Source: Deltaproteobacteria bacterium RIFCSPLOWO2_12_FULL_60_19 (lineage in GTDB: Bacteria; Desulfobacterota; Binatia; UBA9968). From it: a DNA stretch of 64,000 nucleotides. The translations under genes were made by a program, and so were the position numbers. The stretch spans positions 6,270 through 70,269 of the forward strand of contig MGSS01000051.1 of NCBI GenBank assembly GCA_001798595.1, in the 5' to 3' direction. The notes below the pieces were generated by a model. It did not search any database and had not been told where the DNA came from. It saw only the letters and a program-made list of their open reading frames with translations. The number at the start of each line of letters is the position of its first letter. Positions within the stretch are counted from its first letter, which is position 1. Positions 1 to 64,000 of the stretch are shown here, in pieces.

Positions 1-96
1 AACGGCGATGACATTCGCTTTCTGCAGAATCTCGAAACCTCTCTCAAAGACGGAGACAATATCTCGATCGTCCCCGCCATCGCCGGGGGGCTGTAA
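1..96 (+). CDS. C-terminal fragment of a MoaD/ThiS-family sulfur-carrier protein (CysO-like). 5' end lies outside the window. The protein ends ...DGDNISIVPAIAGG-L.
   Basis: Frame 1 translates to NGDDIRFLQNLETSLKDGDNISIVPAIAGGL*. The DGD-x-I-x-I-x-P-x-x-GG tail is the hallmark of ubiquitin-like sulfur carriers. Stop at 94-96, 17 bp before the cysteine synthase start. Confidence 0.45.
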   Translation, partial: NGDDIRFLQNLETSLKDGDNISIVPAIAGGL

Positions 97-113
97 CCTC
101 CAGGATCGCTTTT

Positions 114-1115
114 ATGAGCAAACCGCTCACCGCCCGCTGGGCCGTCGCCGATACTTTCAGAGAGCCGAAAAAGGTGGAGTCGGTCCTCGATCTGATCGGC
201 GACACGCCGTTGGTCGAGATCCGCAAAATCGCTCACAGTATCTCTCCGGCAGTGCGGCTCTTTGCCAAGCTTGAAGGTTTCAATCCCGGCGGCTCGGTGA
301 AAGACCGCGCGGCGTTGAAAATGGTTCGCGAGGGCATCCGCTCCGGCAAGCTCGCGCAGGGGAAGACGATTCTCGATTCCACCTCTGGAAACACCGGGAT
401 CGCCCTGGCGATGATCGGGCGAGCGCTCGGCTTTCCCGTCGAATTGGTCATGCCCTCCAACGTCAGCCTGGAGCGCAAGCGAACCATCAACGCCTACGGG
501 GCGAAGATCATCTACAGCGACCCGCTGGAAGGCTCCGACGGCGCCATACGGCACTGCCGCAAAGTCCTGGAACAGAACCCGGAGAAATACTTCAAGCCGG
601 ATCAGTATTTTAACCCGATGAATCCCCAGGCCCACTACGAGACGACCGGACCGGAGATTTTTCGCCAGACCGACGGGGAGATCACCCACTTCCTCGCCGG
701 CATCGGTACCAGCGGAACCATCATGGGGACCGGCCGCTTTCTCAAGGAAAAAAATCCGCGCATCCGCGTCATCGCAGTCGAGCCGGACGATGCGCTGCAC
801 GGGCTGGAAGGGCTGAAGCACATGGCCAGCTCCATCGTCCCCGGCATCTATCATGAAGCGGAGCTGGATGAAAAAATCTCCGTCTCTACCGAAGACGCCT
901 ACGCGATGGTCTATCGGCTGAGCCAGGAAGAGGGCATCCTGGTCGGGCAATCCGCCGGCGCCGCAATGCACGCGACACTCCAAGTGGCGAGGAAATTAAG
1001 GGCCGGCACGCTGGTGACGGTATTCCCGGATTTCGGCGACAAGTATCTCACCACCAATCTATGGGTCGGTTGGCGCGATCGGATGGCGGTAGGAAACCTT
1101 ACGTTCTCTATCTGA
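114..1115 (+). CDS. cysM: PLP-dependent cysteine synthase (CysK/CysM family, O-acetyl/O-phosphoserine sulfhydrylase)
   Basis: 333-aa ORF. Lys-PLP motif region GFNPGGSVKDRAA, glycine-rich loop STSGNTGIALA, GIGTSGTIMG. Full-length cysteine synthase architecture. Confidence 0.85.
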   Translation: MSKPLTARWAVADTFREPKKVESVLDLIGDTPLVEIRKIAHSISPAVRLFAKLEGFNPGGSVKDRAALKMVREGIRSGKLAQGKTILDSTSGNTGIALAMIGRALGFPVELVMPSNVSLERKRTINAYGAKIIYSDPLEGSDGAIRHCRKVLEQNPEKYFKPDQYFNPMNPQAHYETTGPEIFRQTDGEITHFLAGIGTSGTIMGTGRFLKEKNPRIRVIAVEPDDALHGLEGLKHMASSIVPGIYHEAELDEKISVSTEDAYAMVYRLSQEEGILVGQSAGAAMHATLQVARKLRAGTLVTVFPDFGDKYLTTNLWVGWRDRMAVGNLTFSI

Positions 1116-1126
1116 GGCGGCGAGCC

Positions 1127-1384
1127 ATGAAGTCCCCGAAAGAAAAAGTCTGCGAGCGCGTCTATCTCACCTTTCCGAAGGATCTGGTGAAAGAGCCGAT
1201 CGTCTGCTGGCTGGCGAAAAAGTTCGATATCATCTTCAATATCCGGGGCTCCACGGTCACGTCGGAAATGGGCTTGGTAGCCATCGAAATCGAGGGCGAG
1301 CGCGGCGAGGTCGAGAAAGCCCTTCAGTGGCTGAGAGATAAAGGCGTGCTCGTCGAGCCGATCGAGAAAAACGTCATCGAGTAA
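1127..1384 (+). CDS. Small NIL/ferredoxin-like (ACT-like) domain protein
   Basis: 85 aa counted from the internal Met (MKSPKEK...). Matches standalone NIL-domain proteins (C-terminal domain of MetN). Start chosen to avoid overlap with cysM. Confidence 0.45.
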   Translation: MKSPKEKVCERVYLTFPKDLVKEPIVCWLAKKFDIIFNIRGSTVTSEMGLVAIEIEGERGEVEKALQWLRDKGVLVEPIEKNVIE

Positions 1385-1393
1385 GCCACTGCC

Positions 1394-1873
1394 TTAAGGT
1401 GTCGCGGCGGATATCGAGAAGATAAGAACCCCGCCTTCGTAGGCGGAGCCGCCGATAAGAAAGTTGCCGCGATTCGGCACCCTGACGGTGGTGTCCACGA
1501 TCGGCTTCTCCCCTTCCAGCAGCCGCACTTTCAATGAGATCCTGTTGTTGCGGTACTCTTGTGGCATGACCAGCAGAGAACGCCCGCCGGGGATTTCGAA
1601 CAGAGCGTTGGCCAGCCAGGATACCCTCTGGGAATCTTCTCTGAGCAAGCGGTAACAACGATACTTGATGACCTCGAGCTGCTGCTTCATTTTGGACAGC
1701 AGCGGATCCAGACAGTCCGCCTCGTTTGTGGCGACGATCGTTCCAATCTTCACCTGGACGCCGGGCTGGCTCTTCTCGGCCGCGCGGACAAGCCCGGGCA
1801 GCAAGACAAGCCAGAGACTAAAAAGCAGGGTCGGCGGAAGCAGGTTCAGGGGTGCTTTCTGTTTCGGCCTCAT
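1394..1873 (-). CDS. Secreted hypothetical protein (signal peptide)
   Basis: N-terminus MRPKQKAPLNLLPPTLLFSLWLVLLPGLVRAAE is a typical Sec signal. Lies downstream of the ECF sigma / anti-sigma pair. Confidence 0.4.
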   Translation of the reverse strand: MRPKQKAPLNLLPPTLLFSLWLVLLPGLVRAAEKSQPGVQVKIGTIVATNEADCLDPLLSKMKQQLEVIKYRCYRLLREDSQRVSWLANALFEIPGGRSLLVMPQEYRNNRISLKVRLLEGEKPIVDTTVRVPNRGNFLIGGSAYEGGVLIFSISAATP

Positions 1874-2357
1874 GATCCTCGAATAGCCAGATAATCGTCG
1901 TTTTGGTCTGCGATTCGCGAAGCAGCGCAACGTTCATCCCGTGACCGTCGATCGACTCGACAGACGCCAGGTTCGTTTGGCCGAAACCCAAGCCGGGAAC
2001 GAACCGCTCGAGCGACAGGACGCCTAAAAGCAAAAGGATGACCGCGGGGATGGCCCACGCCAGCCTCGGCGGAGTCAACGTCAGACGGAACCAATCGACG
2101 ACACGGACCTGCCACGACCGCTCCTCGACGATCCGCGCGTGCACGCCCGCCCAAAACGGCGCAAACGGGATGTTTGCGGCCTCGGCCGCCAGCGTGTTTT
2201 TCAGGGTGGAATTGATCCTCTCGATGCGGCCCTTTTCTCCGAGACAAAGAGGACACTGCTTGAGGTGAAGCTCGACCCGCTCTCCTACGACGGGAGCTAA
2301 CTCACCGTCCAGCCACGCCCCAAGGTGTTCCTGAATATTTGCGCAGCTTTCCATCAT
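1818..2357 (-). CDS. Zinc-binding anti-sigma factor (ZAS-type, ChrR/RsrA-like) with one TM helix
   Basis: HLKQCPLC (H-x3-C-x2-C) ZAS motif near the N-terminus. Hydrophobic segment AWAIPAVILLLLGVLSL. Start overlaps the stop of the upstream ECF sigma gene. Confidence 0.6.
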   Translation of the reverse strand: MMESCANIQEHLGAWLDGELAPVVGERVELHLKQCPLCLGEKGRIERINSTLKNTLAAEAANIPFAPFWAGVHARIVEERSWQVRVVDWFRLTLTPPRLAWAIPAVILLLLGVLSLERFVPGLGFGQTNLASVESIDGHGMNVALLRESQTKTTIIWLFEDHEAETESTPEPASADPAF

Positions 2358-2908
2358 AAATCAGAACCAAGTTTTTCCTGCAGCTTCTTCCGCGCGTAAT
2401 GAAGCCGGCTCATGACCGTGCCTTCCGAGCAGCCCACGATCCGGCCGATGTCCTTGTACGATAATCCCTCTATCGCTCTCAACACAATGACCGCTTTATG
2501 ATCGGGGGTCAATCCATCGATCGCCGCGCGCAGCCGGCCCCCAAGCTCCCGGTCCCGCACCTCCCGATAAGGGTCGCTTCCCATCTCTCCCTGGGCGAAC
2601 ATCGCGTCGTCGAAGTTTTCCGTCAGCTCGGTGCCGTTCCGCTTGCGCCGGCGCTGAAAATCGATCGCCAGATTCATCGCAATCCGGTAAAGCCAGGTGT
2701 AAAAACTCGACCCACCCTCGAAACGCTTGATGCTTTTGAAGGCCCGATAGAAAGCCTCTTGCGCCACGTCCATCGCGTCGTCGCGGTGATTCAACACGCC
2801 CAGGACCGCCATAAACACCCTGCGATAATATTTCGCCGAGAGCTCCTCGAAGGCGCCAAGGTCACCGTTCTGACACTTCCGGACGAGATCCCACTCGGCA
2901 AGCTCCAC
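2354..2908 (-). CDS. ECF (sigma-70 family, group 4) RNA polymerase sigma factor
   Basis: 184 aa. Region 2 (FYTWLYRIAMNLAIDFQRR) and region 4 HTH (LSYKDIGRIVGCSEGTVMSRLHYARKKL) are typical of RpoE-like sigma factors. Confidence 0.85.
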   Translation of the reverse strand: MELAEWDLVRKCQNGDLGAFEELSAKYYRRVFMAVLGVLNHRDDAMDVAQEAFYRAFKSIKRFEGGSSFYTWLYRIAMNLAIDFQRRRKRNGTELTENFDDAMFAQGEMGSDPYREVRDRELGGRLRAAIDGLTPDHKAVIVLRAIEGLSYKDIGRIVGCSEGTVMSRLHYARKKLQEKLGSDL

Positions 2909-3062
2909 AGCGATCCTTGCTATTTCGACGCCCTAAAGCGGCCGGTATTCAAACAAAAACGGTTATGCCCATCAAAAAGCTTGAATTTTTCGTTAGTTGC
3001 CATAGAATCTGTTTAGGTTGCGCTTGCCGGCCATAGGATTTCCGCCGGCAGGGAAGGAAACT

Positions 3063-4112
3063 ATGATCGTCCAGTGCCCAAGTTGTCATACCACATATCG
3101 AGTTTCGGACAACCTCATCACGAACGCCAATCCGACCTTCCGCTGCTCGCGGTGCAAGCACGTATTTGTCATCGCCGTCAAGCCTGCTGCGCCGGCTGAG
3201 GAGCCTGAAGCGAAACGGCCTTCACCCCAACCGGCATCTGAAAACCAAGAGTTAAACTTTTCCTTCCCTCCCGCCGAGCCGCCGCAGCCGGCACCGCAGA
3301 GCCGGGAGGATAGCGTCGTTCGTTTCGAGCCCGACGAGACGAGAAAACCTCCGGCAGAAACAGAAGAGCCGTCAACCGACGCTCCGCGCGTGGCGGATTC
3401 CTGGTCCATCGCCTCCCCTGGGCCGGCCAAGGAACAGCCCTTCACGATGATCGCGAAAGAAGATCCCGCGCCGGTCGCGAAGGCTCCCGCGCGGGCTCCC
3501 GTAGCGCGGGAAGAACGGCCCCAGCTTATCGTCAAACCGGCTCCCGCGCTCGAGCCTTCGATCGATTCGCCGCTCGATCAATCCCTCTCCACCGCCCCTT
3601 ATCTTGCGCTGTGCGCGGCGCTGTTCATATTTTTCTCCATCGTCGCGCTTGCTTACAAGGCGCAGCCAGCGCCGGTTGAAAGACTGCTGAAACAAATTCC
3701 CTGGCTCAACTCGTCGCTCTTTAGGAGCAACCACCTGCGCCGCGGTATTACAATCCAGGCGGTCGTCACCCGATTCCAACGAATACAAGGCAACAAAGAC
3801 GTCTTTGTCGTATCCGGACGCGCAGTCAATCACAGTCCCGTCAAGGTGCGCGAGGTCAGAGTGGAGGGCTATACTTTCGGCGCTGACGGGAAAATCATCG
3901 AACAGCAAACCACTATGGTCGGCAATGCTATTTCGGCAAAGATCGTCCGCGACCTCTCGCAGCAGGATATCGTCGCTCTTCAAAAGCAGCCGCCGGTCAA
4001 GCGATTCGAGCTGCCGCCGGAGGAGTCGTTGGGCTTCGCGATCGTGTTTTTCAAGTCAAGCGGCGACATCAAGAGCTTCAGCTTCAGGGTGGTGTCCGCC
4101 GAAGAGGCCTAA
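3063..4112 (+). CDS. Zinc-ribbon (MJ0042-type) domain protein with Pro-rich linker, single TM helix and DUF3426-like C-terminal domain
   Basis: CPSCHTTYRV...FRCSRCKHVF zinc ribbon. PAPAEEP/PQPAPQ low-complexity region. TM LALCAALFIFFSIVALAY. Start taken at MIVQCPSC. Confidence 0.5.
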   Translation: MIVQCPSCHTTYRVSDNLITNANPTFRCSRCKHVFVIAVKPAAPAEEPEAKRPSPQPASENQELNFSFPPAEPPQPAPQSREDSVVRFEPDETRKPPAETEEPSTDAPRVADSWSIASPGPAKEQPFTMIAKEDPAPVAKAPARAPVAREERPQLIVKPAPALEPSIDSPLDQSLSTAPYLALCAALFIFFSIVALAYKAQPAPVERLLKQIPWLNSSLFRSNHLRRGITIQAVVTRFQRIQGNKDVFVVSGRAVNHSPVKVREVRVEGYTFGADGKIIEQQTTMVGNAISAKIVRDLSQQDIVALQKQPPVKRFELPPEESLGFAIVFFKSSGDIKSFSFRVVSAEEA

Positions 4113-4309
4113 GGGGAGTTCTTTTTTTCCTTTTCCTGATCCTGTTTGCTGCCCGGCGTAACGTCGATTTCATCGGACTCCTTGATCGACCGGCGAAAGT
4201 TTCGTATGCCTTTAGCCAGTCCTTCGCCCAGCTCGGGGAGCTTGCGGCTGAACAGGATAAACACGAGCAGTAAGATGATCAGTAGTTCCCAGATTCCCAA
4301 GCCGAACAT
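4109..4309 (-). CDS. tatA: Twin-arginine translocase subunit TatA/E
   Basis: MFGLGIWELLIILLLVFILFSRKLPELGEGLAKGIRNFRRS is the canonical TatA N-terminal TM plus amphipathic helix. Internal Met chosen as start. Confidence 0.8.
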   Translation of the reverse strand: MFGLGIWELLIILLLVFILFSRKLPELGEGLAKGIRNFRRSIKESDEIDVTPGSKQDQEKEKKNSP

Positions 4310-4432
4310 AAATCCTCCGATGGTGGGCCATTCTAGAATACCCTCCCGCAGGATTGCAAGCATGATATCTTTGACAACCGCGACCTTCGCATCTGCCGGC
4401 GTTCCCTGCCGCCGCCACGGCCTTCGGCTCCC

Positions 4433-5500
4433 TTGCCCGATCCGATCGCAGGTCTAGGCATGCCCTTCGATCGACAGCCCACGATTTCCGTGATTGTTCC
4501 GGTGCATAACGGCGGCGAGAGCTTCCACAGGTGCCTGGCGAGCATTTTCCAGGCGACCCCCCCGCAGGAGGTCATCGTAGTCGCGGACGGAGACACCGAC
4601 GGCTCGTGGCTGGTTGCCGATCGTCTGGGCGCGCAGGTCATCCGGCTACCGGTGGCGGGCGGCCCGGGGCGGGCCCGAAATGAGGGCGCCCGCCATGCGG
4701 GCGGTGAGATTCTGTTTTTCGTCGACAGCGACGTCACGGTGCCGGCGGACGCGGTGAGTCGGGTTGCCGATCTCTTTGCGCGCGATCCTTCGCTGACCGC
4801 GCTGATAGGCTCCTATGACGACGAGCCCGCCGCTCCCAATTTTCTCTCCCAATATAAAAACCTGCTCCACCATTACGTCCATCAGTCGGCGCGCGAGGAA
4901 GCCGCGACTTTCTGGGGCGCATGTGGAGCTGTTCGCCGCGATGCTTTCACGGCGGCCGGCGGCTTCGACGAGAGCTATGGCAGGCCTTCGATCGAAGACA
5001 TCGAGTTGGGTTACCGCTTACGTCAGGCCGGCCACAAAATCCTTCTTTGCAAGGAACTTCAGGTAAAGCACCTCAAGCGCTGGGGAGTCTTGTCGCTGCT
5101 TAAATCCGATATCTTCGACCGCGCCGTTCCGTGGACGCAGCTGATGCTCAGGCACCGGCGTCTGCTCAACGATCTCAACCTCCGCACCTCGAGCCGAATG
5201 AGCGGGCTATTGTCTTTCGCGCTCCTCTCCTCGCTCGTCGGAGCGTTGTGGCGGACAGCACTGCTCGCAGCGGCGTTGGCATGCGGCATTCTTTTGTATG
5301 CTTTGAACGCCCCTCTCTTCCGCTTTTTCCGCCGTAAACGGGGGCTTACGTTCGCTCTCCGGGCTCTTCTCTGGCATTGGTTCTACTACCTCTACAGCAG
5401 CGCGGCTTTTGTTGCCGGCGTGCTGTTCTACCCGACTTGCAGGGGCATCTCCCGCGCCTCGCAGCCCGGCAAGCTGACTTCTTCGACAGGGAGACCCTGA
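4433..5500 (+). CDS. Family 2 glycosyltransferase (GT-A fold) with C-terminal membrane segments
   Basis: ISVIVPVHN, VVADGDTDGS, FVDSDV (DXD-like) and the ED-motif region IEDIELGYRL. Hydrophobic C-terminus. Confidence 0.8.
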   Translation: MPDPIAGLGMPFDRQPTISVIVPVHNGGESFHRCLASIFQATPPQEVIVVADGDTDGSWLVADRLGAQVIRLPVAGGPGRARNEGARHAGGEILFFVDSDVTVPADAVSRVADLFARDPSLTALIGSYDDEPAAPNFLSQYKNLLHHYVHQSAREEAATFWGACGAVRRDAFTAAGGFDESYGRPSIEDIELGYRLRQAGHKILLCKELQVKHLKRWGVLSLLKSDIFDRAVPWTQLMLRHRRLLNDLNLRTSSRMSGLLSFALLSSLVGALWRTALLAAALACGILLYALNAPLFRFFRRKRGLTFALRALLWHWFYYLYSSAAFVAGVLFYPTCRGISRASQPGKLTSSTGRP

Positions 5501-5509
5501 GCTTCCTTC

Positions 5510-7273
5510 ATGGATTCCAACCGAGTCGTGGTCATTGGGGGGGGACCCGCCGGCCTCACCGCAGCTTATCAACTGGCGAAGCTGGGGCGGCCTGCCACGG
5601 TGCTGGAAAAGCACCACATCGTCGGCGGCCTGGCCCGCACGGAAGATTACAAAGGCTTCGGCTTCGATATCGGCGGCCACCGCTTTTTCACCAAGGTCGA
5701 AGAGGTCAACCGCATGTGGCAGGAAGTCCTCGGGGAGGACTTCTTACGCCGGCCGCGATTGTCGAGAATCTACTACAACCGCAGGTTTTTCTACTATCCG
5801 CTGCGGCCCGTTAACGCGCTGATCGGCCTCGGTTTGTGGAAGAGCCTGCTGATCGTGCTTAGTTATCTCAAGTGGCAGATTTTCCCGCACCCGCGGGAGG
5901 AGACCTTCGAGCAATGGGTGACGAACCGCTTCGGCAGGAGACTGTTTCAAACGTTCTTCAAGACGTATACCGAAAAGGTCTGGGGCATCCCTTGCTCGGA
6001 GTTGCGCGCGGAATGGGCGGCGCAACGCATCCGCGGCCTCTCGCTGAAGACGGCGCTGCTCAGCATGTTCCTGAAGCCGAACCGAACCATCAAAACGTTG
6101 ATCGACGAGTTTCACTACCCGCGCCTCGGCCCGGGGATGATGTGGGAGAGGGTCAAAAGCGAGATTGAACGCAGCCACGGCACGGTAAAACTCAACTCGG
6201 AGGTCGTCTCGATCCAGCGAGAGGGAGATTTCCTCAGGCGTATCGTCGTTTCCAACCGCGGCCATCAGGAGATCGTAGAGGGTTCGGCGTTCATCTCGAG
6301 CATTCCCATAGGAGAGTTTCTCAAAAAGCTCGACCCTCCTCCGCCGCCTCGCGCATTGGACGCCGCCGAGGGCTTGCGTTATCGCGACCTCCTGGTTGTC
6401 TGTCTCATCCTGGGGCGGCCCCGCCTCTTCCCCGACAACTGGATCTATGTCCACGAGCCGGAGGTCAGAGTCGGACGCATCCAAAACTACAAAAACTGGA
6501 GCCCCGCTATGGTGCCCGACTCGTCCAAGACCAGCCTCGGGCTTGAGTATTTTTGCACTCGCGGGGACGATCTGTGGCGCATGTCGGACACGGAACTGCT
6601 GGAGCAGGGCAAGCGGGAGCTGGCTCGCATCGGTCTGGCGCGCGAGGAGGACGTCGAGGACGGCTGCGTGCTGCGCATCCCCTACGCCTATCCCGTGTAC
6701 GACGCCGGCTACCGCGCCAACCTGGCGCTGGTGCGGGAGTTCGTGGAAGGACTCAAAAATTTTCAAACCATCGGCCGCAACGGCCTGCACCGCTACAACA
6801 ACCAGGATCACGCCATGCTGACCGGCATGATGGCTGCGCGCAATCTGGTCTTTGGCGAGCGCAACGATCTCTGGAGCGTCAACACCGACCAGGAATACCA
6901 CGAGGAAGCTCTGATCGACGGCAAGGCCCTCGAAGAGGCGTTCTCCCGGATTTTTCTCAAGCTCGATCGCACGGCGTTCGGAGTGGCAGCGGGTCTGGTG
7001 TCGGGCGTGTTGCTGTTCCTGGTAACCCTCGGGGTGGTGATCAAGGGCGGCGACCTCATTGGCCCGACGTTGCAGCTCTTGCGCTATTATTTCCCCGGCT
7101 ACACCGTAAGTCCGGCGGGAAGCGTTATCGGGTTATTATATGGTCTAATAACCGGCTTTATCGGAGGCTGGCTCTTTGCGTTTCTACGCAACGCCGCGAT
7201 GTTTCTCTATCTGACCCGGTCGTACCGGAAAGCTCAGCGCGGGTTGCTGCGGCGATTCTTCGACTACACATAG
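5510..7273 (+). CDS. NAD(P)/FAD-dependent oxidoreductase (amine-oxidase/phytoene-desaturase-like fold) fused to a C-terminal 2-TM module
   Basis: N-terminal Rossmann motif VVVIGGGPAGLTAAYQLA...LEK..IVGGLART. The C-terminal ~95 aa contain two TM helices homologous to the downstream small ORF. Confidence 0.7.
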   Translation: MDSNRVVVIGGGPAGLTAAYQLAKLGRPATVLEKHHIVGGLARTEDYKGFGFDIGGHRFFTKVEEVNRMWQEVLGEDFLRRPRLSRIYYNRRFFYYPLRPVNALIGLGLWKSLLIVLSYLKWQIFPHPREETFEQWVTNRFGRRLFQTFFKTYTEKVWGIPCSELRAEWAAQRIRGLSLKTALLSMFLKPNRTIKTLIDEFHYPRLGPGMMWERVKSEIERSHGTVKLNSEVVSIQREGDFLRRIVVSNRGHQEIVEGSAFISSIPIGEFLKKLDPPPPPRALDAAEGLRYRDLLVVCLILGRPRLFPDNWIYVHEPEVRVGRIQNYKNWSPAMVPDSSKTSLGLEYFCTRGDDLWRMSDTELLEQGKRELARIGLAREEDVEDGCVLRIPYAYPVYDAGYRANLALVREFVEGLKNFQTIGRNGLHRYNNQDHAMLTGMMAARNLVFGERNDLWSVNTDQEYHEEALIDGKALEEAFSRIFLKLDRTAFGVAAGLVSGVLLFLVTLGVVIKGGDLIGPTLQLLRYYFPGYTVSPAGSVIGLLYGLITGFIGGWLFAFLRNAAMFLYLTRSYRKAQRGLLRRFFDYT

Positions 7274-7285
7274 GAGGGCTCTGCT

Positions 7286-7603
7286 ATGGCTGATGAAGAG
7301 AAGCGGCTCGAAGAGGTCATTCTCACGCGCCTCGTGCGGCTCAATGCCAAGATCCAGGGGGTCGTGGTCGGCCTGATCGCCGGAATCGGACTCTTCGTTG
7401 CCACCAACTGGCTCGTGTTGAAGGGCGGAAAGGCCGTCGGCCGCCATCTCTCGCTCCTGGGGCAGTTCTTCATCGGCTATAGCGTGACCTTTTCCGGCAG
7501 TTTGCTCGGCTTTGCTTATGCGTTCGTGTGCGGTTATATCATCGGGTATTCGGTGGCTCGAATCTACAATTGGATCGCAGATCTCAAGGAAGGAAAGTCT
7601 TGA
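7286..7603 (+). CDS. Small 2-TM membrane protein, paralogous to the C-terminal module of the preceding oxidoreductase
   Basis: VVVGLIAGIGLFVATNWLVLKGGKAVG...FIGYSVTFSGSLLGFAYAFVCGYIIGY aligns with VAAGLVSGVLLFLVTLGVVIKGGDLIG...FPGYTVSPAGSVIGLLYGLITGFIGGW in the upstream protein. Confidence 0.4.
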   Translation: MADEEKRLEEVILTRLVRLNAKIQGVVVGLIAGIGLFVATNWLVLKGGKAVGRHLSLLGQFFIGYSVTFSGSLLGFAYAFVCGYIIGYSVARIYNWIADLKEGKS

Positions 7604-7646
7604 TGGTGAGTGCCGCACGAGCCCTATCGCCTGACGGAATACGACC

Positions 7647-9257
7647 GTGAAGTTTCTCGATGATCTCAAGATGTACTGGCGCTTTGCCAGCGGGCTGCGT
7701 AGCTTCCTCCGTCATACCATTTCCCTTGAGGAAGCCCGAGCCATCGTGCGCAAGCGTATGGCCGATCGGGAAAAGAATTTCCTGCGCGTTGTTGAGCGCG
7801 GAATTTTCGGCTACCGGCGCAGTCCGTATCTACCGTTGTTGAAGCTTGCTCAAGTTGAATTTGGCGATATTCGGCACATGGTGGGGTCGAAAGGGCTCGA
7901 AGGGACGCTCCGAGCGCTGCGCGACGCGGGAGTTTACATCTCCTTCGAGGAGTTCAAGGGGCGCGCGCCTATCGTGCGGCAAGGACGAGTGATTCCCGTG
8001 CAGGCTCACGATTTTGATAATCCTTACCTCGGCCACTACTACCACGTCGAAACGGGCGGGACGACCGGAGCGGGGACGCGAGTCGAGATCGATCTGGACC
8101 ACCTGGCTGCGATCGCCCCTCTCTACACGTTGGCCGACCACTCCCACGGCGTGCTTTACGTGCCCCGTGTGATTTGGTTCGGCATTCTGCCGGATAGCTC
8201 CGGCGTAAACAATATTCTTGCATACGCGCGCTCAGGCCAGCTTCCCCGGAAGTGGTTCTCGCCCGTCGTCGGTCGTGATATCAAACCGGCGCTCAAGCAT
8301 CGTCTTGCCACTGGTTACCTTGTAGCTATGGGACGAATCTTTGGCGTGCCGGTCCCATGGGCCGAGGCCGTCAGAATCGAAGACGCGGGGACGGTCGCTC
8401 GCTGGGCGGCTGAGACTCTAAAGACGGATGGCAGATGTCTGATCCGCACGCATATCAGCAAGGCGCTGCGCGTCTGTCTGGCCGCGAGGGAGGAAGGACT
8501 CGAGCTCTCCGGCGTTACTTTTGTGGGCGGCGGTGAGCCGCCCACCGCGGGGAAGGTACAGGTCATCATAGGCACCGGGGCGCGCTACGTCCCCAACTAC
8601 TTCTTTACCGAAGCCGGTATCGTAGGAATCGGCTGCGCACGGCCTGCCGCCGTAAACGACATTCACCTCTTCAAAGACGTTCTCGCTCTCATCCAATATC
8701 CGCGTCAAGTGCCCGGCACGGAGATGAGCGTCGACGCTTTCCACTTCACCACTCTGCTGCCGACCGCACCCAAGCTGATGCTCAATGTCGAGAGCGATGA
8801 TTACGGTATCATCGAAACCCGCTCTTGCGGCTGTCCGTTAGAGAGCTACGGTTTCACACAGCACCTCCGTGACATCCGCAGCTTCCGCAAGCTCACCAGC
8901 GAAGGTGTAACGCTGGTAGGCGGCGAAATGATCCGCATCCTGGACGAAGTCCTGCCGGCGAAATTCGGGGGCAGTCCTCTGGACTACCAGTTGGCCGAAG
9001 AAGAAGACGAACAAGGCTTTACCCGGCTAAGCTTGTTGATCAGTCCAAAGATAAAGATTGCCGATGAGGCGGCGGTCATCGAGACTGTGCTGGAGGCGTT
9101 GGGGCGCAGCAGTGTTGCGGCAGACTTGGCCCGAGCGCACTGGAGTCAGGCGAAGACGCTGAGGGTGAAACGGCAAGAGCCGATCTGGACAGCTCGAGGA
9201 AAGCTCATGCCGCTCCATCTCGCAAGACGCGCTGACGGCTCAACCGGTTCCCGTTAA
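7647..9257 (+). CDS. PaaK/coenzyme-F390-synthetase-like adenylate-forming enzyme (ANL superfamily), paralog A; GTG start
   Basis: 536 aa. ETGGTTGAGTRV resembles the SSGTTG P-loop of phenylacetate-CoA ligase-like enzymes. About 70% identical to the ORF at 10376-12025. Confidence 0.55.
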   Translation: MKFLDDLKMYWRFASGLRSFLRHTISLEEARAIVRKRMADREKNFLRVVERGIFGYRRSPYLPLLKLAQVEFGDIRHMVGSKGLEGTLRALRDAGVYISFEEFKGRAPIVRQGRVIPVQAHDFDNPYLGHYYHVETGGTTGAGTRVEIDLDHLAAIAPLYTLADHSHGVLYVPRVIWFGILPDSSGVNNILAYARSGQLPRKWFSPVVGRDIKPALKHRLATGYLVAMGRIFGVPVPWAEAVRIEDAGTVARWAAETLKTDGRCLIRTHISKALRVCLAAREEGLELSGVTFVGGGEPPTAGKVQVIIGTGARYVPNYFFTEAGIVGIGCARPAAVNDIHLFKDVLALIQYPRQVPGTEMSVDAFHFTTLLPTAPKLMLNVESDDYGIIETRSCGCPLESYGFTQHLRDIRSFRKLTSEGVTLVGGEMIRILDEVLPAKFGGSPLDYQLAEEEDEQGFTRLSLLISPKIKIADEAAVIETVLEALGRSSVAADLARAHWSQAKTLRVKRQEPIWTARGKLMPLHLARRADGSTGSR

Positions 9258-9277
9258 GGATTGACGATCGCCGGATA

Positions 9278-10279
9278 ATGCACATCTCCACCTCCGTGAG
9301 CAAGCCCCCTTCCCCCTTCTTCATCGTGGGATGCACGCGGTCAGGCACGACTCTGATCTCCAGAATCTTGGACAGTCATTCCAGGCTGGCGGTCTATCAC
9401 GAGAGCCATTTTTATCATCTCCTGCGCAAGGATCTCCATCGTTATGGAGACTTGCGGCAGCCGGCCAACCTGCGTCGGTTCGTGGCTGATGTTCGGGAGG
9501 TCCTCCGGCGACAGCGAAAAATGGAGCCGCCAGGGGAACAAGAATTTCTCGAAGCGCTGGTCGCGCCTACTTTCGAAGGAGTGTTGGCTACGGTGTTGCA
9601 GCTCTATGCCCGGCTGCAAGGGAAACTCCGGGGGGGCGACAAGACACCGGGGCATCACAGCTATCTCCAAGAGATCACAGAGAAGCTCCCGGACAGTCCG
9701 GTGATCTTTGTGATGCGCGATCCCCGCGATGTCGTGCTCGCGATCCGGGAGAAGTTCGGCATCAGCCTCAAGGGCGCGACCGCGTTGTGGAATGCGGCCT
9801 TTATCAGTTACGAGAAGTTTTCCCATTGGGTTCACCTGGTACGGTACGAAAAGTTTGTGCAACAACCAACGGAAGGCGTGGAGGCGATGTGCGCCTACAT
9901 GGGTGAGCGCTACGAATCCGACATGCTGCGTTTCTACGAGAGAATTCCCGACCGGTTGGCGAGAATCCCATTTAACCAGGATCTCCTGGGACCGGTGGAT
10001 CCCCGGCATATGGGCAGGTTCCGGGAGATGCCGCCCCGGGAGATTGAACGAATTGAAGCCGCCTGCGCGGCTGGGATGGAAACCCTGGGGTACGATTTCA
10101 TCGGCGCGACGCCGAAGGCCTTACCCATTGCGCCCCCAACCAAGTTCGAATTCGTCATGGACCGGCTGCGCTATTATCGATGGGATTGGGGACGTTGGCG
10201 GCGCGGATGGATCCGCTGGAAGATCGTGTTGCGGCTGCGCGCTCGATATTTTTTGTCGTTGGGATGGCTCCGAGATTGA
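9278..10279 (+). CDS. PAPS-dependent sulfotransferase
   Basis: 5'-PSB motif FIVGCTRSGTTL and 3'-PB motif VMRDPRDVV. About 330 aa, typical of bacterial carbohydrate/lipid sulfotransferases. Confidence 0.7.
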   Translation: MHISTSVSKPPSPFFIVGCTRSGTTLISRILDSHSRLAVYHESHFYHLLRKDLHRYGDLRQPANLRRFVADVREVLRRQRKMEPPGEQEFLEALVAPTFEGVLATVLQLYARLQGKLRGGDKTPGHHSYLQEITEKLPDSPVIFVMRDPRDVVLAIREKFGISLKGATALWNAAFISYEKFSHWVHLVRYEKFVQQPTEGVEAMCAYMGERYESDMLRFYERIPDRLARIPFNQDLLGPVDPRHMGRFREMPPREIERIEAACAAGMETLGYDFIGATPKALPIAPPTKFEFVMDRLRYYRWDWGRWRRGWIRWKIVLRLRARYFLSLGWLRD

Positions 10280-10375
10280 GGATGAATGTGCCGCTGGAGC
10301 GCCTGTACCAGCACGCTTGGCCTGACCACGGACTCACTAAACCGCCGTGCCGGTCACAACCAGGAGCGTATAACC

Positions 10376-12025
10376 ATGAGTATCTTCGCTGATCTTAAAA
10401 TGTACTGGAGATTCGCAAGGGGACTGCGCAGTTTCCTCCGTCATACGCTTTCGCTTGAGGAAGCGAAGGCCATCGTGCGCCAGCGTATGGCGGATCGCGA
10501 AAAGAATTTCCTGCGCTTAGTGGACCACGGAATCTTCGGCTACCGGCGCAGTCCCTACCTTCCCTTACTCAAACTCGCCGGTTGCGAGATGGGAGACATC
10601 CGAAACATGGTTCGCTCCAAAGGACTGGAGGGGACGCTGCGCGCCCTGAGGGCAGCCGGGGTTTATATCACGTTCGAGGAGTTCAAGGGCCAGGAACCCA
10701 TCGTGCGCCAGGGGCGCGTGATCCCCGTACATGTTCATGACTTTGACAATCCTTACTTGAGTCACTACTACCAGGCTGAGACCGGTGGGACGACAGGCGC
10801 GGGGACGCGGGTCCAGATCGACTTAGATCACTTGGCGGAACGAGCTTCGTACGACTTGCTAACCTACGACGCCTATGGCGTGCTCGATGCGCCAGCCGCA
10901 ATGTGGCATGGTACCTTACCCGATAGCACGGGTATCAGCCGCATCCTGCGGCGCGCCCGTACGGGCCGTGTTGTGGAGAAGTGGTTCTCGCTCACAACAG
11001 GTCGAGATCTGAGAAGATCTCTCAAAAATCGTCTCGCTACCGAATACGTAATCCTTGCCGGGCGCCTCCTTGGCGTCCCCATTCCTCGCCCCGAACCGGT
11101 GAGTCTGGACCAGGCAGCCATGGTGGCCCTTTGGGCAGCTAAGATGCTGGAGGCTCATGGGGCCTGCCTGATCCATACCCTTGTCAGCAGGGCGGTGCGG
11201 GTATGCGTCGCCGCCCAGGAGAAGGGGCTCAAGCTTACTGGCGCTACCTTCCAGTTTGGCGGTGAACCGCTAACCCAAGCTAAGATGGCAGCGATTACGC
11301 GCACTGGTGCCCGGTGTTACCCGGCGTACCACTTCGAAGAAGCCGGTCCCGTGGGCATCGGTTGTGCCCGGCCGGTTGATGAAAACGATCAGCACTTTCT
11401 GAAGGACGCCTTGGCTTTGATCCAACATCCGCGCCAGGTGCCTGGTGCCGATATCACCGTTGACGCCTTCCACTTCACAACCCTGCTGCCTTCAGCGCCC
11501 AAGCTCATGCTCAACGTGGAAAGCGATGACTACGGCGTTGTAGAGACGCGCTCTTGTGGCTGCCCATTCGAGACCTACGGTTTCACAGAACACCTGCGTG
11601 ACATCCGCAGCTTCAGCAAGCTCACCAGTGAAGGCGTAACGTTGGTAGGCAGTGAAATGGTCCGCATCCTGGAGGAGGTCCTGCCGGCAAAATTCGGTGG
11701 CAGCCCTCTGGATTATCAGTTGATGGAGGAGGAGGATGAACAAGGCTTCACCCGGCTAAATTTGCTGGTAAGTCCGAAGATCGAGATCGCGGATGAGGCG
11801 GCGGTCATCGAGACGGTGCTTGAGGCGCTGGGCCGCAGCAGCGTCGCAGCGGATCTGGCCCGAGCCCATTGGGGCCAGGCCAAGACGCTGAGGGTAAAGC
11901 GGATAGAGCCTATCTGGACCGCCCGAGGCAAATTGATGCCGCTTCATCTGGCACGCCGCCCGGCGGGCCGGGCCAGCGCTTCAACAGAATCCAAGACCGC
12001 CTCAGGTCGCAAACCGAGCAACTAA
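10376..12025 (+). CDS. PaaK/F390-synthetase-like adenylate-forming enzyme, paralog B
   Basis: MSIFADLKMYWRFARGLRSFLRHT... is collinear with paralog A along its whole length (QAETGGTTGAGTRVQIDLDHL). Start placed at the ATG 9 nt after AGGAG rather than at the upstream in-frame ATG at 10286. Confidence 0.55.
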   Translation: MSIFADLKMYWRFARGLRSFLRHTLSLEEAKAIVRQRMADREKNFLRLVDHGIFGYRRSPYLPLLKLAGCEMGDIRNMVRSKGLEGTLRALRAAGVYITFEEFKGQEPIVRQGRVIPVHVHDFDNPYLSHYYQAETGGTTGAGTRVQIDLDHLAERASYDLLTYDAYGVLDAPAAMWHGTLPDSTGISRILRRARTGRVVEKWFSLTTGRDLRRSLKNRLATEYVILAGRLLGVPIPRPEPVSLDQAAMVALWAAKMLEAHGACLIHTLVSRAVRVCVAAQEKGLKLTGATFQFGGEPLTQAKMAAITRTGARCYPAYHFEEAGPVGIGCARPVDENDQHFLKDALALIQHPRQVPGADITVDAFHFTTLLPSAPKLMLNVESDDYGVVETRSCGCPFETYGFTEHLRDIRSFSKLTSEGVTLVGSEMVRILEEVLPAKFGGSPLDYQLMEEEDEQGFTRLNLLVSPKIEIADEAAVIETVLEALGRSSVAADLARAHWGQAKTLRVKRIEPIWTARGKLMPLHLARRPAGRASASTESKTASGRKPSN

Positions 12026-12142
12026 CTGCTCCGGTGCGACACACGCTTCGTTTGTTCCTTCCGAGTTTGACGGGATAATTTCCCTAAGATATTGTAACCG
12101 CCGTATCGCATCCGGGGACACGCCGCTTATTCCAGCACATCA

Positions 12143-13417
12143 ATGATGGACCGACCGTTGCGCTTCTGCATGATCACGACCTTCTACCCGCCTTACAACT
12201 TCGGCGGGGATGGGATCTTTGTCCACCGCCTATCCAACGAGCTGGCGCGCCGCGGCCATCAGGTCGACGTCATCCATTGCCGGGACGCCTACCGGTCCGT
12301 GGCAGGTCGCGACGCTTCCGGCAAATATGACGACCATCCGAATGTGACGGTCCACGGCCTCAAAAGCCCCTTCGGATGGCTTTCCCCGCTGGCAACGCAA
12401 CAAACCGGTTTTCCGTTCTTCAAGTCGACAGCTATTGCTCGAATTCTGGATAAAGGCTTTGATGTCATCCACTGCCATAACATCTCACTGCTCGGGCCAA
12501 AAGTTTTGGAATACGGCTGCGGCGTCAAGCTATACACCATGCATGAATACTGGCTGGTATGCCCCACTCAAGTGCTGTTCAGGTTCAACCGCGCGGCATG
12601 CATTCGGCCGCACTGCTTTCTGTGCACGCTGAGCTATAAGCGGCCGCCGCAGTGGTGGCGTTACACGGCTCTTCTTGAAACCGCGACCAAGCACGTGGAT
12701 GCATTCATCGCCCCGAGCCGTTTCAGCAAAGAAAAACACCGTGAGATGGGACTCGCCATGCCGGTTGTGCATTTGCCCCATTTCTTCTCTTCAGCCGAGG
12801 ACGATTCTGCGCCGAGGACGCAAGGCGCGGCCGCCGAGGCGGCGAAACCCTATTTTCTCTTCGTTGGCCGCCTGGAAAAGCTCAAAGGGCTTCAAACCCT
12901 CATCCCGGTTTTCAAGAGCTACGCGAAGGCTCAGCTGCTCGTCGCGGGCACAGGCACTTACGAGTCAAACCTGAGGCGACTGGCTGCGGGCAGCCCGAAC
13001 ATCCGGTTTCTCGGTCATCTGCCCGAAAGCAAACTGCCGGCCCTCTATCGCCAGGCGGTTGCGGTCATCGTGCCGTCGATCTGCTTCGAGACTTTCGGCC
13101 AGGTCATCATCGAGAGCTTCAGCCAGAAGACGCCAGCCGTGGCGAGAAACCTAGGCGCCATGCCGGAGATCATTGAAGAGAGCGGCGGCGGATTGGTTTA
13201 CGACACGGAAGCCGAGCTGATTGTCGCGATGGATCGCCTGTTGACGGATTCATCGTACCGGCGCACTTTGGGAATCAACGGTCATGAAGCTTACTTGCGG
13301 AACTGGACGCCGGAAGTTCACATGCAGCGTTATTTTGCTTTGATCCACGAGATCCGGCAGCGCAGGCTGACCGCAACTTCGACACGCGGGAGGACTCATT
13401 CAAGTGGACACCTTTAG
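12143..13417 (+). CDS. GT4 (GT-B fold) glycosyltransferase
   Basis: N-terminal FYPPYNFGGDGIFVHRLSNELARRGHQV. C-terminal E-x7-E motif ETFGQVIIESFS. Confidence 0.8.
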   Translation: MMDRPLRFCMITTFYPPYNFGGDGIFVHRLSNELARRGHQVDVIHCRDAYRSVAGRDASGKYDDHPNVTVHGLKSPFGWLSPLATQQTGFPFFKSTAIARILDKGFDVIHCHNISLLGPKVLEYGCGVKLYTMHEYWLVCPTQVLFRFNRAACIRPHCFLCTLSYKRPPQWWRYTALLETATKHVDAFIAPSRFSKEKHREMGLAMPVVHLPHFFSSAEDDSAPRTQGAAAEAAKPYFLFVGRLEKLKGLQTLIPVFKSYAKAQLLVAGTGTYESNLRRLAAGSPNIRFLGHLPESKLPALYRQAVAVIVPSICFETFGQVIIESFSQKTPAVARNLGAMPEIIEESGGGLVYDTEAELIVAMDRLLTDSSYRRTLGINGHEAYLRNWTPEVHMQRYFALIHEIRQRRLTATSTRGRTHSSGHL

Positions 13418-15428
13418 AGATCTGCCGGCGCGAATATTTTATAAGCATCCAAGACTTCTCGCCTTCGTTTTCCTCGCTGCGATCAGCTTTGTCGCTTATG
13501 TTAACGCCCTGCCGAACAGCTTTCATTTTGATGATGTTGTCGGCGTCGTTCGGAATCCCACGATTCGGGATCTAAAATATATACCTTCCTACTTTACTGA
13601 TCCGTCCACCTTTGCTCTTGGCCGCACCCGGGAATGGCGTCCGGTGCTACAGATAACCTACGCGCTGAATTATTCGATCGCCGGCCTCAATCCCATCGTC
13701 TTTCGCGTCTTTAACCTTCTTTTCCATCTAGGAACGGCCTTTTTGATTTTTCTCGTCATCACAGAGATATGCGAGCACCCACCCCGCAAACTGCAGTCGG
13801 ATTCCCGTGTGCCCGTGGCTTTGCCTGCGCTTTTCGCGGCAAGTCTCTTCGCCGTCCATACGGCGAACACCGAAGCCGTGGACTACATCTGGGCGCGGAG
13901 TTCCGTTCTCGCAACCTTCTTTTACCTGCTCGCTTTCTACTGCTTCCTGCGGGGGCCTTTCAGCGACGGGAGGAGCAAACAACTGCCGTGGCATGCAGCG
14001 GGACTGCTCTCGTTTGCATTGGGGGTGGGCACTAAAGCGACCGCTGTTACTTTACCCGCGGTCTTGGTGCTTTACGAAATCCTGTTTCTCAACCCAGCTG
14101 GGAAAAGCCCGCCGCGATTGTTCCTCGACGAACCTCGGCGGATCAAAAAATATATCCCGGTAATCGCGGTTTTTTTCGCCTATCTCGCGATCCGAACGTT
14201 ACTTTTGCCTCGAATGTTCACCAATATCGCGGCGGCTAGAGAAGTTTCATCGCTGTCTTACCTGCTTACTCAATTTCGCGCTTGGATTTACTATCTCAAG
14301 CTCTTTTTATGGCCTCACCCGTTGCTCGTTGATTTCGCCGGCTTCGGCTGGTCCCATTCCCTCTGGGACATCAAAGTCTTGTTGTCGCTCGGGTTGATCA
14401 GCGCGCTTCTCGTTGTCGCGTGGCGCGTGCGCCGGACGAAGCCGCTAATAAGCTTCTTTGCCTTTTGGTACTTTGTCGCGCTGCTGCCCGAGGCAAGCTT
14501 CATCCCGCTGGCCGACGCGGTCGTTGGTTACCGCGCCTATCCCGCGTACATCGCGCTCGCGGTGATCGCCGCGATGCTCGGCCTTGAAGGATGTTTGTGG
14601 CTCTGGAATCGATTCGGTGGATCGGACGAAAGAAACGCCTCGCGGCTTCGGCACCTCTGCGTCATGCTGGGAAGCCTGGTCCTGGCGGCACTCATCGCCG
14701 CCACGATCGCCCGCAATCGGGATTGGCGCGACGGGATGACGCTGTGGAGCGACGTCATCCAAAAGGACCCTGCAAACCCTCGCGCCTATATGATGCTCGG
14801 GGCGCAATTTCTCAATCAGGAAGACTACGAAAATGCTAAAGAGATGCTCGAACATGCAATTAGATTGCGACCCGGACGATCTCATGCCTACGTGCTTCGG
14901 GGATATCTGAACTCACGCCTAAACCGCCATGAGGAGGCCCTGTCGGATCTCGACCGGGCGGTCCAACTGGACTCCCGCGCCCCCTACGCCTACTTCTATC
15001 GCGGGGAACTGCACAGAAGAACGGGCGAATATGAAAAAGCTCTGGCCGATTACCATGCCGCGTTGAGGTTCCTGCCCTTTTACACCGACGCCTACCTCGG
15101 CCTTGCCATGACGCATTTGGAGAAACATGAAACTGCCAAAGCTATCGAGGCTTGCACGAAACTGGTCGGAATCGATCCTGAGGATCGGCGGGGGTACGAT
15201 TGTCTGGGAAACCTTTTCATCGAGCAAGGGCGCTTCCCGGAGGCAGTCGCCTTATATCAACAAGGGACTCGCCGCATCCCGCGAGATAGTGGGCTCTGGT
15301 ATGGCTTGGGAGTCGCCCATGAGAAAAACGGGAATTATGAGGAAGCGGGAAATGCGTTTGAAAAGGCCGGCCGGTTAACGTCTGAAACGAATCAGAGATC
15401 GCCTATAATGATTCCCTTGGTTGAGTAG
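13404..15428 (+). CDS. Polytopic membrane protein with DUF1736/PMT-like N-terminal domain and C-terminal TPR repeats (TMTC-like putative glycosyltransferase)
   Basis: NSFHFDDVVGVVRNPTIRDL motif. About 10 predicted TM helices. C-terminal TPR repeats (AYVLRGYLNSRLNRHEEALSDLDRAVQLD...). Confidence 0.6.
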   Translation: MDTFRDLPARIFYKHPRLLAFVFLAAISFVAYVNALPNSFHFDDVVGVVRNPTIRDLKYIPSYFTDPSTFALGRTREWRPVLQITYALNYSIAGLNPIVFRVFNLLFHLGTAFLIFLVITEICEHPPRKLQSDSRVPVALPALFAASLFAVHTANTEAVDYIWARSSVLATFFYLLAFYCFLRGPFSDGRSKQLPWHAAGLLSFALGVGTKATAVTLPAVLVLYEILFLNPAGKSPPRLFLDEPRRIKKYIPVIAVFFAYLAIRTLLLPRMFTNIAAAREVSSLSYLLTQFRAWIYYLKLFLWPHPLLVDFAGFGWSHSLWDIKVLLSLGLISALLVVAWRVRRTKPLISFFAFWYFVALLPEASFIPLADAVVGYRAYPAYIALAVIAAMLGLEGCLWLWNRFGGSDERNASRLRHLCVMLGSLVLAALIAATIARNRDWRDGMTLWSDVIQKDPANPRAYMMLGAQFLNQEDYENAKEMLEHAIRLRPGRSHAYVLRGYLNSRLNRHEEALSDLDRAVQLDSRAPYAYFYRGELHRRTGEYEKALADYHAALRFLPFYTDAYLGLAMTHLEKHETAKAIEACTKLVGIDPEDRRGYDCLGNLFIEQGRFPEAVALYQQGTRRIPRDSGLWYGLGVAHEKNGNYEEAGNAFEKAGRLTSETNQRSPIMIPLVE

Positions 15429-15456
15429 CCTAAGCAAGGCCCTGTCGGTTTTGCTC

Positions 15457-15488
15457 AAAAAAAAGGGGGGATTTTATCCCCCCCCTCA
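15457..15488. terminator. Bidirectional rho-independent terminator between convergent genes
   Basis: AAAAAAAAGGGGGGATTTTATCCCCCCCC is a perfect G/C stem flanked by an A-run and a T-run. Confidence 0.7.
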
Positions 15489-15544
15489 TAGTACCTTGGT
15501 TAAACTTACGCCGAGTACTTACCCTTGATTCCCCTGGTTAGCCA

Positions 15545-16429
15545 TCAATCAGAATGAGGGGCTGTAAATGAACCCACAGGCTTGGGACCGGCGTCCAGGT
15601 ACTTACGGCGCCAGTCAAGGAGCGACGTCTTGTCCTTGCCGAAAAAGACCCGCACCCCGGATTCATAGCTATAGCGGGAGCGATTGTCCACTGTGAGCTT
15701 GAACACGTTGACCTCAACGTTTTCCAACGGCATCACGGACATGCCAAGGACCGGCCCGACTCCGGCGCTGCGAACCTTGTGACGGTAGGGGCCTCCAAAC
15801 GTGTTGACCTGCAGGCCGACGGTCAGCTCTAGATTATTCTTCTTGTTTCCCGTGAGCACGTTGAGTGCGCCAAGGTCGATTGTAGGGAAATAACTTACAG
15901 TGCCCTGAAGCCGGTTTGTTGGGACCATAAGCCGTTTAGCGTCCTCCTTCCTAAAATGAGTACATTTGTCATCTGCGCAAACCTCCTGTTGCGGGGAGGA
16001 AACCGGCTGAGTGTAGCTAACATTCACATTCATCTGGGGGTAGTAAAGGGCCACTGCTGGAGTGAGCCACAAGTAGTTAGAATCTCTGAGGGTACGGGCC
16101 TGGTAGTTCACAAAAACGCCGGCTTTACCCCCAACCCAGCCGTAAACCGGACCAACGTCTAAACCAAACTTGCTCCCCTGACCTCCAGTGTACTGAGCCC
16201 GTCCCTGAAGACCGAGATTTTGCAAGGCAAACGGGAGCATTCCCAAAGCCTCAATCGAACCTCTAGCGCCGGCTCGACCGACATGGTAACCCTGCGGTAA
16301 ACCTGTTTCCCTCTCTGCGCCAACAGATGCAGCCACGTAACCGAATGTCTCAATCTGCGCCGCGATCCCTCTCGGTACCCAAAGCACAACCGCCATGAAA
16401 ATGGCAAGCGCGCTAGCTAGTAACTTCAT
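15545..16429 (-). CDS. Putative outer-membrane beta-barrel protein (porin-like), signal peptide
   Basis: MKLLASALAIFMAVVLWVPRGIAAQ signal. Alternating hydrophobic/polar beta-strand pattern. Unknown family. Confidence 0.45.
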   Translation of the reverse strand: MKLLASALAIFMAVVLWVPRGIAAQIETFGYVAASVGAERETGLPQGYHVGRAGARGSIEALGMLPFALQNLGLQGRAQYTGGQGSKFGLDVGPVYGWVGGKAGVFVNYQARTLRDSNYLWLTPAVALYYPQMNVNVSYTQPVSSPQQEVCADDKCTHFRKEDAKRLMVPTNRLQGTVSYFPTIDLGALNVLTGNKKNNLELTVGLQVNTFGGPYRHKVRSAGVGPVLGMSVMPLENVEVNVFKLTVDNRSRYSYESGVRVFFGKDKTSLLDWRRKYLDAGPKPVGSFTAPHSD

Positions 16430-16733
16430 AGATGTTTTCCTCCTTATTTAGTTCCGTCTGATCCGTTCACGATGGGTCTATTGCTCGCTTTTACTAAAAT
16501 GGCCTTCCGATGTCAACTCCCCGTGCAGATTCTTTTGTACCTCGAACTTGAGTCCTTATACGAAATCCAGCCCCCCCTTGTCAAGCGAAAAAATCGGGAA
16601 ATCAAACCCTGGTTCAAAAGCATGTCTCACTACACATTTTACGTGTCGGGGGAACAGGAGCGGGGCTGGAAAACCAAAGCGGATAATGCTATCGGTCGAT
16701 CTCTTCAGACGATAACGCGGTCAGGAGAACATC

Positions 16734-18218
16734 ATGGGTCTCACACAAGAGGTTGTGGGTTTCGTACGGAGGACACGCTATAAGGACATGCCCCCTGAGG
16801 TGATCCGCCTGGCTCTGGGGTTTATCCTCGACGGTCTTGGAGTCACCCTGGCGGGGTCAACGGAAAAGGGGTCGCGCATCCTCCAAGCTTACCTGCGGCA
16901 ATTCGCCGGCCGGCCCGAGGCCACGGTCATCGGCGGCGGCTTTATGGCGCCGCAAGCAAAAGCCGGTTTAGCGAACGGCGCCGCCGGCCATGCGATGGAC
17001 TATGACGACACACAACTATCGACTTCCAAGGAAGCGGTTTACGGCCTGCTCACCCATCCGACGGTTCCGGTTCTCGCGGCAGTGCTTGCGGTAGGAGAGA
17101 AGGAGCGTTTAGCGGGGGACGATTTTTTGCTGGCTTATATCTTAGGAGTCGAGGTGGAATGTCGCATCGCCGACGCGGTCAACCCGCGCCACTATCAAGC
17201 CGGCTTTCATTCCACGGCGACGATCGGCGGGCTTGGCGCCGCGATGGCTGTGGGAAAGCTCTTAAACTTGAAAGAAGAGGCGCTGGCGCGCGCTTTGGGC
17301 CTGGCGGCCAGCATGGCCTCCGGCCTGAGAGAAAATTTCGGCACGATGACCAAGCCGCTCCACGCCGGACGGGCCGCGGAAAACGGCGTGACGGCCGCGC
17401 AACTTGCGGCGAAGGGTTTTACCTCAGCCACCAATATCCTCGAAGCAAAGCGGGGCTTCTTCAACGCCGCGGCGGGCGGGTGCGACGAAACGAAGATTGT
17501 CGGCCGGCTCGGCCGCCCCTACTTCATGCAGGAGCCGGGAATCTCGATCAAGCCCTACCCCTCCGGCTCGCTCTCTCATCCGGCGCAGGATGCAATTCTC
17601 GATCTGGTCAGGCGCCACGATCTCAAGGCGGGAGATATCGAATCCGTCGAAGTCGGAACGAATTCCAATGTCCCCAACGCCCTTATCTATCCCATGCCCA
17701 AAACCGCTCTCGAAGGAAAATTCAGCATCCCCTTCTGTATGGCCATCGGGATCCTTGAGCGGAAGGCCGGCATCGCCCAGTTTACCGACCGCAAGGTGCG
17801 CGAGCCTAAAGTCGTGGAGTTGATGAAGCGCGTGACGCTGGTGGTCGATCCCGAGTTGGAAGCGCTAGGTTACGATCAAGTGCGTTCCCGCGTGCGGGTC
17901 AAGCTCAAGGACGGCAAAACCGTCGAGGCCAGGGCGGATGTCGCCAAGGGCCATCCGCTGAAGCCGATGACCTGGGCCGATCTCGGCGAGAAATTCCGTG
18001 ATTGCGCGCGCCTCGTGCTCTCGCGCGCCGCCACCGAGGAGACGATCGAGCTGGTTGCCAACCTAGATAAGATGCGAAGCCTGTCGCCTTTGCTCCGGGT
18101 CCTCGGCGGAGGCAGGCTTCGATCCGTCAATAAATCCGGAAAAGCGAGAGGCAGGAGACCCAGGAACAAAAGATGGAACGGCACTCCGAAAAGATCGCGG
18201 CCTTTATCGGCGGTCTGA
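16734..18218 (+). CDS. MmgE/PrpD family protein (2-methylcitrate dehydratase superfamily), copy 1
   Basis: N-terminal VVGFVRRTRYKDMPPEVIRLALGFILDGLGVTLAGS...AMDYDDT is typical MmgE/PrpD. The 3' end probably lies earlier than the ORF stop, which overlaps the next gene. Confidence 0.75.
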   Translation: MGLTQEVVGFVRRTRYKDMPPEVIRLALGFILDGLGVTLAGSTEKGSRILQAYLRQFAGRPEATVIGGGFMAPQAKAGLANGAAGHAMDYDDTQLSTSKEAVYGLLTHPTVPVLAAVLAVGEKERLAGDDFLLAYILGVEVECRIADAVNPRHYQAGFHSTATIGGLGAAMAVGKLLNLKEEALARALGLAASMASGLRENFGTMTKPLHAGRAAENGVTAAQLAAKGFTSATNILEAKRGFFNAAAGGCDETKIVGRLGRPYFMQEPGISIKPYPSGSLSHPAQDAILDLVRRHDLKAGDIESVEVGTNSNVPNALIYPMPKTALEGKFSIPFCMAIGILERKAGIAQFTDRKVREPKVVELMKRVTLVVDPELEALGYDQVRSRVRVKLKDGKTVEARADVAKGHPLKPMTWADLGEKFRDCARLVLSRAATEETIELVANLDKMRSLSPLLRVLGGGRLRSVNKSGKARGRRPRNKRWNGTPKRSRPLSAV

Positions 18219-19543
18219 AGCTCGAAGCGGTTCCCGGCGAAGTCAGGGAGAAGGCGAAGCTGATCTTCCTCGACACGCTGGGAGTCGCCCTCGCCTCTTC
18301 GACCATGGACTTCGGCCGAATGGCGCTCGACACAGCGCGCGCCCTCGGCGGGAGTTCGCAGAGCCGCCTGATCGGCGCCGCGGAAAAAGTCGTCGCGGCA
18401 AACGCCGTCCTGGCCAACGGGACGCTGGCGCACGGCCTGGACTACGACGACACGTTGGAAGGGGCGATCGTCCACACAGGCTGCTGCGGCGCGATCACGG
18501 CCCTGGCCGTCGGAGAAGCGCTGGCGGCGAGCGGAGAAGCTGTGCTCGTTGCCGGGGTGGCGGGGATCGAAGTTATGTGCAAGATCGGTCTCGCGGCGCC
18601 GGGAAAATTTCACGCGCGCGGCTTTCATCCGACAGCCCTTTGCTCCACGTTCGGCGCGGCGGCGGCGGCAGGCAAGCTCTTCGGCCTCAGCGCCCCGCAG
18701 TTCATCGACGCCTTCGGCATCTGCGGCAGCCAGAGTTCCGGGATTATCGAATACCTGGCCGACGGCACCTGGACCAAGCGGCTGCATCCGGGCTGGTCGT
18801 CTCACGGCGGCATCGTCGCCACTATGCTCGCTCAGCGAGGCTTTCGCGGCCCGGCTTCGGTCTTCGAGGGAGAACACGGCTTTTACCGCGCCTTCGGCGG
18901 AGACCATGCATACGAATTTGAGAAACTGGACGAGCTTGGAACAACCTGGGAGATTCCGCGCATCGCTTTTAAATCCTACCCGTGCGGCTCGATCTCCCAC
19001 GCCTACATGGACTGCGCGCTCACGCTGCGGGAGAAGCATGCCATCAAGCCGGAGGATGTTGCGGAGGTCGTTTGCCGCACGGCTCAAGGGCCGGTGCATA
19101 GGCTGTGGGAGCCGCTCAAGGACAAGCAAATGCCGGCCAGCTCCTACGGCGCGAAATTCAGCCTGCCCTACAGCATCGCCGTCATCCTCGCGCGCGGCAC
19201 GGCGGGTCTAGAGGAATTTTCCGACAGCGCGATCCGTGACGAACGGATTCTTGAGTTGGCGGCAAAGGTCCGTTACGAGTTGGACCCGACGATCGACTAT
19301 CCGCGCCACTTCTCCGGCCACGTCAAGATCAGGCTCAAGGACGGAAGGCTGTTGGAAGAGAACCAACCCTACCCGCGCGGCGGCCTCGAACTGCCGCTCC
19401 CGCCGGAAGAAATCGAGAAAAAATTCCTTGCCAACGCAGCCCTGGCTCTGCCGAGCGCGAAGGCTCAGCAGATCATTGCTATGGTGCGCAGGCTAGAAGA
19501 GCTGCCGAAGATTGCCGCGCTGACAGATCTGTTGGCAGCCTAA
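18173..19543 (+). CDS. MmgE/PrpD family protein, copy 2 (tandem paralog)
   Basis: IAAFIGGLKLEAVPGEVREKAKLIFLDTLGVALASS...GLDYDDT. Same family as the upstream gene. Confidence 0.75.
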   Translation: MERHSEKIAAFIGGLKLEAVPGEVREKAKLIFLDTLGVALASSTMDFGRMALDTARALGGSSQSRLIGAAEKVVAANAVLANGTLAHGLDYDDTLEGAIVHTGCCGAITALAVGEALAASGEAVLVAGVAGIEVMCKIGLAAPGKFHARGFHPTALCSTFGAAAAAGKLFGLSAPQFIDAFGICGSQSSGIIEYLADGTWTKRLHPGWSSHGGIVATMLAQRGFRGPASVFEGEHGFYRAFGGDHAYEFEKLDELGTTWEIPRIAFKSYPCGSISHAYMDCALTLREKHAIKPEDVAEVVCRTAQGPVHRLWEPLKDKQMPASSYGAKFSLPYSIAVILARGTAGLEEFSDSAIRDERILELAAKVRYELDPTIDYPRHFSGHVKIRLKDGRLLEENQPYPRGGLELPLPPEEIEKKFLANAALALPSAKAQQIIAMVRRLEELPKIAALTDLLAA

Positions 19544-19706
19544 TGACGTAGCGGGAGTGGCCTATCAGTCGTTACAGGACGAGCGACGGGCCGCACGCCG
19601 AGCGCCGCCGCTTCATCTCGCCGCACCCTTTTCTATCCGTCTACGATACTGTTTGACATCCGCCGCCAAATCTATAAAATCCATTGCCAATCGCTAAGGC
19701 AGGTCG

Positions 19707-20435
19707 ATGAAAAAACCGCTGCTGATCTTATGGGCTGCGAGCGTGCTCCTCGAAGCCTGTCTTCCTCCGGCTTTCCGCGCCCATCCAACCCTGGCGCAAA
19801 GGACGGCCACGATCAAGACCGTGCTAGTTGCGCCACCCAAGGTCGAGGTATTTGAGCTCGGGGCCGGCGGTGTGCGTGAGAAGATGGACGAATGGTCCGA
19901 TCAAGGTCGAAAAAACATTATCGCCGCACTTGAGAAGTCTATCGCTAATCGAGCCTCCCTACGTATGAGGCTGCTCAACGAAGAGTCTCTCCCGCAAGAG
20001 ACGAAACCCGAGCTGGAACAGACCTCCGCGCTCTTCGAGGCCGTGGACGATGCAATCTTGCGGCATACGTACGGCCCCGAGCCGGAGCGGTTTGGAGATA
20101 AGCTGACCAATTTTGACTATTCACTCGGCGCGGAGGTGCGCGGGTTGAAAACGGAAGAGGCCGAGGCGCTGCTGTTCATTCGAGCGGTCGACCACATATC
20201 GAGTCAAGGTCGGATCGCACAACAGGTTGCCCTTGTGATTGTGGCAGCCGCGATGGGCATACAAGTCATCCCACAGGGAGGCGCCACGGCGCTAAGCGTT
20301 GCTCTCGTCGACGCCGACACCGGCGCCATTTTGTGGCACAAGTTCCTGCGATCAGGAGGCGCTCATGACCTGCGGGATTCAGGCAGCGCGACCCGCTTGA
20401 TGGACCAAGTATTTGCGGACTTCCCCCTCCGTTAA
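19707..20435 (+). CDS. Hypothetical lipoprotein/secreted protein
   Basis: MKKPLLILWAASVLLEAC lipobox-like signal. No recognisable domain. Confidence 0.35.
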   Translation: MKKPLLILWAASVLLEACLPPAFRAHPTLAQRTATIKTVLVAPPKVEVFELGAGGVREKMDEWSDQGRKNIIAALEKSIANRASLRMRLLNEESLPQETKPELEQTSALFEAVDDAILRHTYGPEPERFGDKLTNFDYSLGAEVRGLKTEEAEALLFIRAVDHISSQGRIAQQVALVIVAAAMGIQVIPQGGATALSVALVDADTGAILWHKFLRSGGAHDLRDSGSATRLMDQVFADFPLR

Positions 20436-20442
20436 GAAAAGA

Positions 20443-21639
20443 ATGACAACCTTCGTCGAAAGGCTGTTCGGCATCCTGCTCCTTTTTCTGGGCCTTGGCT
20501 CTTGTACCGCTGCTCTGGCCCCTTTCGGAACCGAAGAGGCTCTTCGCCTTGACAACGATGAGAAGAGAATCTGGAACAGAGCGAAGGAGGAACAAAAGAG
20601 GCTCGATAACAGCGGCCAAATCTATCAAGCTGCCGCATTGACGGCGTATGTGAATGAGGTGGCCGCAAAGATCACTCCCGAGCCCCTCAAGCAAAAGGGT
20701 CTCTCCTTTCAGATTAAGATCATCAAAAACCCCTTGCTCAATGCATTCGCGTTCCCCCATGGAGTTATCTATATCCACACCGGCATGCTTGCCAGGATGG
20801 AGAACGAGGCGCAGCTGGCCGCCATCCTGGGTCATGAAATGAATCACGTGGTCCGCAGACACATGGTTCAGCAAATCAGGGCTGTCCAGAACGCAGCCGG
20901 GACACTTTCAGCGCTCCAGGTGGTGCTTTTACCTCTTGGCGCTGTGGGGTCCATTGGACAGCTGTTGGGCGCGGTAGGCGCCGTCGCGGCCGTTTCCGGC
21001 TATTCCAAGGCGGCTGAGGAAGAATCGGACCGAGAGGGACTCGCCTGGATGGTAGCTGCCGGGTACGATCCTAGAGAGGCGCCAAAACTCTTCGACTATT
21101 TGAAAAGAGATATCGAGGAGTTGAAAAAGGACGAGCCGTTCTTCTTTGGAAGTCACCCTCGTGTTGTGGAAAGGCAGGACAGTTATAACCGTCTCCTACA
21201 GACCAGATATCGCGACGTCAAGGGTATCGCGGAAACTGAGAGATTTATGGACAGCGTTCTTCTCGTTCTGCTAGACAACGCCGCGATGGACCTGTCGTTC
21301 GGCCGGTTCGCCCTCGCACAGGAGACGATTGAAAAGTTCTTAAAAAGACAACCCGATAGCGCGCGAGCTTACTTTACCCTTGGAGAGGTCTACCGTCAGA
21401 GAAATCAAAAAGACGACGTAGAGAAGGCCGAAAAACACTATCGTCAGGCGAGCCAGTTCGACGCCGCGTACGCGCCGCCCTACCGGGGGCTAGGTCTCAT
21501 ATGGCTGAAGCAGGGGCACAAGAAACAAGCCCGGGAAGCCTTCGAGAAATATCTTTCCCTGGCGCCTCAGGCGGAGGATAAGGGATACATCCAGCAATAT
21601 CTGCAGGATCTTCCGAGCAGCGAGGCTAACGCATCATGA
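20443..21639 (+). CDS. M48-family zinc metallopeptidase with C-terminal TPR domain (BepA/YfgC-like)
   Basis: HEMNHVVRRH (HExxH). Signal peptide. TPR-like C-terminus (AYFTLGEVYRQRNQKDD...). Confidence 0.75.
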   Translation: MTTFVERLFGILLLFLGLGSCTAALAPFGTEEALRLDNDEKRIWNRAKEEQKRLDNSGQIYQAAALTAYVNEVAAKITPEPLKQKGLSFQIKIIKNPLLNAFAFPHGVIYIHTGMLARMENEAQLAAILGHEMNHVVRRHMVQQIRAVQNAAGTLSALQVVLLPLGAVGSIGQLLGAVGAVAAVSGYSKAAEEESDREGLAWMVAAGYDPREAPKLFDYLKRDIEELKKDEPFFFGSHPRVVERQDSYNRLLQTRYRDVKGIAETERFMDSVLLVLLDNAAMDLSFGRFALAQETIEKFLKRQPDSARAYFTLGEVYRQRNQKDDVEKAEKHYRQASQFDAAYAPPYRGLGLIWLKQGHKKQAREAFEKYLSLAPQAEDKGYIQQYLQDLPSSEANAS

Positions 21640-22199
21640 AAAGATTCAACCTCTGGCTTCTGGTTCTGGCCATTCTGCCGGCCGGATGCGCCCCATGGAC
21701 AATGGTCGGCGGCAGCTATCTTACGAACTCGGAGAACTACGAGGTCAATCTTCCCAGCGGTTGGCGAAAACATAACCAAAGCCGGGATGTTCTTCGCATA
21801 ACGAGAGACGGGCTGACTGTCCAGGAGATCCTCATCGGCAGATGGCCGTTGGATAAAGACCCTCCGCACACGAAAAAGAAACTTGCGAAGGGCATGTTGC
21901 CACAGGAAGCGGCCGAGGTGGTGGTCGACGATTTTCGCTCGAATAGCAGCCTGGACAACTACCAAATAGCGGAAAACAATCCCTCCAAAGTCGGCGGGCA
22001 CGCGGGCTTTAAACTTGCTTATGGATACCAGACCAAGGCAGGCTTAAAGAAAAAGGGGATCTACTACGGGGTCCTGGTGGACAAGTGGCTCTATTTTCTC
22101 AACTACGAAGCCCCCGATAGGCACTATTTCGGCAAGGACCGCGAGGTTTTCGAAAAGATCAAAGAGAGCTTCAGGGTTCTCAGATCCGGTCAGGCTTAG
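21636..22199 (+). CDS. Hypothetical lipoprotein
   Basis: MKRFNLWLLVLAILPAGCAPW lipobox. Start overlaps the M48 stop (ATGA). Confidence 0.4.
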   Translation: MKRFNLWLLVLAILPAGCAPWTMVGGSYLTNSENYEVNLPSGWRKHNQSRDVLRITRDGLTVQEILIGRWPLDKDPPHTKKKLAKGMLPQEAAEVVVDDFRSNSSLDNYQIAENNPSKVGGHAGFKLAYGYQTKAGLKKKGIYYGVLVDKWLYFLNYEAPDRHYFGKDREVFEKIKESFRVLRSGQA

Positions 22200-22274
22200 C
22201 AGAACCGATCTATCCGCCAAGCGAGGGAAATGCCCAGGCGGCCGCAACACAAACCGCAAACAACCCTGCGCCGC

Positions 22275-24089
22275 TCAGCTTTCGTAGGGCAGCGTCACGG
22301 TGAAAGTCGAACCCGTCCCAGGCTCGCTTTCTACGACAACCTGCCCGCCGAGCATTTCAGTAAATTTCTTAACGATATAAAGTCCCATTCCCACTCCTCC
22401 GAACGCTCTGGTATTCGAACTATCCACCTGGTGGAATCTTTCAAAGATGAGGGGAAGATGCTCCTGGGGAATCCCCACGCCGGAATCCGCGACTTGGAAC
22501 ACGACTTTTTTAGAGCCCGGAACGCATCGAGCTGAGATAGTTACAGCCCCTCGTTGGGTAAACTTGACCGCATTATTTATGAGATTCTGAAGCACATGCT
22601 TGACCTTTTCACTATCGGTTTTGATCACCGGCAGGTCACTTGGATAGTCCCATCTCAAAGTCAGATCCTTTTCCACGGGAACCCAATAGCTGGATCTCAA
22701 ATCCTCCAAGAAAGGAACCAAACCGACCTCGGAGGTCACCAACCTCTCACTTTCGCCTTCCATTTTCGTGACCTCCAAAAGGTCGGTGATCATGGATAAC
22801 TGATCGCCGGCGCGGTCTACGATTTTTTGCAAAACTTCGGCCTGCTTCGGATTGACCTCTCCCAACATCTGCTCTTTCATCAGTTGGGCGTAGCCCACGA
22901 CCACATTCAGCGGCGTGCGCAGCTCGTGGGACATGACGCCGAGAAATTCATCTTTAATTTTGTTTGCTTTGACTATGCGCTCATAGAGCTGAGAGTTGTG
23001 GATGGCTATCGCGGCCTGGCCGGCCAGTGCGGTGAAAAACTGAACCTCTTCACCGCCGAATTCGCGCTCCTCATTGGAATAGAAAACGATATCTCCGATG
23101 GCTTTCCCCTTAACGATCAGCGGCACTCCCAGATAGGAAATAGGATGGGCTGCCTGAAGAAACGCGACGTGGCGGGTGCGCGGATCAGCACGCGCATTCC
23201 GAACCACCAAGGGTGCCTTAGTTTGAAAGACTACGCCCGTCAAGCCAAGCTCTTTTTCCCATTGTGCCAACTTCTGCGGGCTTCCGTCGAACTTGCGGCT
23301 GGCGACGGGTTCTAACTCGCCGGTCGCCGGATTGTATAGCCTGATGACCGCCGCGGCATACGGGAGCAGAGCGTCCAGCTTTTCAAGGAAGAGGTCTAAA
23401 ACTGTTTGGAGGTCAAGTGTCGAAGTCATGGCGCTGCCGATTTCATGGAGAGTGCTGATTCGATCAAGATTCCGCCGGATCTGCTCTTCGGCTCGCTTGC
23501 GGTAGGCAAATTGCTCTGCTTGCTCCTTGGAGATTTTTTGCAGCCATTCAGTCTGGGCGAAGTAACCGTAAAAAATAGCGATCGTGAACGGAAAACTGCT
23601 GCGCAGATAGACGGTCAGATCGCCGATCTCTCCCGATTTAAGAAGAAAGTAGGCGTACAGAACGGGAGCCAAGATGGCGATCCCCAGCAGCGCGCTAAAG
23701 CTCCGACATATGGAAGAGAGAAAAATCGTCACAAAGCACACAAGGTAGAAGTCCGGGCCGGCGCCCCGGCTGACGACCAGGGATGCGGACAGACAAAGGG
23801 TATCGACAACGATCAGGAGCGCATGAAAGGAAAACGTTTCGAAGCGTCGCTCATCGACAAAGTACAGAGCGCAATTGGACAACAGATAAACAACAAGAAA
23901 AGCATGCGTCGTGGCGGGGGTGACCCATCGCAGTTGAGAGAAAAGCAGCAAATAGGAACAGATGATAATCAGCGGCCATCGGATGCGGATGACGGTCATC
24001 TTTCTCGGGGCATCGAGAATTCCGAGCGCCCATGACAGGGCCGGAGAAGAGGTCGTGGTTTGAGCGAGTTCCATTTGCCCTGTACTCAA
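22275..24089 (-). CDS. Sensor histidine kinase: N-terminal multi-TM sensor, GAF domain, HisKA and HATPase_c
   Basis: H-box MSHELRTPLNVVVGYAQLM. N/G1/G2 boxes (NLINNAVKFT, DSGVGIP, GGVGMGLYIV). About 6 N-terminal TM helices. No adjacent response regulator. Confidence 0.8.
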   Translation of the reverse strand: MSTGQMELAQTTTSSPALSWALGILDAPRKMTVIRIRWPLIIICSYLLLFSQLRWVTPATTHAFLVVYLLSNCALYFVDERRFETFSFHALLIVVDTLCLSASLVVSRGAGPDFYLVCFVTIFLSSICRSFSALLGIAILAPVLYAYFLLKSGEIGDLTVYLRSSFPFTIAIFYGYFAQTEWLQKISKEQAEQFAYRKRAEEQIRRNLDRISTLHEIGSAMTSTLDLQTVLDLFLEKLDALLPYAAAVIRLYNPATGELEPVASRKFDGSPQKLAQWEKELGLTGVVFQTKAPLVVRNARADPRTRHVAFLQAAHPISYLGVPLIVKGKAIGDIVFYSNEEREFGGEEVQFFTALAGQAAIAIHNSQLYERIVKANKIKDEFLGVMSHELRTPLNVVVGYAQLMKEQMLGEVNPKQAEVLQKIVDRAGDQLSMITDLLEVTKMEGESERLVTSEVGLVPFLEDLRSSYWVPVEKDLTLRWDYPSDLPVIKTDSEKVKHVLQNLINNAVKFTQRGAVTISARCVPGSKKVVFQVADSGVGIPQEHLPLIFERFHQVDSSNTRAFGGVGMGLYIVKKFTEMLGGQVVVESEPGTGSTFTVTLPYES

Positions 24090-24378
24090 GTCGTGCCGCC
24101 ATCCGTGGCTATGATCGACGGATCGACCTCCGAAGAATCCGCAACGAGCCGCGCCTGCGATGATGACAAATGTCCAACGCCGAACCTAAACCCGCAGGAA
24201 GGTGACAGTGGACGGCGTTTGATCGAGAATAGTCCAAGCGGTTCAAAAATTCCAGGGAAGATAGATGGTGGGCCTGTCTGGAACAATAGAGGAATAGATC
24301 AGTAGACCGCATTTACGCTTTCTCCATTGTTCCAATGTCGAATGCTCCAATGCTCTAAATTTTTCCTACGGAAAAATT

Positions 24379-24455
24379 TGGTGGGCCCACCTGGATTCGA
24401 ACCAGGGACCTACCGGTTATGAGCCGGTGGCTCTAACCAGCTGAGCTATGGGCCC
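24379..24455 (-). tRNA. tRNA-Met (anticodon CAT), elongator-type or tRNA-Ile2 precursor
   Basis: Reverse complement GGGCCCATAGCTCAGCTGGTTAGAGCCACCGGCTCATAACCGGTAGGTCCCTGGTTCGAATCCAGGTGGGCCCACCA. The 7-bp acceptor stem has a G1-C72 pair, so it is not an initiator tRNA. CAT anticodon, encoded CCA. Confidence 0.85.
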
Positions 24456-24460
24456 GTAAG

Positions 24461-24500
24461 AAAATTTTAGATTTTGGATTTTCGATTTTGGATTAAAAGC
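24461..24500. repeat. Short AT-rich heptad repeat tract (same family as copies A-D), next to tRNA-Met
   Basis: AAATTTTAGATTTTGGATTTTCGATTTTGGATT is a tandem (G/A)ATTTT(G/A/C) heptad run. Confidence 0.5.
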
Positions 24501-24547
24501 TCGCAGGTTCGCGCGCGTTTTGCAAGTACGGCATCCCGATCCGTGCG

Positions 24548-26293
<1,746 letters not shown>

Positions 26294-26343
26294 CTCCTTC
26301 TTCCGCGCGATCTGCGGAGAGAGGGAGGTCGGTTTCTCCAGCT

Positions 26344-28146
26344 TCAGCGGATGTCCGTCTTGGCCGCGTGCCGCTGGCGGAGCAGCTGTCGTTCTCTTCG
26401 GACGGCCTCTTGCCATTCGAGCATCCTTTCTCTTTTGGTCTTCTCGTCTTTCACTTCTTCCGCGCGGCGAATCGCCTGCCGCAACTGTCGTTGCAAGTCT
26501 CTCAGATGCCGCCTGCGGAGGTGGGACAGGCAGTCGGCGGCCATTCTTTCGCCGTCTTCTTCGGCGATCTTTTCTCCTTCAAGCATAAGCCCGGCGATCT
26601 CGGCCGCGCGCTCGGAGGAGAGTCTTTGAGAGAATCGCGTCGCTTCCACCTCGCCATATTCCTTCCATTCGGCGAGGATCGCCCCGACCATCTCGCACCA
26701 CGCGGGACTCACCAACCGCTCGAACTCGCCCTCCTGCATCACCTGTTGAATGATGGTAGGGGACCTCAGCATGAGACAGACCAAGGAGCGCTCCGCCATG
26801 TCTTCCCGGGCCGTCAGCGGCGCCTCCTTGGGAGGAGTTCCGCCGGCCGGAGCGCGCTGGGCTGCGCCGGCGCCGGGCATGGGAGCGCGCAACAGGCTCT
26901 CGCGAATTCCCAGCATATCGACCGCCCGCCGGATCAACAGATCGGCCTCGAAAGCGTTGCGGACCTTGGCCAACACCCGCTTGACCTCCTGAGCGATTTG
27001 ACTCTTGGCTTCAAGGCTCCGCCCGAAGCGTTCCTCCAGCCAGGTCAAGTAATAGTCCGCCAGCGGAATCGCTCGATCGATGATCGCTTCCAACGCGTCT
27101 TTCCCCTGGGAATGAATAAACGTATCGGGATCCTCTCCCTTAGGCAAGAAGGCCGCGCGGCCCAACAGTCCTCCTTCGAGAAATATCTCAAAGCTGCGCG
27201 CGGCCGCCTTGCGCCCGGCCTCGTCGCCGTCGAATAGGGCAATGATGTTTTTGGTGTAGCGTCCCAGTATCCGCACATGGTCCGGCGTCAACGCGGTCCC
27301 CAAAGTCGCCGCTGTGTAGGCGACGCCGAATTGCCACAGCGCGATCACGTCGAGGTAGCCCTCCACCACGACCACGCGGTCCTGCTGGCGGATCGCCTCT
27401 TTAGCGTGGAACAGCCCATAGAGCGTCGCTCCCTTGCGGAAGAGCGGAGTCTCCGTGGAGTTCAGATATTTCGGCAGCCCCTCGCCGATCACCCGCCCGC
27501 CGAACCCGACGATCTTGCCGCCCGGCTCGGCGATGGGAAACATCAGGCGGCCGAAAAATTTTTCGCCATAGCGCTCCGCGCCCCGGTCGCTCAGCAGACC
27601 CAGCCGCACGGCATCCTTGAATGAGATGCCCTCGCGCTTGAGATATTCGACCAGGCCCTGGCCGCCCTGCGGCGCGTAGCCGAGATAAAACCTGCGCGCT
27701 GCCTTTTCGTCGACGCCGCGGGCCTTGAGATACTCCAGCGCCCCCTTGCCGCCGGCGCGGCCGAACAGGTTCTCGTGAAAATAGGCGGAGACTTTCTCGT
27801 TGATGCGGAACAGCGACTCCCGCTGCTCGGCCTCGCGCCCGTCGCGCGGCTGGCGTCGCTGTTCGACCACGATCCCGTAGCGCTTGCCGACCCGTTCGAC
27901 CGCTTCAGGAAAGCTCAAATGATCGTATTGCATCAAAAAGTGAAAAACGCTGCCGCCGGCGCCGCAACCGAAACAGTGGAATATCCCTTTTTCTTCGCTG
28001 ACCGTGAAGGAAGGGGTTTTTTCCGAGTGAAACGGGCAGAGCCCAAGGTAGTTCCGGCCGACTTTTCTAAGAGTGAGGTGATCCGAGAGCACCTCGACGA
28101 TGGAGGCCCGGTCGCGGATCTCGATAATCTTTGCTTCGGGAATCAT
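26344..28146 (-). CDS. dnaG: DNA primase DnaG
   Basis: Zinc-binding [11 protein letters not shown]...HCFGCG. TOPRIM region ([13 protein letters not shown]). Confidence 0.9.
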
Positions 28147-28155
28147 GCGGCGTGC

Positions 28156-28683
28156 CTAAATATAACCGTCCTGTTCACCGGAATCCGCGTCGCCGCGCGT
28201 CGGGAGATTCGCGCGGCCGAACAGAATCAACCCCTGGGCGAACTGGCTCAGCAGGGGCGCCAGAAAGGATTGATGGATTTGCTGCGCCGTTTTGGACGGA
28301 AGAAAGGGAGACGAGGTAAGAAAGAAAATGAGCAGCGCCAATAGGGCGGCGCCCTTTCCGGTCCCCACCACCACGCCGCCGATTCGATTGATTCCCTGGA
28401 GGAAGAGCAGCGACGCGGAACGATGGAGCAGCCAGCCCACCAAATTCAAGCCGAAGTATGCCAGGAAGAAGAGCGAGACGAAGGTGATGGCTCGGAGCAG
28501 GAAATATGAGGAGGTCCAGGACGCCGCCCACAGCGCGGCTACGGGCTCGTCGTAACGGACTGCGATCATGAATCCGACAACAAGACCGAGCAAGGAAAAG
28601 ACCTCCCGGAAGAGCCCCTTAAAATAGCCTCTCAAGGCGAACAGGAGCAGGAGACCGAGGAGAATCGGATCGACGATATTCAC
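28156..28683 (-). CDS. cvpA: CvpA-family membrane protein (colicin V production protein-like)
   Basis: MNIVDPILLGLLLLFALRGYFKGLFREVFSLLGLVVGF is typical of CvpA. Confidence 0.7.
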   Translation of the reverse strand: MNIVDPILLGLLLLFALRGYFKGLFREVFSLLGLVVGFMIAVRYDEPVAALWAASWTSSYFLLRAITFVSLFFLAYFGLNLVGWLLHRSASLLFLQGINRIGGVVVGTGKGAALLALLIFFLTSSPFLPSKTAQQIHQSFLAPLLSQFAQGLILFGRANLPTRGDADSGEQDGYI

Positions 28684-28739
28684 TGGCCGGCCACACCTGG
28701 GAAAATCGAAGTCAACGCGCCTCGCTGTCTTTCAAACTC

Positions 28740-29189
28740 TCACGCGCCGCGCAACATCTCTTTGACCAGTTCGCTCACTCGCTTGCCCTCGCTCCTCCCG
28801 GCCACCTTAGGCATCAGGCGCTTCATCACGCTGCCCAGGTCCTGAAGGCCCTTGGCGCCGACCTCTTCAATCGAGCCGCGAATTAGAGCTCGAACTTCTT
28901 CCTCGCCCAAAGCCTCCGGCAGGAAGCGGCGCAGCGCGGCCAGCTCGGCCTCTTCCTGCCGCAACAGGTCCGCCCTTCCGCCCTTGCTGAAATACTCGAT
29001 CGCCTCTTGGCGCTGCTTGCAGAGCGTGGCGATCGTTCTGAGGATCTCGTCCGCGCTGAGCTCCCCGCGCTGCTTGATCTCTTCGTAGTGGACTGCCGAC
29101 AAGAGGAGCCGCAAGGCGGAGACCGTCGGCCGGTCTCCGCCCTTCATCGCGGCCTTCATCGAATCCTGAATATCGGTTTTGAGTCCCAC
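28740..29189 (-). CDS. yqeY: GatB/YqeY domain protein
   Basis: L-x-x-D-x-x-x-AMK start and overall YqeY-like helical sequence. Position between rpsU and dnaG. Confidence 0.7.
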   Translation of the reverse strand: MGLKTDIQDSMKAAMKGGDRPTVSALRLLLSAVHYEEIKQRGELSADEILRTIATLCKQRQEAIEYFSKGGRADLLRQEEAELAALRRFLPEALGEEEVRALIRGSIEEVGAKGLQDLGSVMKRLMPKVAGRSEGKRVSELVKEMLRGA

Positions 29190-29223
29190 GCTCGTGACTG
29201 CGACGCTTTGGGGATGCGCGGCG

Positions 29224-29421
29224 TTAAAAGTAGTGGCTGCGAGAGCGCCGCAGCGCTCTCTTTTTCGCGGCTATCGCCTTTTTCTTCCGCTTGACGCTCG
29301 GCTTTTCGTAGTGTTCGCGCTTGCGCAACTCCGCGAGAATGCCGGCCTTTTCGCACAGCTTTTTGAAGCGCCGGATGGCGCTCTCGATGGATTCGTTTTC
29401 TCTAACTCTGATTCCGGTCAT
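29224..29421 (-). CDS. rpsU: 30S ribosomal protein S21
   Basis: 65 aa. ...[38 protein letters not shown]... Confidence 0.9.
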
Positions 29422-29654
29422 CGGTATGAATCACCCCCCACTCCTCCGTGGCCCAGAAATTTACTGCTCTTAAAATCGCAATTCTAACGGATTCATGCCT
29501 CAAGTCAAGCTAACCATCGGCCCGGATACCGCCGGGGCGCGCGAGCCGCATCTCCGGCGCAGACGGATCTTCCGGAGCGGCCTGAAACGGTCGAGAATCC
29601 TGTCCCACATCGATCGAAGCGGGTTTGCAGCCCGGCACGAGCCGCAGGGTCTCA

Positions 29655-29786
29655 CTAGCAGGACGCTGAAAAAAGCCGCTCGTGCTTCGAGTCAGCACGA
29701 ACGGAAATTCTCCGATGATTTCAATCCATCCTCCGTTCGTCCTGAGCTTTGTCGAAGGATGAACGGAGTTTTTCGGCACCCTCTAG
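29655..29786. repeat. ~133-bp nested-hairpin palindromic repeat, copy 1
   Basis: CTAGCAGGACGCTGAAAAAA-[inner hairpins CGTGCT...AGCACG and CTCCGTTC...GAACGGAG]-TTTTTCGGCACCCTCTAG. 90% identical to the copy at 58213-58347. Confidence 0.75.
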
Positions 29787-29809
29787 TCCGTATGGAACCC
29801 GGTAAGCTC

Positions 29810-30859
29810 TCAGTTATAAAGAACCTCTTTGAGCTTGGCGATCAGCCCCGGGTCGAGCTTGAACAGCCCGGAGATGATCTTCTCCGCTTCGTCGCCGGGC
29901 ACAAGCCGGATTCCCAAATCGGCCTTCTTCGCTTCCGCGATGAACTCCGGGTCCTTCAAAGTCTCCTCAAAGGCCTTGCGCAAAAGCTGCGCGCGGTCTT
30001 TCGGGGTTCCCGGCGGCAGGGTATAAGTGCGGACGATCTCGCTGTCGCCGTGGATTCCGACCTCGATCATCTTACGCCCTTCGTCGCTCTTCGCGAGGCT
30101 CAACGCCTGGGGCACTTTCGGAAGATCGGGGTGAGTCCTGCGGTTGGCCTGTAAGACGACCATCGCGTCGCCCGACTCCAGCGCCTTGCGCCAGGTAACC
30201 CTCACGGACTCCCAACCCCAACAGCCGCCCGCCAACTCTCCGCTCTCCGCCGCCAGCCGGATATCCGCCGTTCCCTTGTACCCGGAGACGAGCTGGATGG
30301 GCAAGCCTGCCGCCGCTTTGATGATCCGGGTGGCATTGTCGGGGGTGGAGGTGCCCGGCCCGACGCCGCCCATTTTAACCGGCGTCTTCGACGCCGCCCA
30401 TCGCTCGACGCTGGTAATGCCACTGGCCTTGGTGAAGGCGCAGACCACGTGGTCCGTCGTCGGTGCGCCGATGAATTCGAATTTTCTGGCGTCGAACTCC
30501 ACGCCTTTCTGCCCCAAGACCTGGCCCAGAAACAGGCCGCCGATGAAATGGCCGATCGTAAGACCGTCCGGCTTAGCTACCTTATAAACATGGTTGGCGG
30601 CGATCAGGCTGCCCGCGCCCGTCATGTTGTCCACGATCACGGTAGGGCTGCCGGGAATGTGTTTGCCGAGATAGCGCGCTAGCGCCCGCGCGTAGGTATC
30701 GAAACCTCCGCCCGCGGAAAAACCCACGACGATCCGTATCGTCTTGCCGCTGTAAAACTGCTCTTGCGCGTAGACCGACGCGGTCAGAGCCAAAACCAGG
30801 AACAGACCGAGGCAACAGAAAACCAAACTCTTGATGCCGGAACCGTATCTAACTTTCAT
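29810..30859 (-). CDS. Tripartite tricarboxylate transporter substrate-binding protein (Bug/TctC family), orphan
   Basis: Signal peptide plus KTIRIVVGFSAGGGFDTYARALARYL...PDGLTIG, characteristic of Bug-family SBPs. No tctA/tctB adjacent. Confidence 0.7.
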   Translation of the reverse strand: MKVRYGSGIKSLVFCCLGLFLVLALTASVYAQEQFYSGKTIRIVVGFSAGGGFDTYARALARYLGKHIPGSPTVIVDNMTGAGSLIAANHVYKVAKPDGLTIGHFIGGLFLGQVLGQKGVEFDARKFEFIGAPTTDHVVCAFTKASGITSVERWAASKTPVKMGGVGPGTSTPDNATRIIKAAAGLPIQLVSGYKGTADIRLAAESGELAGGCWGWESVRVTWRKALESGDAMVVLQANRRTHPDLPKVPQALSLAKSDEGRKMIEVGIHGDSEIVRTYTLPPGTPKDRAQLLRKAFEETLKDPEFIAEAKKADLGIRLVPGDEAEKIISGLFKLDPGLIAKLKEVLYN

Positions 30860-30932
30860 ATCAACCTCCTCGGCGAAACCGCGTGAGATGCCGTCATCTA
30901 AATCATAAAACTCTGTCGTGTCAAGCCGCGCA

Positions 30933-31670
30933 TTACTTTCTCTTCAGTCTTATCTTCCAGAACTTCTCCGGGTAGTCTGAGATCAGGCCGTCGACGCCGA
31001 GGGCGAGGAATTTTTCCATCTCGCGGAGGTCGTTGACGGTCCAGACGAAGGTTTTGAGGCCGGCCTCGGCGGCCTTTTCCAGCGCGCCGGGGCTCACCAG
31101 CTCTTTCTGCATGTGGATGGAATAGGCCCCGAGCTCGCGCGCGACCTGGAACGGGTTCTCCTTGCTTCCTCTGCCGTAGAGAACGCCGAGGGTCGCCTCC
31201 GGCGCGAACTCCCTTACCCGGCGCAGCGAGCGGTAGTCGAACGACGAAACGATGGCCCGCTTGAGATATTTATAGTGGCTGAGAATGAAGAGAGTTTTGA
31301 GTTCGATTCCGAGGGGCCCCTTCGGGAAAGTCTTGACTTCGATGTCGAGCGCCGCCTTGCCGACCACAATCTCCATCGCCTCTTCGAGCGTGAGAATCCG
31401 CTCGTTCTTGAGGGATTTCTTAAACCACGAGCCGACATCGAGCTGCTTGAGCTGCTTGAGGGTCTTGGCTCTGACCGTGCCGCTCGCGCGCGCCGTGCGC
31501 TTAAGGCTCTCGTCGTGAAACACGACCACATGGCCGTCCTTCGAGAGCTGGCAATCCACCTCGACCACGTCCACGCCGGCGGCCAGCGCCTTCTCGATGG
31601 CGATGCGCGTATTCTCCGGATAAGCGCCGGAGCTGCCGCGGTGAGCGATCCTCAAGAAGCTCGCCTTCAT
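30933..31670 (-). CDS. Glycerophosphodiester phosphodiesterase (GDPD/UgpQ family)
   Basis: IAHRGSSGAYPENT...VEVDCQLSKDGHVVVFHDESL is typical GDPD active-site sequence. Confidence 0.8.
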   Translation of the reverse strand: MKASFLRIAHRGSSGAYPENTRIAIEKALAAGVDVVEVDCQLSKDGHVVVFHDESLKRTARASGTVRAKTLKQLKQLDVGSWFKKSLKNERILTLEEAMEIVVGKAALDIEVKTFPKGPLGIELKTLFILSHYKYLKRAIVSSFDYRSLRRVREFAPEATLGVLYGRGSKENPFQVARELGAYSIHMQKELVSPGALEKAAEAGLKTFVWTVNDLREMEKFLALGVDGLISDYPEKFWKIRLKRK

Positions 31671-31716
31671 GATGTTTCAGGCTCCGGCGGAATGTCGAGA
31701 TGCCTTAAACTGAATC

Positions 31717-32466
31717 TTACGCAGTTCGGTCCGCTTTGCGCAAGTAGATGAAGAATTCTTTGTTCCCCTTCGGGCCGAGCAGCGGCGATTCCACCACTCC
31801 GAGCGCTTCGAATCCGAACGCGACAGCCGCAGCCTTGATCTCTTCGATCACGCGCGCGTGCTCCCCGGCGTCGCGCACGACGCCGCCTTTGCCCACTTTT
31901 CCCTTGCCGACTTCAAATTGCGGCTTGATCAGCGCCACGACCTCGCCGCGCGGCGCGAGCAGATCGCGGACCTTGGGAAGGACCAGGCGAAGCGAGATAA
32001 AAGAGACATCGATCGTGGCGAGTTGTGGAGCCTGGGGAAGCTCTGCGGGTTCAAGAAAGCGGATATTTCTCTTTTCCAGGACGACGACGCGCGGATCGTT
32101 TCGGAGTTTCCAGTCGAGCTGGCCGTAGCCCACGTCCACCGCGAAGACCTGCCGGGCGCCGAAGGTGAGGAGACAGTGCGTAAAGCCGCCAGTCGATGCG
32201 CCCACGTCGAGGACAAACTTATCTTCGACGTCCATGCCGAACTCTCTCAGCGCCTTCTCCAGCTTAACGCCGCCGCGGCTGACGTAAGGCGGCGCGCCGC
32301 CCTTCAGCCGGATCGCCGCGTCCGGATCGATCAAGCTGCCGGCCTTGGTCGCGGGGCGGTCGCCGACGAAAACCTCGCCTGCCAGAATTCGGGCCCGCCC
32401 CTCCTCCCGGCTCTGAACCAGCCCGCGCTCGACCAACAGCTTGTCTAGGCGCTCCCTCTTTCCCAT
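31717..32466 (-). CDS. tlyA: TlyA-family rRNA 2'-O-methyltransferase (S4 domain plus FtsJ-like MTase)
   Basis: RLDKLLVERGLVQSREE (S4). VLDVGASTGGFTHCLL (SAM-binding). Confidence 0.8.
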   Translation of the reverse strand: MGKRERLDKLLVERGLVQSREEGRARILAGEVFVGDRPATKAGSLIDPDAAIRLKGGAPPYVSRGGVKLEKALREFGMDVEDKFVLDVGASTGGFTHCLLTFGARQVFAVDVGYGQLDWKLRNDPRVVVLEKRNIRFLEPAELPQAPQLATIDVSFISLRLVLPKVRDLLAPRGEVVALIKPQFEVGKGKVGKGGVVRDAGEHARVIEEIKAAAVAFGFEALGVVESPLLGPKGNKEFFIYLRKADRTA

Positions 32467-34364
32467 CCCTCCTTTTTTCTCTTCTTCTCGGCCCGGACCA
32501 TTTGTATCGCCGCTTGCGCAATCGCGTCCTTGTCGATGGCGCAGATTTTTTTAAGCTCGTCTTGCGTGCCGTGAGCGATGAATCGGTCCGGCACGCCGAG
32601 GCGCCTAACCGTCACGCCGGTCAGCCCTTCATCCGCCAACAATTCCAAGACCGCGCTGCCGAAGCCGCCCTGCATGACGTGGTCCTCTACGGTGATGACT
32701 CGAGAAATTTGAGTCACCACGCTCAGCAGCAGCTCACGATCGAGCGGCTTGACGAAGCGGGCATTGACCACCGCCGCGTCGATTCCCAACTGGGCAAGGT
32801 CGCGCGCCGCCTTAAGAGCGGGAATGACGGTGTTGCCGATCCCCAGGATCGCCACGTCCTTGCCCGGCCTGAGCAGCTCGCCCTTGCCGATCTCCAGCGC
32901 GCGAATATCGCCGTCCAGCTCGACGCCGAAACCCTCTCCCCTGGGATAACGCAGCGCAATCGGCCCTTGATGCTCGATCGCGGTCTTGAGCATCTGCTGC
33001 AGCTCGTTTTCGTCTTTCGGCGCCATGACGACCATATTGGGAATAGAGCGGAGATAGGCGAAATCGAAGACACCGTGATGCGTCGGGCCGTCGGCGCCGA
33101 CCAGCCCGCCGCGATCGAGCGCGAAGACGACGTGCAGATTCTGCAGGCAGACGTCGTGCAGAATCTCGTCGTAGCCCCGCTGGAGAAACGTGGAATAAAT
33201 CGCGACGACCGGAACCCAGCCCTCCGTCGCCATGCCGGCGGCGAACGTCACGGCGTGCTGTTCGGCGATGCCGACGTCGTAGGAGCGCTCCGGCAGCTCG
33301 CGCGACAATTTGTCGATGCCCGTGCCGCTCCCCATCGCGGCGGTGATGCCTACCACCTTCGGATTCTCTTTGGCGAGGCGAATCAACGCGCCGGCGAAGA
33401 CGTCCGTATAGGTCGGGATCGGGCTCTTGGCTTTCTTCGCCTTGCCCGTGAGGACATGGAAAGGTGTCACACTGTGATATTTGATCGGGTCCTCTTCGGC
33501 CGGCTGGTATCCTTTTCCCTTCTTGGTGATGACATGGATGAGCGTCGGGTGCTCGAGCTTCTTGACGTTCTGGAAAGTTTGAATCATCTCCTCCAGGTCG
33601 TAACCGTCGATCGGGCCGACGTATTGAAAGCCGAGCGCCTCGAAGAGAAAACCCGGCGTCACCAGGCCGATGAAGGATTCTTTGAACTTGTGCGCGAGAT
33701 GGTAGAGGTTCTCGCCCACTTTGGGTAACGTCCGCAGCAGATGGACCAGATTTTTTTGCAGCCGCACCGCCAGGTCCGTCGTCAACTGTTTGCTGAGAAA
33801 CGAGGAGAAGGCGCCGACGCGCGGGTCGATGAAGATGGCGTTGTCGTTGAGCACGACGATCAGATCCTTGGCCAGGTGGCCGGCCTGGTTGAGCCCTTCG
33901 TACGTCAGACCGGCGGTCATGCCGCCGTCGCTGATCACCGAGACGACCTTGCGCTTTGAGCCTTGCAGCGCGTTCGCCACAACCATGCCGAGCGCGGCGG
34001 AGACCGACGTGCCGGCGTGTCCGGCGCCGAAGACATCGTATTCGCTCTCCTCGCGGCTCAAAAAGCCGCTGAGCCCGCCCAACTGGCGCAGCGTCGGGAG
34101 CTTCTCCCGCCGGCCGCAGATCAACTTGTGGGCGTAGCCCTGGTGGCCCGTGTCCCACACGATGCGGTCGTCCGGCGTGTTGAAGGCGTAGTGCAGCGCC
34201 AGCGTCAGCTCCACCGCGCCGAGCGTGGACGCGAGATGGCCGCCCACCTCGGAGACGACCGACAGAATCTCCTCGCGCACCTCTTGCGCGAGCGCAGGCA
34301 GCTCCGCGACCGCGAGCTTGCGAAGGTCGGCAGGTTCGTGGATCTTGTCAAGCAGCTTGGTCAT
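32445..34364 (-). CDS. dxs: 1-deoxy-D-xylulose-5-phosphate synthase
   Basis: 639 aa. TPP motif GDG..TAG. ...WDTGHQGYAHKLICGRRE... typical Dxs. Confidence 0.9.
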   Translation of the reverse strand: MTKLLDKIHEPADLRKLAVAELPALAQEVREEILSVVSEVGGHLASTLGAVELTLALHYAFNTPDDRIVWDTGHQGYAHKLICGRREKLPTLRQLGGLSGFLSREESEYDVFGAGHAGTSVSAALGMVVANALQGSKRKVVSVISDGGMTAGLTYEGLNQAGHLAKDLIVVLNDNAIFIDPRVGAFSSFLSKQLTTDLAVRLQKNLVHLLRTLPKVGENLYHLAHKFKESFIGLVTPGFLFEALGFQYVGPIDGYDLEEMIQTFQNVKKLEHPTLIHVITKKGKGYQPAEEDPIKYHSVTPFHVLTGKAKKAKSPIPTYTDVFAGALIRLAKENPKVVGITAAMGSGTGIDKLSRELPERSYDVGIAEQHAVTFAAGMATEGWVPVVAIYSTFLQRGYDEILHDVCLQNLHVVFALDRGGLVGADGPTHHGVFDFAYLRSIPNMVVMAPKDENELQQMLKTAIEHQGPIALRYPRGEGFGVELDGDIRALEIGKGELLRPGKDVAILGIGNTVIPALKAARDLAQLGIDAAVVNARFVKPLDRELLLSVVTQISRVITVEDHVMQGGFGSAVLELLADEGLTGVTVRRLGVPDRFIAHGTQDELKKICAIDKDAIAQAAIQMVRAEKKRKKEGWERGSA

Positions 34365-34458
34365 AAATTAGATGCCGTGGCTCGTGCTCGCGCTCGTTAA
34401 AAACACGAACACGAAGCTTCGAAGGACTACCCCGCAGCAGCACGAACACGATCGCTTT

Positions 34459-35346
34459 CTATAACGCCCGTTCCACGATGGTGCGAGCGATGGCTCTGAG
34501 CGGGTCTGCATCTTTACCAAAAGGGTCAAGCTCCTTCAAGCAGCGGTCAAGCAGCTCCCGCGCGCGCTTTCTCGCCGCGCCGAGGCCCGCGACCGATGGG
34601 TAGGTCGCCTTTTTCTTCTCGCTCCCGGCGCGCCCTTCACCTCCATGCCCGGCCGCGTCCATGATGTCATCGGCGATTTGAAAAGCCAAGCCCAAATAAC
34701 CTCCGTAGCGCTCGACCCGGCGAAGCTCCTGCCGCGTAGCGCCGCCGATTTTCGCCCCCACTTTCGCGCAGACGCAAATCAACGCGCCCGTCTTTCGCGC
34801 ATGGATGTGTTCGACGGCGGCCGTGTCCGCTTGCTTGTCCTCCGCCTCAAGGTCCACGGCCTGCCCGCCGACCAGCCCATCGGCGCCCGCGGCTCGAGAG
34901 ATGTCGTAAATCAGCTCCAGAACCAACCCCGGTTTCAACGATCGGACTGCCTCGGGCCGGCTCATCAGCTGGAAGGCCTCCGTGAGCAGCGCGTCGCCGG
35001 CCAATAGAGCGATGCCCTCGCCGAATAACTTGTGGGTTGCCGGCTCGCCTCGTCGAAAATCGTCGTTATCCAGGGCCGGGAGATCGTCATGGACGAGGGA
35101 ATAGGCATGAATCAGCTCAAGCGCGCAGGCAAAGAGCAGCAACTGTTTGCGCTCTGCACCGAACAGCTCCCCGGATGCCAATGTCAAAATCGGCCGCAGC
35201 CGCTTGCCGCCGGACAACACGCCATAGCGCATCGCCTTGACAATCGTCCGCGGGCGCTGTTCGGATTGTTTGAGATAGCGCTCCAGGCTGCGGTCGATGA
35301 GCGCCTTGCGCTCGCTGAGATAGGCTTCGATGTCGAGCTTCGGCAC
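34459..35346 (-). CDS. ispA: Polyprenyl diphosphate synthase (farnesyl/geranylgeranyl diphosphate synthase)
   Basis: FARM LVHDDLPALDNDDFRRG and SARM FQIADDIMD motifs. Confidence 0.85.
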   Translation of the reverse strand: MPKLDIEAYLSERKALIDRSLERYLKQSEQRPRTIVKAMRYGVLSGGKRLRPILTLASGELFGAERKQLLLFACALELIHAYSLVHDDLPALDNDDFRRGEPATHKLFGEGIALLAGDALLTEAFQLMSRPEAVRSLKPGLVLELIYDISRAAGADGLVGGQAVDLEAEDKQADTAAVEHIHARKTGALICVCAKVGAKIGGATRQELRRVERYGGYLGLAFQIADDIMDAAGHGGEGRAGSEKKKATYPSVAGLGAARKRARELLDRCLKELDPFGKDADPLRAIARTIVERAL

Positions 35347-35349
35347 GGG

Positions 35350-35619
35350 CTAAGATTCCTCGTCCTCCGAATCCTCGCCGGCCGTCTGTTCCATAGACTT
35401 GAGCTGGAGCTTGCCTTCTTTGTCTTTCACCAGCACCTCGATTTTCTTCTCCACCTCGGTCAGCTTCTGATTGCAGAGATTGACCAGCTTGACTCCCTCT
35501 TCGAAAGCCGCCAGCGACTCCTCCAGCGAAAGCTCGCCCGACTCCAGCCGCTCCACCACTTTTTCCAATTCTTTCAGGGCCTGTTCGAATTTTTTCTTCT
35601 CTTGGTCCTTCTTGGCCAT
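35350..35619 (-). CDS. xseB: Exodeoxyribonuclease VII small subunit
   Basis: 89 aa. FEQALKELEKVVERLESGELSLEESLAAFEEGVKL. Confidence 0.85.
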   Translation of the reverse strand: MAKKDQEKKKFEQALKELEKVVERLESGELSLEESLAAFEEGVKLVNLCNQKLTEVEKKIEVLVKDKEGKLQLKSMEQTAGEDSEDEES

Positions 35620-35681
35620 CCCCCGTCTCCCTTAAGCACGCAAGGGCGCGATGAATCGCACCCCTACACTTTGCGATCTGC

Positions 35682-36623
35682 CTACTGCCTGCCCTGAGCT
35701 TCGTCGAAGGGCCTGCTACCTACTTCAGCCATAGGCTGATCCGCCTTTGGCGGAGCCTCCTGCCTGCCCGCTATCTTAAGCAGCTCCATCGGATCCACTC
35801 GCGCGCCGTTCAACCGCGCGCCCCAGTGCAGGTGCGGGCCGGTCACCCGACCCGTCATGCCCGCCAGGCCGATGATATCGCCCTTGCGGACCTCCGCATT
35901 TTTCTCCACGCGAAACTCCGAGAGATGAAAATACATGGTGTAGACGCCCCCGCCGTGGTCGAGGACGATGCTCTTCCCGCTAAAATAAAAATCGTCCCGC
36001 AGCGCCACGCGGCCGTGGTTGGCGGCGGCAATCTCCGTGCCCAGTTGCGCCTTCAAGTCAACCCCGCCGTGGGGAGCGCGCGGCGAGCTGTTGATCACCC
36101 GGCGCAGACCGAAAGGCGAGGTGATCTGGACGGCGACCGGCGCGAGAAAGCCTCCATCCCACAGGCGGCTCGCCGTCCGCGTTTTCCACAGCCGGTCGAA
36201 CTCGGCCTGCTCGCGCTTGATCCGTTTCATTGTAGCCGCATCGATCTGGTCGAAAGAGGGCGACACCGAGAAGGCTTCGCTGGGATATTCCCTGGTCAGC
36301 ACGGATACGGTGGCGCGGCGCTCCCATTGCTGCCCGGCGCCGGTGCGACCCCGAACGGAGATTTCTACGGCGCCCGGGGGCCTTTCCAGGTCCACTCCAA
36401 CCAATGCCGCATAGGAGCCGTCCGGCATGGGAAACGGCACGATCTCCGTACCGCCGAAAAAGACCTTTGCTCCCGCGACCTCTTTTCCAGTGAAGGTGAC
36501 GACGGCGATTCCTCCCTGGGGGATCTCCGCCGGCTCGACCGTGATTGTCCCCGGCCCCTCTTGGGCAAAAACGGAGGTCCACAGGAGGAGACAGTAAAGC
36601 GGGATGATCCGCGCCGCCTTCAT
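35682..36623 (-). CDS. M23-family metallopeptidase (LytM-type) with signal peptide, inserted between xseA and xseB
   Basis: HGGVDL...HLHWG M23 catalytic motifs. N-terminal MKAARIIPLYCLLLWTSVFA signal. The start ATG overlaps the xseA stop (ATGA). Confidence 0.7.
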   Translation of the reverse strand: MKAARIIPLYCLLLWTSVFAQEGPGTITVEPAEIPQGGIAVVTFTGKEVAGAKVFFGGTEIVPFPMPDGSYAALVGVDLERPPGAVEISVRGRTGAGQQWERRATVSVLTREYPSEAFSVSPSFDQIDAATMKRIKREQAEFDRLWKTRTASRLWDGGFLAPVAVQITSPFGLRRVINSSPRAPHGGVDLKAQLGTEIAAANHGRVALRDDFYFSGKSIVLDHGGGVYTMYFHLSEFRVEKNAEVRKGDIIGLAGMTGRVTGPHLHWGARLNGARVDPMELLKIAGRQEAPPKADQPMAEVGSRPFDEAQGRQ

Positions 36624-37855
36624 TCTTTCTGCTCGATCCGGCAAAGCACCCTGCCGCGCGCAAAGGAAACGCGCAGCAGATCGCCGATACTGATAGCGAC
36701 GCTGTCTTTCACGACCGACTGCTCGGGCATTTTTTGGGCGATACTGTAGCCGCGGTCGAGGACCGCGAGCGGACTTAGACCGTTCAGCCGCTCCGACCCG
36801 TGCGCCAGCCGGTCGCTGAGCCGCGCCACGTGATCGCGGAAGCGCCGCCACAGGCTGAGCGACAACTCGTCGAGCCTGAGCTGGTTCTCGCGCAGGCGCC
36901 GGCTCGGATCGCTCAACCGGCGCGCCAACCCTTGCCAGGCCCCTCGTTCGGATTCCGCCCGGCTCTGCATGGCCCGCAGGAGCCGGCTCCCATGACTTTC
37001 GAGCTCCTCGACCAACTCCTCCCGGCGCGGCACCGCCATCTCCGCGGCCGCCGTCGGCGTCGGCGCTCGATGGTCGGCGACAAAATCGGCTATGGTAAAA
37101 TCCACCTCATGACCGACGGCGGAGATGACCGGGACCGGCGCGGCAAAAATCGCTCGCGCGACCACTTCCTCGTTAAACGCCCACAGATCCTCCAACGATC
37201 CGCCGCCGCGCCCGACGATCATCATGTCTACCAGCCCCGAGCCGCCCAGGTCGGAAATTCCTTCGGCGATCTCCTGAGCGGCGCCGTCGCCCTGCACCCG
37301 GACGGGCCGGACTATGACCCTGCGGGCCAGGAAACGGTCATGCAGGATGCGGAGCATGTCGCGCAGCGCCGCTCCGTGGAGCGAGGTGACGATGCCGATC
37401 GCGGCGGGCAAAAACGGCAGCTCCCGCTTGCGCTCGGCGGCGAACAGCCCTTCTTCCCCGAGCTTTTTCTTAAGCTGCTCGAAGGCGAGGTAGAGCGCGC
37501 CCTTTCCCCTCGGCTCCATGATCTCCACATAGAGCTGCAAGTCGCCGCGCGCCTGATAGAGACTGACGCGGCCGAAGCAGAGCGCCTCCATCCCGTCCTC
37601 GGGCTTAAACTTAAGACTCGTCCCCTGGCGGCGGAACATCACCGCGGCGATCTGGCTCTTGTCGTCTTTGAGCGTGAAGTAGATATGGCCCGACGGCGGC
37701 ACGCGGAAGTTGGAGACCTCGCCTACCACCCAGAGCGCGTCCAGCTCGCGCTCCAGCGTTCCTTTGATGATCTGGCTCAACTCGCTGACGGTGAGATATC
37801 TGCGCGACTCCCTGGCAAACAAAGGCAGGCCGCTCTCCCCTTTTCCCTGTCGCAT
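36620..37855 (-). CDS. xseA: Exodeoxyribonuclease VII large subunit
   Basis: OB-fold N-terminus (YLTVSELSQIIKGTLE...VVGEVSNF) and ExoVII-large catalytic core. Confidence 0.85.
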   Translation of the reverse strand: MRQGKGESGLPLFARESRRYLTVSELSQIIKGTLERELDALWVVGEVSNFRVPPSGHIYFTLKDDKSQIAAVMFRRQGTSLKFKPEDGMEALCFGRVSLYQARGDLQLYVEIMEPRGKGALYLAFEQLKKKLGEEGLFAAERKRELPFLPAAIGIVTSLHGAALRDMLRILHDRFLARRVIVRPVRVQGDGAAQEIAEGISDLGGSGLVDMMIVGRGGGSLEDLWAFNEEVVARAIFAAPVPVISAVGHEVDFTIADFVADHRAPTPTAAAEMAVPRREELVEELESHGSRLLRAMQSRAESERGAWQGLARRLSDPSRRLRENQLRLDELSLSLWRRFRDHVARLSDRLAHGSERLNGLSPLAVLDRGYSIAQKMPEQSVVKDSVAISIGDLLRVSFARGRVLCRIEQKE

Positions 37856-37896
37856 TCCAGTCCCGCAAAACGACTAGCCCTCCGGGCGGAGGGCTA

Positions 37897-37990
37897 ATGA
37901 AAATGCAAAATGAAAATTGCAAAGTGTAAAGATCAAGAGAATTTCCTGTCCCTCATTTTACAATTTGCATTTTGAGATTTGCATTCGGTC
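37897..37990. repeat. AT-rich heptad palindromic element (TGCAAAA/TTTTGCA family), copy A
   Basis: AATGAAAATGCAAAATGAAAATTGCAAAGTGTAAAG ... CATTTTACAATTTGCATTTTGAGATTTGCATTC inverted arms. About 30% GC in a ~63% GC genome. Adjacent GC hairpin GCCCTCCGGGCGGAGGGC at 37877-37894. Confidence 0.7.
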
Positions 37991-38001
37991 CTTTGACCGG
38001 C

Positions 38002-39351
38002 CTACTTGTTCACCACCTGCTTGAACACGTCCCACCCCTTCAGCAACTCCAACGCGCGCCTGAGTTGGGCGTCGTTTTCGGGCGTCATCTCGCTCATCGG
38101 CGGCACCGGTCTCTCCGTCTCCTTCTCCTTGTCCCTCTCTTTGTCCTTAAGCTCCTGCGGCGCCTGCTGGTTCTGCAAATGGCCCGGCAGATTCTCTTCC
38201 CGGACCACCGGACGCTTCCGTTCGTCTCCCTTCGTATCCGGCGGCGGCGTGTTTTCGATGACGATGTCGGGGACGATCCCGGAGGCCTGTATCGAGCGGC
38301 CCTTGGGAGTGAAGTAACGGGCCGTCGTGAGGCGGAGCGCCGAGCTGTCGTCCAGCGGCAAAATAGTCTGAACCGATCCCTTGCCGAAGGTCTTGGTTCC
38401 CAGGATCAAGGCCCGTTTGTGATCCTGCAAGGCGCCGGCGACGATCTCCGAGGCGCTCGCGCTCCCCGCGTTGACCAACACCACGATCGGGAATCCGGTC
38501 CACGAGCCCTCTTTGTGCGCGAAATATTTTTGCTTCTGGCTCTCCAGACGGCCGTCCGTATAGACGATCATCCCGGAGTCGAGAAAGAGATCGGTCACCC
38601 TGACCGCCTGGGTCAGCAGACCGCCCGGATTATTGCGCATATCCAGCACCAGCCCCTTGAGCCCGCCTTTTTCCTGGCTGAGTTTCTCCAAGGCCCGCTG
38701 GAGGTCCCGGTCGGTCCGCTCCTGAAACTGCGCGAGGCGGATATAACCGTAACCTTCCTCGAGCACGCGGCTGCGCACGCTCTGCACGCGAATGACGTCG
38801 CGCACAAGAGTAAAATTCAGCAGCTCCGGCACGCCTTCCCGCTTGACCGAGATCGTGACCTTGCTGCCCCTGTTGCCGCGCATCCGCTTGACGGCCTCCA
38901 TCAAAGACATGTCCTTGGTGAAGTCATCTTCGATCTTGATGATCTGATCCCCGGATTTCACTCCCGCGCGATAGGCCGGCGTGTCCTCGATCGGCGAAAC
39001 CACCGTCAGCACGCCGGTGCGCACCGTGATCTCGATGCCGAGGCCGCCGAATCTCCCCTGCGTGTCCATCTGCAGCTCTTTGTAGAGATCGGGGGTGAGG
39101 TAGGCGCTGTGAGGATCGAGGCCGTTCAGCATGCCGTTGATCGCGCCCGATATCAGATCCTTGGCGTTCACGTCTTCGACGTAGTTCTTTTTGACGATAG
39201 AGAGGATATTGGTGAAGGTCTCCAGGCTCTCGTAATCCTCGCGCGGCACGGCCGAGACGTTTGTCACGACATGCCCGCTTAGGATGAAACCCAGGCCGAG
39301 ACCAACCAGGAGAAATACGATCGACGCTCTATGCTTCCAAAGCACCTTCAT
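38002..39351 (-). CDS. ctpA: Carboxyl-terminal processing protease (S41 family, PDZ domain)
   Basis: PDZ (GDQIIKIEDDF). S41 catalytic region (GSASASEI ... TFGKGSVQ). Confidence 0.85.
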   Translation of the reverse strand: MKVLWKHRASIVFLLVGLGLGFILSGHVVTNVSAVPREDYESLETFTNILSIVKKNYVEDVNAKDLISGAINGMLNGLDPHSAYLTPDLYKELQMDTQGRFGGLGIEITVRTGVLTVVSPIEDTPAYRAGVKSGDQIIKIEDDFTKDMSLMEAVKRMRGNRGSKVTISVKREGVPELLNFTLVRDVIRVQSVRSRVLEEGYGYIRLAQFQERTDRDLQRALEKLSQEKGGLKGLVLDMRNNPGGLLTQAVRVTDLFLDSGMIVYTDGRLESQKQKYFAHKEGSWTGFPIVVLVNAGSASASEIVAGALQDHKRALILGTKTFGKGSVQTILPLDDSSALRLTTARYFTPKGRSIQASGIVPDIVIENTPPPDTKGDERKRPVVREENLPGHLQNQQAPQELKDKERDKEKETERPVPPMSEMTPENDAQLRRALELLKGWDVFKQVVNK

Positions 39352-39415
39352 GGCCTATCTCCTTAACGGAAATCTAGTAGATTTTTAATTTATCTCAAAC
39401 CGCGCCAAATATCCA

Positions 39416-40533
39416 TCACTTTCTAAACCAGGGAATGGGGTCCAAGGGCTTACCGTCCTTGCGGATTTCAAAATACAGCCGGGCGCCGGCGAGCGAGTCG
39501 CTGTCCCCCACCTGGGCGATCGGTTCCCCCCGGCGCACCGGCTCGCCCGGTCTTTTCAACAACTCCGAGAGATGGGCGTAGAGCGTGTAGTACCTCTGGC
39601 CGTGATCGATGATCATCATCTTGCCATAGCCCGAAAAACGGTCCGCGAAGATGACTTTGCCGCCCTCGACCGCCTTGACCTCGTCCCCCAACGACGCCTC
39701 GATGTCGATGCCTTTGCGGAACAGCTCGGCGGCAAACTCCGGGTGGCGGGTCTTGCCGAAGGTCCCTACCAGAGCGCCCTTGACCGGATAGTCCAACCGC
39801 CCGCGCATCGTCTCAAAGCCGGTCCCGGCCGGGACATCTTTCGAAATCGCCGCCGATTTGCGGTTCATCTCGTCGATCATCTTCTGGAGCTTCAGGGCCG
39901 CCTGTTCCAGCTCTTTGAGCGCCCTCTGGCGCGATTCTTTTTCGCGCCGCAAGCCGGCTAGCACCTCTTTTTTCTTCTCGCGCTCAACGCGGATCGATTC
40001 CTTGATCTCGATCAGGCTCCTTCTCTGCCGGTCCACCTCCGCCCTTCTCTGCTCCAGCTCTTTTTTTATCGCCAGCTGGCGCTGCGACTCGTCGCTCAGC
40101 CGGTCGACGAGCTTGCGGTCGTAGGCGAGCGTCACTTCCAGATAGCGCTTGCTCCGCATCAGCCCGGCCACGGAGCCGGCGCCGTTGAGCAGTATAAAAG
40201 GGCTGCCGCCGCGCTGCCATTTGTAGAGCGCCCGCGCCCGTTGTTTCAAAAGTTTCCTCCGGTCCCCGAGAGAACTGAGGAGGCGCTTCGCTTCCTCCTC
40301 TTTTTTCTGCAGATTCGCTAGAATCGTTTCGAGGATCGCGTTGACCTTCCCTAAGTCCTTTGTCTTTCGGTCGAGGCTCTCGTCGATCTTCGCGAGGCTC
40401 TCCAGGACCGAGCCTTCCTGCCGCTTGACCTTGGCGATCCCCTGCCGCTCCTTCTCGATCTTTTGTTTGATGCCTCCAAGCTCCCGCTCGACCGCGGCGC
40501 CACGCGCGATCAAGGGCAAGAGCAGGCTCATTG
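39416..40533 (-). CDS. envC: Coiled-coil M23 peptidase-domain protein (EnvC-like murein hydrolase activator)
   Basis: Long coiled-coil N-terminal region followed by an M23 domain (DHGQRYYTLYAHLSE). Lies downstream of ftsEX. The start is ambiguous (40533, or further upstream through the AT-rich element). Confidence 0.65.
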
Positions 40534-40626
40534 CAAAATGAAAAATGCAAAATGCAAAAGTTAAAACGGGTTGGAGTTTCCGTCTTTCAATTTGAATTTT
40601 GCACTTTGCAATTTTCATTTTACACT
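40531..40626. repeat. AT-rich heptad palindromic element, copy B
   Basis: TGCAAAATGAAAAATGCAAAATGCAAAAG ... CAATTTGAATTTTGCACTTTGCAATTTTCATTTTACA. Confidence 0.7.
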
Positions 40627-40647
40627 CGCGCGTCTTCGGCGCGCGCA

Positions 40648-41553
40648 TCACCATCTCTTGAGAAATCGGCGCAACGAGAGCAGGCTCCCAAGCGTTCCCA
40701 TCACCCACCCCAGGCCGACCAGGAGCAACAGGCTGTCGGGGGCGAGAAACTGAAGCTGCGCGCGCTCGGCCAGGATTCCCAACGAAGCCGGGAGCTGAGA
40801 AGTCAACGAGACAAAGAGCTGCCACAGACAGAGCACGGCGAGCCCCGCGCCAAGCAGCCCCTGCACCATCCCCTCGAGCACAAACGGCGCTTTGATCAGC
40901 AACCGGCGCGCGCCCACGAGCTGCATGATTTCGATCTCGTCTTTGCGCGCGAGGATCGCCAATTTCACCGTGTTGCCGATAATGAGCAACGTGGCGGCGA
41001 AGAGAAAGCCGCCCAGCACCCATTGCGCCCACTGAACTCCGAGCAACACCAGGCCGAACTTTTCCATCCATTCTTCCGGATATTCCACCTCGCCGATGCC
41101 CTTCTCCGCGCGCAGCCGCTTGACCACCTCCGCCAAGGCGCCGTGGCTGCGGTAAGCCGTCTTGAGTGTGATCTCGAGCGAGGCGGGGAGGATCTCGGCC
41201 GAGAGCCCTTCCAGCACGCCCGATTGGCTCCCCAGCGATCTTTTGAACCCGTCCCACGCCTCCTTCTGCGAAACGAACCGCGAGCGCTCGATCTCGGGGT
41301 ACGAGTTCACGCGGGCCAAAAGAGACTCCGTGTCCGCCGCGGGAACCGAAGTCTCGAGATAGGCGAAAATCTGAATCCGGCTGCCCCAGCCCTTCAGCAA
41401 ACCCTGAAGATTTTCTTGAATGAGCAGGAAGCCGCCGAAAATGAACAGCGTCACCGCCATGGTTCCAGACGTCAGAAGGTGCGTCCAGAACACTTCTCTA
41501 AAGCTTTTAAGAACGCGACGGACGATAAACGCAATCTGAGCCCACTTCATCAT
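40648..41553 (-). CDS. ftsX: Cell-division ABC transporter permease FtsX
   Basis: 4-TM FtsX topology with a large periplasmic loop. Start taken at MMKWAQIAF. Confidence 0.8.
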   Translation of the reverse strand: MMKWAQIAFIVRRVLKSFREVFWTHLLTSGTMAVTLFIFGGFLLIQENLQGLLKGWGSRIQIFAYLETSVPAADTESLLARVNSYPEIERSRFVSQKEAWDGFKRSLGSQSGVLEGLSAEILPASLEITLKTAYRSHGALAEVVKRLRAEKGIGEVEYPEEWMEKFGLVLLGVQWAQWVLGGFLFAATLLIIGNTVKLAILARKDEIEIMQLVGARRLLIKAPFVLEGMVQGLLGAGLAVLCLWQLFVSLTSQLPASLGILAERAQLQFLAPDSLLLLVGLGWVMGTLGSLLSLRRFLKRW

Positions 41554-41554
41554 T

Positions 41555-42235
41555 TCAAACGCCCGCCGGACATTCCTTGCGGCCGCCGGCCACACGGCCT
41601 TGCTGGAGCAACACAACCCGGTGATGAAAGCGCTCGAGCAGCCCGGTGTTATGGGTCGCGACCACCACGGTCGTGCCGCGCTGGTGCATCTGCGCGAACA
41701 GTCTCATCGTCTCGTCCGCCATTTCAGGGTCCAGGTTGCCGGTCGGCTCGTCCGCCAGCACCAACAGTGGATCGTTGACCAGCGCGCGCGCAATCGCCAC
41801 GCGCTGCTGCTCGCCGCCGGATAGGGCGGGCGGCTTGGCATTGTGGCGGTCCTTAAGCCCCAACTCGCGCAGCAGATGGAAGGCCTTTCGCCGGCTCTCG
41901 CGCCGGGCCATTCCGACCACTTCCGCCGCCAGAGCGACGTTATCGAGCGCCGTGAGCCGCGCGAGCAGCCGGAAATCTTGAAACACCAGGCCGATCTCCT
42001 GGCGCAGCCGCGCAACTCCCTTGTTGCTGAGCCGCGCCACGTTGCGGCCGTTGACGACCACCTGGCCGTCGGTCGCCTCTTCTTCCCGGAAGAGCAGCTT
42101 GAGCAGCGTCGTCTTGCCGGCGCCGCTCGGACCGCTTAGAAAAACGAATTCGCCCTTCTCGATGTCGAGTTGGATATCCGTCAGGGCGGGATAACTAGGG
42201 GGGTAGATCTTGGAAACGGTAAAGAGATGGACCAT
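41555..42235 (-). CDS. ftsE: Cell-division ABC transporter ATPase FtsE
   Basis: Walker [10 protein letters not shown]. Signature [14 protein letters not shown]. Walker [10 protein letters not shown]. Confidence 0.85.
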
Positions 42236-42354
42236 TCAAGGATGAAGCTATCAGCACTCAGCCTTCAGCGAAACCCCATTTATAGCTTGACATGTACCTG
42301 GGCCGCTGTTAGAGTTCGTCAAACTCGCGGAATAGATTAATTTATTTATAAAGT

Positions 42355-44622
42355 ATGTTGAACCAACTTACAAGCAACGCTTCAACAGCGCTAAAACCTT
42401 CGCATCCCGGAATCGACCGCTTCCGGATCGTCTTGATCAAACCCTCCAAGTACGACGACGACGGCTATGTCATCCGCTTCTGGAAAGGCGTCCTGCCGAG
42501 CAACACGCTTAATGTTTTGAATGGACTCACGCAGGACGTGATCCGGCGCGGCGTTTTGGGCGATCTCAAAATCGAGGTCGTGACTTTCGATGAAACGGCG
42601 GAAAAGCTGCCGGTCAACAAAATCATCCGCTGGAGCCGCCGGAGCGGCCTCAAGCTCGTCGTCGGATTGGTCGGCGTTCAGACCAACCAGTTTCCTCGCG
42701 CCCTGGATCTCGCGCGGCAGTTTCGCGTCGTGGGAATCGACGTTATCATGGGCGGCTTTCACACTAGCGGCACCGTCAACATGCTGGGGGCCGACGAGCC
42801 GGATATCCAGGAGCTGATGCGCGAAGGCATCACGGTTGTGTCGGGTGAGGTCGAAGGTAAATGGGATGGCATTCTGTCCGATTGCCTGCATGGGCGGCTG
42901 AAGCCGCTCTACTCCTACGCTTACAACCTGCAAGATCTCGTCGATATCAGCGATGCGCCGCTGCCCGTGACCAGCCGAAAGACCATGAAACACTTTGCCG
43001 AGCCGGCCTTCGGCACGGCGGATACCTCGCGCGGCTGTCCCTTCTCCTGCTCGTTCTGTACGATCATCAACGTCCAGGGGCGCAAGATGCGCGAACGCAG
43101 CCCCGAGAGCATCGTCGAGCTGCTCAGGCGGAATTACCGCGAGCACGGCATCTCGTTCTACTTTTTCACCGACGACAATTTCGCGCGTAAAAAACTCTGG
43201 CGCGAGACCTTCGATGCGATCATCCGCTTGCGCAAAGAAGAGGGAATCAAAGTCTCCTTCATGATGCAGGTGGACCTGGCAAAAAAACCCAAGGAGTTTG
43301 TCCCGCTCGCGGCAGAGGCGGGATGCACCCAGGTCTTCATCGGCATGGAGAGCGTCAACCCGCAGAACCTCAAGGCGGAAGGCAAAGCGCAGAACAAAGT
43401 CGAGGAATACCAGGGTATCATTAAAGAATGGCACGATGCGGGCGTGGTCGTCCACACCGGCTACATCGTCGGCCTTCCCTGGGACACGAAGGAGCAAGTC
43501 GGGAAAGATATCCAGTATCTCCTGGATATCATCCAGCCCGACCAGGCCTCGTTCTTCATGCTGACCCCTCTTCCCGGCTCACACGATCATAAGGAGATGA
43601 AAGGACGCGGCGAGTGGATGGATCCGGATTTCAACAAGCGGGATTCGTTCCACGCCACCATCAAGCACCCCAACATGACGGCGGAAGAATGGACGGAGTC
43701 CTACCTCGACGCGTGGAAGACCTTCTACAGCAAAGAGAACCTGATCCGCATCCTGTCGCGCTGGAAGGATAATCCCAAGGTCTATTGGAACCTGATGGCC
43801 GTCTACTTCTGGTACAAAAACGCGGCCCTGATCGAGAAAGAGCATCCCATGATCGCCGGCTTTTTCCGGCTGAAGGACCGGCGCGCGCGGCGGCCCGGCT
43901 TCGCCGTCGATCCTCTGTGGACGCATCTATGGAAGCGCAGCAAAGAAGTCATCCAGCTTTTCATCGCCTGGGCGAAGTTTGTCAAAGAAATGGAAGAGGT
44001 CTGGCTCCAGACCCGCAGACGAAGCGAAAAAGAGGAGCGCTGGCTCCAGGAGATTCAAAGAGTCCAGGGCGAAGTCTGGCAGACGCTTCGCATCGCCGAG
44101 TGGCAGAAACTCTATACCGACGCCAAAGCGGCGTTGCCCGTCAAGGCCAAGGCGCTGCTCGACCCCTTCGAGGAGATGTGCTCGAAGGTCCTGGTCACGC
44201 CCAAAGATTTGAAGGCCTTCTTAACACAATGGGAACGCGTCCAGAGCCGAATCCAGGAGCTGCGCAGCCAGCTGACTCCGGACGGCGAGGCCGCCCGGCG
44301 ATGGCTTGACGAAATGGCGAAGCTTCAGATGAGCGTCAGGCTGGGAGAGAAAATCCAGGACTGGCAGGAGGCCTATGCCCGGCTAAGGGACAACCTTCCC
44401 GCGCAAGTTCACCTGCTGCACGCGAAATTTGACCTGTTGACCAACCGCGCGGTCTATTCCCGCCAGGAACTTCAACAGTTCTGGACGGAAACCGTGGATC
44501 ACGTTCGCGCCTTGAGATGGTGGCAGATCCGTCCCTTGAAGCTCATCGCCAACCTGGCGCGGGACTTCTTCCTCACCACCTCCTTCGCCGTCAACTTCAA
44601 GTCGGCGAGGAACCCCGAATAG
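42355..44622 (+). CDS. B12-binding-domain radical SAM protein with long alpha-helical C-terminal extension (DUF4070-like)
   Basis: N-terminal cobalamin-binding Rossmann region (RIVLIKPSKYDDDGYV). CPFSCSFC (CxxxCxxC) radical-SAM cluster motif. About 330-aa helical C-terminus. Confidence 0.7.
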   Translation: MLNQLTSNASTALKPSHPGIDRFRIVLIKPSKYDDDGYVIRFWKGVLPSNTLNVLNGLTQDVIRRGVLGDLKIEVVTFDETAEKLPVNKIIRWSRRSGLKLVVGLVGVQTNQFPRALDLARQFRVVGIDVIMGGFHTSGTVNMLGADEPDIQELMREGITVVSGEVEGKWDGILSDCLHGRLKPLYSYAYNLQDLVDISDAPLPVTSRKTMKHFAEPAFGTADTSRGCPFSCSFCTIINVQGRKMRERSPESIVELLRRNYREHGISFYFFTDDNFARKKLWRETFDAIIRLRKEEGIKVSFMMQVDLAKKPKEFVPLAAEAGCTQVFIGMESVNPQNLKAEGKAQNKVEEYQGIIKEWHDAGVVVHTGYIVGLPWDTKEQVGKDIQYLLDIIQPDQASFFMLTPLPGSHDHKEMKGRGEWMDPDFNKRDSFHATIKHPNMTAEEWTESYLDAWKTFYSKENLIRILSRWKDNPKVYWNLMAVYFWYKNAALIEKEHPMIAGFFRLKDRRARRPGFAVDPLWTHLWKRSKEVIQLFIAWAKFVKEMEEVWLQTRRRSEKEERWLQEIQRVQGEVWQTLRIAEWQKLYTDAKAALPVKAKALLDPFEEMCSKVLVTPKDLKAFLTQWERVQSRIQELRSQLTPDGEAARRWLDEMAKLQMSVRLGEKIQDWQEAYARLRDNLPAQVHLLHAKFDLLTNRAVYSRQELQQFWTETVDHVRALRWWQIRPLKLIANLARDFFLTTSFAVNFKSARNPE

Positions 44623-44769
44623 CCGCTTTTCCGTCAACCTCGACCGCAACGCAATCAAATTTCCTTCCGGGCGATAGCCAGGGCCGCGCGCGCGAGGTCG
44701 ATCTTGTCGTCGGGAAGTTCGACAGCCTCGCGAAAGATCTTGTGGCCATCATCGCTCATTGATTGTCCC

Positions 44770-46545
44770 TCACCGCGGTTCCGAGATCACATCGACCAGC
44801 GCGGGAAGATTTTTCTCCTTGACGAACTTGAGCGCCCGCTCGATGGCGGGTCGCACATCCGACGGCTTTTCGATCGGGCCTTCGGCGTGAACTCCGAAGC
44901 CTCTGGCCACCGCGGCGTAATCGACCAGCGGCTCGCTTACGTGCGTGCCGATGCCGGCGTTCTCCACCGGCCGTTTGCGGAACTTGGCGAGCTCGATGCC
45001 GTGCTCTTCGGAATTGTAGAAGGACTGGTTATTGTGCATGACGATGAGCATCGGAATCTTGTGCTTGGCCGCCGTCCAGAGCGCGCTTGACGTCATCAGC
45101 AGATCGCCGTCCGCCTGAATGTCCACACAAAGCTTGCCGCTTCCCTTCATCGCGAGCGAAGCTCCGATGGACGCGCTCATGCCGTAGCCGACGCCGGCGC
45201 CGCCGCTCGTGCCGAGATGTTGTCGCGGCTTGGTAAAATCCCAGAGCCGCCGCACCCAGCCGTTGGCGCTGCCGTTGACCAGGATCCAGTCTTCCTTTTT
45301 GATCGCCTCGCCCAGCTCGTAAGCGAGAAAGGCAGTTGAGACCGCCTTCTGTCCGGCTTTGGCGCGCGCGTCGGTGAGCCATTTGGACCTGAGATCTTCG
45401 TGCCGTTTTTTGATCTCGCCAAAGCGCGCGTCGATCGCGGCTTTTTTGTTGCGGTCGTTGCCGAGCATCTCCCGGCACAGCCTCGTCAGCTCCGGCACGA
45501 CGACGGAGCTGTCGGCCGAGATCGGCACATCCACCGCCTGCAAAACCTGATAGTCGCCGCACCAGCTTCTGACCAGCATATCGGCGAGCGTGACGTGGAT
45601 GATCTTGGCCGGGCCGATCACGTATTCGGAGACGCGAGTCGTCCGGTTGACGCGGGTCAGAGAGCCATAGAGATCGACGACATCGAGCCCGAGAATCACG
45701 TCCGCCTTTTCCAGCAACTCTTTCGCGCCGTCGGTCACGTCCAGCGGATGGCCGTTAGGAAAGTTCATGCGGTTCCCTTTGTCGATGACCGGAATCGCCA
45801 GCAACTCGGCCAAACCCACCAACGACGCCATCGCCGCCGGGTTGCGCCCGAACATGTCGGCGACGATGAGCGGCGCGTTCGCTTCGACGAGAAGCTGCGC
45901 GGCCCGGCGCAGGGCTTCCGGATTCGCTTGCATCGGTGCGGGCGGCGCGTAGCGGCTAATGTCGGGAATGTCGATCCCGCCTTTGTACGGATCTTCCTGG
46001 AGATCGGCGTCGTAGTTGATGTAGATCGGCGCCATCGGCTCGGTGGTCGCGATGCGGTAGCCGCGGATGAAAGATTCCGGCACGCTGGCGAGCGTATAGG
46101 GCTGATCGTCCCATTTCACGTAGTCCCGCACCTGATTCCCCTGGACCAGAGCGGTGTGAATCCAGTCGATCCTCGGCCGGCGGCGCGTCGTATCCATCGG
46201 CCCCGTTCCGCCCAGGACGATAATCGGCACGCGGTCGCACCAGGCGTTGAAAATCGCCATGCTGGCGTGCTGGAGGCCGACGATGTTGTGGACGATGGCG
46301 ATCATCGGCTTGCCCTTGGCCTTGGCGTAGCCGTGCGCCAGCGCGACGGAAATCTCCTCGTGAAAGCAGAAGATCACCTCGGGCTTGTAGTTCCCGCCGT
46401 AGTTGACGATCGAGTCGTGGATGCCGCGAAAGGTCGCCCCCGGATTGAATGCCGCGTACTCGATGTCGAACGCCTTCATCAAATCGACGACGATGTCGGA
46501 GCCGTATTCCGGCCTCTTTTTTTCCACTGGCGCTGTCTTAGCCAT
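44770..46545 (-). CDS. Thiamine-pyrophosphate-dependent enzyme (acetolactate synthase / sulfoacetaldehyde acetyltransferase-like)
   Basis: 591 aa. TPP N-terminal (Pyr), central and C-terminal (PP) domains. GDG-x24-NN-like motif region (ADGDLLMTSSALWTAAKHKIPMLIVMHNN). Confidence 0.7.
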   Translation of the reverse strand: MAKTAPVEKKRPEYGSDIVVDLMKAFDIEYAAFNPGATFRGIHDSIVNYGGNYKPEVIFCFHEEISVALAHGYAKAKGKPMIAIVHNIVGLQHASMAIFNAWCDRVPIIVLGGTGPMDTTRRRPRIDWIHTALVQGNQVRDYVKWDDQPYTLASVPESFIRGYRIATTEPMAPIYINYDADLQEDPYKGGIDIPDISRYAPPAPMQANPEALRRAAQLLVEANAPLIVADMFGRNPAAMASLVGLAELLAIPVIDKGNRMNFPNGHPLDVTDGAKELLEKADVILGLDVVDLYGSLTRVNRTTRVSEYVIGPAKIIHVTLADMLVRSWCGDYQVLQAVDVPISADSSVVVPELTRLCREMLGNDRNKKAAIDARFGEIKKRHEDLRSKWLTDARAKAGQKAVSTAFLAYELGEAIKKEDWILVNGSANGWVRRLWDFTKPRQHLGTSGGAGVGYGMSASIGASLAMKGSGKLCVDIQADGDLLMTSSALWTAAKHKIPMLIVMHNNQSFYNSEEHGIELAKFRKRPVENAGIGTHVSEPLVDYAAVARGFGVHAEGPIEKPSDVRPAIERALKFVKEKNLPALVDVISEPR

Positions 46546-46737
46546 CGATGTCCTCCCTTTTTGTCGGCCGCTGAAAAAGGCCCACCTACTGCGTTGCGCT
46601 TCGAATCGCCTCGCTCGACGTACTGCAAAGAGTACGCCTGCGCTCGGCCGTTGATTTTCCGCGCGCCTTGTGGCTATCTCAACTTGGACCTTTTTGAGCG
46701 GCCTAAAAGAATTTAATTTCCGACTATGTTCATCTCC

Positions 46738-46880
46738 GCCGGCCCGCCTGGGGGTCTCTCGGAGGGCCTATGCGTGGGACGCGAAGTGCCAATCGTATCT
46801 CCCGGCTACTCCCATCCTTTAGGAGCAGCGCAGCAGCGACGTATCGCATAGGCCCGGAGGGAGATTCCCAGGCGGGCCGG
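46738..46880. repeat. Long imperfect inverted repeat (36-bp arms, ~70-bp spacer)
   Basis: CCGGCCCGCCTGGGGGTCTCTCGGAGGGCCTATGCG versus the reverse complement of CGCATAGGCCCGGAGGGAGATTCCCAGGCGGGCCGG. 14 + 9 terminal bp are identical. The centre is G:U-compatible. Confidence 0.65.
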
Positions 46881-46899
46881 GTCATTGTCAAACTACATC

Positions 46900-47805
46900 C
46901 TAATCTTTCTCCTGCAGCAATCCTCTCTGAAAAAACAACTCCAAAGTTTCCAGCAAATCCCCTTCTCTGCCGCCTGTCTCCGACGGTTTTCCGCAATCGA
47001 GCGACGCGATCTGCTCCAGAACCTTCTGCGTCGCCGGAGCGATCACCGCTTTAAGTCCGTGGTGATGGAAAGTCGCGCGCAGCTCGCGCATCTCCTCCGC
47101 CCGCCGACCAGCGTGGACCGGCAGCGCCGCGATGCTGCGGCCGACCTTGCCCACGAGGCCGGGGAAACTTTCTTCGTAGCGCCGCATGATCTCCGGCAAC
47201 AGGTCGAATTTCCTCGCGCCGACCAACAGCTCTGTGAGCAAACCTTGCAGTCCTTTGGTCAACCCGGCGTAAACGACCTTGAAAGCCGAGGCCTGCCCGG
47301 TCGCTTGCCCGAGCACCTCAACCGAGAAGCCGGAATCTTGCAGCCCGCGCAGCTCTTCCGCTCTGGGACCGGACACGTAAACGGTGGCGTCGGTCAATTT
47401 AGCCGCCGAGCCGATGATACAGCCGTCGACGAAGCTCGCCTCAGCCGGCGCGAGAATCCGATCGATATCGCCGGCGGTCATGGGAGAGATGGCGTTGGCG
47501 TCGAGATACAAACAGTCTTTCCTTCCTACCTTTAGGAGCGCCTTGGCGACCTGAGCGGCGACCTTCTTTGCCGCCGATGGAACAACGATTGAAACTATCA
47601 GATCGGCCTCCGACACCAGCCGCGCTATCGGCGCCGACCGCACGCCGGCATTCTCCGCGCGCTTTTGTGTGATCTCGCTCCGTCCCCTGCCGGACGTCAT
47701 CACCTCCACACCGCGCTCCTTCAACAGCCGCGCCCAGTGATACCCCATCTCGCCAATGCTCAAGATCCCCACGCGCTGAAACGCCATAGGCCCACCTCCG
47801 CTCAA
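46900..47805 (-). CDS. NAD(P)-binding Rossmann protein (DUF1932 / ProC-like dehydrogenase family)
   Basis: RVGILSIGEMGYHWARLLKERGVEV NAD-binding motif. 6PGDH-like helical C-terminus. Confidence 0.5.
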   Translation of the reverse strand: MSGGGPMAFQRVGILSIGEMGYHWARLLKERGVEVMTSGRGRSEITQKRAENAGVRSAPIARLVSEADLIVSIVVPSAAKKVAAQVAKALLKVGRKDCLYLDANAISPMTAGDIDRILAPAEASFVDGCIIGSAAKLTDATVYVSGPRAEELRGLQDSGFSVEVLGQATGQASAFKVVYAGLTKGLQGLLTELLVGARKFDLLPEIMRRYEESFPGLVGKVGRSIAALPVHAGRRAEEMRELRATFHHHGLKAVIAPATQKVLEQIASLDCGKPSETGGREGDLLETLELFFQRGLLQEKD

Positions 47806-48842
47806 TTTTGCTCGTTGATCATGTCGATCATCTGCCTTAAGCGGCCGAAGTCTCTGCGGTTGAACGGGACCAGCAGACGGGGATACGAGAGCGTGTCGGG
47901 ATCGTCGGACTCCTCCGGCAGGGCCTCGGTCCTCCGAATGTCGCCGCCGGTCAAGAGATCTTGAAAAGCGTCGTTGAGTTTGGCCACCAACGCCTCGGTG
48001 GGCGGCTGCTGCACGCGAATCACAAGATCCTGTTTGACGAAGCGATAGGAGTGGTAGTTGCGGTAGAAGTTTTTGATTTGGGCGACCGCCGCGGCGACAT
48101 CCTCGACGATCTCAAACAGCCCCAAATCCTGCGGCGAGATAAAACCGGTGTCGAGCAGCCGCCGCTTCAGAAACGATTCCCAGTCTCTCCAGTAACCTTT
48201 GCCCGGCAGATCGACGAGCAGGATCGGAACGACCTGGCTCTTTCCCGTCTGGGCCAACGTGAGCGCCTCGATAGCCTCGTCATGCGTGCCGAATCCTCCA
48301 GGAAAGAAAACGAACGCGTCCCCTTCTTTGACGAAGATGAGCTTGCGGGTAAAAAAGAAATGAAAGGTCATGAGCTTCGGGTCGCCGGCGATAAACCGGT
48401 TGGCCCGCTGGCGGAAGGGCAATTCGATATTGACGCCGAAGCTTTTTTCTCTTCCGGCGCCCTCATGGCCGGCGGCCATGATCCCGTCGCCGGCGCCCGT
48501 GATGACCATGAAGCCTTCTTGGATCAGGCGGCGCGCCATCTCGGCGGCCATCTCGTAGTAGGGTTCCCCTTTGCGAACCCTGGTTGAGCCGAACATGCTC
48601 ACCTTGCGAACCGAGCGATAGGGCGCGAAGATCTCAAAAGCGTGACTCAACTCCTTCAGCGCGCGAACCAGAATCTTCAAATCTCCCCGGTCCCGTTCTT
48701 CTCCGGAGAGCTTGAGAATCTTCTGCAGCATCTCGACGACGAGGTCGTCGTTGGGAGAGCCTTGCCGGGTCAGAAGCCAATCCTGGAGTTCGCGTGCAAC
48801 GTTGTCCGGGATTGCCTTTTCCCTTTTGATTGCGCGGGCCAT
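47802..48842 (-). CDS. LOG-family protein (TIGR00730 Rossmann fold, nucleotide 5'-monophosphate nucleosidase-like) with N-terminal extension
   Basis: MFGSTRV...AAEMARRLIQEGFMVITGAGDGIMAAGHEGA...PGGFGTHDE are LOG family signatures (GxGxxG, PGGxGTxxE). Confidence 0.6.
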   Translation of the reverse strand: MARAIKREKAIPDNVARELQDWLLTRQGSPNDDLVVEMLQKILKLSGEERDRGDLKILVRALKELSHAFEIFAPYRSVRKVSMFGSTRVRKGEPYYEMAAEMARRLIQEGFMVITGAGDGIMAAGHEGAGREKSFGVNIELPFRQRANRFIAGDPKLMTFHFFFTRKLIFVKEGDAFVFFPGGFGTHDEAIEALTLAQTGKSQVVPILLVDLPGKGYWRDWESFLKRRLLDTGFISPQDLGLFEIVEDVAAAVAQIKNFYRNYHSYRFVKQDLVIRVQQPPTEALVAKLNDAFQDLLTGGDIRRTEALPEESDDPDTLSYPRLLVPFNRRDFGRLRQMIDMINEQN

Positions 48843-48918
48843 ATCTCCAAAGGTCTATGGCACATCCGCGTAGAAAATTAAAGGAGATGGAACCATCGGA
48901 CGGGCTAACAATCGGTTC

Positions 48919-48944
48919 TGGTGCCCGGAGCCGGGGTCGAACCG
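48919..48944 (-). repeat. 26-nt exact copy of the 3' end of tRNA-Leu (candidate att site / direct repeat)
   Basis: TGGTGCCCGGAGCCGGGGTCGAACCG is identical to 50743-50768, the 3' end of the intact tRNA-Leu. The sequence diverges immediately after. Confidence 0.7.
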
Positions 48945-49096
48945 ACGAGTAAGGCAAAGTTGATCATGCGGTTTGATTGATGCGCCGCTCCAGATCCCGC
49001 ACGGACTCCAATACGTTCTGAATAGGCGGGTTTACATTGAATCAACGCTCGGCCAATTCGCGGAACAACGAGTGCATCCAGTCCACGGCTTCACTT

Positions 49097-49130
49097 TCTG
49101 TCAGAAAAACTACACACTTTTTCTGACAAA
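49097..49130. promoter_or_regulatory. Palindromic operator-like site (13/14-bp arms, 8-bp spacer) upstream of the islet ORFs
   Basis: TTCTGTCAGAAAAA-CTACACAC-TTTTTCTGACAAA. Confidence 0.45.
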
Positions 49131-49333
49131 ATTTAACACGCGATACAAGGCTAAAACCGTCGTTACGGTGAGACTGCCATTACAGGCCACTGGTTCGCCT
49201 TGACACGGACGCCTGCCTCCCCTACGATACAGGGCCATGACACGAACCACACCATCTACCAGACGAGGCACGCTCGAAGGCGCCATCTAATAAGTGGTCG
49301 TTATCAAAGGGTTTTTAGTATTCAGGCTGAAAG

Positions 49334-49705
49334 TTGGCGGAAACCGATTGGCAGGAGCCAAAGTGGGTGGGCATAAAGAAGCATCGCCCCCCGCCAGGAG
49401 TCCCGTGGGAGGATGTGGTCAAAGCCACCGCAGGGAAAAAGCCAGCTCGTTATCACCCGACGTATTCCTTGGACCGTGCGCGCGAGGAGTTGGAGCTCCG
49501 TTGCGTGCGACAAGGAACGGAATTGAGCATGAGTGGCACTGACCCGCAGACGAAGAGATGTTTTTTTATGAGGATGAACGCGGTAATCGGCGCGAGTAAC
49601 GGGGAAGAAACGGAGTATGTGTTTGGCGAATACTTGGTCAGCGGAGAGGTCCACGGCCGTCCAATCACAGTTCAAGAGCTTCGGAGAAAGGGGGCGGAAA
49701 TATGA
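49334..49705 (+). CDS. Hypothetical protein, islet ORF1. Start uncertain; ATG at 49528 with an AAGGAA RBS is an alternative.
   Basis: Open frame ending 1 nt after the ORF2 start (stop/start overlap ATGA). No recognisable motif. Confidence 0.3.
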   Translation: MAETDWQEPKWVGIKKHRPPPGVPWEDVVKATAGKKPARYHPTYSLDRAREELELRCVRQGTELSMSGTDPQTKRCFFMRMNAVIGASNGEETEYVFGEYLVSGEVHGRPITVQELRRKGAEI

Positions 49706-50076
49706 AAGTTGAGCTGCATCTGCCGGAAAACGTCGTGGTCAAAGGAGCGCTGTATACGACGACCGATCCCGCTTATCTGGTCCAGGACATGCTCGAGATC
49801 GACCTGCCAAACGGCATTACTATCGATGTCGGCTGGTATCCGGAATCCGACCCCGCGGGTTCGTTTCAGGTCGTCGTGTTCCGAGATCATTGGGATAACC
49901 AACTCAGAGAACCCTTTGAGACAAAATCTATCGAAGATGTGACACGCGAAGTGAAGCGTCTGGCGGAGGAATACCAAAACCGTACTGTTACATTGCCTTG
50001 TTCCGCAACCAGCATATCGTCGTTCAAACCGCCGCAGTCGGAAAAGGGCTTCGATCTTCAGTTGGCGGCTGCGTAG
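49702..50076 (+). CDS. Hypothetical protein, islet ORF2 (124 aa)
   Basis: Strong RBS GGGGGCGGAAAT before the ATG. Local GC ~52%. No recognisable family. Confidence 0.45.
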   Translation: MKVELHLPENVVVKGALYTTTDPAYLVQDMLEIDLPNGITIDVGWYPESDPAGSFQVVVFRDHWDNQLREPFETKSIEDVTREVKRLAEEYQNRTVTLPCSATSISSFKPPQSEKGFDLQLAAA

Positions 50077-50077
50077 T

Positions 50078-50521
50078 ATGCCTAAGCCGGTCTATATCAT
50101 TTGTTCCCAGGGCGGATCAGAGGACAAGAATACCGGCTTGGTAAGCCTATTCAACGTAGTCGAAAAAATCCAGATCATAGAGAGCCCGCCACCTGCGTCT
50201 GGACAGCAACCCCCTCCTAAAACACCCACCTTTCGCACACTGGCTGTGTGGATGAGAGCCGATTCGGATAAACCGGAGGACGAATTCGAATTCGAAGTTG
50301 CCCTGTCTGTGCCGCCGACCGATCGAGAAATCGTTGGCGGCACGGGACGTTTCTCATTTACAAAACCGCTGCACAGGTTTTTCCTTGACTTTTTTGGTCT
50401 ACCCATCGAGGGGCCGGGAACCTTGCTCGTGGAAAGTAGGATTCGAAAAGTTGGCGACAAGGAATGGCTCAGACAGAGCTATCCTATTTTTTTGGAACGA
50501 GTACAAGAGCAAACGAAGTGA
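50078..50521 (+). CDS. Hypothetical protein, islet ORF3 (147 aa), distant paralog of 51069-51476
   Basis: Starts 2 nt after the ORF2 stop. Shares MP-x6-C...K-x-G-x-VSL...FR...FE-EV pattern with the ORF on the other side of tRNA-Leu. Confidence 0.45.
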   Translation: MPKPVYIICSQGGSEDKNTGLVSLFNVVEKIQIIESPPPASGQQPPPKTPTFRTLAVWMRADSDKPEDEFEFEVALSVPPTDREIVGGTGRFSFTKPLHRFFLDFFGLPIEGPGTLLVESRIRKVGDKEWLRQSYPIFLERVQEQTK

Positions 50522-50742
50522 AGGCTTCGTTAGGGTAGGCATAGAGTCACTAAGGACGAACAAATTCGGCCAAACCCATACCTGGCACATACAATAATCG
50601 CGCACTCAAGGAACCCCATACCGTTAGCAATGCCCCTGGATAGCGCAACGCTCCAGTTATCTTCTTCCGCATACCGGTCTCTTTCGGCTCCGATGAACTC
50701 AGAGAGGGCGTTCACAGCATTAGACAAATTCATTATCGCTTT

Positions 50743-50833
50743 TGGTGCCCGGAGCCGGGGTCGAACCGGCACGGAGCCTTGCGGCTCCTCGGGATTTTAA
50801 GTCCCGTGTGTCTACCAATTTCACCATCCGGGC
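50743..50833 (-). tRNA. tRNA-Leu (anticodon TAA), class II with long variable arm
   Basis: Reverse complement GCCCGGATGGTGAAATTGGTAGACACACGGGACTTAAAATCCCGAGGAGCCGCAAGGCTCCGTGCCGGTTCGACCCCGGCTCCGGGCACCA. The acceptor stem GCCCGGA/TCCGGGC pairs perfectly. Anticodon loop CTTAAAA. Confidence 0.85.
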
Positions 50834-51068
50834 GCGTGCAGAAAAGGCAGAAGGCCCCTCGACCGTTCGACGGCGCTCACGGCTCAAGGCAGACAAAAGG
50901 CAGGAGGCAAGAGGCCCCCTACCCCCACCGCCAACAGGATTGTAGACTACACAAATGAGCGAGAAATGAAAACCGGCGTAATCCAGCTCCGAAGCAACCA
51001 AACAGCGGTGTCACGGCCTGGGCAACCGGAATGTTCAAATCTTTAGAGGAGGCAGACCTGAAGCGTGA

Positions 51069-51476
51069 TCACTGAACTAAAGGAGGGCGGAGGACCTCTG
51101 CCTCGAATGGCAGAACGTGGAATGTTTGGCTATCAGAAAGAAAAGCAAACTCGTAGCCGCCGGGCCTCGGCAGCTTAAGGCTATCCATCCCCAGATTAAT
51201 ATCGGCAGTATAAAGATTTGTTACTTGGTCCCGTGTTTCAACGTGTGCGACGCCACGAATCTGGAAAATTCTCTGTCCTTCAGCGCTGCGGAGTTCCACC
51301 ACGATTTGATGATCTCCTTCACCTTCAAAACCCAGCTTCGCAAAAATCCGAAACGGCGGCATCGGTTGACTGAAGTCCGTCACCAAGAACCTACTAAAAA
51401 TTCCCATTAGGCTGACCTTTCCCTTGAGTTCCTGCCTCACATCGTCACAAAGGGCAGCCATTAACGCTCTTGGCAT
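51069..51476 (-). CDS. Hypothetical protein (135 aa), distant paralog of islet ORF3
   Basis: MPRALMAALCDDVRQELKGKVSLMGIF...FRIFAKLGFEGEGDHQIVVEL aligns with MPKPVYIICSQGGSEDKNTGLVSLFNV...FRTLAVWMRADSD...FEFEVAL. Confidence 0.4.
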   Translation of the reverse strand: MPRALMAALCDDVRQELKGKVSLMGIFSRFLVTDFSQPMPPFRIFAKLGFEGEGDHQIVVELRSAEGQRIFQIRGVAHVETRDQVTNLYTADINLGMDSLKLPRPGGYEFAFLSDSQTFHVLPFEAEVLRPPLVQ

Positions 51477-51477
51477 G

Positions 51478-51879
51478 CTAGATACTACCTTCCATATCCT
51501 TGGACCGTTTCATTGCAACTTTCGCCGCTTCCGTCGCACATGTTGCCATCTCTGCCCCTTTATTCTCCGGTCTTAGATCCTCAGGCAAGACAAGCGACAG
51601 CTGCGTGAGAAGGGGGTCCTTGCCCACATAACTGCGATCTATTATTACAAGTGGCACCACTCCACCTTCTTGAACAGGGGTTGGAAGGTTAAATCCTTTG
51701 TCTTTGGCCGTTTCCAGCCATGCATGCAACGCCTCTCTCAGCTCCTTCACCGCTTCCGCTAAAGTCGAGCCAAGGCCGGATAACTCTGGAAGTTCTACAA
51801 AAGTAGCTACAAACTCCCTATCTTCTGGCGACCAAGAAATGTAGTAGCTGTATTGAGGAAGCTCCATTTGCTCTTCCAT
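51478..51879 (-). CDS. hicB: HicB-family antitoxin (UPF0150 N-terminal fold)
   Basis: YSYYISWSPEDREFVATFVELPELSGLGSTLAEAVKELREALHAWLE matches the HicB N-terminal domain. Lies downstream of the HicA-like gene. Confidence 0.6.
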   Translation of the reverse strand: MEEQMELPQYSYYISWSPEDREFVATFVELPELSGLGSTLAEAVKELREALHAWLETAKDKGFNLPTPVQEGGVVPLVIIDRSYVGKDPLLTQLSLVLPEDLRPENKGAEMATCATEAAKVAMKRSKDMEGSI

Positions 51880-51905
51880 GACTACCGCCTCCTTCTTGAA
51901 CTCTC

Positions 51906-52175
51906 TCAGGCTATTATCCCCAACTCCCGTGCCATTTCCAACATCTGGCGAACCTGGTAAGCCTTGGCCTTACCGTTGGGTCCTTTTTGAAGGTTCAAAG
52001 GCCTGGGATACGTGCTGCGTAATTGATGACCGCGTGGATGAAAAAATACAACGTGGCTGCCCCTTCGTCTCGACTCAATCCAGCCCAATTGTGTAGCTAA
52101 CTTGACTGCGTCATCAAACCAGACGTCTTCCGGGTTGCTTTTCGCTGCTCTAAGAAGTGCCTCGTCTATAGCCAT
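51906..52175 (-). CDS. hicA: HicA-family mRNA interferase toxin (YcfA-like)
   Basis: ...LGWIESRRRGSHVVFFHPRG... matches the HicA G-S-H-x-x-F-x-HP core. 89 aa. Confidence 0.6.
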   Translation of the reverse strand: MAIDEALLRAAKSNPEDVWFDDAVKLATQLGWIESRRRGSHVVFFHPRGHQLRSTYPRPLNLQKGPNGKAKAYQVRQMLEMARELGIIA

Positions 52176-52517
52176 TCACACGCACCGCTTATAGCAGGTC
52201 AGCTTTAATATGCAACCTGACCACACGTATGTGTTGACATTCGGGTGGCCGCCGGCGGATCGTCGCCTTTGCCGCCCCTAGGTGGATACAAATTGCGTTC
52301 CTGAGTTCAAGAACCTACGCCGGATCTGGTAAGGACACCGGAGAGCTTGCTCGGATTCACCGCTTTTAGGCCGCGCAATCGTTACAGACTATCTATTAAA
52401 AAACCCTGCTTCCAGGCGGGTCAAAAAGGCCGGACCTGAGCTAAGCCGAAGGTTCCCAGTTGCAAGGCGCACGAAGGTTCGCGAATGGCAAATGGGCCTT
52501 TTTCAACCGCCTGCGAC

Positions 52518-54665
52518 TCAAACAAACAGCGGCGCAAGGACGAGCGTGATCGTGCTCAAAAGCTTGATCAACACGTGGAGGCTCGGCCCCGCCGTGTCTT
52601 TGAACGGATCGCCGACCGTATCGCCGACCACTGCTGCCTTGTGAGTGTCCGAGCCCTTGCCGCCATATTGCCCCATCTCGATAAATTTCTTCGCGTTATC
52701 CCAGGCGCCGCCACTGTTGTTCAGGAACAGCGCCATGAGTATCCCGGCGATGGTGCCGACCATCAAGAAAGCCGCTACCGCCTCGGCGCCGACACCCAGG
52801 AAGCGAAAGGTCACGCCGACGGCGACCGGCATTCCGACAGCGAGAAGACCCGGAACCACCATCTCCTTCAAAGCGCCTACGGTGACGATGTCCACGCACT
52901 TGCCATAGTCCGGCTTGGAGGTGCCCTTGAGAATGCCGGGGTTCTCCTTGAACTGTCTTCGGACTTCGTTGATCACGTAGTAAGCGGCCTTGCCCACGGC
53001 GCGAATGGCGAGCGCGGAAAAGAGAAAGACCAGCATCGCGCCGAGAAGTCCGCCGACAAAAACTTCCGGCTTGGCGATGTTGACCGATTCCAATTTCGCG
53101 CCGTAATGCGCCACCTCGTCGAGATAGGCCGAGAAAAGAAGAAAAGCCGCCAGCGCCGCCGAGCCGATGGCGTATCCCTTGGTGAGTGCCTTGGTGGTAT
53201 TTCCGACCGCGTCGAGACGATCGGTCTTGCGGCGCACCTCCTCCGGCTGCTGGCTCATCTCGACGATTCCGCCGGCATTATCCGTGATGGGACCAAATGT
53301 GTCCATCGCTAAAATATAGGCGGCGGTGCCTAACATACCCATGGTCGCGACCGCGGTGCCGAACAGGCCGGCGTGTGGAACGCCGCTCGCCAGGCCTAAA
53401 TAATAAGAAGCGACGATGGAGATGGAGATAACGACGACGGGAATGGCCGTGCATTCCAGCCCAACCGCCATGCCGGTGATGATGTTGGTCGCCGGTCCGG
53501 TTTGGGAAGCCTCGGCAATGGATCTCACCGGGCGGAATTTGTATTCCGTATAGTACTGCGTGATGTAGACAAACGCCTGGGCCATAGCGATGCCGATGAC
53601 TCCGCAAAGGAAAAAGTAGAACCACGCCGATTCGGCTTCGGGGTGGACTACGGCATCGACGGTGAGAAGCCAACGCGTGGCAATGAAAAATCCGATGACG
53701 GCGAGGAACGTCGTCACGTAGTAGCCGCGGTTGAGAGCGGCCATCGGGTCGCCTTTTTCCTCGGTCTTGACGACCATGACGCCGACGATGGAAGCGATCA
53801 ATCCTAAAGCGCGGGCGACCAGGGGAAACAAAATGCCCTTCAGTCCGAAGTACGGGAACAGGCCGACGCCGAGGATCATCGCGCCGATATTTTCCGCGGC
53901 GGTGGACTCGAAGAGGTCGGCGCCTCTGCCGGCGCAATCCCCGACGTTGTCTCCCACAAGGTCGGCGATGACCGCCGGATTGCGCGGATCGTCTTCCGGT
54001 ATCCCCGCCTCAACTTTCCCCACTAGATCGGCCCCCACGTCCGCCGCCTTGGTGTAGATGCCGCCGCCCAACTGAGCGAACAAAGCGACAAACGAAGCGC
54101 CGAAGCCATAGCCGACGATCGTGAACGGGATTTTCTGCGGGTCGTGGCCCATCGATTGGAGCAGAGCGTAGAGTCCGCCGACCCCGAGCAGGCTCATCGC
54201 GACTACGAACAATCCGGAAACCGCGCCGCCGCGCAGCGCGATGCGCAGCGCGTCATTCAAACTTGTTCTTACGGCCGAGGCGGTGCGGATGTTGGCCCGG
54301 ATCGACACCCACATGCCGATATAGCCAGCGATCACCGAGCACAGCGCGCCGAGCACGAAGGAAAGAGTCGTCCAGAAGGCCAGCTCAAGGGGCGGGACAG
54401 GATCGGCCGAATTCGGCGCGCGCACGAAACCATAAAGGATGAAGATCAACGCCGCCAGCACGACGGCCAGCGTAACGATGGTTTTGTTCTGCCGCGCCAG
54501 AAAGGCCTCCGCGCCTTCTTTGATGGCGTTGGAGATGTCCTGCATCGCTTGTGTTCCCGTGTCCCTACGCAACACCCAGCGCGCCAGGTACACGGCGAAC
54601 ACCAAGGATACAAGACTGATGACGATGACGAATGGGATCATGAGCCAATCCTTTCTCGAAGACAA
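52518..54665 (-). CDS. hppA: Membrane-bound proton/sodium-translocating pyrophosphatase
   Basis: 715 aa, ~16 TM. Conserved GGG/DNVGDNVGD-like motifs (DLVGDNVGDCAGRGADLFES, AVVGDTVGDPFKDTAGPSL). Confidence 0.9.
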   Translation of the reverse strand: MSSRKDWLMIPFVIVISLVSLVFAVYLARWVLRRDTGTQAMQDISNAIKEGAEAFLARQNKTIVTLAVVLAALIFILYGFVRAPNSADPVPPLELAFWTTLSFVLGALCSVIAGYIGMWVSIRANIRTASAVRTSLNDALRIALRGGAVSGLFVVAMSLLGVGGLYALLQSMGHDPQKIPFTIVGYGFGASFVALFAQLGGGIYTKAADVGADLVGKVEAGIPEDDPRNPAVIADLVGDNVGDCAGRGADLFESTAAENIGAMILGVGLFPYFGLKGILFPLVARALGLIASIVGVMVVKTEEKGDPMAALNRGYYVTTFLAVIGFFIATRWLLTVDAVVHPEAESAWFYFFLCGVIGIAMAQAFVYITQYYTEYKFRPVRSIAEASQTGPATNIITGMAVGLECTAIPVVVISISIVASYYLGLASGVPHAGLFGTAVATMGMLGTAAYILAMDTFGPITDNAGGIVEMSQQPEEVRRKTDRLDAVGNTTKALTKGYAIGSAALAAFLLFSAYLDEVAHYGAKLESVNIAKPEVFVGGLLGAMLVFLFSALAIRAVGKAAYYVINEVRRQFKENPGILKGTSKPDYGKCVDIVTVGALKEMVVPGLLAVGMPVAVGVTFRFLGVGAEAVAAFLMVGTIAGILMALFLNNSGGAWDNAKKFIEMGQYGGKGSDTHKAAVVGDTVGDPFKDTAGPSLHVLIKLLSTITLVLAPLFV

Positions 54666-54669
54666 CTTC

Positions 54670-55398
54670 TCACGTTTGTTTGCGCCATATATAGGCGACC
54701 CCGATACTTAAGAGGTAGAGCAGAAGCATGGGCAGGGCCAGCAGCGTCTGGTTGACGATATCCGGCGTGGGCGTCAGTATCGCGGCGATGACGAAAACCA
54801 AAACAACCGCATAGCGGCACGACCACCACATCGAGCGGTAGTTTACCAGCCCGACCCGCACCAGAAAGAAAGTAAAAACCGGCAGCTCGAAGGTAACGCC
54901 GAAGGCCAGCACCATGCGGAAAAAGAAGCTGAAGTATTCGCCGATGCGGATCTCCGGCGCGACTGCGAGCGAGCGGTACTGATCGATGAAGTAGCCGAAG
55001 GCGACCGGAAGCACCACGCGATAGCAGAAATAGGCGCCGCCGATAAAGAAGAAGGTAGCGCAGAGCACGAAGGGGACGACCATCCGCTTCTCCCCGCCGA
55101 GCAGCCCGGGCGCGACGAAGCGCCAGATCTGATAGAAAACCAGCGGCGACGCCAAAAAGAGCCCCGCGACCAGAGCTACTTTCATTTCAATGAAGAACGC
55201 CTCGGCGACGCCGGTGCCGATAAGGCTCTGGTCCGGCCGAAGCGTCTGTTTTAAAGGAGCGACCATAAAGGCGAAAATCTGATCCGAAACAGCGTAACTC
55301 AGCACAAAAGCGACGACGACCGCCGCAAAGGCTTTCAGCAGGCGCCACCGGAGCTCTTCCAGGTGATCCGTAAACGTCAGGTAAGAATCCATCGTCAC
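54670..55398 (-). CDS. tatC: Twin-arginine translocase subunit TatC
   Basis: LTFTDHLEELRWRLLK start. 6-TM TatC pattern. Confidence 0.85.
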   Translation of the reverse strand: MTMDSYLTFTDHLEELRWRLLKAFAAVVVAFVLSYAVSDQIFAFMVAPLKQTLRPDQSLIGTGVAEAFFIEMKVALVAGLFLASPLVFYQIWRFVAPGLLGGEKRMVVPFVLCATFFFIGGAYFCYRVVLPVAFGYFIDQYRSLAVAPEIRIGEYFSFFFRMVLAFGVTFELPVFTFFLVRVGLVNYRSMWWSCRYAVVLVFVIAAILTPTPDIVNQTLLALPMLLLYLLSIGVAYIWRKQT

Positions 55399-55495
55399 AC
55401 CGCCTCTGCCCTACCTGAAAAACATACAAAAAAGGGGAAGGATACGAACCCTTCCCCTTTCTAGGCCACGGAAACCAACTAAGGTAAAATGACCC

Positions 55496-55756
55496 TTACT
55501 TGGATTTCTTCGTCTCGGCTTTCTTCTCCATCGGCTTGCTCTCGGCAGGCGCCATCGGCGCTGCCGGGGCCGCCTCGCCGGCTGGAGCAGGAGCCATCGC
55601 ACCCGGCTCGCCGGGCGCTGCAGCTTCCGGTGCCGCCGGCGCCATCGGCGCGGGGGCCGGAGCAGGCGCTGGTTCTTCTTTCTTACCGCAACCGGCGGAT
55701 GCCAGGGTTAAACTGAACAGGGCCGCTGCTGACCATAAAATAACTTTATTTCCCAT
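55496..55756 (-). CDS. Small Ala/Pro-rich lipoprotein
   Basis: Lipobox LTLASAGCGKK followed by (PAPA/APAAP) low-complexity repeats. 86 aa. Confidence 0.4.
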   Translation of the reverse strand: MGNKVILWSAAALFSLTLASAGCGKKEEPAPAPAPAPMAPAAPEAAAPGEPGAMAPAPAGEAAPAAPMAPAESKPMEKKAETKKSK

Positions 55757-55961
55757 CTTTGTTCACCTCCTTTCCAAAAATCGAAAAGCTTTTTACTAAG
55801 CATTTTGTATTGCATAACTCCACGCCACTTGCAAGCGCAAGGGCGGCATCCCGTGGGAATCGAGAACGCAACTGAACAACCGAGTGAGCCTTTGGAAGCG
55901 GAATTTCGACCTTTCATCTGCGAGTCTGCACTCGCTTCACAAGCGCGACGTTTTCTTCTTC

Positions 55962-55999
55962 GGAAAAAAAGCGGCAAAAAGTTGCGCGCCGCTTTTTAG
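55962..55999. terminator. Bidirectional terminator-like hairpin in a ~470-bp intergenic region
   Basis: AAAAAAAGCGGCAAAAAGTTGCGCGCCGCTTTTTAGCGG. GC stem flanked by A-run and T-run. Confidence 0.5.
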
Positions 56000-56223
56000 C
56001 GGAACACAACAAAGTCAGTTGGAGCGGCAACTCGACAGAGAAAATTTTCTCCAACCCTTGGGGGTAGAACGACTATCGGCCGGTCGGCCGAAGGCTTAGC
56101 AACACCGAAGCTGTTTATAAGTTGTTGATAAGTCCTGCCGAAGGCGGGTCGCAAGCCGAAAAATAGCTTGGCGGAGCGGATTGCCCAGATTCTCATCAGA
56201 TAAACAATAGCAATATTAGTAGG

Positions 56224-57885
56224 TTAAGTAGTTTTTCCTAGAAGTCGCCCTCTCGCCCAACGCAGTAAAGCTTCCACTATCCTATGCTCCGGCCCTCGAA
56301 TCACGAAAGTCAGCGCCAGATAGATGACCACCCCGCTTCCCAGCATGACTAAAAAAACCGCACCGCGCGTAAGCAGGCTGTTCCCGGCTCCCAGCCAGTC
56401 GATGCGCCCGGCAAGCAAGACAAGAGGGGCCGCCATGAGCGACGAACTGAGCAGACTGCGGCCGAACGAGCGCCAAAATTCATTCCACGGAAAGCCGCCG
56501 AGGCGGCGATCGAGAATCAAAAGCAGGACGAGGAACTGGCATGTGGAAGATACGGACGTAGCCAAAGCCAACCCGCCATGCGACAGAGAAAACAGGTTGA
56601 GGCTCTGAGACAGCGCCGCGACCGAGCGCAGGAGTAAGTTGGATTCCGGCGAGACCGAGATCGGCCCCATAAAAACCAGGCTCAAAAGTAAGTTGAAAAC
56701 GAAAGACCAAAAACCGACCCATACCGGAGTCCGGGTGTCTTCCATGGCGTAAAACACCGGAATCACCAACTTCGCCCCTGAAACCCCCCACAAACCGAGA
56801 GAAAAATAGATGAGCGCCTGCGCGGTGCTGAGCGTCGTTTGCGCGTCGAAGGCGCCGCGCTGAAACAGGAGGGAGAGGACGGGAACCGCGAGGACCATCA
56901 GGCCCAAAGTGCACGGCAGGGAGATGCAGTTCGAGATCTGGAGCGAATAGGAAAGCGTCGATTTCAGCTCCTCATGTTCCCTTCTGGCCACCAACGAAGA
57001 AAAGCTCGGCAGCACGGCCGTTCCCAAAGCGACCGCGAAAACCCCCAAAGGAAATTGCAGGAACCGGTCCGCATAATAAAGGTAGGAGACGCTGCCTTCC
57101 GGCAGCATGGAGGCCAAAACAGTGCTGACCAGGACGTTCACTTGATAGACGGCGGCGCCGAAGACCGTCGGCGCCATGAGAAGGAGCAGCCGCTTGAGCG
57201 CCGGATCTCGGAAATGATAATCCGGAGCATAGCGGAGCCCTTCGCGCGACAGGTAGGGCAATTGCAACAGGAGCTGGACGACTCCTCCCAGCAGCACGCC
57301 GTAGCCCAGGCTGACCGCCGGCTCGTCGAGCAACGGCGGAAGCAAGAACGCGCACAGGATAATAGAGAGGTTGAGCAGGACCGGCGAGAGGGCCGGCGCC
57401 ATGAAGTGCCGTATCGAGTTAAGCACCCCCATCGCCAGGGCCACCAGACTGATAAAAAAAATATAGGGGAACATCAGCCGCGTGAGAAAAACCGTGAGGG
57501 AGAATTTTTCCGGATCCGTCGCGAACCCGGGGGCGAACAGACGCGTCAAGGGCGCCGCAAAAATCATCCCCAGAACCGTCACGGCCCCCAACGTCACGAC
57601 GGCGAATGTGGCGATGACGCGCGTGATTCTCAACGCCTCGTCTTTGCCCCGCCTGGTTAAATAGTCGGTAAAGATCGGAACGAATCCGGTGGTCAGCGCG
57701 CCCTCAGCGGTCAACCGGCGCAACAAGTTGGGAATCCGAAAGGCTACATAGAAGGCATCGGCGACTCCCTGCGCCCCGAACAGATAGCCCACCGCCATGT
57801 CGCGGAGCAACCCCATGATCCGGCTGAGCAAGGTGAAGAACCCAATCACCCCGGCCGCTCGCGCGATCCTTCCGGTCTCATCCAT
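56224..57885 (-). CDS. murJ: Lipid II flippase MurJ (MviN)
   Basis: 553 aa, ~14 TM. MurJ-type N-terminus (FFTLLSRIMGLLRDMAVGYLFGA). Confidence 0.8.
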   Translation of the reverse strand: MDETGRIARAAGVIGFFTLLSRIMGLLRDMAVGYLFGAQGVADAFYVAFRIPNLLRRLTAEGALTTGFVPIFTDYLTRRGKDEALRITRVIATFAVVTLGAVTVLGMIFAAPLTRLFAPGFATDPEKFSLTVFLTRLMFPYIFFISLVALAMGVLNSIRHFMAPALSPVLLNLSIILCAFLLPPLLDEPAVSLGYGVLLGGVVQLLLQLPYLSREGLRYAPDYHFRDPALKRLLLLMAPTVFGAAVYQVNVLVSTVLASMLPEGSVSYLYYADRFLQFPLGVFAVALGTAVLPSFSSLVARREHEELKSTLSYSLQISNCISLPCTLGLMVLAVPVLSLLFQRGAFDAQTTLSTAQALIYFSLGLWGVSGAKLVIPVFYAMEDTRTPVWVGFWSFVFNLLLSLVFMGPISVSPESNLLLRSVAALSQSLNLFSLSHGGLALATSVSSTCQFLVLLLILDRRLGGFPWNEFWRSFGRSLLSSSLMAAPLVLLAGRIDWLGAGNSLLTRGAVFLVMLGSGVVIYLALTFVIRGPEHRIVEALLRWARGRLLGKTT

Positions 57886-57946
57886 CTTTATTGACTCCCT
57901 CGGAAGCAGATGATAAGGGAAAGTAAAAAGTTAGCGGAGGTAACCT

Positions 57947-58216
57947 TTGATTATACACCCATCAGCCATCAAACGTCACCGGCAAAGCCTGAAGAAAAGG
58001 GCTAAGAACAAGGAAGCCAAGTCCCGGATACGAACCCTGATTAAGAAAGTCCATCAGGCGATAGAGGCAAAGAACCGAGAGGTCGCCTCGCTTCATCTGA
58101 GAGAGGTCAACCGGGCTCTCGGTAAAGCGGTAAGTCAAGGGATTCTGAAGCGAAACACCGCGTCCCGCTGGTTGTCTCGCCTCGCCCGCTCGGCCAGCCA
58201 ACTCGTCGCCGCCTAG
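57947..58216 (+). CDS. rpsT: 30S ribosomal protein S20
   Basis: ...SAIKRHRQSLKKRAKNKEAKSRIRTLIKKVHQAIEAKN... Start codon position uncertain. The TAG stop lies inside the terminal CTAG of the repeat. Confidence 0.8.
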   Translation: MIIHPSAIKRHRQSLKKRAKNKEAKSRIRTLIKKVHQAIEAKNREVASLHLREVNRALGKAVSQGILKRNTASRWLSRLARSASQLVAA

Positions 58217-58347
58217 CAGGATGCTGAAAAAAACCACTCGTGCTTCGAGAGCCAGCACGAACGGAAATTCTCCAATGATTTCAATCCATCCTCCGTTCGG
58301 CCTGAGCTTTGTCGAAGGATGAACGGAGTTTTTCAGCAACCTGCTAG
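58213..58347. repeat. ~135-bp nested-hairpin palindromic repeat, copy 2
   Basis: CTAGCAGGATGCTGAAAAAAA...TTTTTCAGCAACCTGCTAG. Both terminal CTAGs coincide with the stop codons of the convergent rpsT (+) and lptE-like (-) genes. Confidence 0.75.
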
Positions 58348-58915
58348 AACATCTCAAGCATTCGTTGGAGCATATCCCGCGACGCCCGCTCCATCAGCCG
58401 GTCGCGCGCCTCCTGCTTAAGAGTCTCGGTGAGTTGCACGTCCGTGAAGCGCGGCACATCCGCCGCGTTCAGCGGGCGCGATTTGAACTCCGAGGAAGTT
58501 GTCACCACCGCTCCCCTCGATCCGCTGTAAACCTCGGCGAACCGGATGCCTTGGGTCCGCCAAAGGACTTCGTCGGGAGCCCGCCGTCGCAAAGTCATGT
58601 CTAAAACCATCGTCAGCTCATACTGCAGCGCCTCGTCGTTGCGGTTGGTGCCGACCGCGCGGCTGTCGTAACTGCGCACGACCCCGCTGACGATCGCATC
58701 CGCCTGATCCAGCTGGGTGACCAACCTAAGGTGCCTCTTTTGGCGTAGCTCGTTTTTGAGCGCCGCCGTGACCTCCCCTTCGACCCCCACCTCCCGCGTC
58801 CGGTTGACCAAAGTCTCAACGAAAACCTTCTGCACGTCTTTGGGAAACGCCTCGCCCTTCGCAGAAAAGCCGTAGCCGCAACCAGCCACCACCAACCCCA
58901 CCAAGGCAAGCAAGC
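58344..58915 (-). CDS. lptE: LptE-like LPS-assembly lipoprotein (start uncertain, probably non-ATG)
   Basis: Lipobox LVGLVVAGCGYG. Position immediately downstream of leuS (conserved leuS-lptE pairing). About 180-aa mature protein. The 5' part of the annotated ORF lies in the AT-rich repeat. Confidence 0.5.
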
Positions 58916-58923
58916 CCCCCGTC

Positions 58924-59016
58924 CAATTTTGAATTTTGAATTTTGAATTTTGAATTTTAGATTTTAGATTCCAATTACAAACTAAAAACTCAAAACTTAA
59001 AACTTTTGCATTTTGC
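58924..59016. repeat. AT-rich heptad palindromic element, copy C
   Basis: AATTTTGAATTTTGAATTTTGAATTTTAGATTTTAGATT ... CTTTTGCATTTTGCATTTTGCC. Confidence 0.7.
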
Positions 59017-59038
59017 ATTTTGCCGTGTCCTCTCATCT

Positions 59039-61636
59039 TTATCCCTCCAAAACGATATTCACCAGCCGCCGCGGCACTTGAACGATTCGTTGAATCTTCC
59101 GCCCCTGCAAAAAGCTTGTCACCCTGGAATCGCGCAGCGCCTCGGCTTCTATTGACTCCCCGCTGGCATCCCCCGGCACGGTGATCTTGCCGCGCACTCT
59201 GCCGTCGACCTGCACCACGATCAGCAGCCGCTCCGGCTCGATTACTTTTTCAGCATACGCGGGCCAGCCCGTCTCGTCCAGGCTTTTTTCGCTGGCGATC
59301 TCCGTCCATAGCTCGCTCACCAGATGAGGCACAAAGGGATACAGCAAAACCAGGATCGTTTTCAAGCTCTCGCGAACGACTCCTCCGCCCTCTTGCCAGG
59401 CCGCCTCCTCTCGCGCCGCCTGGCCGACCGCGTTGAACAGCTCCATCACCGCGGCGATCGCCGCATTAAAGTGAAACCGCTCTTCCATATCCTCCGTCAC
59501 CTTCTTAATAGTCCGGTGAGTCAACCGGCGCAACTCCCTGAGCGGCGCCGGGAGATCCTTTTTGGGAACATCCGATCTGGCTGCGGCCAACGCCTCACCG
59601 TGCTGAGAAACGAAGCGCCAGAGCCGGGTAAGAAACCGGTAAGCTCCCTCGACCCCCTGGTCGCTCCATTCGAGGTCTTTTTCCGGCGGGGCGGCGAAAA
59701 GTGTGAAGAGACGAGCCGTGTCCGCGCCGTAGCGGGCGATCAGATCTTCCGGGTCGATGATGTTCTTTTTGGATTTCGACATCTTCTCGACGCGCCCCTT
59801 CTCGACCGGCCCGTCGCACTGGGGACAGCGCCACCCCTCCTGCTCGGAGCCGAGGAGATCCGTGGGCAACAGCCAGTCGTGCCGGCCGCAGCGGTAGGTC
59901 TCCTTGCAGACCATCCCCTGCGTCAGCAGATTGGCGAACGGTTCGTCGACTTTTACGAGCTTCAGATCTCTCAGCGCTTTGGTGAAGAAGCGCGCGTAGA
60001 GAAGATGCAGCACCGCGTGCTCGACGCCGCCGATATACTGATCGACCGGCATCCAATAAGCCGCGCTCTTGGAGTCGAACGGCGCCTGGTCGAAGTCCGA
60101 CGAAACATAGCGGAGAAAATACCAGGACGAATCCACAAAGGTGTCCATCGTATCGGTCTCGCGCCGCGCCGCGCCGCCGCACCGGGCGCAGGCGGTCTCC
60201 AGAAAAGCCCGGCTCTCCACCAGAGGCGAACCCCCCTTGCCGGTAAACGGCACGTGGCGCGGCAGCTCCACCGGCAGGTCGGCTTCCGGGACGGGAACAA
60301 CGCCGCACCTGGCGCAGTAGAGGATGGGGATCGGCGTTCCCCAGTAGCGCTGCCTGGAGATTCCCCAATCGCGCAAGCGAAAACGGATATCCTTTTTTCC
60401 CCAGCCCTTTTCCTCAAGATACGCCGCAATATTCTCTTTTCCCGCGCCGCTCGAAAGTCCGGTGAAGGGGCCGCTCTCCACCATCACCCCGTCATCGACG
60501 TAGGCTTCGGTCATCCGATCGGCGGCCAGCGTGCGATCCTTTGGTTGGATCACCACGCGGATCAGCAGGCCGCATTTCTTGGCAAACTCAAAATCCCGTT
60601 GGTCGTGCGCCGGTACCGCCATCACCGCGCCGGTCCCGTACTCCATGAGGACGAAGTTGGCGAGGTAGATGGGAATCGTCTCGCCGGTGAAAGGATTCTT
60701 GCAATAGGCGCCGGTGAAAACGCCTTCTTTCTCCATCCCCTCTTCGCCCCGGCGGGACTGGCTCGTCTGCTTGATCCGATCGACGAATTCTTCGACGGCC
60801 TGCTCTTGCGGCGTCCCCCGCGCCAGCTCCAACGCCAGCGGATGCTCGACCGCAAGAGAGACGAAGGTCGCGCCGTACACGGTGTCCTGGCGCGTCGTAA
60901 AGATCGTGAGCCCGCCTTCCCGGCCGGCAAACGGGAAGAGAATCTCCGCGCCGATCGACTTGCCGATCCAGTTGCGCTGCATGATGCGGACTTTCTCCGG
61001 CCAGCCCTCGAGACGATCGATGTCCCGCAGCAGCTCTTCGGCGTAAGCGGTAGTGCGGAAAAACCACTGCTCCAGCTCTTTCTGCGCCACCGCCGAGTCG
61101 CAGCGCCAGCAGGCGCCGTCGATCACCTGCTCGTTGGCGAGAACCGTTTGGCAGGACGGGCACCAGTTGACCGCCGAGCTTTTCTTGTAGGCCAACCCCC
61201 GCTTATACAACTGCAAAAAGATCCATTGATTCCAGCGGTAGTAGTCGGGGGAACAGGTCGCCACCTCGCGTTCCCAGTCGTACGAGAAACCCAGCCGCTT
61301 CAGCTGGGTCTTCATGTAGAGGATATTCTCCCGGGTCCAGCTCTCCGGATGGACGCCCCGCTCGATCGCCGCGTTCTCCGCCGGGAGGCCGAAGGCGTCC
61401 CAACCCATCGGGTGGAGCACGTTCAAGCCTTTCATCCGCTTGTAGCGCGCGACCACGTCGCCGATCGAATAGTTGCGCACGTGTCCCATGTGGATCCGGC
61501 CCGAGGGGTAGGGAAACATTTCCAGGACGTAGTATTTGGGCAACCTGCCGTTCTCGGCGGCGCGGAAGCTCTTTTGCTCTTCCCAAATCCGCTGCCACTT
61601 GAGTTCGACTTCGTTGGGATCGTAGCGTTTTTCCAT
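59039..61636 (-). CDS. leuS: Leucyl-tRNA synthetase
   Basis: HMGH ([15 protein letters not shown]) and KMSKS motifs. About 865 aa from [15 protein letters not shown]. Confidence 0.9.
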
Positions 61637-61646
61637 CGCCTGCCGG

Positions 61647-62063
61647 CTACTCCGATTTCGCGCCGCTTGAGTGCGCCACCTGGTCCAATATTCCGTTGAT
61701 GAATGTGGCCGAATCACCCGACCCGTACCGTTTGCCGATCTCGATCGCTTCGTCGAGGCTCACGTTGACCGGGATATCGGGGCAAAAGAGCAATTCGTAA
61801 GCCGCCATGCGGAGAATCGTCAGATCCACCTTGGCCATCCGGCTGAGCTTCCAGTGTTCCGCGGCGCGCTCGATGACTTGATCGATCTCCGCCTGGCGGG
61901 CGCCGACCCCGGCGATCAGGCGCCGGGCGAAATCTTTGGCCTCCGGGCCGCCCTCGAAATGGCTCAAAAAAAGCTCGACCGCTCTCGGCGAGCTGTCACC
62001 GGTCATCGCCAACTGATAGAGCGCTTGCAGCGCCAACTCTCTTCCTTTGCGTCGGGGTCCCAT
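61647..62063 (-). CDS. nusB: Transcription antitermination factor NusB
   Basis: [14 protein letters not shown] start. 138 aa. Confidence 0.85.
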
Positions 62064-62139
62064 GAAAAACAGGCAACAGGCGTGAGGCGTGAGTTTTTTC
62101 TCCCCCCTACCGCCTTCTGCCTCTCGCCTTTCGCCTAGT

Positions 62140-62607
62140 TTACGGAATCGTCCGGTTCAGCCTCGCCATCTCGATGGCGGTCAGCGCCGATTCGAATCCT
62201 TTGTTCTCCATCTTGGCGCCGGCTCGCTCCATCGCCTGCTCAACGTTGTTGGTGGTGAGGACGCCGAACGCCACCGGCAGCCGATGTTCCAGCATGACCC
62301 GGCTCAGGCCGCTGGTGACCGCCTCCGCGATGTAGTCGAAATGGGGAGTGTCGCCGCGAATCACCGCGCCCAGGCAAACCAGCGCGTCGTACTTGCCGCC
62401 GGCAGCCAGCTTCTCGGCCATCAGGGGAATCTCAAACGCTCCCGGCACGCGGACCACGTCGATGTTCTCGTCCGCTGCTCCATGCATCTTGAGCGCGTCC
62501 AGCGCCCCCTCGAGCAGTCTGTCCGTCACAAAGTTGTTGAAGCGGCTGACGATCACTCCAAATTTCAGCCCGCTTGCGTCGAGCTTGCCCTCGATTACCT
62601 TGGCCAT
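62140..62607 (-). CDS. ribH: 6,7-dimethyl-8-ribityllumazine synthase
   Basis: 155 aa. [19 protein letters not shown]...[10 protein letters not shown]. Confidence 0.9.
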
Positions 62608-62608
62608 A

Positions 62609-62733
62609 AACTCTGCAATGCAAAAGGAAAATTGAAAAGTGTCAAAGTCGAAATATCTGATTCCGGGCGGCCGGATTTCGGACAGGACTTCCTAAAACTT
62701 TTGCATTTTTCATTTTGCACTTTGCATTTTGGA
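62609..62733. repeat. AT-rich heptad palindromic element, copy D (with central GC hairpin)
   Basis: TGCAAAAGGAAAATTGAAAAGTGTCAAAG ... CTTTTGCATTTTTCATTTTGCACTTTGCATTTTGG. Central TCCGGGCGGCCGGA. Confidence 0.7.
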
Positions 62734-62744
62734 TTGACCGGTTG

Positions 62745-63962
62745 TTATTCCGGTTTGACGTTGAGACTGGAAAACAGATGGCCCAACTTCTCTTGCTTGG
62801 TGCGCAGGTAGGCGATATTGGAGGCGTGCGGCGGAGTCTCCAGCGGAACACGCTCCACGACGGTGAGACCGTAGCCCTCCACCCCGATGATTTTGCGCGG
62901 ATTATTCGTCAACAGTCTGAGTTTCTGAACGCCAAGGTCGCGCAGAATCTGCGCCCCCAGGCCGTAATCTCTCAGGTCTTCCTTGAAGCCCAGCTCGAGG
63001 TTGGCCTGCACCGTGTCCAGTCCCTGGTCCTGCAAGGCATAGGCCCTGATTTTGTTGGTCAGCCCAATGCCGCGCCCTTCCTGATTCATATAGACCAGGA
63101 CCCCTTTGCCTTCGGCGTCGATCAACTTGAGGCTCTGACGAATCTGATCGCCGCAGTCGCACCGCTCCGAGCCGAACACATCCCCGGTCAGACATTCCGA
63201 ATGCATCCTCACCAGCACGGCGTCGTCCGGGCGAATCTCATTTTTCACCAGGGCGATGTGCTCGTGAGCATCGACGTTGTTGCGGTAGACGATCGCTCTA
63301 TAGGCCCCGCCGTGAATGGTCGGGAAGTCGGCCTCGGTCACCCGCTTCACGAGACACTCGCTGCGCAGGCGGTAGGCGATCAGCTCGGCGATGGAGGCCG
63401 TCTTCAACCGATGCCGCTCGGCGAACGTCTCCAGGTAAGGCGCAAATGCGACCGCGCCGTCCTCCTGGAGAATCTGGCAAATAACACCCGACGGGTGGAG
63501 GCCGGCGATACGAGCGAGATCAACCGCGGTTTCCACCTGGCCGGAGCGGACCAATACACCGCCGTTCTTCGCCTGTATCGGGAAGACGTAACCCGGAGTC
63601 ACAAAATCGCTGCGCCTGGCGGCGCCGGCCGCTGCGGCCCGGATCGTGTGCGCCCGGCTGGCAGCCGACGCTCCAGAGGCGTCGGCCCGATGCGCAATCG
63701 AGACGCCGAACGTGCTCCCTTGCGTCGAGCTGCATTCCTGCACCATGAGTGGTATCTCAAGCTGCTTCATCCGCTCTTCGGTCAAGGCCACGGAGACCAG
63801 GCCGCGGCCATGGAGCAGCATGAAGTTTACCGTTTCGGGCGTGATCTTTTCCGCCGCCGCGCAAAGATAGCCTTCGCTGTCGGGTGTATCGTCGTCGATC
63901 AGGACAACGACGCGGCCGTTTCGGATCTCCGCTACGACTTCATCGACGCTTGCGAGTTTCAT
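62745..63962 (-). CDS. ribBA: Bifunctional 3,4-dihydroxy-2-butanone-4-phosphate synthase / GTP cyclohydrolase II
   Basis: DHBP synthase N-terminal half ([15 protein letters not shown]). GCH-II C-terminal half with the zinc site CDCG in SERCDCGDQ. Confidence 0.85.
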
Positions 63963-64000
63963 GTTTTGATGGAACCAACTTCTGGATATATTTACCGATT

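Follow-up and report, generated by a model that had tools for sequence, protein, structure and literature searches.

How did a 1.8-kb segment without an integrase come to separate a tRNA-Leu(TAA) gene from the neighboring LOG gene, and what do the three small genes in it do? The locus lies on contig MGSS01000051.1 of Deltaproteobacteria bacterium RIFCSPLOWO2_12_FULL_60_19, within a stretch of 64,000 nucleotides that we refer to as the window. The best explanation overall, to which we assign a probability of about 0.6, is an insertion into the tRNA gene carrying a toxin-immunity-ORF3 operon that acts inside the cell much like a toxin-antitoxin-chaperone (TAC) system. The features of the locus are listed in Table 1.

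Table 1. Features of the islet and its boundaries, with positions in the window
Feature	Position	Strand	Description
Distal att repeat	48919..48944	-	Copy of the final 26 nt of tRNA-Leu(TAA), displaced from the gene; position of the true tRNA 3' end in the empty-site genome L001
Left arm of the islet	48945..49333	+	Non-coding, 50% GC
ORF1	49334..49705	+	123 aa; stand-alone toxin domain by homology to the C-terminal toxin of S. bongori PAAR-Rhs and Klebsiella S-type pyocin; putative RNase
ORF2	49702..50076	+	124 aa; candidate cognate immunity protein or antitoxin; compact alpha+beta domain (1-96), tail 97-124
ORF3	50078..50521	+	147 aa; third operon component; Ig-like nine-strand beta-sandwich; family without a Pfam model
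Right arm	50522..50742	+	Non-coding, 49% GC; att-proximal, adjoins the intact tRNA gene
Intact tRNA-Leu(TAA)	50743..50833	-	Integration target; last 26 nt (50743-50768) are the proximal att repeat

A 1.8-kb insertion at the 3' end of tRNA-Leu(UAA)

The preliminary description of this DNA had reported an exact 26-nt duplication of the 3' end of tRNA-Leu, and we found the same. The 26-mer TGGTGCCCGGAGCCGGGGTCGAACCG has two exact copies in the window (48919-48944 and 50743-50768) in the same orientation, and none is expected from shuffled sequences. The repeat lengthens to 34 nt at 32/34 identity (48911-48944 and 50735-50768). ARAGORN calls tRNA-Leu(TAA) on the minus strand, so the right copy corresponds to the T-arm, the 3' strand of the acceptor and CCA. 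By alignment, the left site has no tRNA likeness outside the 26-mer. The left copy is thus not a tRNA pseudogene.

The composition of the enclosed DNA differs from that of its host. The 1,798 bp between the repeats (48945-50742) are 52.0% GC, compared to 58.6% for the window and 58-62% for the flanking genes. A drop from ~63% to ~50-52% had been proposed, of which the upper value is somewhat high. Comparison with the flanking genes by codon position, also proposed earlier, gave GC3 values of 53-63% in the three islet ORFs versus 74-82% in eight host genes.

The site is unoccupied in L001 (Candidatus Binatia MAG JBGPGE010000108), a close relative in which the LOG protein is 95% identical to that in the window, the flanking DNA is 90-94% identical (about 92%), and the tRNA-Leu gene is 100% identical. 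There, the tRNA lies 76 bp from the LOG start and there is one copy of the 26-mer. The left 26-mer in the window is the same 76 bp from LOG. In addition, the final 8 nt of the right arm (50735-50742) agree at 6/8 positions with the host DNA that lies downstream of the tRNA in the empty site. The exact repeat, the foreign GC content and the empty site in L001 together indicate a genuine insertion, without an integrase: a foreign segment entered the 3' end of tRNA-Leu(UAA) by site-specific recombination, duplicating 26 nt (34 imperfectly). This is the event that had been proposed from the repeat, along with a search for an allele with tRNA-Leu next to LOG. Loci of uniform size, or a left copy belonging to a tRNA pseudogene, had been named as grounds against it; the locus varies in size and the left copy is not a pseudogene. 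The window and L001 form a clean natural pair that shows a tRNA gene before and after the insertion of integrase-less DNA.

The island might instead be ancestral, and its absence from L001 due to recombination across the repeats or to mis-assembly. L001 is the one close empty-site genome available (n=1), which leaves some room for this idea. However, the GC3 values of the islet genes do not fit this genome, and more distant Binatia keep tRNA-Leu beside LOG with no cassette. We consider an ancestral island very unlikely. Loss between tRNA-end repeats would in any case be excision of the same element, and the interpretation would be unchanged. We also considered the tRNA-Leu/LOG interval as a general integration hot spot and rejected this, as the longer gaps in more distant Binatia are filled by ordinary metabolic genes and lack repeats of a tRNA end.

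The preliminary description had noted the lack of an integrase and concluded that the element was degraded or mobilized in trans, which is in keeping with our searches. No islet ORF had a Pfam or PHROG match to a recombinase, and no integrase was found in the islet, within ±10 kb of it, or among the ten window ORFs of 330-450 aa. The cargo is a single translationally coupled operon and nothing more. Like tRNA-targeted integrative elements, the islet has a direct repeat of a tRNA 3' end, a precise empty site and foreign composition, but it has no adjoining tyrosine or serine recombinase. It also resembles CIMEs and decayed tRNA-integrated islets [PMC6323972], with which it shares intact attL/attR-like repeats, foreign composition and a lack of integration and transfer genes. 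Unlike CIMEs, it is very small (1.8 kb, one operon) and its mobilization is putative. The islet may be what remains of a larger, decayed integrative element of which the addictive module alone was kept. Alternatively, it may be a CIME-like element (cis-mobilizable, with att sites kept and integrase lost) that depends on an integrase provided in trans. No cognate ICE, integrase with the same att site, or parent element was found among the loci that we fetched.

The left arm contains an inverted repeat with 14-nt arms (49096-49131) and a sigma-70-like sequence, TTGACA-17-TACGAT (49200-49228), ~105 nt upstream of ORF1. Promoter and terminator scans of the islet gave sites no more common than in shuffled sequences. 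With one promoter found versus 1.3 expected, the sigma-70-like site is a candidate by position only. Separately, the low-GC tract runs on past the tRNA to about 52500. This is a distinct indel, with HicA-HicB-DUF6941, and the HicAB pair is 300 bp beyond the tRNA.

A toxin domain and its candidate immunity protein

Three coupled plus-strand ORFs had been described in the islet. They are real and coupled, and ORF1 and ORF2 overlap by ATGA as described. The spacer between ORF2 and ORF3 is 1 nt, rather than 2 nt, and ORF1 starts at the TTG at 49334, giving the long, 123-aa form. We ruled out the short start at 49528 because homologues conserve the upstream residues 5-60, which can be aligned with the Rhs toxin domain.

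It had also been stated that none of the ORFs has a recognizable motif. ORF1, however, has relatives that can be recognized. [quoted passage not shown] ORF1 also matched the C-terminus of Klebsiella pyocins (hhalign; Prob 97.5%, E=8.7e-12). It had no match in Pfam, PHROG, NCBIfam or PADLOC, and scans of ORF2 and ORF3 against these libraries were equally uninformative. The alignment to the S. bongori toxin spans the whole toxin domain, including proposed catalytic residues: H1437 corresponds to ORF1 H17 (nearly invariant) and H1515 to H107 (invariant). In the ORF1 family, a conserved Arg stands in place of H1517, and K1458 is not conserved. G86, A87, G90, H107 and P110 are invariant in all ORF1 homologues. 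As judged by these comparisons, ORF1 is a stand-alone version of the polymorphic-toxin C-terminal domain found in S. bongori Rhs and Klebsiella S-pyocins.

ORF1 may be a cytoplasmic RNase. The assignment of this toxin family comes from a structure prediction in one preprint, in which the S. bongori toxin (PDB 8QJC; Kielkopf et al.) was modeled with an RNase fold resembling CdiA-CT of Y. kristensenii [10.1101/2024.02.26.582050]. Cloning of that toxin required co-expressed immunity [10.1101/2024.02.26.582050], and the toxin needs an immunity gene encoded directly downstream.

ORF1 is a free protein. It lacks the PAAR domain, Rhs cage and autocleavage motif of its S. bongori relative, and its gene is in a tRNA islet of a Binatia-type MAG, followed by a third gene, rather than in a T6SS locus. 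The S-type pyocins (colicin-like bacteriocins) encoded on Klebsiella michiganensis plasmids (NZ_CP106659, NZ_CP048110) have the same killing domain as ORF1. In the pyocins, unlike ORF1, it is fused to receptor-binding and translocation domains, and no ORF3 follows. These pyocins were recovered only when the S. bongori toxin sequence was the query.

ORF2 is likely the immunity protein for ORF1, based on gene order and sequence comparison. The 99-aa protein encoded behind the Klebsiella pyocin toxins gave a weak but in-register profile-profile match to ORF2 (Prob 55%, E=1.2e-4). In the Klebsiella plasmids, as in the window, the gene has this position and overlaps the stop of the toxin gene. An earlier guess that the cargo serves defense, toxin/immunity or anti-defense functions is thus borne out on its toxin/immunity side. 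By analogy with the immunity proteins of homologous Rhs and pyocin toxins, ORF2 would bind and neutralize ORF1. Unlike ORF2, the Klebsiella protein has no C-terminal tail. The ORF2 tail (97-124) is disordered in the structure model, carries a conserved V/I-S-C-S-S motif and ends in LAAA; tails in the closest ORF2 subfamily end in ssrA-like LAA or VAA. No Pfam match to a DNA-binding domain (HTH, RHH or AbrB) was found in any of 13 ORF2 homologues, and there is thus no sign of classical type II autoregulation.

Recurrence of the three-gene operon

We found the order ORF1-ORF2-ORF3 in at least 12 loci on many unrelated contigs, using an HMM scan of the fetched loci together with gene tables. The search for the cassette elsewhere, which had been recommended, was thus productive among these loci. 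In annotated collections, there were no tblastn matches in plasmids to ORF1, ORF3 or the DUF6941 protein, and none in phages to ORF2, ORF3 or the DUF6941 protein. A scan of IMG/VR with the ORF2 profile was also negative. Likewise, the six small proteins around the tRNA had no match in PADLOC-DB 2.0 at E<=1. With the cargo identified, three genes annotated as hypothetical, recurrent in soil and aquifer metagenomes, gain a name and a testable activity.

One of these loci, L039, is a second integrase-less islet with the triad, bounded by a 63-nt repeat of tRNA-Ser(CGA). Besides the triad, it contains HicAB and a truncated ORF that resembles PIN by eye. Elsewhere, the neighbors of the triad include IS21, a Phage_rep_O/DnaB module and MazE/PIN.

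Two independent integrase-less islets with the same triad in the same orientation, each with repeats that are still perfect, might indicate an autonomous miniature element. Such an element, natively without an integrase, would repeatedly enter tRNA 3' ends through resident integrases, with the triad as its maintenance module. However, the att sites of the two islets are of unequal length and lie at different places in the tRNA. At the DNA level, the window islet resembles other cassette loci in coding regions only, and the left arm and att arms are not common to them. The non-coding sequences of the two tRNA islets have nothing in common, so there is no evidence of a dedicated mini-element with conserved att arms. 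Most other triad loci have no tRNA nearby: Rfam and ARAGORN found no tRNA or tRNA fragment beside the cassette in 12 other loci, a search that would probably miss 26-nt fragments. Furthermore, HicAB and the truncated ORF in L039 look like debris of a larger element. We regard a miniature element as improbable.

Some loci have only part of the operon. An ORF2 homologue occurs alone on a phage contig (L038) and in L062, and an ORF1/ORF2 pair occurs without ORF3 in L061. Mobile elements are known to carry orphan immunity genes. These cases are consistent with the notion that the islet was selected for ORF2, as protection against neighbors' Rhs or pyocin toxins of the ORF1 family, with ORF1 and ORF3 as passengers or in decay. 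But ORF1 is intact, and its invariant His, Gly and Pro residues are kept in every triad locus across 40-60% sequence divergence. This points to purifying selection acting on the toxin gene. The three genes have also remained tightly coupled. Acquired immunity as the selected function therefore seems quite improbable.

The tail of ORF2 varies with the presence of ORF3. In 12 loci with ORF3 behind ORF2, there are 67-84 residues after the IDVGW anchor of ORF2. Without ORF3 (two Klebsiella plasmids, phage contig L038, and L061/L062) there are 46-59. That the tail is long only where ORF3 follows suggests a TAC-like logic; the ORF3-bearing loci may share one ancestor, in which case the correlation could represent a single event.

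A possible intracellular role and the third protein

Where does the toxin act? Every characterized relative of ORF1 is the killing domain of a delivered toxin (Rhs or S-type pyocin), and toxin followed by immunity is the gene order of polymorphic toxins. ORF1 could therefore be cargo exported by a T6SS, eCIS or other system, with ORF2 shielding the producer and its kin and ORF3 serving as a loading adaptor or chaperone. The presence of ORF3 only where the toxin has no fused delivery domain fits such a role. However, ORF1 is a bare toxin domain: we found no PAAR, Rhs, MIX, signal sequence or other domain in it, nor the N-terminal delivery, trafficking or repeat domains of polymorphic toxin systems (Rhs, CDI, pyocin). 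No secretion-system genes are present within ±10 kb of the islet, where the neighbors are housekeeping genes, and elsewhere the triad is found beside TA genes, IS elements and replication modules rather than in T6SS loci. T6SS adaptors are not known to be Ig-like sandwiches. We think that an interbacterial weapon is unlikely. The absence of a delivery domain, and the occurrence of the module among TA genes on mobile DNA, indicate that the pair probably acts inside the producing cell.

Based on these comparisons, we suggest that ORF1-ORF2 is probably an addiction or abortive-infection module, and not a secreted weapon. The disordered tail of ORF2 could make the antidote labile or partner-dependent. 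ORF3 might bind this tail and so control whether the toxin remains neutralized. Since two-gene versions exist (L061), ORF3 is not essential for neutralization.

The arrangement suggests a logic like that of TAC systems, for which there is precedent [PMC5105189, PMC6377645, 10.1101/2024.02.24.581848], here with a different, all-beta third protein. In common with HigBAC and CmdTAC [PMC5105189, PMC6377645, PMC11618068, 10.1101/2024.02.24.581848], the triad has the gene order toxin, antidote, third protein, a disordered C-terminal extension of the antidote that co-occurs with the third gene, and a mobile or defense-related setting. It differs in having an all-beta Ig-like sandwich in third place, where these systems have a SecB-like chaperone, and in toxin and antidote families that have no relation to HigBA or CmdTA; binding of ORF3 to ORF2 is postulated from the arrangement. 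Type II TA systems offer a broader likeness, as a small toxin gene and a gene for a candidate neutralizer are adjacent and coupled in the triad, with neutralization itself a prediction. HicAB and other type II systems with the toxin gene first share with it small coupled genes in this order, a toxin that is a putative RNase, and residence on DNA gained by horizontal transfer. The sequences are unrelated, however, and no DNA-binding domain can be recognized in ORF2. The locus links two subjects that are mostly studied separately: killing domains of contact-dependent or secreted weapons (Rhs, pyocins), and intracellular TA and defense modules on mobile DNA.

ORF3 is the only new element among the three genes. 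Its family comprises 1,337 clusters and has no Pfam entry, and ORF3-like genes also occur without ORF1 and ORF2 (L065-67). None of 61 ORF3 relatives had a Pfam match to SecB. DUF6941 (PF22091) was the only Pfam family matched by more than one of them (3/61; best E=0.02), at scores far below the gathering score, and ORF3 of the window did not match it. We do not assign ORF3 to DUF6941: neither BLASTP nor hhalign against the DUF6941 protein of the window was significant (hhalign P=0.016, probability below 5%).

DUF6941 proteins do resemble ORF3 in size and in an N-terminal motif (MP+x...C...S-L/F-x-hydrophobic), and the DUF6941 gene in the window sits behind a TA pair (HicA-HicB), as ORF3 sits behind ORF1-ORF2. 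A more speculative idea, which we consider doubtful, is that the ORF3 family, possibly with DUF6941, represents widespread non-SecB third components that would dock on the antidote's disordered tail and gate release of the toxin, for instance when they sense a phage protein. Warheads of polymorphic toxins, in this case an RNase of the Rhs/pyocin type, would then have been recruited into TAC-like abortive-infection systems, with the HicA-HicB-DUF6941 operon as a second example. Should ORF3 bind the tail as a regulator or sensor, the TAC principle would no longer be limited to SecB-like chaperones, and the presence of DUF6941-type genes beside TA pairs might be explained.

Insertion of the islet at tRNA-Leu(TAA)

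We found that the islet is an insertion at tRNA-Leu. The 64-kb window contains exactly two copies of the 26-mer TGGTGCCCGGAGCCGGGGTCGAACCG, in direct orientation (48919-48944 and 50743-50768); shuffled windows gave zero matches. Extended leftward, the repeat reaches 34 nt with 32/34 identity. Based on the tRNA position from ARAGORN, the right copy comprises the T-arm, the 3' strand of the acceptor and the encoded CCA. When the left site was aligned with the tRNA, there was no tRNA resemblance outside the 26-mer, indicating that this is a tRNA end that was displaced rather than a pseudogene. GC content was 52.0% in the 1,798 bp enclosed by the repeats, compared to 58.6% for the window, and GC3 was 53-63% in ORF1, ORF2 and ORF3 compared to 74-82% in eight neighboring host genes.

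A related genome contains the precise empty site. Using the LOG-family protein encoded next to the left repeat as probe, and one genome per species, we retrieved 32 loci. The closest was from a Candidatus Binatia MAG (L001), with a LOG protein 95% identical and flanking DNA 90-94% identical. Its tRNA-Leu(TAA) is identical, and 76 bp separate the tRNA end from the start codon of LOG; in the window, the left 26-mer lies at precisely this distance from LOG. L001 has a single copy of the 26-mer. In DNA alignments, L001 1229-3277 corresponded to window 48944-46896, and L001 1163-1262 to window 50834-50735. The preliminary description had proposed insertion at tRNA-Leu with direct repeats of the tRNA end and suggested looking for an empty-site allele; both the proposal and the allele were borne out. 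Given this site, neither alternative named there holds: L001 is empty with a single 26-mer, so there is size polymorphism, and the left 26-mer is not part of a degraded tRNA pseudogene. In more distant Binatia, tRNA-Leu is still upstream of LOG, with 173-2,891 bp between them. Where this spacing was longer, it was occupied by normal metabolic genes and showed no repeats of the tRNA end, so we rejected the notion that this interval is a general hot spot.

As described previously, the islet has no integrase: we found no recombinase among its ORFs, within 10 kb on either side on longer contigs from the window population, or among ten integrase-sized ORFs across the window. The islet agrees with the definition of a cis-mobilisable element, which keeps its att sites and has lost genes for integration and transfer (PMC6323972). 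It fits equally well as the stump of a larger element that retained only its addictive module, a reading favored by the debris in a second islet (L039, described below). No parental element was found.

The left non-coding arm contains a near-perfect inverted repeat (TTCTGTCAGAAAAA / TTTTTCTGACAAAA, 8-nt loop, 49096-49131) and, downstream of it and ~105 nt 5' of ORF1, the sequence TTGACA-17-TACGAT (49200-49228). They may represent an operator and a promoter, but sites in the promoter scan were no more common than expected by chance.

Features of the window and of the L039 islet
Feature	Coordinates	Strand	Source
ORF1	49334-49705		
ORF2	49702-50076		
ORF3	50078-50521		
tRNA-Leu(TAA)	50743-50833	minus	ARAGORN
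DUF6941 protein gene	51069-51476	minus	
HicB	51478-51879	minus	
HicA	51906-52175	minus	
L039 islet	6367-9562	reversed	NCBI GCA_041643115.1, JBGGHG010002434.1

The ORF1 toxin domain and the candidate antidote ORF2

ORF1, ORF2 and ORF3 had no match in Pfam, PHROGs, NCBIfam or PADLOC; each has metagenomic homologues. Profile comparisons place ORF1 in the family of C-terminal toxin domains of a Salmonella bongori Rhs protein and Klebsiella pyocins. A profile of ORF1 and twelve homologues matched one solved structure, 8qjc_A (residues 1426-1526 of 1530, E=8e-16), the S. bongori PAAR-Rhs core with its C-terminal toxin (bioRxiv 10.1101/2024.02.26.582050). That toxin could be cloned only together with the downstream immunity gene, and its authors obtained no family assignment; in its AlphaFold model the fold is that of an RNase, with Yersinia kristensenii CdiA-CT as the nearest match, and H1437, K1458, H1515 and H1517 are the proposed active-site residues (10.1101/2024.02.26.582050). 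In the HMM alignment, ORF1 H17 (K-H, nearly invariant) corresponds to H1437 and H107 (invariant) to H1515. With the S. bongori toxin as a tblastn query, we identified this domain as the C-terminal part of S-type pyocins on two Klebsiella michiganensis plasmids, and the ORF1 profile matched the pyocin domain with a probability of 97.5% (E=8.7e-12). In the PAAR-Rhs protein and the pyocins the toxin domain is C-terminal, whereas ORF1 is the toxin domain alone. Its homology begins at residue 6 and we found no additional domain; ORF1 is thus a bare warhead.

In both Klebsiella plasmids a 99-aa hypothetical gene directly follows the toxin, and in NZ_CP106659 it overlaps the annotated pyocin ORF at its stop codon. 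The ORF2 profile matched the two 99-aa proteins from residue 1 over 69 columns (E=1.2e-4, probability 55%). Because of this match and the conserved gene position, we regard ORF2, with moderate confidence, as an immunity or antidote family for ORF1-type toxins. Together with the empty site, the toxin-domain identity and the ORF2 match support and sharpen the earlier interpretation of an integrated element with accessory cargo such as toxin/immunity genes. On plasmid NZ_CP048110 (L064 2222-3300), an IS5 transposase gene lies between the S-type pyocin ORF and the ORF1-like C-terminal toxin segment; the 99-aa putative immunity gene downstream is still intact.

The AlphaFold model of ORF2 (pLDDT 80) predicts a small alpha+beta domain whose last element is a helix (77-93), and then a disordered tail (97-124). 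Where ORF3 follows (12 loci), 67-84 residues lie past the invariant IDVGW motif of ORF2, compared to 46-59 where it does not (both Klebsiella plasmids, a phage, and L061/L062). This correlation may reflect a single ancestral gain. Although predicted to be disordered, the tail has a conserved V/I-S-C-S-S motif. Its last residues in the closest subfamily are LAA(A) or VAA, an ending that resembles the ssrA/ClpX C-terminal degron.

ORF2-like genes without ORF3 were found in L061/L062, the Klebsiella plasmids and a phage contig (L038). L061 has ORF1 and ORF2-like genes in a housekeeping context. L038 (Logan SRR30413545) is from a tailed phage with Terminase_2 and MT-A70 genes, and an ORF2 homologue that stands alone and lacks the tail (P0025, 103 aa, E=2.8e-19; 10001-10312) is encoded directly upstream of its portal gene; neither ORF1 nor ORF3 was found on this contig. 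P0025 may be an antidote, carried by the phage, to toxins of the ORF1 type.

The conserved triad and the ORF3 family

We found that the three genes recur as a coupled triad. In the window their junctions are an ATGA overlap or a single-base spacer. HMMs of the three families, run on all fetched loci, detected the order ORF1-ORF2-ORF3, with genes overlapping or abutting, in the window population (L043-L051) and in L033/34, L035-37/52, L039/40, L041, L042, L053, L055/56, L060, L068 and L069. L059, at a contig edge, has at least ORF2-ORF3, and one JGI contig, known from gene sizes only, has sizes compatible with the triad. Neighbors of the triad include IS21, an HTH/Phage_rep_O/DnaB/DUF3854 module, MazE-PIN and HicAB.

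One of these loci, L039, contains an islet of 3.07 kb between two exact copies, in direct orientation, of 63 nt from the 3' part of tRNA-Ser(CGA). Besides the triad, whose orientation relative to the tRNA is as in the window, the islet has a HicA/HicB pair and a truncated PIN-like ORF, and no integrase. Similarity between the two islets is confined to coding sequence, so we rejected the idea that they are copies of one mini-element. We found no tRNA or tRNA fragment at the other triad loci.

ORF3 is predicted with confidence to be a nine-strand Ig-like sandwich (pLDDT 90, pTM 0.82). Among viral models searched with Foldseek, uncharacterised phage proteins (134-165 aa) matched over the whole length (E=8e-8, TM 0.68/0.74). 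At E<=1e-3 an exhaustive HMM search found 1,337 clusters, of which 176 reached E<=1e-30; the best 150 are single-domain proteins of ~105-180 aa, mostly 145-175. None of 61 ORF3 relatives reached threshold in a Pfam scan, and DUF6941 was the sole family matched by more than one (3/61, best E=0.02). An hhalign comparison of ORF3 with the window's DUF6941 protein gave P=0.016, with the alignment starting at Met1. We consider this similarity a lead, not membership. In three ENA contigs (L065-L067; ERZ272547xx-ERZ272548xx) an ORF3-like gene has other partners, indicating that the family is not exclusively tied to ORF1-type toxins. In place of ORF1/ORF2, a Cys-rich protein of 71 aa and a DUF1573-like protein precede the protein in L065 (P0120, 174 aa; 652-1176), and the P0120 gene adjoins an IS1595-type gene.

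Proposed function and the second indel

The insertion, the toxin-domain identity and the conserved, coupled triad are established here; what follows on function is inferred. Most economically, the triad would be an intracellular toxin–antidote module acting in addiction and/or abortive infection. We favor an intracellular role because ORF1 has no delivery module, the cassette lies among toxin–antitoxin genes on acquired DNA, and its surroundings are only housekeeping genes. The most informative detail for mechanism is the ORF2 tail. In toxin–antitoxin–chaperone systems, the antitoxin depends on a chaperone encoded by the third gene because of a C-terminal "chaperone addiction" extension; in HigBAC this chaperone is also a phage sensor (PMC5105189, PMC6377645, 10.1101/2024.02.24.581848). 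The tailed ORF2 and ORF3 would form a similar architecture. However, the third protein of those systems is a SecB-like chaperone and ORF3 is not SecB-like, so the likeness is a functional analogy, and we do not assign the triad to these systems. The islet and the toxin–immunity pair belong to kinds already known. The tripartite layout, in which the third protein is Ig-like and the antidote tailed, is a new variation.

On the 5' side of tRNA-Leu there is a separate second indel, with window 50835-52504 in place of 352 bp in L001. It contains an abutting operon of an RNase toxin (HicA), its antitoxin (HicB) and a small protein (DUF6941), at 52% GC and 49-52% GC3. It is flanked by a direct, imperfect repeat of 22 nt (50987-51008 / 52511-52532, 18/22), the second copy of which overlaps the H+-PPase stop codon. 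The layout of toxin, antidote and small protein parallels the islet operon and therefore lends some weight to the idea of a third component.

A co-occurring strain variant (L047 2019-2411) has a 130-aa DUF6941 gene, compared to 135 aa in the window (51069-51476), and altered HicB spacing, which suggests micro-heterogeneity of this region within the population. Elsewhere in the window, a further low-GC stretch (20950-24650, ~53%) adjoins tRNA-Met (24379-24455). Its genes are for an M48 peptidase/TPR protein and a GAF histidine kinase, with rpoD next, and it looks like ordinary chromosome, not an island.
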